From positions 1 to 28,115 of IMG/VR virus record IMGVR_UViG_3300037509_000017: DNA of 28,115 nucleotides. One strand, given 5' to 3'. Origin of the DNA: a virus (Duplodnaviria; Caudoviricetes). A program made the position numbers and the translations under genes. Position 1 is the first letter of the stretch; each line of letters opens with the position of its first letter. The notes beneath the pieces were generated by a model. That model was not told the origin of the DNA, ran no database searches, and saw nothing but the letters and a program-made list of their open reading frames with translations. Shown one piece after another: positions 1-28,115 of the stretch.

Positions 1-1889
1 TCAGACTTTCCACTCAGAGCAGTAATCAAGCCTGTAATATCTGACTGAGCATGAACGTGACTGGAATTCGCTTTTCCATCGAGTGCCGCCTGGAGGTCTA
101 GTTGGTCCGAGAGAGTCCCGGTCAGTGCGCCCCAAACAGGAGAAACCCCAGACACCGCAGTATCAACGTAGCCCTTTGTTGCTGCTTCAAGAGAAGTTGC
201 CGGAGCGCCTGGAAGAGTTACAGTTCCGGTAAAAGTTGGATTGTTGATCGGGGCCTTTGAAGTAAGCCCAGGGACAGTAGGAGCAGAGGCTGTCCCGCCA
301 AGGTCTCCAGCAAGTTGAATAATGCCCTTGCTGGAAATAGTGGCATCTGCCGGAGTGACACCCGAGAGAGCACTCTGAACGAATGCGGTAGTGGCAATCT
401 GAGTAGTGTTTGTTCCAGCAGTGGCCGTTGGCGCTGTTGGCGTTCCAGAGAATGCTGGAGAGGCCAAGAAAGCGAATGTCCCGGAGCCATTTGGAAGAGA
501 ATAAGAACGTCCGGCAGTCAGTGCCGAACTATCAAAGATCGCTGCAAATCCACTGGAGTTGACAATACTAAACTGCCCAGAGGCGTTTGAGAAGAGTCTT
601 ACACCCGTTGAAGGTCCAGTGGGTGCTGAGATTGCGGGCAAGCCAATATAAGCTGCGGTCCCAGTAAGGTCGCCACCAGTTCCAGAAAACTTAGAGTTAA
701 AGGTCGTCCAGTCTGTATTGGTCAACAACCCTCGCGCAGTTGAGCTTGCCGAAGGAAGATTAAGTACGCCAGATGTGCTCCACGAGGCATTGGTCCCGGT
801 TGTTGTAATGGCATTCGTGAGTGCCAATGTCCCAGTATTATTTGGAAGAGTGTAGATGCGCCCCACAGTGAGTCCAGCTAAGCTGAAGGTCGCTGGGAAT
901 CCAGAAGTGGGCATTACTGCCAAATGGCCCGAGTTATTTGAGTAGAGTTTTACTCCTGAAGTAGGTGCCGAAGCCCCCGTTGACTGACCTGGAAGCCCAA
1001 TGAACCCTGCTCCTCCAGTCCCCGTAAGCGTTCCGCCACTGATTGGGAACTTTGCATCGATCTGGCCCTGCGCTTTACCAAAGGCCGACAGAATCGTGTC
1101 CGAAGAGGTAATTGCAGCGTTGGATGCAGAAAGCCCTGGAAGTGGTTGCGCGATGACATTGCTGCCGAACCCGAGCCACGTTCCGCCGTTCAATCCCGAT
1201 AGGTAGTGCGCACTTGATGGAGTGGTGTTTGTAGGAGCATTGAATTTCGCGTTTAGCTGGCCCTGTACTTTTTCAAAAGCTTCCAGAACAGTATCCGAGA
1301 ACGTCAAAGAACTATTCGGGCCTGTCGTAAATCCAGTGAGGGGGGTAGAGCGAACCCGTGCTTCTGTAAAATATAAATTGGTCGATCCCTCTGTTACGGA
1401 GTCCGTCGATCCAGGACTTGCCACAATCTCCACATACATGGTGGAGGCCCATCGATATACTTTGCTCGTATCCAAAGCCACATAGAGAATCCCATTCGCC
1501 CCTGTTCCAGGAAAAGCGGCAAAGTTCGCATACTCTTGAACTGAGTCTACCGAGTCATAAATGTATGCAGGAGAAATTTTTGTATTTGAGTCGAGAGGCA
1601 CATACCCCAGTGCCACACCCTTATTCGCAGTATTCTCGGGGGTGAACCCAAGAGAAGCTTGCTTAGAATCCAACTGAGACTGAATAGTGCTGGCAGTAGA
1701 TACTCCAATGAGTGCTTCAAGCTCTGCCTGGGAAACGGTGGACGATTTTACCTTGTTGTCCGAATCAATGTAACATGCACTGCTCGCTTGTTGATTGGGA
1801 AGAATGAGGTCGTTAAGTACCCTAAAATTATTGGCGCTCTGCCCGTGCGCAGTCGCAGATAAAAAAAGTAGTAGTGATAAAAACCTCAT
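1..1889 (-). CDS. Fibre/adhesin-like protein with N-terminal signal peptide (3'-partial, >629 aa, runs off window start; absent from ORF track)
   Basis: ATG at 1887-1889 overlaps the stop of the collagen gene (ATGA). Hand translation begins MRFLSLLLFLSATAHGQSANNF and contains fibre-type motifs TDSVTEGSTNLYFTEAR, DTILSAFGKAQGQIDAK, GLLTNTDWTTFNSK, SPAFSGTPTAPTATAGTNTTQIATTAFV and HVHAQSDITGLITALSGK; no stop found before the window edge. Confidence 0.85.
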   Translation of the reverse strand, partial: MRFLSLLLFLSATAHGQSANNFRVLNDLILPNQQASSACYIDSDNKVKSSTVSQAELEALIGVSTASTIQSQLDSKQASLGFTPENTANKGVALGYVPLDSNTKISPAYIYDSVDSVQEYANFAAFPGTGANGILYVALDTSKVYRWASTMYVEIVASPGSTDSVTEGSTNLYFTEARVRSTPLTGFTTGPNSSLTFSDTVLEAFEKVQGQLNAKFNAPTNTTPSSAHYLSGLNGGTWLGFGSNVIAQPLPGLSASNAAITSSDTILSAFGKAQGQIDAKFPISGGTLTGTGGAGFIGLPGQSTGASAPTSGVKLYSNNSGHLAVMPTSGFPATFSLAGLTVGRIYTLPNNTGTLALTNAITTTGTNASWSTSGVLNLPSASSTARGLLTNTDWTTFNSKFSGTGGDLTGTAAYIGLPAISAPTGPSTGVRLFSNASGQFSIVNSSGFAAIFDSSALTAGRSYSLPNGSGTFAFLASPAFSGTPTAPTATAGTNTTQIATTAFVQSALSGVTPADATISSKGIIQLAGDLGGTASAPTVPGLTSKAPINNPTFTGTVTLPGAPATSLEAATKGYVDTAVSGVSPVWGALTGTLSDQLDLQAALDGKANSSHVHAQSDITGLITALSGKS

Positions 1890-3487
1890 GATGATTCCCC
1901 CAAAGTTAGAGTCGAATAGTACACTGGACCTGTTAAATCTTCGTCCGAGTTTGTATTAATAGTATAGCCATCCATCGTAATATTTTCAAAGGACCACAAC
2001 CGAGCGTCAGAGCCTATAGGCTGAGTCGGAACATATGGAGAATCCCACGGAGTTTGGAAAACCACGTTGGCTTTCAAAGGAGAGCCGCCAAAATCTGTAG
2101 GCTGAAGAACGCCGGATTTATACGGCTTTGCTGCTCCTGGGTCTGATTCTCCCAGCGGAATAGTGGAATAATAAACAGGGCCTGAGAGTGGATCGTCTGA
2201 ATTGGTGTTGATTACATAGCCTTCGAGCGTGACGTTCTCGATCGTGTAGAATCTGGCATCTGCTCCCGCTGGCTGAGAAGGAGCGTATGGAAGTCTCCAA
2301 GGTGTCGAGAAAGTGACAGTAGCTTTCTTCGGACTGTCCACGAAATCACCTGGAGTCAATACTCCCGTCTTAAATTTGACTGGCCCGGTGCCGCTTCCAC
2401 CGCCTGCCGTAGCTGCTCCCCCAACAGAGTTGTACACATTCGGTCGGGGGAGCTTTACGGCGTTGGTTGTGATTGCGGTGCCGTCGGAAAATTCAAAAAT
2501 AAATTCAACTACGCCAGTGCGAAGTTCTTCAACACGAATGTCGGTAATGTACGGAGCATCTTTTCCATCTACTCCGTCACGGCCATCTTTCCCGGCCCTT
2601 CCATCGCGGCCTGAAATGCCTGGTAAACCGCGTGGGCCTTGCTTGCCCTGCTTGCCGTCTTCTCCCTTATCCCCTTGGACTCCGCGCTGTCCCCGTGGGC
2701 CACGAGAGCCGCGCAGAGACAGGCGGTCCTCGTCCGTGAGGTCACTAAACCTAAGTTTAAGGGAGTCCTTTTCTTGTTCGGAGAGATCAGAAAAATGCAA
2801 TCGCAGTTTCTCGACCTCTTCAGGCGTAAAGTCTGAAAACTTTGGTTTCAAGGATTCGAAGAAACTTCGGTGTTCCTCAAAAACAAAATCCCGCCCATTG
2901 TTGCCGTCACGGCCATCCCTTCCGTCACGACCTCTGGGGCCTCGAATCTGCTCAATGTCCTCAGCGGACAAATCAGAGAATTTTAGCTTGAGAGAGTCAG
3001 ATAAATTCCCAACCACCTCTCTACATATATTCTCAATCTTCTCTCGGTTCTTTTCAAACGAAAAGTCTTCCCCATCACGACCATCTCGCCCGCGTGGGCC
3101 TCGAAGTTGGGAAATCTCCTCTGTGGAGAGATCGGAGAATTTTAATTTTAAAACTTCTTGCTGGGAAGATACGAATTCCCGTAGGAGATTCGAAATCTCG
3201 GATTGATTCTCCTCAAAGGAGAAGTCCTTACCATCTCGTCCGTCTCTCCCCTTTGGGCCTCTGAGCTTTTCTATCTCGTCGGCACTTAGGTCTTCAAATT
3301 TGAGAGCGAACTCTTTCGCCCAAGCCCGAATCGTATCTGCATGTTCTTGAATATCGAAATCTTTACCGTCACGGCCAGCGGCACCTCGCTGGCCTCTTGG
3401 GCCTCGATGTGGGGCGGTAGTAGGGAGCGAAGCTAATCGCTCCTCCACCTTCTTTACCAGTAGTGCGATGAAGATTTCATTTTTCAA
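1886..3487 (-). CDS. Collagen-like (Gly-X-Y) repeat structural protein with tandem duplicated C-terminal domain
   Basis: Repeated LKFxDLSxEEIxxLRGPRGRDGRDGxDF units, a longer GxY run, and two ~78 aa C-terminal repeats ending GPVYYSTxxLGES; TTG start with GAGG upstream, directly after the portal. Confidence 0.8.
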   Translation of the reverse strand: MKNEIFIALLVKKVEERLASLPTTAPHRGPRGQRGAAGRDGKDFDIQEHADTIRAWAKEFALKFEDLSADEIEKLRGPKGRDGRDGKDFSFEENQSEISNLLREFVSSQQEVLKLKFSDLSTEEISQLRGPRGRDGRDGEDFSFEKNREKIENICREVVGNLSDSLKLKFSDLSAEDIEQIRGPRGRDGRDGRDGNNGRDFVFEEHRSFFESLKPKFSDFTPEEVEKLRLHFSDLSEQEKDSLKLRFSDLTDEDRLSLRGSRGPRGQRGVQGDKGEDGKQGKQGPRGLPGISGRDGRAGKDGRDGVDGKDAPYITDIRVEELRTGVVEFIFEFSDGTAITTNAVKLPRPNVYNSVGGAATAGGGSGTGPVKFKTGVLTPGDFVDSPKKATVTFSTPWRLPYAPSQPAGADARFYTIENVTLEGYVINTNSDDPLSGPVYYSTIPLGESDPGAAKPYKSGVLQPTDFGGSPLKANVVFQTPWDSPYVPTQPIGSDARLWSFENITMDGYTINTNSDEDLTGPVYYSTLTLGESS

Positions 3488-3496
3488 GTCTCAACC

Positions 3497-4783
3497 TCAT
3501 GCGCTTCCAGTGAGGAACTTCAAGGCAGCTTTTTCAAGCTCCGGGTTTTTGTCCTCTGGGGGCTGAGGTGATTCAAGTTGTTTGGTTTTTTGAGCAATGT
3601 TCGCGTCGATGACTTCATCCATGCGATCCACTGGCGTGTAGTTGTTTGTGGCAATGTAGTAATTATCGCCTTCTTTATAGCCAGGAAGCCCTTCAAGATT
3701 TCTCGCCTGATTCGGAGTCATTGCTCCGATTGAAAGCATCGTCTTGTAGTAATCTGCTCTCGATTTCATATCCCCTCTGAAGATCGAGCGAAGATCAATT
3801 TCTGTAAATCTTCCGCCGTAGCGGTTGTTCAGAATTTTCACATCGGCTTCCATCTCAAGGTTGGTCGCCCAGGTATCGAGAGTGTCGGTGGCTACTTCTA
3901 AGTTGGCTTGTTCTACGTTGGAATATGTTGCTGCCGTGACATCGAAAAGTTTTGTAGGAGGGACTCCGAGGAATCGTGCGATCTCAAGGACTCCGAACTG
4001 TCTGGACTCCAAGAATTGAAGGGCGTTTGGATCAACGCCGACTGATTCGTACTTCATGCCTTCTTCAAGAATAGAAGTAGAACCGCTCTTCTTTCCGCCT
4101 TGCTGTTCTGCCCAGGAATCTTTCAGGCGCTTGTACGCTTCATCAGAAAGCCTTCCTGGGTGAGTGAGAATCCCAGAAGGGATACCAGAGTTGTAGAAAA
4201 TCCCAGAGGCCATGTTGTCGGCTGCGATCTGGATTCCAAGAACCTCTCTGCCATAAGCTGCAACACCCTGGCCGATCAGACCATCGCGAGTATGAAAGTT
4301 TGGAAGATGGTAGATATCCCGAGGAGCAAAATATGCAGTGCCGCCATCTGGATTGGTGTAAACGTAAACGAGTGCTCCGTTCGTAGCCCGAGCAAGCTCC
4401 ATGCGCTGGGGTTCAAGTGGCCAAAGAGCTATTGGGCGGCCAGCACCGTCCCGCTCGATCTCGGCATAGGCGTTCCCGTGGATGATCGCGTTCTGAACCA
4501 TACAAAGACGAAAACGAAAGGCATTCATCTCTGGATTCGGAGCCAAGTTCAAAAGATTGGAGACTCCTCCAGGGACAATCTTATTGTCCACATCTTTCAC
4601 ATCCCATGGAAGTTTTGCAATCTGGGTGGAGATATAAATAACCCCCCGATTGAAAGCGGCCACCTGCATTGCGGAATCTTCGTTTACAACTGTTCCGCCT
4701 CGACTGAAAAAAGGGCGGCGGGGGCCAAAGATGTACTTACCCGGTGATGCAATCCTCGCCCATATTGCCTTGAATATGTTCAT
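3497..4783 (-). CDS. Phage portal protein, HK97 family
   Basis: 428 aa; LLNLAPNPEMNAFRF, HGNAYAEI, QFLESRQF..EIARFLGVPP, TYSNVEQ, MTPNQARNLEGL. Confidence 0.95.
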   Translation of the reverse strand: MNIFKAIWARIASPGKYIFGPRRPFFSRGGTVVNEDSAMQVAAFNRGVIYISTQIAKLPWDVKDVDNKIVPGGVSNLLNLAPNPEMNAFRFRLCMVQNAIIHGNAYAEIERDGAGRPIALWPLEPQRMELARATNGALVYVYTNPDGGTAYFAPRDIYHLPNFHTRDGLIGQGVAAYGREVLGIQIAADNMASGIFYNSGIPSGILTHPGRLSDEAYKRLKDSWAEQQGGKKSGSTSILEEGMKYESVGVDPNALQFLESRQFGVLEIARFLGVPPTKLFDVTAATYSNVEQANLEVATDTLDTWATNLEMEADVKILNNRYGGRFTEIDLRSIFRGDMKSRADYYKTMLSIGAMTPNQARNLEGLPGYKEGDNYYIATNNYTPVDRMDEVIDANIAQKTKQLESPQPPEDKNPELEKAALKFLTGSA

Positions 4784-4802
4784 CCTAACCCCCGCCTCTC
4801 AG

Positions 4803-5258
4803 TTATTTAGATTTCTCTTCCTTAGAACTATCTCCTGATTCTTGGTCGTTGGCAACTTGCTCCGCCGCCTTCTCGGCGTTCGCCACGACTTCTTCAGGAT
4901 TTGCCCCAGCCACACGAGCTACGGGTTCCTCGGTTTCACCTTCTACGATCTCGCCGCCCCGCTTGAGCCAGCGATTGATCATATCGGCACCGACGATCTC
5001 GTATACCTGTCCCTTGAGGAAGATCGGATTATCCAGGTCGTTGTAATACTTGTTCTCAGAGAAGCGCATCTTCACTGTTTTCTTGGCCTGGTCCTCATCG
5101 TTCAGGGTCGGGGTGCTTGCACTCAGGGCAGCCTGAGCCGATTGAGCAAATTCTTGCTTCAAGGTATCAGTCTGCGGAGTGATGTGGTGCTTGGAAGCAT
5201 CTTTTGAGAAATGCTTCCCTTTGTGGGTTTTATGGGTCTCATGGTGTTTACTTGGCAT
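4803..5258 (-). CDS. Hypothetical head-module protein
   Basis: 151 aa ORF with GAGGT RBS; His/Lys-rich N-terminus, acidic C-terminus; lies between head genes. Confidence 0.75.
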   Translation of the reverse strand: MPSKHHETHKTHKGKHFSKDASKHHITPQTDTLKQEFAQSAQAALSASTPTLNDEDQAKKTVKMRFSENKYYNDLDNPIFLKGQVYEIVGADMINRWLKRGGEIVEGETEEPVARVAGANPEEVVANAEKAAEQVANDQESGDSSKEEKSK

Positions 5259-5284
5259 AGTCTACCTCTTTCTTTGTGGTTGTT

Positions 5285-5320
5285 AAAAAAGAAACGGGAA
5301 GCCTATGCGGCTCCCCGTTC
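5285..5320 (-). terminator. Rho-independent terminator after capsid/161-aa gene pair
   Basis: Minus strand: GAACGGGGAGCC-GCAT-AGGCTTCCCGTTTC followed by TTTTTT. Confidence 0.75.
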
Positions 5321-5358
5321 CCTTGGGCGATATTTAGCCGCTCTCTGCCTGGGCCGTA

Positions 5359-5844
5359 TTAGACGGCAGAGGAGTAAGCGGGAGCTTCGGTCGCACCGTG
5401 GCCGATGGCGATAACTGTTCCCAGTTGAGCGCCGCCAGCATCAGTGAGATCGAGAGACACATAGCGATTGCCTTCGCTAAGCTGCTCTTGAAGAACTTCG
5501 AACACCACGATGCTTGCGTTGTCGCCAAGCAAAGAGTGGAGGTCGTAGCTGTCAGTCTCAGTGTTTGGCTGAACTTTGGTGAATGAGGTAGCATTTCCTA
5601 CTTTGTGGAAGTACGGATTGCTGATCGCAAGTGGAGCCGGAGTTCCAGCGGAAGGGACACTGTGCTGCTTCAGCGCGAAGGTGTGAGCATCAGTGGTAGT
5701 GCCTGCGCCGAGGATGGCAACGAAAGACACGCGCTTGAACTTGCGCATGTCGATACGACCACCAGTGTTGGCTCCGGTGTTGAGGTCTACAGGTCCGATG
5801 ATCGTCTTCACGATCCCTTGTTCCATTAAAAGTGCTTCTTTCAT
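5359..5844 (-). CDS. Capsid-associated protein (possible decoration/cement protein)
   Basis: 161 aa, strong AAGGAG RBS, immediately downstream of major capsid and upstream of a terminator; function inferred from position only. Confidence 0.7.
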   Translation of the reverse strand: MKEALLMEQGIVKTIIGPVDLNTGANTGGRIDMRKFKRVSFVAILGAGTTTDAHTFALKQHSVPSAGTPAPLAISNPYFHKVGNATSFTKVQPNTETDSYDLHSLLGDNASIVVFEVLQEQLSEGNRYVSLDLTDAGGAQLGTVIAIGHGATEAPAYSSAV

Positions 5845-5894
5845 GTTTTCTCCTTAAAGAAATTGTTTAAAGTCTCTGGGTTGTTTCAAAGTTT

Positions 5895-5927
5895 AGCGGC
5901 CCGATTCTGATTCAGAACCGGGCCGCT
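5895..5927. other. Long GC-rich stem-loop between capsid gene and 161-aa gene
   Basis: AGCGGCCCGATTCTGA-T-TCAGAACCGGGCCGCT near-perfect inverted repeat with no clear U-tract (attenuator, stabiliser or processing site). Confidence 0.6.
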
Positions 5928-5933
5928 GCTAAA

Positions 5934-7211
5934 TTAGCGTGCTTCGAGAAGAACGATTGCCGACATCGCGTAGTTACCGAATTCAGTGGTAACTGGTGCA
6001 GTGAAAGGCACTTTACCGTCAACCCGGAGTGAGAACCGGAAAGAGGTGATCTCACGATCGAAGTGCAAGTGGATCGAAGTCGCAGACTTGATTCCAGCCG
6101 CCTTACGGATCATGTAGTAGTAGCTCAGGTCAGCGAAAACGATATCGCCAACATCACCAAGGGCTGGCATTCCGCCCATGAGAGGTACAACCGGACGACC
6201 GAGAAGGGTCGCATACGGAGACTGGTTCATCTGGCTGCCAGGAGTCAGATAGATGAAGTTGTCGTTCGCATCTTTCAGCAAGCGAAGTTGTTCTTCAACC
6301 GCTGGGTTGATGTACCAAACTGCGTTCGGACGAGAGCTTGGGAACATGCGAGAATACATTTTCACGATATTTTCAGCTTGAACCGAATCAGCCGCTTGAC
6401 CAGACTCTTTGCTCACAGTCACTGCGAAGCTAGAGTTGATGATCCCGAGTGGCTTTCCAACACCGTTTCCGGTGAGGATTGCGCTGTTCACTTTATGCAT
6501 GATTGCATTTGGAGCAGCGGCCATGATGTAGGACTCAAGGGCAGTCGCATCTTCTAGAAGCTCGTCGGTAGCCTTAACGAGGGCTGCGAGCTTCTGCAAG
6601 CGCCAGCTTGCCTGCTTGAAAGAAGGCTTGCTCTCAGTGATAGGAGCACCTTCTGCGGTCCAGTACGCCTGAATCCCGTTGTTCCAAGGCTGAGCCTCGT
6701 CCACGTTGATGGTAAGTGCGTTACCGCCAACTTGGAAAGAAGTCGTGCGAGCCATGAGGGAATCATCGCCAGCAAGTTTCTTCAGGATGGCATTGCTGAT
6801 TTCTTCTGGAACGAGGAAACCACCATCTTCACCAACAGACTCTTTCATTACAGAGTTCTGGAGGCGCTTGTCGAGTTCACCAGTTTGGCCAGCTTTTTTA
6901 ACTGCCATGAGCCATGCTCCGGCAGATTCAAAGCCGCCCATTTTCTGGCCGCGATCAACGCCGCCAGAAACCGATGGAGTAGTTGAAGTTGCAGCCGGAA
7001 CAGTCTTGCGACCAGTGGAGGTGTTAGCACGAGCTTTCATTGCTTCCATTTTCTCCGCAGCGGCAAGCTGGGTGTTGAGGGACTCGAACTCAGAGTTCAA
7101 GTTCTCGATTTGGTTGAGTTGGTCTTCAGAATAGCCGTCATCGCCAGCGGAAATACCTTCCAGGGATGCAGCGATCTCGGCAAGACGGGCGCGAATTTGT
7201 TCGATGTTCAT
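5934..7211 (-). CDS. Major capsid protein, HK97 fold
   Basis: 425 aa; coiled-coil delta-domain-like N-terminus, DGGFLVPEE, AYWTAEG, TDELLED, ILTGNGVGKPLGI, TLLGRPV, FRFSLRVDG. Confidence 0.95.
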   Translation of the reverse strand: MNIEQIRARLAEIAASLEGISAGDDGYSEDQLNQIENLNSEFESLNTQLAAAEKMEAMKARANTSTGRKTVPAATSTTPSVSGGVDRGQKMGGFESAGAWLMAVKKAGQTGELDKRLQNSVMKESVGEDGGFLVPEEISNAILKKLAGDDSLMARTTSFQVGGNALTINVDEAQPWNNGIQAYWTAEGAPITESKPSFKQASWRLQKLAALVKATDELLEDATALESYIMAAAPNAIMHKVNSAILTGNGVGKPLGIINSSFAVTVSKESGQAADSVQAENIVKMYSRMFPSSRPNAVWYINPAVEEQLRLLKDANDNFIYLTPGSQMNQSPYATLLGRPVVPLMGGMPALGDVGDIVFADLSYYYMIRKAAGIKSATSIHLHFDREITSFRFSLRVDGKVPFTAPVTTEFGNYAMSAIVLLEAR

Positions 7212-7271
7212 TTTTCTTCCTCTCCTTCAGAGAAATTGTTTTTGTTAGTACCTACCCATCGGCGAGATGCG

Positions 7272-7991
7272 CTATTTGCGATCAATACGCTTCAGGACTT
7301 TTTCTTTCAAAGCATTCACTTTCATTGCAGTTGCTTCTTTCTCAGAAAAATACTTTCCTGGTTTTTTAGCAATCCAACGAGAGTTGATGGCGCTTGCGGC
7401 GATTGCCACCGTATCTTCTACCTTGGAATCGACGAAGCCCATATCAATGGCTTCATCAGCGCCTAACCAAGTTTCCTTTTCTAGCATTGAGCGAAGTTCG
7501 CTCTTTTCCAGTCCAGTTCTCTTAGCGTAGATTCCAAGCATTTGTTCTTCAACGTCCATGAGCCTGTTCACGGTGTTGTCTAGGTCCATGCGGTTCCCCA
7601 TGCTGATGGTCCACGGCAAGTGGATCATGAAAAGGGCACCTTCTCCGATTTTGATTTCATCGCCCGCAAGTGCGATGATCGATGCGATCGAAGCAGCAAG
7701 GCCATCAATGTAAATTATTTTCTTCGCTTTGTGTTGGCGAAGACGATTGTAAATTGCGATCCCGTCGAACACGTCACCACCTGGAGAGTTGATGCGAACA
7801 TGGATAGTGTTCACAGTCTCTGGAAGTCTTTTGAGTTCGTCTGAAAATTGTTTTGCAGAAATCATGGAGCCATCGTTCCAGTAATCCTGGCCGATGCCCG
7901 CATAGACAACAACCTCAGCTTCGGTAGCTGATTTGTTCATCACTTTGAGCGGACTGCCTGCTCGGCACCCTTTGAAGTCTAGTAATCGCAT
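7272..7991 (-). CDS. Prohead maturation protease, ClpP/S14 family
   Basis: RINSPGGDVFDG, DGLAASIAS (catalytic Ser), FMIH (His), ETWLGADEA. Confidence 0.95.
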   Translation of the reverse strand: MRLLDFKGCRAGSPLKVMNKSATEAEVVVYAGIGQDYWNDGSMISAKQFSDELKRLPETVNTIHVRINSPGGDVFDGIAIYNRLRQHKAKKIIYIDGLAASIASIIALAGDEIKIGEGALFMIHLPWTISMGNRMDLDNTVNRLMDVEEQMLGIYAKRTGLEKSELRSMLEKETWLGADEAIDMGFVDSKVEDTVAIAASAINSRWIAKKPGKYFSEKEATAMKVNALKEKVLKRIDRK

Positions 7992-8008
7992 GGATTCCCC
8001 TTGTTTCG

Positions 8009-8037
8009 ATATTGGGCAAGAATTGCACCCCTGTAAA
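8009..8037 (-). promoter_or_regulatory. sigma70-like promoter for protease/capsid genes
   Basis: TTTACA-17 bp-CAATAT upstream of AAGGGG RBS of the protease. Confidence 0.45.
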
Positions 8038-8052
8038 GAATAAAATACTGGT

Positions 8053-8322
8053 TTACTTCAGTCGGTACAAGTGGAAAACAAAAGGACCAAATTGGAAGGA
8101 CGCCAAGTAAGTGGCGCTCAATGGAATTTCGTGTCCAGTGCCGTACAATCCGAAGTCAAATTCTTCGCGGGCGATGCCATCTTGAACCTCTAGCCAAACA
8201 TGAGGCCGATCTCCTTGCAACATCAGACTGAGGAATTTCCAACCTTTAGGCAGATCGAGAGTGAAAGTTCTCTCCTGCATGGGTATAGGCCATTTATAAA
8301 CGGTCTTGAAGTTGTTCACCAT
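8053..8322 (-). CDS. Small conserved phage protein (DUF7352-like)
   Basis: 89 aa; TVYKWPI...LDLPKG...LSLMLQ...YGTGHEIP...YLASFQ..FVFHLY; start overlaps terL stop. Confidence 0.7.
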   Translation of the reverse strand: MVNNFKTVYKWPIPMQERTFTLDLPKGWKFLSLMLQGDRPHVWLEVQDGIAREEFDFGLYGTGHEIPLSATYLASFQFGPFVFHLYRLK

Positions 8323-9995
8323 TACAGAGTTCTTATCCCGCGCTGCTCATAAACGGAAGTGTCTTCTCCCTCAGCCAGCCACCCTCCGAGCGCCATTAAG
8401 ATGGCAACAATAGGGTCGATTTTTAATTTCTCATGGGACTTCCTTGGAAATACGTTCCCATTGTGATCTTCCTTACCGATTACGTTCCCCAGACACCATC
8501 TTAGAAGCTTTGAGCCATTATGCCTAATTTTGCCCTGCCTCATGAGAGCGTCGAGCTTCTTCATCGGCTCGGAAAAATTTGCCGTGTTCATGGAGAACTT
8601 CACCATCTCCATGTCGTCGGCCATCTCTTGGGCCATCTGGGTACAGTTCCATGGGTCGTAATAGCACGCTTCCACCCGGTGAACTTTTTTTATTGCTCGA
8701 AGTTCTTCTTGAATTTTTTCGTAATTGATCGCAGCCCCTTTGGTCTGAATCAAACTTCCATCGGCCAAACAGTTCTCGTAAAAGGGGTTCTTCTTTTGCT
8801 TGATCGTGTCCTCAGGAAGGAAGCTTCGATCAAAGATGTAGTACATATCTTTGACCTTGAAGATGGTTCCAATGGAGGTGATATCGATGTGAGACGCAAG
8901 GTCGAGTCCCAATCGGCAAGATTTGCCTACAAACTTTTCCAAGGTAAGGGTGGGGTCCGCACATGCATCCCAAACCTTGAGATCGTAAAATGCATTAGCT
9001 TCCGAAATCCACTCGTTCATGTGCTTGATTCGGAAGTTCGGGATATCAGAAGGAGTAACAAGGGCCTTCTCTACCTTCGCTCGAAGGGAGTCCTGATCGA
9101 CAGAGATTCCGAGTCCGGGGTTTGCCTTAATCCAGACATTCTCATCGGCCCAATCGTCTTCTTCGTCCAGGGTGTATACTGCGGAGAAGAAGGTTTCATC
9201 CTGCACTTCTCCCGTGGCAACTTTCTTCGCGAACTGGGTCTGGAAATATCCCACGGATTGGGTGTCTGATCCCGCAGTGGTGATGCACATGAGGAGCGAG
9301 TCTTTCCGCTTGCTCATCCCGGAAGTGATGACCTCGAAAACAGGGCGGTTCATTGCATGAAGCTCATCGCACACAGCGAGAATGTCTTTCAATCCGTCCA
9401 TCCCACCGTAATCGGCAGAGAGTGCGCGGGCATGGGAGTTCGATTCTTCGTGGACAATCGAGTGAGCTAGAACTTTGGTTCCGGTATGCCGAAGGAAAGA
9501 GGCGTTCTTCTTGGCCATTGAGCGAGCAGAATCGAGAACGATTCGAGCTTGGTCTCTTTTGGTAGCCACCGTGGAAATATAGTTCCCGTTTGGATTGTCG
9601 AGAGCGAGAAAGTAAAGAAGCATTTGGGACGCCATCGTGGACTTCGCGTTCCCTCGGGCCACTTCAAGGTGGGCAGTCCTGAATCTTCGGAATCCGGTGG
9701 TCTTATTCATGAACCCCATAATGTTCATGAACACCCAGCACTGCCAGGGAGCGTAGATGATGTTCTTCGTAGGCCAGTGGCCTTCAACGTGCTGGAACTT
9801 CTGAACGGTGCGAAGGTACTTCTCGGCCTTGTCGGGACTAAACCAGAAATTTGCTTCCTGGTTGTCCACATCCAGTAAATATCTTTCGCACGCGCCAATG
9901 ATGAACTTGTTCGCGACGATCTTCTTCGCCACAACGTCCAGCGCGTATTGGTGCCCTTTAGCACAGTTCGGATATTTCTTTGGGTCAAACTCCAC
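8322..9995 (-). CDS. terL: Terminase large subunit (Terminase_1/COG4626 type)
   Basis: 557 aa; PWQ, RRFRTAHLEVARGNAKS (Walker A), AVCDELH (Walker B), ITTAG, WIKANP, GLDLAS, YDPWN, KIDPIVA. Confidence 0.95.
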   Translation of the reverse strand: MEFDPKKYPNCAKGHQYALDVVAKKIVANKFIIGACERYLLDVDNQEANFWFSPDKAEKYLRTVQKFQHVEGHWPTKNIIYAPWQCWVFMNIMGFMNKTTGFRRFRTAHLEVARGNAKSTMASQMLLYFLALDNPNGNYISTVATKRDQARIVLDSARSMAKKNASFLRHTGTKVLAHSIVHEESNSHARALSADYGGMDGLKDILAVCDELHAMNRPVFEVITSGMSKRKDSLLMCITTAGSDTQSVGYFQTQFAKKVATGEVQDETFFSAVYTLDEEDDWADENVWIKANPGLGISVDQDSLRAKVEKALVTPSDIPNFRIKHMNEWISEANAFYDLKVWDACADPTLTLEKFVGKSCRLGLDLASHIDITSIGTIFKVKDMYYIFDRSFLPEDTIKQKKNPFYENCLADGSLIQTKGAAINYEKIQEELRAIKKVHRVEACYYDPWNCTQMAQEMADDMEMVKFSMNTANFSEPMKKLDALMRQGKIRHNGSKLLRWCLGNVIGKEDHNGNVFPRKSHEKLKIDPIVAILMALGGWLAEGEDTSVYEQRGIRTL

Positions 9996-10224
9996 TTAAA
10001 TCATCTCCACGGGGAAAATACGAAACCCACCGAGGGTAGTCTCTGGGTCTCACCTTGATATTTTCCACTGCGAGATGTTTGAAGCCTTTATCGAGTTGCT
10101 TCTTCCAGGCTACCTTGAGTTCGGCAGTCTCTCCAGTATCGTCCAGCACTTCCAAAACTTCAAGGAACATGCAGCAATCCCCAAACTGCCTCCAAAATTT
10201 TGACTGTGTGAACTTCAACTCCAT
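9985..10224 (-). CDS. Hypothetical protein between terS and terL
   Basis: 79 aa ORF overlapping both neighbours, GAGG RBS. Confidence 0.65.
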   Translation of the reverse strand: MELKFTQSKFWRQFGDCCMFLEVLEVLDDTGETAELKVAWKKQLDKGFKHLAVENIKVRPRDYPRWVSYFPRGDDLSGV

Positions 10225-10775
10225 TCGTCCTCTTCAGATTTGGATGCCTTACCGCGAGATTTATCTTTCTTCGGGATAAGGTCGAGAAGTTTTGAGTAAG
10301 TAGCGATCTGAGTAAGGACTTTCAGGCGCTCATTTACCTCTGGGAATGTTTTTCTTTGATCTCCAAGGACGGTGGCCACCCGGAAAGTGTGTCCATTTGC
10401 CATGATGAAATCATCAAGCGACCGAAGCTCAACTCGAAGGCGGCAGAGAGCCTCAAGCAGGCCAAGGTGTGCTGGCTTGAAGTTATCTCTCGCTACCAAG
10501 TCCTCAATAGACTCAGCCCAAAACTTTCTGAAAAGAGGGTGGGTGCTCGGTGGTGGATATTCTAGGCTATCGTAGTCATCTTCAACTTTCCAATCGGAGT
10601 GTGTCTTTCCGGTCTCCGTAGAAAAAGGCTTTGCTGGAACAAGATGTTTTCCGCCTTTCCCCTTTTTCAGATTGCCGTACTTGTTGTTGTCAGTGACAAC
10701 CTCAGTTCCATCCGAAAGAGTGGCCACTCTCTTCCGTGGCTTTTTCTTCTTAGAGGAGATCGGTGTCTCGGACAT
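10215..10775 (-). CDS. terS: Terminase small subunit (P27-like), probable
   Basis: Start moved to MSETPISS (AGGAGG RBS); PPP..HPLFRKFW...LEALC...GHTF...P...LLDLIPKKDKSR resembles the P27 pattern; upstream of terL. Confidence 0.7.
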   Translation of the reverse strand: MSETPISSKKKKPRKRVATLSDGTEVVTDNNKYGNLKKGKGGKHLVPAKPFSTETGKTHSDWKVEDDYDSLEYPPPSTHPLFRKFWAESIEDLVARDNFKPAHLGLLEALCRLRVELRSLDDFIMANGHTFRVATVLGDQRKTFPEVNERLKVLTQIATYSKLLDLIPKKDKSRGKASKSEEDEWS

Positions 10776-12462
10776 TTTCAAGCCCTCCTTGTGATGATGC
10801 TTCAAACTCTTCTCGAATTTTTCTCCACTGGAACTCAGACATTCCAGGTGGCCTTACTGGCATGTTCATAATTACTTCATCGTCGTGTGGGTCCAGCTTG
10901 ATTTCACCTTTTCGGCGAACAAGGCCATGGATCGGACGAATCCAGAAATCTTGAAGTGTGTTGCTCGTAGTGTTCTCAACCTCGAATACTTTTTTCCCTT
11001 CCAGGTCGCAGTAGGTCTCGAAGAAAGCTTTCACGGTAGAAGCGTCACGGTAGTCTTTTGATTCATATTCTTTCTTGTGCCTGAGTGCTTCTTCTACCTT
11101 CGACCAGAGGAAGGCTCCACGAGTTGCATCCCAGCCTTTGAACGGGCCATTTTTATTCTCGACTGTAAGAGCAAGTACCGCGATCTTCTGCCAGCGGGAC
11201 ATCGAGGTGTGAGCAAGTTTCCAGTACATCGGTCCTTGGTATTCCAGGTTCGGCCACTTCGCTGCGTGCTTTGGCCCGATGGTGGTAATCCATTTTGCGA
11301 TCTGGGCGGTCATCTTCACATCAAACTTTGGGTGAGTATCGTCTAGTTTTTCTGAAAGCTCTCCGATCTCTTCTGGAGTAAGCGCCGCCGTGAGCGCCTT
11401 ATTTCCAAGAACGAGGGGTGCGAACTTGCGTGAGTTAAATAAAATGTAGTTATCGCGTGGGTAGTTGTTAGAGATAACCATCGAACAAAAAATCTGAGTC
11501 GAGCGGGAAGCATCCTGCCCTTTCCTTTCGATCGAGATGTATTCATTCTGGTATTCCTTCATTCGTGGCTCCATGTCGGGGCCGTACTTCAACTCATCGA
11601 ACCAAATGAGGGTGTTCTCTTCCATCTGGGAATTGAATTTACTTTGGTTCGCGCCGAAGGTCTCTTTCTTCCCATCGGCAGAATTGTATTCCCCGTGAAG
11701 GGCGCGGATCAAAAGCTTCAGGCGGTTCTTTCCAACGCCAGGAAGTCCGCAAAGAACAAGAAAGGTGTATGCCCGTGAGGTCATCGAGGTGTAGAGCCAA
11801 GCGTAAAAGTAGTTTCTCTCTTCTTTGCTCGGAATCACATGCTGGATCATTCGAAGAACGAGAGAAGGCGGCTTCGCTGGAAGCTTCGCCCACTCGCCTG
11901 GGTTCCGCATCTTCCAGAGTCTCCAGGCTGGAGGAACGTAGCTGTTGTAATAGTCGATCGGCGTTTGAGTTACCGGGTTGATCAGGCGATGAACCCCAGG
12001 CGGACGGTGTGGAAGATACTTAGGCACCACACCCGTGGCGCGATGGACGATCTCTTTGGGACCGATACCGCATTTCTGAATATAGTATTGGCCCGAGATG
12101 CTGATGTCTTTAAATCCATCAGGTGTTGTGCAGAAATATTTCTTCATGCCTGGGTCACTGGAAGAAGTATCAACGTAGAGGGTCAAGTGGGAAAGTTCTG
12201 GCGGGCATGAGCCACCTGGCCCAGCACCAAGTTCTTCCACGGCGTATTCATCAAGGAGTCGTTCCATCTCTGTGTGGTCTTGGATGCCATCGAGGATTTC
12301 TGGAAAATTTTTAAGTTGCTTGCCGAGGGCTTTCATCAGGGCTTGAGAGAAACTTCCTACGGTCAAAGTGCCTTCTGTGGTTCGTACCGGACGAGATTTT
12401 TCTGGATCGTAGCTTTTGATGACAATTCCTGCCGCATCGAGCGCGGCTTTAAGTGCAGACAT
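10750..12462 (-). CDS. SF3-type replicative helicase (DUF5906 / NrS-1-like helicase domain)
   Basis: FLVLCGLPGVGKN (Walker A), KFNSQME, LIWFDE (Walker B), ISIERKGQD, VISNN; start at 12462 has GGGGG RBS (ORF extends to 12489). Confidence 0.8.
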   Translation of the reverse strand: MSALKAALDAAGIVIKSYDPEKSRPVRTTEGTLTVGSFSQALMKALGKQLKNFPEILDGIQDHTEMERLLDEYAVEELGAGPGGSCPPELSHLTLYVDTSSSDPGMKKYFCTTPDGFKDISISGQYYIQKCGIGPKEIVHRATGVVPKYLPHRPPGVHRLINPVTQTPIDYYNSYVPPAWRLWKMRNPGEWAKLPAKPPSLVLRMIQHVIPSKEERNYFYAWLYTSMTSRAYTFLVLCGLPGVGKNRLKLLIRALHGEYNSADGKKETFGANQSKFNSQMEENTLIWFDELKYGPDMEPRMKEYQNEYISIERKGQDASRSTQIFCSMVISNNYPRDNYILFNSRKFAPLVLGNKALTAALTPEEIGELSEKLDDTHPKFDVKMTAQIAKWITTIGPKHAAKWPNLEYQGPMYWKLAHTSMSRWQKIAVLALTVENKNGPFKGWDATRGAFLWSKVEEALRHKKEYESKDYRDASTVKAFFETYCDLEGKKVFEVENTTSNTLQDFWIRPIHGLVRRKGEIKLDPHDDEVIMNMPVRPPGMSEFQWRKIREEFEASSQGGLENVRDTDLL

Positions 12463-12504
12463 GAAACCCCCTGTTTCAACGAAATCCATTAACGATGTTC
12501 TTGC

Positions 12505-12533
12505 ACTTTAGAGGGATCATGCTAAGTTGTCAA
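12505..12533 (-). promoter_or_regulatory. sigma70-like promoter of helicase-terminase operon
   Basis: TTGACA-17 bp-TAAAGT. Confidence 0.65.
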
Positions 12534-12616
12534 CTACGCGCTCCCAGCACTTTGCCCCTGGAATCTTCCGTTAACGATGCGATGAAGATATTCTAGTAAA
12601 GAGTTGGGGGCGTTTT

Positions 12617-12937
12617 TTATTTTTTCGGGGGCACCCAGGAGTACTGTGCTAGGGCGGCGAGCTTTCGGAAACGATCTGGATTTTTATCTTCGCCCCGAAG
12701 TCTTGCTTTTACTTTTTCAACAAGCCCTTCTCGTAAACGTCGAATCGCATCTACTCCTGTTACCCCTATTGCGGTGATGCCGGAGGATTCTGGGCCTTCT
12801 GTTCTTTTCCAGGTGGCGTACCAGTTTTTAGTGTTGTGGTTTTTGGAGATGCAAATCGTGATGCCAGAATCAAAGTAGAAACTTCGACTGGTGGTATGGG
12901 GCGGGACTCTGTGAATTCGGGTTCGTATCTTGTTCAA
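12617..12937 (-). CDS. Hypothetical basic protein
   Basis: 106 aa, TTG start with AAGGA RBS, same strand as neighbours. Confidence 0.55.
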   Translation of the reverse strand: MNKIRTRIHRVPPHTTSRSFYFDSGITICISKNHNTKNWYATWKRTEGPESSGITAIGVTGVDAIRRLREGLVEKVKARLRGEDKNPDRFRKLAALAQYSWVPPKK

Positions 12938-12965
12938 AATTTTTCCTTACAGTAGTTAAGTAGTA

Positions 12966-13054
12966 CAACCTCCCGAGTTTCCAATATTAAGAGAGAGAAA
13001 AAATAATATATAGAAAATACTTCTCTGTATGGATTTGGGAAACTCGGGAGGTTG
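12966..13054. repeat. Perfect 17-bp inverted repeat around a 55-bp AT-rich spacer (candidate origin)
   Basis: CAACCTCCCGAGTTTCC (12966-12982) / GGAAACTCGGGAGGTTG (13038-13054); partial third copy GGAGGTTGG near 13122. Confidence 0.75.
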
Positions 13055-13158
13055 GCTTTTTTTCGGCTCTAAGTTATTGTAATTACAACAGAAGTAGGTG
13101 TTGCTCGAATATAAGTGGTCCGGAGGTTGGAATCGGGTCACTTTTTGACGATTTTTAG

Positions 13159-13494
13159 TCATTTTGTGAGGGTGGCAGTTCCTTGTTTTCTGCCGTTTTT
13201 CTCGGGAAATTCTACAAAATATATCTCGATGATATCGTCGCTGGAGGCGTGTTCCAGTTCAGGCCAAACTTTGAAAGCGGCCTCAGTCATCTCAATGTCT
13301 CGCCTCTGAAGGTCTCTAGCTTCTTGGTCTGCATTTTTCAAAAATGGGCGTATCGACCACTCCCATTCTTGGTTTAGGGGGGAGTGAGCGCACCCGAAAG
13401 TGGCAAAAATTAGGGTTGAGTAGGCTAGAAAAGCATGGTACTTCCTGGTAGGAAGTCGTTTTTCACGGCAGTCTTTTTTGATGGGTTTCAACAT
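13159..13494 (-). CDS. Hypothetical protein, possible lipoprotein
   Basis: Start moved to MLKPIKK (overlaps upstream stop); basic N-terminus, hydrophobic stretch, TFGC lipobox-like motif. Confidence 0.5.
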   Translation of the reverse strand: MLKPIKKDCREKRLPTRKYHAFLAYSTLIFATFGCAHSPLNQEWEWSIRPFLKNADQEARDLQRRDIEMTEAAFKVWPELEHASSDDIIEIYFVEFPEKNGRKQGTATLTK

Positions 13495-13700
13495 ACGGAA
13501 ATATCCTTTTTGAGACGTTCTACCATCTCTTCCAGCCCAGCTTGATTGGCGAGCAAAGTAAGCCCGAACATCTTCTCTTTGATCTGGTTCTTTTCGTATT
13601 TGCTCTTGGTGTTTTCCATCTCTACTTTGAGAGTCCCAATTGCCCAGGAAAGGAAATTTTCGGTGACTTCCCAGTGGAGTTTCGTTTTGATCTTTTTCAT
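13488..13700 (-). CDS. Hypothetical protein
   Basis: 70 aa, AAGGA RBS, ATGA coupling to upstream ORF. Confidence 0.65.
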   Translation of the reverse strand: MKKIKTKLHWEVTENFLSWAIGTLKVEMENTKSKYEKNQIKEKMFGLTLLANQAGLEEMVERLKKDISVC

Positions 13701-13990
13701 TTGGTTTTCCTTCTCTTTGACCCATCTGGATTAAGGTCGGGGCATTCAGGTCGAATTCGCATGAGAGGCCCCGTGGTGTGGATACAGTTAGGATTTTTAC
13801 ATTTGCCTTTCGCTTTCTTTGTCATCCAAATTCTGGTTATTTCAATTTGTGTATCGCCAATTTTAAATCGTGGGTCTGTGGGATCATACTGTTTGCCCCA
13901 GCGGGATACGGCATCAAGAATAAATTCCTGCATAGCGGGTACTGATACTCCTTCTGGAACTTTTATTTTTATTTTAAATTCGTGTTTCAC
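13697..13990 (-). CDS. Hypothetical protein
   Basis: GTG start (GAGG RBS) coupled to a 33-aa ORF; C-terminal CxxxxC..H..C. Confidence 0.6.
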   Translation of the reverse strand: MKHEFKIKIKVPEGVSVPAMQEFILDAVSRWGKQYDPTDPRFKIGDTQIEITRIWMTKKAKGKCKNPNCIHTTGPLMRIRPECPDLNPDGSKRRKTK

Positions 13991-14088
13991 TGTTCTCGTC
14001 CTCTGAATTTTAGGTGGTTGAACCGGGTACAGGCGGGGCAGGGTTTTACTTCCAGGAAGCATATGATCTTTTCAAAGAGCCATTTCAT
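13987..14088 (-). CDS. 33-aa CxxC microprotein (MKWLFEKIICFLEVKPCPACTRFNHLKFRGREQ)
   Basis: GAAAGGAAA RBS; stop overlaps next GTG start; below ORF-track cutoff. Confidence 0.5.
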   Translation of the reverse strand: MKWLFEKIICFLEVKPCPACTRFNHLKFRGREQ

Positions 14089-14182
14089 TGTCGGTTTCCT
14101 TTCTGCCCAGGCACATTCTGGGTATTCCCACCTGGCTGTTTCTGGGCTTCGCGAACTTTACAGGTCTCGATTGATTTCTCAT
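14072..14182 (-). CDS. 36-aa possible leaderless ORF
   Basis: ATG 6 nt downstream of a TTGTTA-17-TATGCT promoter-like sequence (14189-14217). Confidence 0.3.
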   Translation of the reverse strand: MRNQSRPVKFAKPRNSQVGIPRMCLGRKETDNEMAL

Positions 14183-14204
14183 GAAGTTAGCATAGCCCTG
14201 AAGG

Positions 14205-14244
14205 AAGTTGTTAACAACTGTAGAAAGTTGTTAAAAGTTGTCAA
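14205..14244 (-). promoter_or_regulatory. Leftward promoter with palindromic operator
   Basis: TTGACA-16-TACAGT (14217-14244) overlapping AAGTTGTTAACAACTG (14205-14220) and two AAGTTGT half-sites. Confidence 0.6.
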
Positions 14245-14409
14245 ATCCATGGAGGCCGCAAAACCGGGGGTGCTCGGCCTAAAAGAGCGTCAAACCCCAC
14301 CTGGCCGAGCTAATAACGCATATGGAGGTCCATCATCTCAAACATATGCCTCATGAGTTTTCGAGGGCCAGGCGATCGGGGCGATTAAACGAGTCGTTCG
14401 TTGACTCCC

Positions 14410-14661
14410 CCTACTAGAATCGTTGAATATCAATGGGATAAGTTGCGAACATCAATGGGATTAGTTTAAATATCAACTTGAGTCGTTGCGAGACGCTACT
14501 GGATTAATTGAACATCAATGCATTCACTTGATCGAGTTAATTAGAATCGTTGTGGCACTACGAAAGTAGTTTATTTCTACTATTTCAGTTGATCGAGTGA
14601 ACGAATCCAATTGAATCAATGAATATAGTTGAGGGATAGGGGAGTAAACAATAGTAGTTTA
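14410..14661. repeat. Left array of 12 degenerate palindromes TCAAC-N7-GTTGA
   Basis: 17-bp units start at 14410, 14430, 14452, 14473, 14495, 14515, 14537, 14557, 14576, 14598, 14616, 14645; plus an N9 variant at 14386. Confidence 0.9.
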
Positions 14662-14715
14662 ATTTAAATTTGAAATATCTTTTAGAGTTGAATGAAAGGC
14701 AGTGAGGGAATAAAC

Positions 14716-14731
14716 AAGTTGTTAGCAACTT
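14716..14731. promoter_or_regulatory. Palindromic operator-like site
   Basis: AAGTTGTTAGCAACTT upstream of lipoprotein gene. Confidence 0.7.
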
Positions 14732-14764
14732 GATTAGAGGGAATAAATAAAGTACAATAAAGGA

Positions 14765-15031
14765 ATGAAATTATCAGTTACTTTATTCCTAGTTCTAGGG
14801 TTAGTAGGATGCGGCAATAGTGGCAATTCCGGGCCTTATGTTCACTATCCTAAAGGCACTTCAGTAGGCACGTTTACACCGAATCAGACGGCCTGTAATT
14901 GCCCATGCATTAACTCTCAAGCTTGCGATTCCCTCAACTGGCACGGCAACTATAGTTCTATTGCATGTATCACGGCGGGCGGCCTAACCCTTTCACCGAA
15001 TAATGTGAATACTTGCCAGTATTCAAACTAA
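14765..15031 (+). CDS. Cys-rich lipoprotein
   Basis: MKLSVTLFLVLGLVG-C lipobox, six further Cys; AAGGA RBS. Confidence 0.8.
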   Translation: MKLSVTLFLVLGLVGCGNSGNSGPYVHYPKGTSVGTFTPNQTACNCPCINSQACDSLNWHGNYSSIACITAGGLTLSPNNVNTCQYSN

Positions 15032-15065
15032 AAAAGCCTTGCCGGGCTAGTACCTGGCAAGGCTT
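15030..15065 (-). terminator. Terminator between convergent genes
   Basis: AAGCCTTGCCGGG/CCTGGCAAGGCTT stem with A-tract on the left (U-tract on minus strand). Confidence 0.75.
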
Positions 15066-15091
15066 AGGGCAAGGGCCAAATTTTAGGAATC

Positions 15092-15787
15092 TCAGGCCGT
15101 TCGACGGCGTGTAGAATTATAACAAGATCGATAGCCGAAAATATTGTATTCCAATCCCTTAATATCTAAAAACTCTTGCTTGCGTCTCGCATGATCACGG
15201 CGGGCCGATTCCCGGCGAACATTTAAACGAATCGCCGATTTAAAGGCTTTAGAATCGATAGGCACAATTAAATGATTCAAGTTGAATCGTGCCACTAGTT
15301 GATTATGTTCTCTCATTTCGTCTCGAATACTTTTTAGATACCATAAACCGAAAGGCTTTACTTTCATTTCAGATTGCAAGCGCCGGAATGTTTCGGCCTG
15401 AGATTCAAGGTATTTTTCGGCAAGCGCCGTCAACTCGGAATCACTGATTCCGGCCCGGATTGCATCGCAAGCGGCCTCAACTTTTAGAACGAATTGCCCG
15501 GCATCGGTCAAGGCCTGTAATACTTCACGGCTATGGCCACTAGTGGAATTAGAATAGTTCGAAAAATTCACGATTGAAACGGCTTGCCCGTGAAAGGTTA
15601 GGCCCATGCGGGCAAGTAAATAATGGCGGCCATAACTGAACATATCACGGCCTTGAAAGTAAGTAGATATCAGGCCGCGCGCGCCATTCCTGGCATTGTA
15701 TTTACTGCACGCGTAGTCTTGAGACTGCTTTACATAGAGCGATGCCACGGCCTGAGAATTAGTAAAAACCTGCTTAACTCTTTTCAT
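15092..15787 (-). CDS. Hypothetical basic protein of the cassette
   Basis: 231 aa, GAAAGGAA RBS; FSYGRHYLLAR...YSNSTSGH motif resembles small phage early proteins. Confidence 0.75.
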   Translation of the reverse strand: MKRVKQVFTNSQAVASLYVKQSQDYACSKYNARNGARGLISTYFQGRDMFSYGRHYLLARMGLTFHGQAVSIVNFSNYSNSTSGHSREVLQALTDAGQFVLKVEAACDAIRAGISDSELTALAEKYLESQAETFRRLQSEMKVKPFGLWYLKSIRDEMREHNQLVARFNLNHLIVPIDSKAFKSAIRLNVRRESARRDHARRKQEFLDIKGLEYNIFGYRSCYNSTRRRTA

Positions 15788-15983
15788 TGATCTTGATTCC
15801 TTTCACTTCAATAGCGCCATGGTCTAACATGAGTTTATCTATGTAATCCCTAACTAAGGCGCTCAAATTTAGATTGTTCTCTTCTACGAAAATTTTATGC
15901 CGTCTTTCAATATTGATTCCAGTAGTAACGGCCTCTAGTTTTTCAACTCGATTTTTCCGGTACAATTTTAGATTGACTCGCAT
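15774..15983 (-). CDS. Small ribbon-helix-helix-like DNA-binding protein (putative)
   Basis: 69 aa; VTTGINI strand, helix, then NLNLSALVRDYID helix typical of RHH/CopG folds. Confidence 0.55.
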   Translation of the reverse strand: MRVNLKLYRKNRVEKLEAVTTGINIERRHKIFVEENNLNLSALVRDYIDKLMLDHGAIEVKGIKINEKS

Positions 15984-17114
15984 TTATTCCCTCACTTCTA
16001 TGATTTCGCCGAAAGGCGCTTTAGGCCTGGAATTGCCAGTTACAGCCCATAAAACCGGATATTCCGGGCAATCTCCAAAGTCATCACAATATAAATCAGT
16101 TAGGAAAATCAGGCAGGCAGGCGGGCAATCTTGAGAGTCAACGTATTTAATAACCGGGCTAAAAGCCGTGCCGCCGCCGCCGATCGGTGAAATTTTTAAT
16201 TCTTCATCTTGATCAACGAACTCCGTTTTACAGATTACAGAATCAAAGTAAACAATTTCAGTTGAACTAGGCCGCATATCTTGACGGATTGTATTGATTT
16301 CAGCGGCGAAATTTTTCAGCAATTTAGCATCTACACTGCCTGAACAATCGACGGCAATAATAACCTTGCCCATTCTTTCGCCCATGAGACTAGGCAAATA
16401 AATATCCTCAGCTAAAAAACGGCGTTTAGGCCGTGCAAAACTAAAATCAATTTTCGCACGCTCTGATAGGTATTTTCTAAGGGCATCGCGCCAGTCAACT
16501 TTAGATTGCACGATTCCATCTATTAGCCTTTCAAGGCCGCCCGATAACTTGCCCTGCATCTTCGCTGCGTTTTTCGCTGCAATGACTTTTACTTTCAGTT
16601 GCGCCGATTTTTCGGCAATCGTGGCGGCATCGGTTTTAGATTGCCCGTTGTTAGTACCTGAATCGTGAACTTGATCTAAAGCGCCGCCGTCATCACCTGG
16701 CTTTTTACTTTCGTCGGATTCCGGCAATAGCTTATAAACCCCCTCAGCGGTATTATTGCCCTGCTTTACTAGGCTAGGATTATACAGCCCGCCTTTAGGC
16801 ATCGCGCCGATTCTATCATTGACTAGCAATTCATTGATTACATAGTCGGCGGCCTGATTCCATCTATTAGGGCCACGATTCCCGCGCCTGCCCATGTGAT
16901 CAAATACACAATGGAGAGTCTCATGGGCTAAAACGAAAGTTAGCTCTGACATGGTGAGGGAATCCACAAAATCAGGATTATATAAAATCGTCTCTCCATC
17001 GGTTGCCATGGTAGGAATGTCCGATTTTTCAATCATAGGCATTGAAAGCAGGATAGACGCGAAAAATGGTTGATCAATGATTAGGCCCGCGCGGGCCTTA
17101 GCTAGTTTATTCAT
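15984..17114 (-). CDS. Metallopeptidase-like + VWA protein (DUF2201-like)
   Basis: PTMATDG, LAHETLH (HExxH), WNQAADYVIN, VDWR, VDCSGS (MIDAS), GGGGTAF, IFLTDLY, YPVLW; start moved to MNKLAK. Confidence 0.9.
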   Translation of the reverse strand: MNKLAKARAGLIIDQPFFASILLSMPMIEKSDIPTMATDGETILYNPDFVDSLTMSELTFVLAHETLHCVFDHMGRRGNRGPNRWNQAADYVINELLVNDRIGAMPKGGLYNPSLVKQGNNTAEGVYKLLPESDESKKPGDDGGALDQVHDSGTNNGQSKTDAATIAEKSAQLKVKVIAAKNAAKMQGKLSGGLERLIDGIVQSKVDWRDALRKYLSERAKIDFSFARPKRRFLAEDIYLPSLMGERMGKVIIAVDCSGSVDAKLLKNFAAEINTIRQDMRPSSTEIVYFDSVICKTEFVDQDEELKISPIGGGGTAFSPVIKYVDSQDCPPACLIFLTDLYCDDFGDCPEYPVLWAVTGNSRPKAPFGEIIEVRE

Positions 17115-17415
17115 TCCTGGAATCTCCCTTGTAAAGATAAATTTTATCGTGGCCACGACTAGAGGCAGTCTCTAAAATTTCGAATAGATCATACTCACTG
17201 AAATCATTTTCATTGATTCCGTAGTGGTATCCGGCGCGGGCCGCATTTTCGTGCAACTCATCGGGAATTACTGCCAGTGAATACCCGGAATTAAGAGACT
17301 GAAAATAAATTTTCCCGCCCGATATGGTCATATCAAGTTCATCCGTTGAGCAGTCTAAAACCTCGTGGCAGATATCAATTATTTTATTATAAAATTCATT
17401 TAGTCTCAGTTGCAT
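17107..17415 (-). CDS. Hypothetical acidic protein
   Basis: 102 aa ORF overlapping neighbours, GAAAGG RBS. Confidence 0.65.
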   Translation of the reverse strand: MQLRLNEFYNKIIDICHEVLDCSTDELDMTISGGKIYFQSLNSGYSLAVIPDELHENAARAGYHYGINENDFSEYDLFEILETASSRGHDKIYLYKGDSRNE

Positions 17416-17563
17416 AAAGGCCTTTCAAGTACTCCATTGCATCACGTTTTAAATCGAATCGCGCTACCCATTCCCATGATCTAGTAGACTCATTATAAAA
17501 CTCTATATCCCATGCCGGGCGGCTATTATTTTCTTGTTCTCGTTTTTCGATTCGGTAGCCCAT
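17396..17563 (-). CDS. 55-aa leaderless protein (MGYRIEKREQENNSRPAWDIEFYNESTRSWEWVARFDLKRDAMEYLKGLYATETK)
   Basis: Fills the intergenic gap; ATG 6 nt after a -10 hexamer; below ORF-track cutoff. Confidence 0.65.
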   Translation of the reverse strand: MGYRIEKREQENNSRPAWDIEFYNESTRSWEWVARFDLKRDAMEYLKGLYATETK

Positions 17564-17569
17564 ATAAAT

Positions 17570-17624
17570 ATGTTACTAAGTTGTTAACAACTTGTCAATT
17601 AAGATAGCAAGTTGTTATCAACTT
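17570..17624 (-). promoter_or_regulatory. Internal promoter with two operators
   Basis: TTGACA-17-TAACAT (17570-17598); perfect palindrome AAGTTGTTAACAACTT in the spacer (17578-17593); AAGTTGTTATCAACTT (17609-17624). Confidence 0.8.
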
Positions 17625-18492
17625 ATTTCAGGCCGCCCATAAACGCGCCCATGCGAGACTCAATATCTGCAAGCGCCTTTCGGGCCTTGTCTCTTTCGTT
17701 GTTATCCTTTCGGATTGTATCGGTATCAATGGAATCAACTAAGGCGCGGGCGTCATCGCTCAACTGATCTAGTTTAGAATCATTTGAGATATTGAGCGCC
17801 GGAATCAGTGAGGATATTTCGGCGATATTTTCTAAAAGTGAATCCCTGAAAATAGCTTTAGGGTCTTTTAGTTTTTCAGTAGCGGCCTTTAATACCTGGA
17901 ATAAACGGCTTGCAGCGTCTCTCATTGCCGCCGTCTCAATGGCTTTCATTTTCTTTTCGAATTCCCGTTTTTCGGCATCGGATACCGCTACCCGAAAATC
18001 TTTAGAATCAGGCATGGGCAGAAAATCAACTGAGATATTGAATTTATCCTCAATATTTTCCGGGTACTCGCTAGAATCGTATAAATCCCCTAGCCGTTTT
18101 TCGGCGTCGATTTTTAATTGAGGATAGGCCGCCGAAAATGCCTTGACGGCCTGATCGAATTCGGCCTTGATTTTTCGCATTTCAGTCTGAAATTTCAGAT
18201 AGTTTTTACTTGAAATAATTCGAGTACCATCACTCATCCAAGGTAAAGTATTTTCGTAGTAAAATTTTCGGGCCTGGCTTGCGATAGTTGAGACGGCCTC
18301 TAATTCCTTAGCGCCTGGCAATAGTTTTTTATGGTAGTTGCCCGCGCCTGTATCGGCTTTATGGGCAAGGTTAGCCGTTTCGGTAGCGCGTCTATCTAAT
18401 TTTCGGGCGGCCCATTGACTGATATTTACAGAGACAAGCAGGGCACGAGTTGAGAGGGAGTTAACTGGTTTAGTTGATTTCTGATTTTTCAT
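17623..18492 (-). CDS. DUF3150-like helical protein associated with phage AAA/VWA pairs
   Basis: 289 aa; LLVSVNISQWAARKLD, TLPWMSDGTRI, LGDLYDSSEYP, IFRDSLLENI, LNISND; family name from recall. Confidence 0.7.
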   Translation of the reverse strand: MKNQKSTKPVNSLSTRALLVSVNISQWAARKLDRRATETANLAHKADTGAGNYHKKLLPGAKELEAVSTIASQARKFYYENTLPWMSDGTRIISSKNYLKFQTEMRKIKAEFDQAVKAFSAAYPQLKIDAEKRLGDLYDSSEYPENIEDKFNISVDFLPMPDSKDFRVAVSDAEKREFEKKMKAIETAAMRDAASRLFQVLKAATEKLKDPKAIFRDSLLENIAEISSLIPALNISNDSKLDQLSDDARALVDSIDTDTIRKDNNERDKARKALADIESRMGAFMGGLK

Positions 18493-18514
18493 TTTAAATT
18501 TTCCTTTCGATTTA

Positions 18515-19051
18515 TTAGCACGCAGTGAATTCGGTATGCCGTAGCGGCATGATCATTAGAACAATTTCGCCGGATTGGTCTAAGGCAATGACCGGGGATT
18601 TTTCGTCTCTATACATAGGTTTAATTTCAGGCGAGAAAAACAGGGCCGCGCTGTATTCAATATCCAAGATCGGCGCGGCATCTTGCCGGAATGCCGCCAC
18701 TACTTGAGTATAGTTATCCGGGCGGCCTCTAAAATATCCCTCAATGAAATGGGTTTTAGAAAGATCAAGCGGGCGATACTCAGCTATTTTCGTTGAGTTG
18801 ACTAGTTCCTCTATTCTCATTGAATGGGATTCCGCGCCGTTGAGTCTCTCAATAGTTCGGGCGATTCTATCGCGCTTTACTCGATTAGTGAGGCCGATTA
18901 GTCCGCTTGCCCTGGTACGCGGCAAGCTTAAAAGCCATGTAATCCTAAATAGCCATTGTTTATTAGTGACAAAGTTGCCTTGAAAATAAAGCGTTTCATT
19001 TTTAGGGATTTTTTTAAATCGGCAAGTTGACGGCAATTTGATTTTATTCAT
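18515..19051 (-). CDS. Hypothetical protein
   Basis: 178 aa, GAAAGGAAAA RBS; C-terminal SPVIA...LMIMPLR. Confidence 0.7.
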   Translation of the reverse strand: MNKIKLPSTCRFKKIPKNETLYFQGNFVTNKQWLFRITWLLSLPRTRASGLIGLTNRVKRDRIARTIERLNGAESHSMRIEELVNSTKIAEYRPLDLSKTHFIEGYFRGRPDNYTQVVAAFRQDAAPILDIEYSAALFFSPEIKPMYRDEKSPVIALDQSGEIVLMIMPLRHTEFTAC

Positions 19052-19065
19052 TTTAGTTTTTCCTT

Positions 19066-20073
19066 TCAGGTTAGAAGATCGGCACCATCTTTAGAGGCCC
19101 AATCAATGAAATCAGTTGTGTTAGCGATATCGGAATCTTTCGCCATGCAATCTTTTACGAATAAGACCGAAAATTCAGGCGGCAAGCGTTTAATATAGGT
19201 CAAGGCCCGCCCGAAATTGGCAGGCGTAACCCTTGAAACAAGCGCCCCGACAATCGCGTATATGGTAGCGGCATCTTTAGGAATCGCTGATTTTTTAGGG
19301 TCTAGCATGATTGCATCCGGGTTAGGCAATTGCCGAAAAATTTTCAGGAATGCCAGCAACTCACTTGCCGGGCCTTGTCCCACGTCTCCACTGAATACAT
19401 TGAATTCCAGTGAACTAGGGATAACTCCAAGTCTCGCGCTGATTCCCTCTACCCATGCGCGGGGAGTTGCGTTTATCTCTTGCTTTGAATCATAGTTAGT
19501 TAGAAGCTCCGGGCGGAATCGAATAAAGGCCACTACTTCAGGTTTCACGCCATTTTCTAAGGCCCATTGAGACCAATCATCTAGGCTTGCGTCTAGTTCT
19601 ACGCGAGTCATCCTGTTTGAAAGATGACCTAGAATTCTATTAGCGCCTGCCCGATCACTTGCACGATTGCCAGTTGCTATAATTGTCCATCCCTTTTTAA
19701 GTTTATGACCGTGGATATCGCGCTCCTGTACTAGGTTAGCTAAAATTTTCTGCGCCGATTGATCGGCCTGAGGCAATTCGTCGATTAGAAAAATCCCTTG
19801 CTCAGGGCAATCGGAATTTTCAAGCGGGAATTTTTCAGCGGATACAATAAACTTGAGTTGATCTTTTTTAGCGCCGTGAACTACTGGCATTCCATAATCC
19901 TCAGGCTGTAACAGTGGCGCGTGAATCGCTTTAAATCCTATTCCTAATTCGGCGGCAACTTGCGCCACTATTTGAGTTTTTCCAAGGCCCGGCGATGACT
20001 CAACCATGACGGCGCGTTTAGAGTCACATTGACGGATTGCTTTGATTAGTTGCTTGAATTCACTAGGTTTCAT
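19066..20073 (-). CDS. MoxR-like AAA+ ATPase (AAA_5 type)
   Basis: SPGLGKT (Walker A), FLIDE (Walker B), IATGNR, LSNRM (Arg finger), ATPRAW (sensor 2). Confidence 0.9.
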   Translation of the reverse strand: MKPSEFKQLIKAIRQCDSKRAVMVESSPGLGKTQIVAQVAAELGIGFKAIHAPLLQPEDYGMPVVHGAKKDQLKFIVSAEKFPLENSDCPEQGIFLIDELPQADQSAQKILANLVQERDIHGHKLKKGWTIIATGNRASDRAGANRILGHLSNRMTRVELDASLDDWSQWALENGVKPEVVAFIRFRPELLTNYDSKQEINATPRAWVEGISARLGVIPSSLEFNVFSGDVGQGPASELLAFLKIFRQLPNPDAIMLDPKKSAIPKDAATIYAIVGALVSRVTPANFGRALTYIKRLPPEFSVLFVKDCMAKDSDIANTTDFIDWASKDGADLLT

Positions 20074-20124
20074 TTTCTATTTTCCTTTCGAGTTATCGGC
20101 CTTTCAAACTAGCCGTATATCCCT

Positions 20125-20159
20125 AGTATAGTTGTTAACAACTAAGTTGTAAACAACTT
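20125..20159 (-). promoter_or_regulatory. Promoter of AAA operon with tandem operators
   Basis: TTTACA-17-TATACT (20125-20153) covered by TAGTTGTTAACAACTA (20129-20144) and AAGTTGTAAACAACTT (20144-20159). Confidence 0.8.
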
Positions 20160-20216
20160 TCTATATTAGATTGTGAAAAATTTGATAGCGAGCTGTCAGA
20201 CGATGTTATACAGCGT

Positions 20217-20232
20217 TAGTTGCTAACAACTT
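20217..20232. promoter_or_regulatory. Palindromic operator-like site
   Basis: TAGTTGCTAACAACTT; reverse complement matches the 14716 site at 15/16 positions. Confidence 0.7.
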
Positions 20233-20279
20233 AGTGAGGGGTCACTATACATATAGAGCGGAAACACCGCAGAGCGAAT

Positions 20280-20517
20280 TAAACGGCAATCGTTTAGGCG
20301 CTCAACTGATTCAGTTTACAATCGTTCAACTATCCTAGTTGAGCCTTGCCAGTAAACGAAATCCGTTGAGTCTCTAAACTAGTCTCGTTGATTTCTACTA
20401 TTCCCGTTGAGGCCCGCAACGAATCCAGTAGAAATTAAACGATTCCAGTTGAGACGCGCAACGAGTTCAATTGAAAGTTCAACTAATCTGGTTGAATCGC
20501 TCAACTGATTTCGTTGA
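20280..20517. repeat. Right array of 11 degenerate palindromes TCAAC-N7-GTTGA
   Basis: 17-bp units start at 20280, 20302, 20326, 20353, 20375, 20394, 20416, 20436, 20458, 20479, 20501. Confidence 0.9.
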
Positions 20518-20610
20518 TTTTCCCATCTCTAATGTATAGGAGATGATGAGTGGGTGCCGCGCCACCTTGTAAAACACAAGTTACCGGAAAATTTTTTGGG
20601 AGAATTTTTT

Positions 20611-20979
20611 ATGGCCAGAGAAAGAACAGCATTGCTCGGTAAGAAATCCGCCAACCTTGAGATGGGCGGGCTGTCTGTACAGCTTGCAGTTTTGATGCGG
20701 AGACTTGAAATTCTCAACAGGATTCTAACGAAGTCTCAGCACCTGTTACTACAAAAAATTCCAGACATCTACGAGCACGGTCCCGATCTATCGGGAGATT
20801 TGTTCAAGTATCAAGAGTGGGAAAAAATGAAAACACACCAGACTGAATTGAAACAGGAGTGGAACGAGATTTCAAAAATTGTTGAGGAGACCCACCGAGA
20901 AATTTCCAAGATAAAGAAGAGAATGAAAGTGGCCCAGGTGAAGGAAAGGCTGCAAGGCAAAACTTCTGGCTCGCCATAG
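20611..20979 (+). CDS. Hypothetical coiled-coil protein
   Basis: 122 aa from ATG with GGGAGA RBS. Confidence 0.65.
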   Translation: MARERTALLGKKSANLEMGGLSVQLAVLMRRLEILNRILTKSQHLLLQKIPDIYEHGPDLSGDLFKYQEWEKMKTHQTELKQEWNEISKIVEETHREISKIKKRMKVAQVKERLQGKTSGSP

Positions 20980-21059
20980 GCCGCCGCCCCCTAAAAAATC
21001 GCTCCGTCTTAAAAAAACACACCCCCTGGGTTACTATCCCCCTGGGTAAGGAGAACCAA

Positions 21060-21506
21060 ATGAAAGATGTAGAAACAAGAGCACTGAACTGGCTGATCAA
21101 GAATCATGATGGGTTGAGGAATTACCTCGACGGAATGCATGGGCCTTTCTCTGATGAGAAGGCAGACCTGGAGGACATCATCAGAGAGTCTGAAAAACAG
21201 GAGAAAGATATCCCCCTCAAAGCCAATCGAAGTCTGTTCCTGGTGGCCATCGATACAGATAAGGAAATCAACGGCAACACCGTCAAGCATTATGTGAGTC
21301 GTGCTCTGAAAAGATTCCCCAAGTACGATGACCAGAAAGCCCTGTACGAAGGGCCTTTCGGGTTCATGCACATCAACAAAGCGAGGATGTACGTTACCGA
21401 TATCCCAGTCATGAAAGACCCACAGGATTTTAGAACTACCTTGCTCAGAGTAAAAAGAGTGGAGAGCTTTTTATCCAGGACTTTCAGGGAGATCGAACCA
21501 GAGTAG
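21060..21506 (+). CDS. Hypothetical protein
   Basis: 148 aa, AAGGAG RBS. Confidence 0.75.
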   Translation: MKDVETRALNWLIKNHDGLRNYLDGMHGPFSDEKADLEDIIRESEKQEKDIPLKANRSLFLVAIDTDKEINGNTVKHYVSRALKRFPKYDDQKALYEGPFGFMHINKARMYVTDIPVMKDPQDFRTTLLRVKRVESFLSRTFREIEPE

Positions 21507-21572
21507 TCCGTCAAAATAATACCTGAAGAGGGTGCTCCAAATTCCAGTTACACTTGAGTCTTAGGTGGTTCT

Positions 21573-21651
21573 GGCCCCGTAGCTCAGAGGAAGAGTGAAC
21601 GATGACAAAGCTCTCGTTAGGTCGATGGTTCGAGTCCATCCGGGGCATCCA
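21573..21651 (+). tRNA. tRNA-like gene, isotype undetermined (11-nt anticodon loop)
   Basis: GGCCCCG-TA-GCTC/GAGT D-arm, AACGA/TCGTT anticodon stem, AGGTC variable loop, GATGG-TTCGAGT-CCATC T-arm, CGGGGCA-T-CCA. Confidence 0.75.
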
Positions 21652-21692
21652 CCAAGTTGACAATATCTTTCTGCCTCGATAGTAAATTCTCC

Positions 21693-22004
21693 ATGAGAGA
21701 CTTGCGGGCCTTGGTTATTTTGCACTCAGTAATTAAATCAGGTTCCGCAGTAATCAACCGCACAGGGCACGTCATCCACATCAAAGTAGAAACCTTCTCT
21801 GTCCCAGATTTAAATCTCTATACCTTCACCACCATGTGCCGGAGTGTCGCCACCATTCGAGGATTTCCTATCTCGTCATCAACTGATCTTCCACACTACG
21901 TCCGGGTATGCACTCGATGCTTGTGGTCCAAAAATAAAAAGGTACGATTGAGGAATGAAAAATCTACTACTCCTGACCCTAATACTCTCCCTCTCTCCGG
22001 TTAA
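21693..22004 (+). CDS. Hypothetical small protein with H..C..CxxC
   Basis: ATG downstream of TTGACA (21657); 3' end overlaps the next gene by 50 nt. Confidence 0.4.
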   Translation: MRDLRALVILHSVIKSGSAVINRTGHVIHIKVETFSVPDLNLYTFTTMCRSVATIRGFPISSSTDLPHYVRVCTRCLWSKNKKVRLRNEKSTTPDPNTLPLSG

Positions 22005-22755
22005 TTCCCAGGCCTTTGGTCCAAAGCGGTCCCCTGTTCCTACCCCTACTCCGGTAGCTACCGCAACACCGTCACCATCGTCATCACCGTCACCCACAGC
22101 AAGCCCTACGGTGAGTCCTTCCCCAACCCCTTCTCCAAGCCCAGGCCAAGGCCCAAAGTTCGTCCTGGGGCCAAATGTAGGCTCCAACGTGGACCGGGTT
22201 TTCGCCCAGAAGGCGGTCGATATCATGAACCGCCATGTGGCCTCGGGATGCCTCAAGGAGAAGTTCCAGAAGCGATCTGTGACCTCTCTGCACAACGTAG
22301 AGGGTGTCCAGGTGAAGACCAAGGAAGAAGCCTACAATAAGTTTCTGGCTAACGCGCCGTACAAGCTCGACCTTCGTTGGTATAAGAAAAGCTTTAGTAA
22401 TGTGATCGGGTATACCTACAACTGGCTGGACGGAATGGATGCGGATCGCTGCTATAACAAGTCCTCTCCGCAGTGCCCCACCGAGACCAAGATATACTCA
22501 AACACGAACATTATCTCGGGCTACTCCGCTGGAGACTACGCGGCTCACTTGATTCATGAACTGTCCCACCAGGCTCGGGCCGGAGGCTTCGTTCACTGGA
22601 CCGTCTTTGATGGATCGACCCCCTACGAGATCGGGTACGCGATGGACGACTGTGTTTACGCACCAGCAAAAGGCATGAAGCAAGAGCAGCGGGCACCTTC
22701 AAAATTCAAAAAGACTATGCAACTGCACACCCATGCGCTAAAAGCAGTTCATTAG
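21955..22755 (+). CDS. Secreted HExxH zinc-metallopeptidase-like protein with Pro/Thr/Ser linker
   Basis: Signal peptide MKNLLLLTLILSLSPVNSQA, (PT/SP)n tract, VIGYTY, AAHLIHELSH..GFVH...STPYEIG; four Cys. Confidence 0.75.
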   Translation: MKNLLLLTLILSLSPVNSQAFGPKRSPVPTPTPVATATPSPSSSPSPTASPTVSPSPTPSPSPGQGPKFVLGPNVGSNVDRVFAQKAVDIMNRHVASGCLKEKFQKRSVTSLHNVEGVQVKTKEEAYNKFLANAPYKLDLRWYKKSFSNVIGYTYNWLDGMDADRCYNKSSPQCPTETKIYSNTNIISGYSAGDYAAHLIHELSHQARAGGFVHWTVFDGSTPYEIGYAMDDCVYAPAKGMKQEQRAPSKFKKTMQLHTHALKAVH

Positions 22756-22781
22756 CCCATCTCTCTATACACCATGTATCT

Positions 22782-22819
22782 TCCAAGGCTCAGGCCGCGA
22801 ACGCGTTCTGGGCCTTGGA
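22782..22819. terminator. Hairpin between convergent transcription units
   Basis: TCCAAGGCTCAG...CTGGGCCTTGGA with inner CGC-GAAC-GCG; no U-tract. Confidence 0.5.
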
Positions 22820-22825
22820 CCCCTC

Positions 22826-22969
22826 TTAGCGTCCGCTCTTTCCCACAAAGAAAGCCATCATCCCCACCATCATGAAGAAGACGCCGAGAAGAACTACCAT
22901 TCCGGTACGGTCCCATTCCCCGGCATCTGGTGAGTAGTACTTCGGGATATCAATAGGCGGCGAAGTCAT
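22826..22969 (-). CDS. Small single-pass membrane protein
   Basis: 47 aa from MTSPP; hydrophobic stretch GMVVLLGVFFMMVGMMAFFV. Confidence 0.5.
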   Translation of the reverse strand: MTSPPIDIPKYYSPDAGEWDRTGMVVLLGVFFMMVGMMAFFVGKSGR

Positions 22970-22983
22970 CGCCACCAGTTGGG

Positions 22984-23244
22984 TTACTGGGCTATTTTCA
23001 CTTGGCCGATTTCCGGCCTGAGAGTCATGAGGTTGGACCATTTTACTTCTCCAATGTTGGTTTTGAAGTTCGAGAGCCACATCTCAAACTCGACTATATC
23101 TTTCCAAGCGAGCACTCCTCGAAGCCTACCATCAGGTGGAATTTCTACAAATGCGAACTTTCCATCCACTTCTCCCGCTGCGTATCGGTTTCCACTTGGG
23201 AAAGTGAAAGTAAGGACGTACATGCAGCCGGGTTTGGCCATCAT
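22984..23244 (-). CDS. Hypothetical protein
   Basis: Start moved to MMAKPG (ATGA coupling with upstream gene). Confidence 0.6.
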   Translation of the reverse strand: MMAKPGCMYVLTFTFPSGNRYAAGEVDGKFAFVEIPPDGRLRGVLAWKDIVEFEMWLSNFKTNIGEVKWSNLMTLRPEIGQVKIAQ

Positions 23245-23645
23245 TTTTCGGTCCCGAAGTCTGGGTGCTGGTTCTTCATGTGTTGATGTAAATTCTGAAA
23301 GGAACGCTTGCAGCACGGACATACTCCATTCTTGATTCTTGTTTTAACGTGAGTGAGTTTCCCTTTGTACGCTCGGGCCGATCTTTCGAAGTGGTCCCTG
23401 CGTTCGCGAGCACGTTTCAAATCTTCTTCTACCCACTGCTTGCGCTTCTTTTCAAGCTCAAGTTCTCGTTCTAATTTGGCCACTCTTGTTTCTGTGAAGT
23501 GTTGGTCATGCCCATTGGGGCACCAAAAGTTCTGCCCATCGTTCTTCCGGCGATCGTAGAACGCCAGGGGCACCGCAAAGGTGCAAGAACAAGCACAGCA
23601 AGTGATCGTTTTAAAGTCGAAAGAGAACTGGAGAAGTGCGCTCAT
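23241..23645 (-). CDS. Zinc-finger/coiled-coil protein
   Basis: CCACSC...FWCPNGH, coiled coil, C2H2-like CPCCKRSFQNLHQHMKNQHP. Confidence 0.75.
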   Translation of the reverse strand: MSALLQFSFDFKTITCCACSCTFAVPLAFYDRRKNDGQNFWCPNGHDQHFTETRVAKLERELELEKKRKQWVEEDLKRARERRDHFERSARAYKGKLTHVKTRIKNGVCPCCKRSFQNLHQHMKNQHPDFGTEK

Positions 23646-23908
23646 TGTTCCGCCTTCTCTTCGGGCTTCAAGTAAAGCTTCCCAAGTTCTTGGGCTGCAT
23701 CCAGGACATCTTCAATCTGAGAGCGAGTGATCTTGGTAGGACCAATCGCGTCCTGGAGAAGAACCACCACCGCTCGGCGTTTGAGCCTGGAGTTATTGAA
23801 TCTAGTCATCGCCTCTGAAACCTCGACGATTGTTTTCTGCAAGATAACAATATCTCTCAGATTTGCGTCTGGATCATATTCAACTTTTACTTTTGGCTTT
23901 CTGGCCAT
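23642..23908 (-). CDS. Hypothetical protein
   Basis: 88 aa, GAGGA RBS, coupled overlaps. Confidence 0.7.
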   Translation of the reverse strand: MARKPKVKVEYDPDANLRDIVILQKTIVEVSEAMTRFNNSRLKRRAVVVLLQDAIGPTKITRSQIEDVLDAAQELGKLYLKPEEKAEQ

Positions 23909-24138
23909 GGTACTTCTTCCTCTTGCTCAGACGTGGGTTTAGTCCTTCTGCCGATCTCACGATTAATGTACCAGGCGGCCTTTTTCAAGTCCTCAATGGC
24001 ATCGTTCTTCAGGTCGGCTCTCCAGATATACTTGATCGCATTTCCGAGATTGAACCCCATGTATTCCACGATCTCGATGCACTCGATTCCAGAGGGATGT
24101 TCAGTATAGTGTTTTGGGTGGTTGATGTTGTCGCTCAC
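23887..24138 (-). CDS. DUF3310 (SaV-like) protein
   Basis: DNINHPKHY, IECIE, FNLGNAIKYIWRADLK, EDLKKAAWYINREI. Confidence 0.9.
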   Translation of the reverse strand: MSDNINHPKHYTEHPSGIECIEIVEYMGFNLGNAIKYIWRADLKNDAIEDLKKAAWYINREIGRRTKPTSEQEEEVPWPESQK

Positions 24139-24458
24139 AGTTCGCCTCCTCCTTTTATCAGGGCCTCTACAATTCTTTCGTGGCCCGCTAGAGCCTGCTC
24201 CCAGGTTGAATACCTCTCGCAGTACTGACTGCTCGGGCCTCCAAATATCATGGTCTCAAACCACAATTCTTTTCCTTCCTCGAAGGAATGATTTACTCCA
24301 AGGAACATCGTAGAAACGTGTGCTCCTTTAACTACAGTGAAAGCTACTCGACGGTTTCTAACTTCAAAGGCCCTGGCCCACTCTTCGATGTCGTCCGTTA
24401 GAATTACCTTCTTGTCTTTCAGAACTCCGTACCGTGCTTCACTGTAAGAGTGGTTCAC
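24135..24458 (-). CDS. Conserved phage hypothetical protein
   Basis: 107 aa; VSTMFLGVNHSF...FETMIFGG...RYSTWEQALAGH. Confidence 0.8.
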   Translation of the reverse strand: MNHSYSEARYGVLKDKKVILTDDIEEWARAFEVRNRRVAFTVVKGAHVSTMFLGVNHSFEEGKELWFETMIFGGPSSQYCERYSTWEQALAGHERIVEALIKGGGEL

Positions 24459-24652
24459 TCTTTTACTCCTTCTAGCTGCTCAAGAATGGCATCTAGATTA
24501 TTCGATAGCGTCTCAAGGTCCATATTCGGGAACTCTTTCATGAGTTTCTCGACTTGTTCCTCACTGCTCAGAACGGATAGCGCCTTTGCAATCACCCACA
24601 CTTGGTCTTCTGTTAAAAGGAGCGGAATCAATCTATTTTTACTTTTACTCAT
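24455..24652 (-). CDS. Hypothetical acidic protein
   Basis: 65 aa, GAGGT RBS, coupled overlaps. Confidence 0.65.
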   Translation of the reverse strand: MSKSKNRLIPLLLTEDQVWVIAKALSVLSSEEQVEKLMKEFPNMDLETLSNNLDAILEQLEGVKE

Positions 24653-25091
24653 CTTTGTACCTCAATACTTTTACTGCGGGGAATTTTCTGTTTTGGATGA
24701 CTTCGTTTCTTGCTCGCTCACTTCCGAGCCACTGAAGTTTATTTGATAAGTCCGCTCCCGGCACAAACTTATAGTCAAACTTACCAGTGACAGTGTTATG
24801 GCAGCGGTGGCAAAGACTAATGTGATTACCTGTTCTTTCGAAAACATCCAAGCGTCCTTTCGACGGTTCAATGTGGTCCACCGCCTGGGACTTCTCCCCG
24901 CAGCAATAGCATTCCGGGTTTACTTCTAGGAACTTGAGAGAGAATTTCCGCCACTGCTCAGTCCGGTGGAGCTTTTGGTCTTGCTCTCTTCCGGCGTTAA
25001 GTGTTCGTGGTTGAAAAGACTCAGTTGTTCTGAGGTGTCTGGGTTTGTAGGTTCTTGGTCTTTTTGGTCCGTCCGGTCCTTCTCTGCCCAT
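24645..25091 (-). CDS. HNH endonuclease (HK97 gp74-like packaging cofactor type)
   Basis: WRKFS..FL..NPECYCC, VDHIEP, NHISLCHRCHN; start uncertain. Confidence 0.85.
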   Translation of the reverse strand: MGREGPDGPKRPRTYKPRHLRTTESFQPRTLNAGREQDQKLHRTEQWRKFSLKFLEVNPECYCCGEKSQAVDHIEPSKGRLDVFERTGNHISLCHRCHNTVTGKFDYKFVPGADLSNKLQWLGSERARNEVIQNRKFPAVKVLRYKDE

Positions 25092-25405
25092 TTATTCAAC
25101 CTCTCAAGGTATTCCTCTTTTATTTTGAAGCCCTCTTCTCCGTGGCTGTCCAGTACGCTCATCAAAATGGAGTGAGCTTCGTCCGCCTTTTTCAGGAGGT
25201 GCTGGAAGCCACTTGCAAGAGTGGTGGCTTCTTTGTTCGCGTGAAGAATCGAGGGGATCATGGAATTGGCTTCCATGAGTTTCACGATCTTGGAAACGAG
25301 CGCCTGATGTCTGCACTGAAATTTAGGGAGGTGAATTTCACTACAGATATTACAAGGCTTCCCCTCTTTCTTATTGAGTAAGTCCACCAATACTGTGTTC
25401 GACAT
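24926..25405 (-). CDS. Hypothetical protein with N-terminal CxxC..H..C
   Basis: 159 aa, GGAG RBS, start overlaps upstream stop. Confidence 0.65.
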   Translation of the reverse strand: MSNTVLVDLLNKKEGKPCNICSEIHLPKFQCRHQALVSKIVKLMEANSMIPSILHANKEATTLASGFQHLLKKADEAHSILMSVLDSHGEEGFKIKEEYLERLNKWAEKDRTDQKDQEPTNPDTSEQLSLFNHEHLTPEESKTKSSTGLSSGGNSLSSS

Positions 25406-25614
25406 TAGTGGTGTGCTCCGTCACCTGACTTCATGAAAGCATCGATCGCTTCACGAGGAGTTTTGAACTCTTTGGAATACTCAAACACCCGAGACAGAAG
25501 CGAGAAGTTCCCCTTCTGGCAGAGCCAGTCCAGGCGCTCGGTATCAGTGAACTCGTGCTCCTCGTGGTTTTCAGTCTGGGACTCAGTGTTTTGATTTTCA
25601 GTTGGATTTGCCAT
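25405..25614 (-). CDS. Small conserved phage protein
   Basis: 69 aa; DTERLDWL...REAIDA; AAGGAG RBS. Confidence 0.75.
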   Translation of the reverse strand: MANPTENQNTESQTENHEEHEFTDTERLDWLCQKGNFSLLSRVFEYSKEFKTPREAIDAFMKSGDGAHH

Positions 25615-25628
25615 TCTCTCTTCTCCTT

Positions 25629-25856
25629 CTAGTTGTTACGGTCATTTTCTGAATACGCTATAGTGATACCTCTCACCAACATCTCGTAATTAAATCCTTT
25701 GGGACATTTACCCGAGGCCACCAATGCTTTCCAAATCCCTGGGGCGGCCATCAAGACCGCCGTTCCGTCCGTGTGGTCGATTCTCTTTTCGATTAAATAT
25801 TTCATCACCACGGATTTTACCTCTCGCTTTACCTTCTCGTAATCTTCAGGTTTCAT
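25629..25856 (-). CDS. Hypothetical protein
   Basis: 75 aa within the operon. Confidence 0.6.
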   Translation of the reverse strand: MKPEDYEKVKREVKSVVMKYLIEKRIDHTDGTAVLMAAPGIWKALVASGKCPKGFNYEMLVRGITIAYSENDRNN

Positions 25857-26121
25857 GGAGTGGCATACCCCAAGTTTCTTGGATCGGAGTCAAAGGTGCC
25901 TTTCCCTCTATCCGCCTTTTAATCTTGGCTGCCACTTTCTTTAAACAAGCATGGCACTTCTTTACATTTTGACCATTCGAGCCAACCAACTTGTCCTTGC
26001 GGTACACGGTAGTAGGATTACAATATGGAGTAATAATGCCCAAGGTCTCGGACCAAGGGAAGAAGTGCGCTTGTGAAGTGATGCCCCGACGATTGCGGGA
26101 ACGAAACCAGAGTGACTCCAT
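25846..26121 (-). CDS. Hypothetical basic protein with H..C..CxxC, probably leaderless
   Basis: 91 aa; ATG 6 nt after a -10-like hexamer. Confidence 0.6.
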   Translation of the reverse strand: MESLWFRSRNRRGITSQAHFFPWSETLGIITPYCNPTTVYRKDKLVGSNGQNVKKCHACLKKVAAKIKRRIEGKAPLTPIQETWGMPLHET

Positions 26122-26127
26122 AAGAGG

Positions 26128-26157
26128 AGCCTACGCAACGGAGAGATAAGTTGTCAA
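26128..26157 (-). promoter_or_regulatory. sigma70-like promoter
   Basis: TTGACA-18-TAGGCT. Confidence 0.55.
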
Positions 26158-26161
26158 CGAC

Positions 26162-26854
26162 TTAAACGCCGTGAGGAATCCAGAGTGGAGTTCTGCCGCC
26201 ATCGAGGATAACCCCGTGCCCGATGTTGGGCTTGTCTGGATAAGCTCGTGCGTAGTTGAAAGCGTAGCTTTCGAAATCGATAAAACACCCGCCCACAAAG
26301 GACCAGTATTTATTCATGGAAGTAGTGTGGTGCATGATTTGCGCCTTCGAGTGATGGTGTCCGCCCACGACCGACATATTATATTTCATGGCCGCTTTTG
26401 CCGCTGGCGTGGGTCCACCCCAGTCATCCAGGTGCTCCAGGATGAAGTGCTGTTTTGATCCCTTGATGAGCCATTGTTTCTGCCACCGCCAATTTTTCGG
26501 CGCTTCGATAATCTCTTCGTACTTTCTCATCAGGATAGAAGGAATCTCGGCCTCGAAGGCCTTCCGATGCCAGCGAGTTCCGTGATTGGAGATCGCAATT
26601 TTCATGCTCGGGAAAGCTGCGTACCACTCTTTCATTTTTTCGACAGAGATCATGATTTCTGTCATTGCAGAAAGGTTCGCATTAGGGTCTTTTTTCCAGA
26701 GGCCCCCGAAGTAGGCATCTATTTCATCCCCCGCACACAAGCAATTCTCGTTCTTCACTTTGTAGTGCTTTTTCAAATAAAGGGCCTCTTTTAAGGCATC
26801 TTTATGCTCAAAAGGAACTTGCAGATCAAATATGACTAGGTAATTTTCGCCCAC
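26162..26854 (-). CDS. Calcineurin-like metallophosphoesterase
   Basis: VIFDLQVPF, AGDEID, ISNHG, LEH, VGGHHH. Confidence 0.8.
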   Translation of the reverse strand: MGENYLVIFDLQVPFEHKDALKEALYLKKHYKVKNENCLCAGDEIDAYFGGLWKKDPNANLSAMTEIMISVEKMKEWYAAFPSMKIAISNHGTRWHRKAFEAEIPSILMRKYEEIIEAPKNWRWQKQWLIKGSKQHFILEHLDDWGGPTPAAKAAMKYNMSVVGGHHHSKAQIMHHTTSMNKYWSFVGGCFIDFESYAFNYARAYPDKPNIGHGVILDGGRTPLWIPHGV

Positions 26855-26920
26855 TATTAATATGGTGAGCTAAATAAAAATCCGTACAACCACAATTATT
26901 TGACAGTTTCTGTTTAATAA

Positions 26921-27478
26921 CTAGGTCAGGCGAGGCGGGAAGTTGTGGTCCAGAATCCACTGGCAGACATCGGTGAAACATACGAATACTTTGTTCCCGG
27001 TTTTCCCGATCGTACTTCGGCTCATGGAGTAGCATCCATCCCCATCTCGGGAGCCGGAGCCATCAGTATTGTATTCGAGGGTCAGGAACTTGGGCTGGGT
27101 CTTTTGATCGGCCCGTACAAGGGCCAGGTGCCCCCTGGAGGGGTCGGAAACAACCTGGAATACCGCCACATCCCCTATTTTTCCAAGCTCTCCTTGAGGC
27201 TTTATATAGGCCTTTGGGGTGAACCCGCTTTTTCGGAAAGCTTGGCTCCAGGCAGTCGGGGGAATAGGGTTTTGCAGGCCTAGCGACAGGCAGGCATCAT
27301 CAATGGCACTCCAAATCCCAGAGGCACAGTAGGGAGAACCCATGGGAGCGTTGGCCCGCGAGTTGAAATAATCAATGCGTGGACTTCGGTTTTTCCCATG
27401 GGTCTCCCTAAGCCGCTCGTCAACGTCACGCTGAACTATTTCAACGATCTTATTGGCGATATCGGAACGGGTTATCAC
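26921..27478 (-). CDS. CHAP-domain peptidoglycan hydrolase (putative endolysin)
   Basis: PYCASG (Cys), GDVAVF, GHLALV (His), TLEYNT. Confidence 0.8.
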   Translation of the reverse strand: MITRSDIANKIVEIVQRDVDERLRETHGKNRSPRIDYFNSRANAPMGSPYCASGIWSAIDDACLSLGLQNPIPPTAWSQAFRKSGFTPKAYIKPQGELGKIGDVAVFQVVSDPSRGHLALVRADQKTQPKFLTLEYNTDGSGSRDGDGCYSMSRSTIGKTGNKVFVCFTDVCQWILDHNFPPRLT

Positions 27479-27654
27479 TTGGTGCGCGTCTTTTCTGTTT
27501 TAGGCTTTGGTTTCTTCCGCTGGTAAAAATCCACATAAACAGGATACTTATTCTTGTTCAGTATTTCAATACCATGAAAGAGATGGGCCTTCCCGCTCTC
27601 AACCTTTTTACCGGACGTTTTCTTTGGCTCTTTTAATTTCTGGATACGAATCAT
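27475..27654 (-). CDS. 59-aa Lys-rich hypothetical protein
   Basis: MIRIQKLKEPKKTSGKKV...; stop overlaps the CHAP GTG start; below ORF-track cutoff. Confidence 0.55.
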   Translation of the reverse strand: MIRIQKLKEPKKTSGKKVESGKAHLFHGIEILNKNKYPVYVDFYQRKKPKPKTEKTRTK

Positions 27655-27674
27655 AGGTGTTGCTCTCTTTCTGT

Positions 27675-27905
27675 TTAACTTTCCTCGCGAGAAACAATAA
27701 TAATTTCTTGAGATACTTTTTTATGGAGAGCCAGAAGTGTATCTTCAGCGCGTTTTATCGCTGGATGATTTTCAGGGAGAGCCTCCCGAATGGATCGCGA
27801 CACAGCTTTAAATCCATCAGTCATTAGTCCGATCTTCTCCAAGGCAGAAGCCGTAGGTACTTGTGTTCCGATTTTCACTTCAAATTCTGTCTGTTCCGGT
27901 GCCAT
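27675..27905 (-). CDS. Hypothetical protein
   Basis: 76 aa, GAAAGGGA RBS. Confidence 0.7.
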   Translation of the reverse strand: MAPEQTEFEVKIGTQVPTASALEKIGLMTDGFKAVSRSIREALPENHPAIKRAEDTLLALHKKVSQEIIIVSREES

Positions 27906-27979
27906 ATGATTCCCTTTCGCTTTGATAGTTCCCCACCGCAGTATGCAACAACTGTCCCAAGTAATTCAACTTCTTTTAA

Positions 27980-28115
27980 TTATGTGGCCTTGTTGATGGT
28001 TTCCATCTTCTGCTCTAGCACTCTCCAAATGTGTTCGTCTTGTGGAGAACCCAAGATTCTGTGAACAGTTCTCGGCTCTGTGTGCCCCATCGCTCGGGTT
28101 CGATTAATCACTTGC
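27980..28115 (-). CDS. C-terminus of SNF2-like helicase (5'-partial)
   Basis: QVINRTRAMGHTEPRTVHRILGSPQDEHIWRVLEQKMETINKAT* resembles SNF2 motif VI and its trailing DE..L..K helix. Confidence 0.55.
   Translation of the reverse strand, partial: QVINRTRAMGHTEPRTVHRILGSPQDEHIWRVLEQKMETINKAT

Follow-up and report, generated by a model that had tools for sequence, protein, structure and literature searches.

A compositional island at the predicted 3′ cos end of an uncultured phage is a candidate first-ejected DNA segment

Genes and sites of the island

We analyzed a 28,115-nt stretch of viral DNA (Caudoviricetes; IMG/VR record IMGVR_UViG_3300037509_000017), referred to here as the window, which is a partial genome. 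It contains a gene cassette bordered on both sides by noncoding palindrome arrays (P1), with a predicted cos site at its left edge. A second palindrome is called P2. The features are as follows.

14331..14341, minus strand: GAGATGATG motif in the packaging-start arm, 24 to 35 bp from cos; candidate small-terminase site
14366..14374, minus strand: predicted 9-nt 3′ cohesive end (cosN), perhaps 10 nt, from HK97-like layout and contig breaks
14375..20539, no strand: compositional island, probably packaged last and ejected first
14410..14661, no strand: cos-proximal P1 array, 12 degenerate 17-bp palindromes, period ~21 bp
14716..14731, no strand: P2 operator-like palindrome adjoining the −35 element of the lipoprotein promoter
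14765..15031, plus strand: 88-aa lipoprotein-signal protein (lipobox in sequence); candidate superinfection exclusion factor
15092..15787, minus strand: p231, 231 aa, phrog_7247 (family of phiCbK gp008, which lies in the terminal repeat)
15774..15983, minus strand: 69-aa ribbon-helix-helix (RHH)-like protein, candidate regulator (Atlas feature match 0.92, a lead only)
15984..17114, minus strand: metallopeptidase-vWA protein, DUF2201_N and DUF2201 (Pfam E values, 1.6e-46 and 3.3e-23)
17107..17563, minus strand: two small ORFs (102 and 55 aa), preceded by an internal promoter that carries P2 at 17578 and 17609
17623..18492, minus strand: DUF3150-like protein, 289 aa (Pfam E value, 0.0013, below the cutoff)
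18515..19051, minus strand: 178-aa protein of unassigned family, with homologues in loci L013, L024, and L043
19066..20073, minus strand: MoxR-like AAA+ ATPase, 335 aa (phrog_1297; E value, 1.2e-68)
20125..20232, minus strand: main island promoter region, with P2 at 20129, 20144, and 20217
20280..20517, no strand: inner P1 array, 11 palindromes
20523..20600, no strand: inner boundary, formed by a CATCTC/GAGATG motif and an A/T-tract element that is conserved; candidate stop for injection

As described in an earlier note on this DNA, the flanking ORFs are transcribed away from the cassette, and no recombinase or transposase family was matched by the cassette proteins. No nuclease family was found among the island proteins of the window, an Rfam scan gave no matches, and ParA, ParM, and TubZ were not found among the 44 proteins scanned from this partial genome; a plasmid-type centromere, such as the split centromere considered in that note, would pair an RHH adaptor with an NTPase of this kind. 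The ATPase has 879 homologues at an E value of ≤1e-60. The PHROG label of the vWA protein, “HNH endonuclease,” is at odds with its Pfam assignment. In phage MinM2 the counterpart of the DUF3150-like protein is named DUF3150; the structure model of the island protein (pLDDT, 92 for p231 and 95 for this one) gave generic helical-bundle fold matches only, and p231 likewise yielded no informative fold, with generic helical-bundle or uncharacterised viral matches. All lipoprotein matches of the 88-aa protein were below threshold. L013, L021, and L036 have homologues of the RHH-like protein at the end of the island.

P1 arrays and the operator-like P2 palindrome

The earlier note reported arrays of the palindrome TCAAC-N7-GTTGA on both flanks. 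Matrix scoring confirmed 12 units on the left (starts, 14410 to 14645) and 11 on the right (20280 to 20501), although just 3 of the 23 are perfect and the remainder are degenerate. A matrix derived from either array alone found every unit of the other. With at most one mismatch allowed, there were 16 matches, versus 0.90 expected (0/100 shuffles). The 17-bp dyads are spaced 20 to 22 bp apart, with a best period of 21.0 bp on the left and 21.1 bp on the right (outer 8 right units), in agreement with the helical phasing proposed earlier. The mirror-image arrangement that had also been proposed proved slight: unit polarity was 10.6 versus 10.1 matches of 17, and there is a single 74-nt inverted pair, at 70% identity. 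P1 is also enriched within the cassette genes (8 strong matches versus 0.8 in codon shuffles), and a gap of 7 is preferred there (12 matches versus 1 to 7 at other gaps); no strong match occurs in 14 kb of genes outside the island. The IHF and lambda-Int core consensus sequences, compared by eye, did not fit.

P1 arrays were absent from every related locus scanned, including every AAA/VWA relative fetched, a result that the earlier note had listed as counting against its proposal. In the relatives, one edge has tandem repeats of unrelated sequence instead, and the inner edge of relatives G004, G003, and L036 is free of tandem arrays. The exact tandem pattern was found in eight stretches of viral contigs, none of which shared any island, terminase, or primase gene with the window; one had a weak HNH match to it. 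A stricter pattern had no match in GTDB genomes, and hence no host binder was found. Since the array sequence occurs in no relative, the arrays are likely lineage-specific protein sites rather than a conserved brake. P1 is probably a protein site, and we think it unlikely that the array itself brakes injection. What is conserved is the bounded segment rather than its arrays.

The earlier note placed the same variant of P2 inward of each array, at 14716 and, inverted, at 20217. Both sites are present, 54 and 47 bp from the arrays, but they are not specific to the boundaries: at ≤2 mismatches P2 occurs eight times (14205, 14716, 17578, 17609, 20129, 20144, 20217, and 26148), and it is also found in relatives that lack the arrays, which rules it out as a boundary mark. 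Several sites overlie promoter-like sequences. It is this overlap, and not the number of predicted promoters (15 versus 13.1 in shuffles, no excess), that provides the evidence for promoters. We concluded that P2 is a promoter operator at the eight sites. Its pairing with the RHH-like gene is imperfect: L036 has the gene without a P2 match, and in relative G001 P2 is present but no RHH match lies in the island.

Composition of the island

Changes in k-mer composition were located at 14414 and 20539; the arrays thus edge the island. The island score is flat over 6 kb with step-like edges, and ramps of at least 2 kb fit worse. Nineteen 5-mers are absent (0.5 expected), GGNNCC counts are 2 versus 31 and ACNGT counts 4 versus 37, and spaced dyads are also among the missing words, some of which are catalogue restriction sites. 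Palindromic 4-mers and 6-mers are more frequent inside than outside (ratios of 1.39 and 1.59). For catalogue asymmetric restriction sites the inside/outside ratio was 0.59, versus 0.77 ± 0.07 for letter-permuted controls (1/500). Only 7 of 11 islands passed this depletion test; that of G001 has the opposite vocabulary, with catalogue sites not depleted (490/500) and CTTC present 138 times versus 32 expected.

We trained a GC-independent 4-mer signature on the island and scored T5 and phiCbK blind. In T5 it picked 21 to 9740 (z, 8.8), where the annotated iss is at 9140 to 10149, and in phiCbK it picked 1601 to 9880 (z, 8.4), where the terminal repeat spans 1 to 10287. HK97 and AS1 gave a z of ~4 and yielded no terminal segment, and the match of T7 was weak (5.6, versus up to 5.0 in controls). 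The island was present in 8 of 15 relatives scored. Homologues of p231 occur within the terminal repeat of CcrBL10 and, in RHEph01, at base 1088. In a survey of p231 loci (15 of 80 omitted as short or duplicate), 36 of 65 fell inside the best segment versus 16.5 expected, a weak result in that only 4 reached a z of ≥6. Such a signature may locate first-entering DNA from sequence alone and point to its genes.

Boundaries of the island in relatives

The inner boundary aligns among the window, G004, G003, and G001, which belong to one terminase clade, and in part in L036 and L044; its motif was not found in G002. In all four aligned records composition steps at the motif, and the island ends there regardless of length (2.5 to >6 kb overall) or gene content; between these shared edges, G001 and G003 differ in their genes. 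No AAA match was found in G001 (95% complete), G002, or G005. The GAGATG motif is present at both island edges, pointing outward. In G003, the AAA gene is 5.2 to 6.2 kb away from the predicted cos, falls beyond the inner motif, and does not carry the signature. Three AAA genes score negative; they group together in a nested position (87/85) within a clade of 9 rows whose other members score positive. AAA genes relocated outside the boundary have lost the signature, which tracks the boundary and neither distance from cos nor gene ancestry. No prophage relative of TerL was found in genome_contigs, where AAA gave a single 34-residue match.

The outer edge has the cos layout of HK97 (G-run / TCAA / 27-nt). 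The window may derive from run X1, whose contigs end at 14365 and start at 14369. Contigs G004 and L064 begin at the equivalent of 14365, and the two ends of G001 omit exactly the 9-nt stretch, in register. The GAGATGATG motif is equally spaced from the contig start in G004, whereas in G001 and L064 it does not occur in the first 45 bases. The left edge of the island is almost certainly a 3′ cos end. HK97 TerS binds one 15-bp site, at +15 to +29, across cos from the last-packaged side (accessible text of PMC11331095); the arrays themselves are on the last-packaged side, which makes the packaging or terminase-loading role considered in the earlier note unlikely.

A model for island function, and alternatives

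Phage DNA is generally packaged and ejected in last-in-first-out order. Packaging is inferred to run from cos toward terS, and the island would therefore exit first. Our preferred reading, to which we assign a probability of roughly 0.58, is that the island is last packaged and first ejected and that entry pauses at the inner boundary as in T5. That the island is the first-ejected segment is very probable; a true pause of entry is favored by a small margin. A T5-like first-injected region was one option in the earlier note, and cos position, the island, and the blind T5 match support it. Against it, the best compositional matches, T5 and phiCbK, both have long terminal repeats. The vocabulary would have been purged because a segment alone in the cell must escape host nucleases that read motifs. 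From its sigma-70-type promoters, the island would produce the lipoprotein, p231, and the AAA+/peptidase-vWA/DUF3150 trio to disarm the host and release the remaining DNA, and P2 operators would afterwards shut these promoters off. A dimeric, lineage-specific protein likely binds P1, coating the segment and forming phased filaments at both edges. Most plausibly it would cap the exposed leading end, which has to await the other cos before it can circularise, and would also hold the segment in a tether or loop.

The alternative that survives best, although we judge it improbable, keeps the island as the leading end but has ejection continuous, with the sharp edge arising from module exchange at a boundary that is conserved and P1 serving as sites for a cooperative looping repressor that silences the early module, by the logic of lambda OL/OR and mycobacteriophage stoperators. 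A silencing loop was also among the options of the earlier note and may apply. The spacing of the 17-bp dyads, the P1 copies within genes, the variable length and content of islands, and the RHH-like gene all suit a repressor. However, it is P2 and not P1 that overlaps the promoters, and a repressor accounts neither for AAA genes that lie outside the boundary, at equal distance from cos, without the signature nor for the flat profile.

It is considerably less likely that the vocabulary was purged against an early nuclease of the phage itself, or by a local mutational process, which would leave position and timing unchanged. Vocabularies are lineage specific and can be opposite, as in G001, and self-avoidance has been proposed for T5 (in the accessible part of 10.1101/866236). 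The many unrelated missing words, several of them catalogue restriction sites, and the lack of a nuclease family among the island proteins of the window argue against this origin.

We give still less credence to a long direct terminal repeat of the T5/phiCbK type with arrays loading terminase at both cut sites. The signature is common to both long-repeat phages, p231 is shared with phiCbK gp008, and GAGATG points outward at both edges. The 2x coverage step that the earlier note had named as a sign of termini was not seen, however: by a coarse measure, contig depth was 8.1 over the island and 6.5 to 9.3 elsewhere, and hence there is no long terminal repeat. The island contig is continuous through the inner edge and breaks at the outer one, and G001 runs linearly from one cos end to the other and has a single island copy. 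A horizontally acquired, mobile or invertible cassette with donor composition (the earlier note had listed a mobile or invertible cassette as an option) would fit the lower GC content (0.44 versus 0.49) and the relatives of the AAA trio on plasmids and in unrelated phages, but it is largely refuted by a signature that follows position rather than gene ancestry, different genes between the same edges in G001 and G003, the lack of an internal recombinase and of contig joints, and an edge that is the genome end.

Comparison with known systems

The window shares with HK97-type 3′ cos phages its terminase (Terminase_4 TerS, phrog_9 TerL, and an HNH partner), protease, and capsid families and its cos layout, with fixed ends whose short 3′ overhang is missing from linear assemblies. 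A terminal island is absent from HK97 and AS1, in which terS directly follows cos; here, 3.6 kb filled by small genes and a primase gene separate them.

Entry of T7-type DNA is driven by transcription, and no sharp compositional edge could be fitted in T7, unlike in the island. First-entering DNA without restriction motifs is described for the Autographiviridae (T7 and murciaviruses) in the accessible part of PMC12455610. The phiCbK terminal repeat has the compositional signature and a phrog_7247 gene in common with the island; unlike the window, phiCbK has a 10.3-kb direct repeat, recognized by doubled coverage, and the accessible part of the same source (PMC3556154) contains no statement of two-step injection.

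A pair of MoxR AAA+ and metallopeptidase-vWA proteins is described in jumbo and N4-like phages (PMC7824862, in part) and proposed to act in virion assembly; here the pair, with the same ATPase class, lies in an early terminal segment. The AAA_5 ATPase Vcrx089 of IncC plasmids acts in antirestriction on entry, according to the accessible text of PMC7498323 and PMC11602122. It belongs to the hde pair Vcrx089-090 of IncC/SXT elements, in which an AAA_5 plus CbbQ_C ATPase is accompanied by a partner. CbbQ_C was not among the best 5 of 6 Pfam matches, none of the 15 plasmid matches listed out of 128 was labelled IncC, and among these no close relationship to Vcrx089 was seen. The AAA+/DUF3150/peptidase-vWA trio, which is common, and phrog_7247 are candidate antidefense or host takeover factors.

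In T5-type first-step transfer, injection is arrested until pre-early proteins are made. Like the island, the T5 segment is terminal, at a fixed genome end, and several kilobases long, with strong early promoters and fewer restriction sites than elsewhere in the genome, and the 4-mer shift is the same (r, 0.43). The inner edge of the T5 segment is noncoding and repeat rich (a 23-bp × 4 array at 9574 to 9668), with DnaA boxes described in its stop region (10.1101/866236, in part); the inner array and motif of the island resemble it in form only. The window differs from T5 in its predicted 3′ cos end, its lack of a long direct terminal repeat, its gene set, and its arrays on both edges, and its pause is only inferred. 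No A1, A2, or dmp family was found among nine island proteins of this partial genome, and T5 ORFs in 1 to 11000 gave no match for six island proteins. We suggest, speculatively, that two-step injection may have arisen outside T5-like phages, in an uncultured cos clade that has neither terminal repeats nor A1/A2. Entry would be arrested by an inner element that is conserved, each lineage would have rewritten the exposed segment in a restricted vocabulary of its own, and here one protein, bound to phased arrays on both edges, would cap the free end at cos and keep the brake on until it is released by the AAA+/peptidase-vWA machine. A cos phage that pauses must protect a free end that is not yet able to circularise. 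The stop and restart of T5 injection is a long-standing question for which there is a single model family; if the speculation is correct, a second clade, in which the inner boundary is short and conserved, island length varies, and the terminal repeat is missing, would provide a comparative handle on the stop element.

A compositional island bounded by a predicted cos end and a conserved element

The window, a 28-kb piece of a tailed phage genome with head genes of HK97 type, contains a compositional island around the AAA+/peptidase-vWA/DUF3150 cassette.

Features of the window
12490-13160, non-coding stretches upstream of primase, with a 34-bp inverted repeat (12966-13054); by sequence, a candidate replication origin
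14331-14341 and 20539-20547, copies of GAGATGATG pointing outward at both island edges
14366-14374, predicted 3' cohesive end (cos)
20523-20600, inner boundary element
20975-21000, G/C-run plus A-tract motif 3' of a 141-aa gene, conserved in related phage sequences L013, L021, L036, L083, and G001
21573-21651, tRNA-Val-like gene by ARAGORN, with no Rfam call

An order-3 model trained on the cassette core bounded the island at 14414 and 20539, positions that fall at the outer limits of two palindrome arrays. The score is flat inside, and a step fits better than ramps of at least 2 kb. Nineteen 5-mers are missing from the island (0.5 expected; 0 to 2 missing in four control stretches), and GGNNCC and ACNGT are almost gone. 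Catalogue asymmetric restriction sites, taken from the Biopython list, are depleted (0.59 versus 0.77 in letter-permuted controls; 1/500), a depletion that also exceeds codon shuffles. Palindromic 4- and 6-mers go in the opposite direction, being more frequent inside than outside.

The left edge of the island corresponds to an end of the genome, and its minus strand shows the cos layout of HK97, with spacing identical to that in HK97 and AS1. In contigs of run X1, a possible source of the window, one contig stops at 14365 and the next begins at 14369; this is one of four junctions in 17 kb, with none within 50-9500. Two related records (G004 and L064) begin at the equivalent base. Both ends of the linear record G001 are in register with the window cos, with 9 nt absent between them, as would be expected from a chewed 3' overhang; available portions of two reports give the HK97 3' overhang as 10 nt (PMC11331095, PMC9410871). 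The earlier note had proposed looking for a 2x coverage step; contig depth showed no doubling and a contig runs across the inner edge, both being evidence against a long terminal repeat. Since terS and terL sit on the opposite side of cos, the island would be packaged last. DNA packaged last is ejected first, and the island would thus lead.

In the window, G004, G003, and G001, four records of one terminase clade, a conserved motif that matches the inner boundary element marks the end of the island; these islands are ~2.5 to 6.2 kb long and differ in gene content. With GAGATGATG pointing outward at both edges, the inner one may hold a second site for small terminase or for nicking; the T5 injection stop signal has a nick at 9748.

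P1 and P2 palindromes

The two arrays of the 17-bp palindrome TCAAC-N7-GTTGA (P1) described earlier were borne out, with 12 and 11 degenerate units at a period of ~21 bp, and a matrix from either array recovers the units of the other. The consensus favours a gap of 7, and the spacer also carries information. Because half-sites are kept and spacers vary, P1 behaves like a dimer site under selection. Cassette genes hold 8 strong matches versus 0.8 in 300 codon shuffles, so P1 marks the whole segment and not its edges alone; there were none in genes outside the cassette (14 kb scanned). None of the scanned relatives has P1 arrays. Since P1 is limited to the window's lineage, it is more likely a candidate phage-protein site capping, tethering, or silencing the segment than a conserved brake. 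A 48-bp-period array containing the P1 pattern lies on an unrelated 189-kb contig (L009:9914-10377).

The second palindrome (P2) is present at the inner sides of the arrays, as claimed, but is not specific to the boundary, with 8 good sites in the window. It overlaps the best promoter-like sites inside and outside the cassette, is retained in relatives without P1 arrays, and is likely an operator. A distant relative without an island has an 18-bp palindrome ahead of most early genes (L001:5100-11830), and a palindrome that we take to be parS-like lies at the island edge of locus L018 (8545-8560).

The signature in known phages and relatives

A GC-independent 4-mer signature trained on the window island alone gave as its best segments T5 21-9740, matching the annotated first-step DNA, and phiCbK 1601-9880, matching the terminal repeat (PMC3556154, in the part available). 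The T7 early region gave a weak match (z, 5.6), and values for HK97, AS1, and eight other control loci were 2.4 to 5.0. A 7-kb segment of Tunturi_3 scored ~8, providing a testable case in a cultured phage. In this Acidobacteria phage the segment (L058:800-8080; 72.8-80.1 kb) adjoins a 1.7-kb repeat-rich non-coding stretch.

With duplicates excluded, 8 of 15 AAA-bearing loci scored have an island at a z of at least 6, some of them in phages of a different terminase class. The AAA trio of G003 sits outside the inner motif, at a window-like distance from cos, and does not show the signature. In a 30-row comparison, the G003 AAA clusters with those of the signature-negative loci L014 and L025, nested in an otherwise positive clade; we infer that the L014 and L025 genes also lie outside the boundary. 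The short G003 island (L021:5450-8050) contains an RHH gene and encodes a 500-aa protein without a known family; the AAA trio lies immediately beyond it.

The 2.75-kb G001 island has a vocabulary opposite to that of the window, with 144 of 512 5-mers missing. There (L075:1-2750), CTTC occurs 138 times versus 32 expected; TAAA, CTAC, CTAG, and GGAC are missing; and four or five small genes accompany a 39-bp x6.2 tandem array at the inner edge. Vocabulary is markedly shrunken in the window, G001, L036, L019, and G007, and slightly in G003, G008, T5, and phiCbK. Seven of 11 islands passed the restriction-site test. G004, G003, and L036 carry unrelated perfect tandem repeats on the side facing cos, as do G001 and G002 at the inner edge.

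A proposed T5-like first step

The most economical reading is that a phage with a cos genome uses a first step like that of T5. The island would enter the cell first, entry would likely stall at the conserved inner element, and island genes would be expressed during the stall, before release of the remaining DNA. Selection on first-entering DNA is documented, in the portions available, for T5-like phages (PMC10644984) and murciaviruses (PMC12455610). Island genes may encode anti-defence factors, given the island's position, the occurrence of p231 (a 231-aa island protein, phrog_7247) in other first-entering regions, and the analogy with Vcrx089-090 in anti-restriction (PMC7498323, PMC11602122, both in part); predicted folds of the DUF3150-like protein and p231 indicated no function.

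In the literature covered, largely open-access main texts, a search for cos phages whose leading segment pauses or is purged of motifs gave only work on T5-like phages and Autographiviridae. The island would work like the T5 first-step region but without T5's long terminal repeat and A1/A2, and we therefore class it as a variant of the T5-type region.
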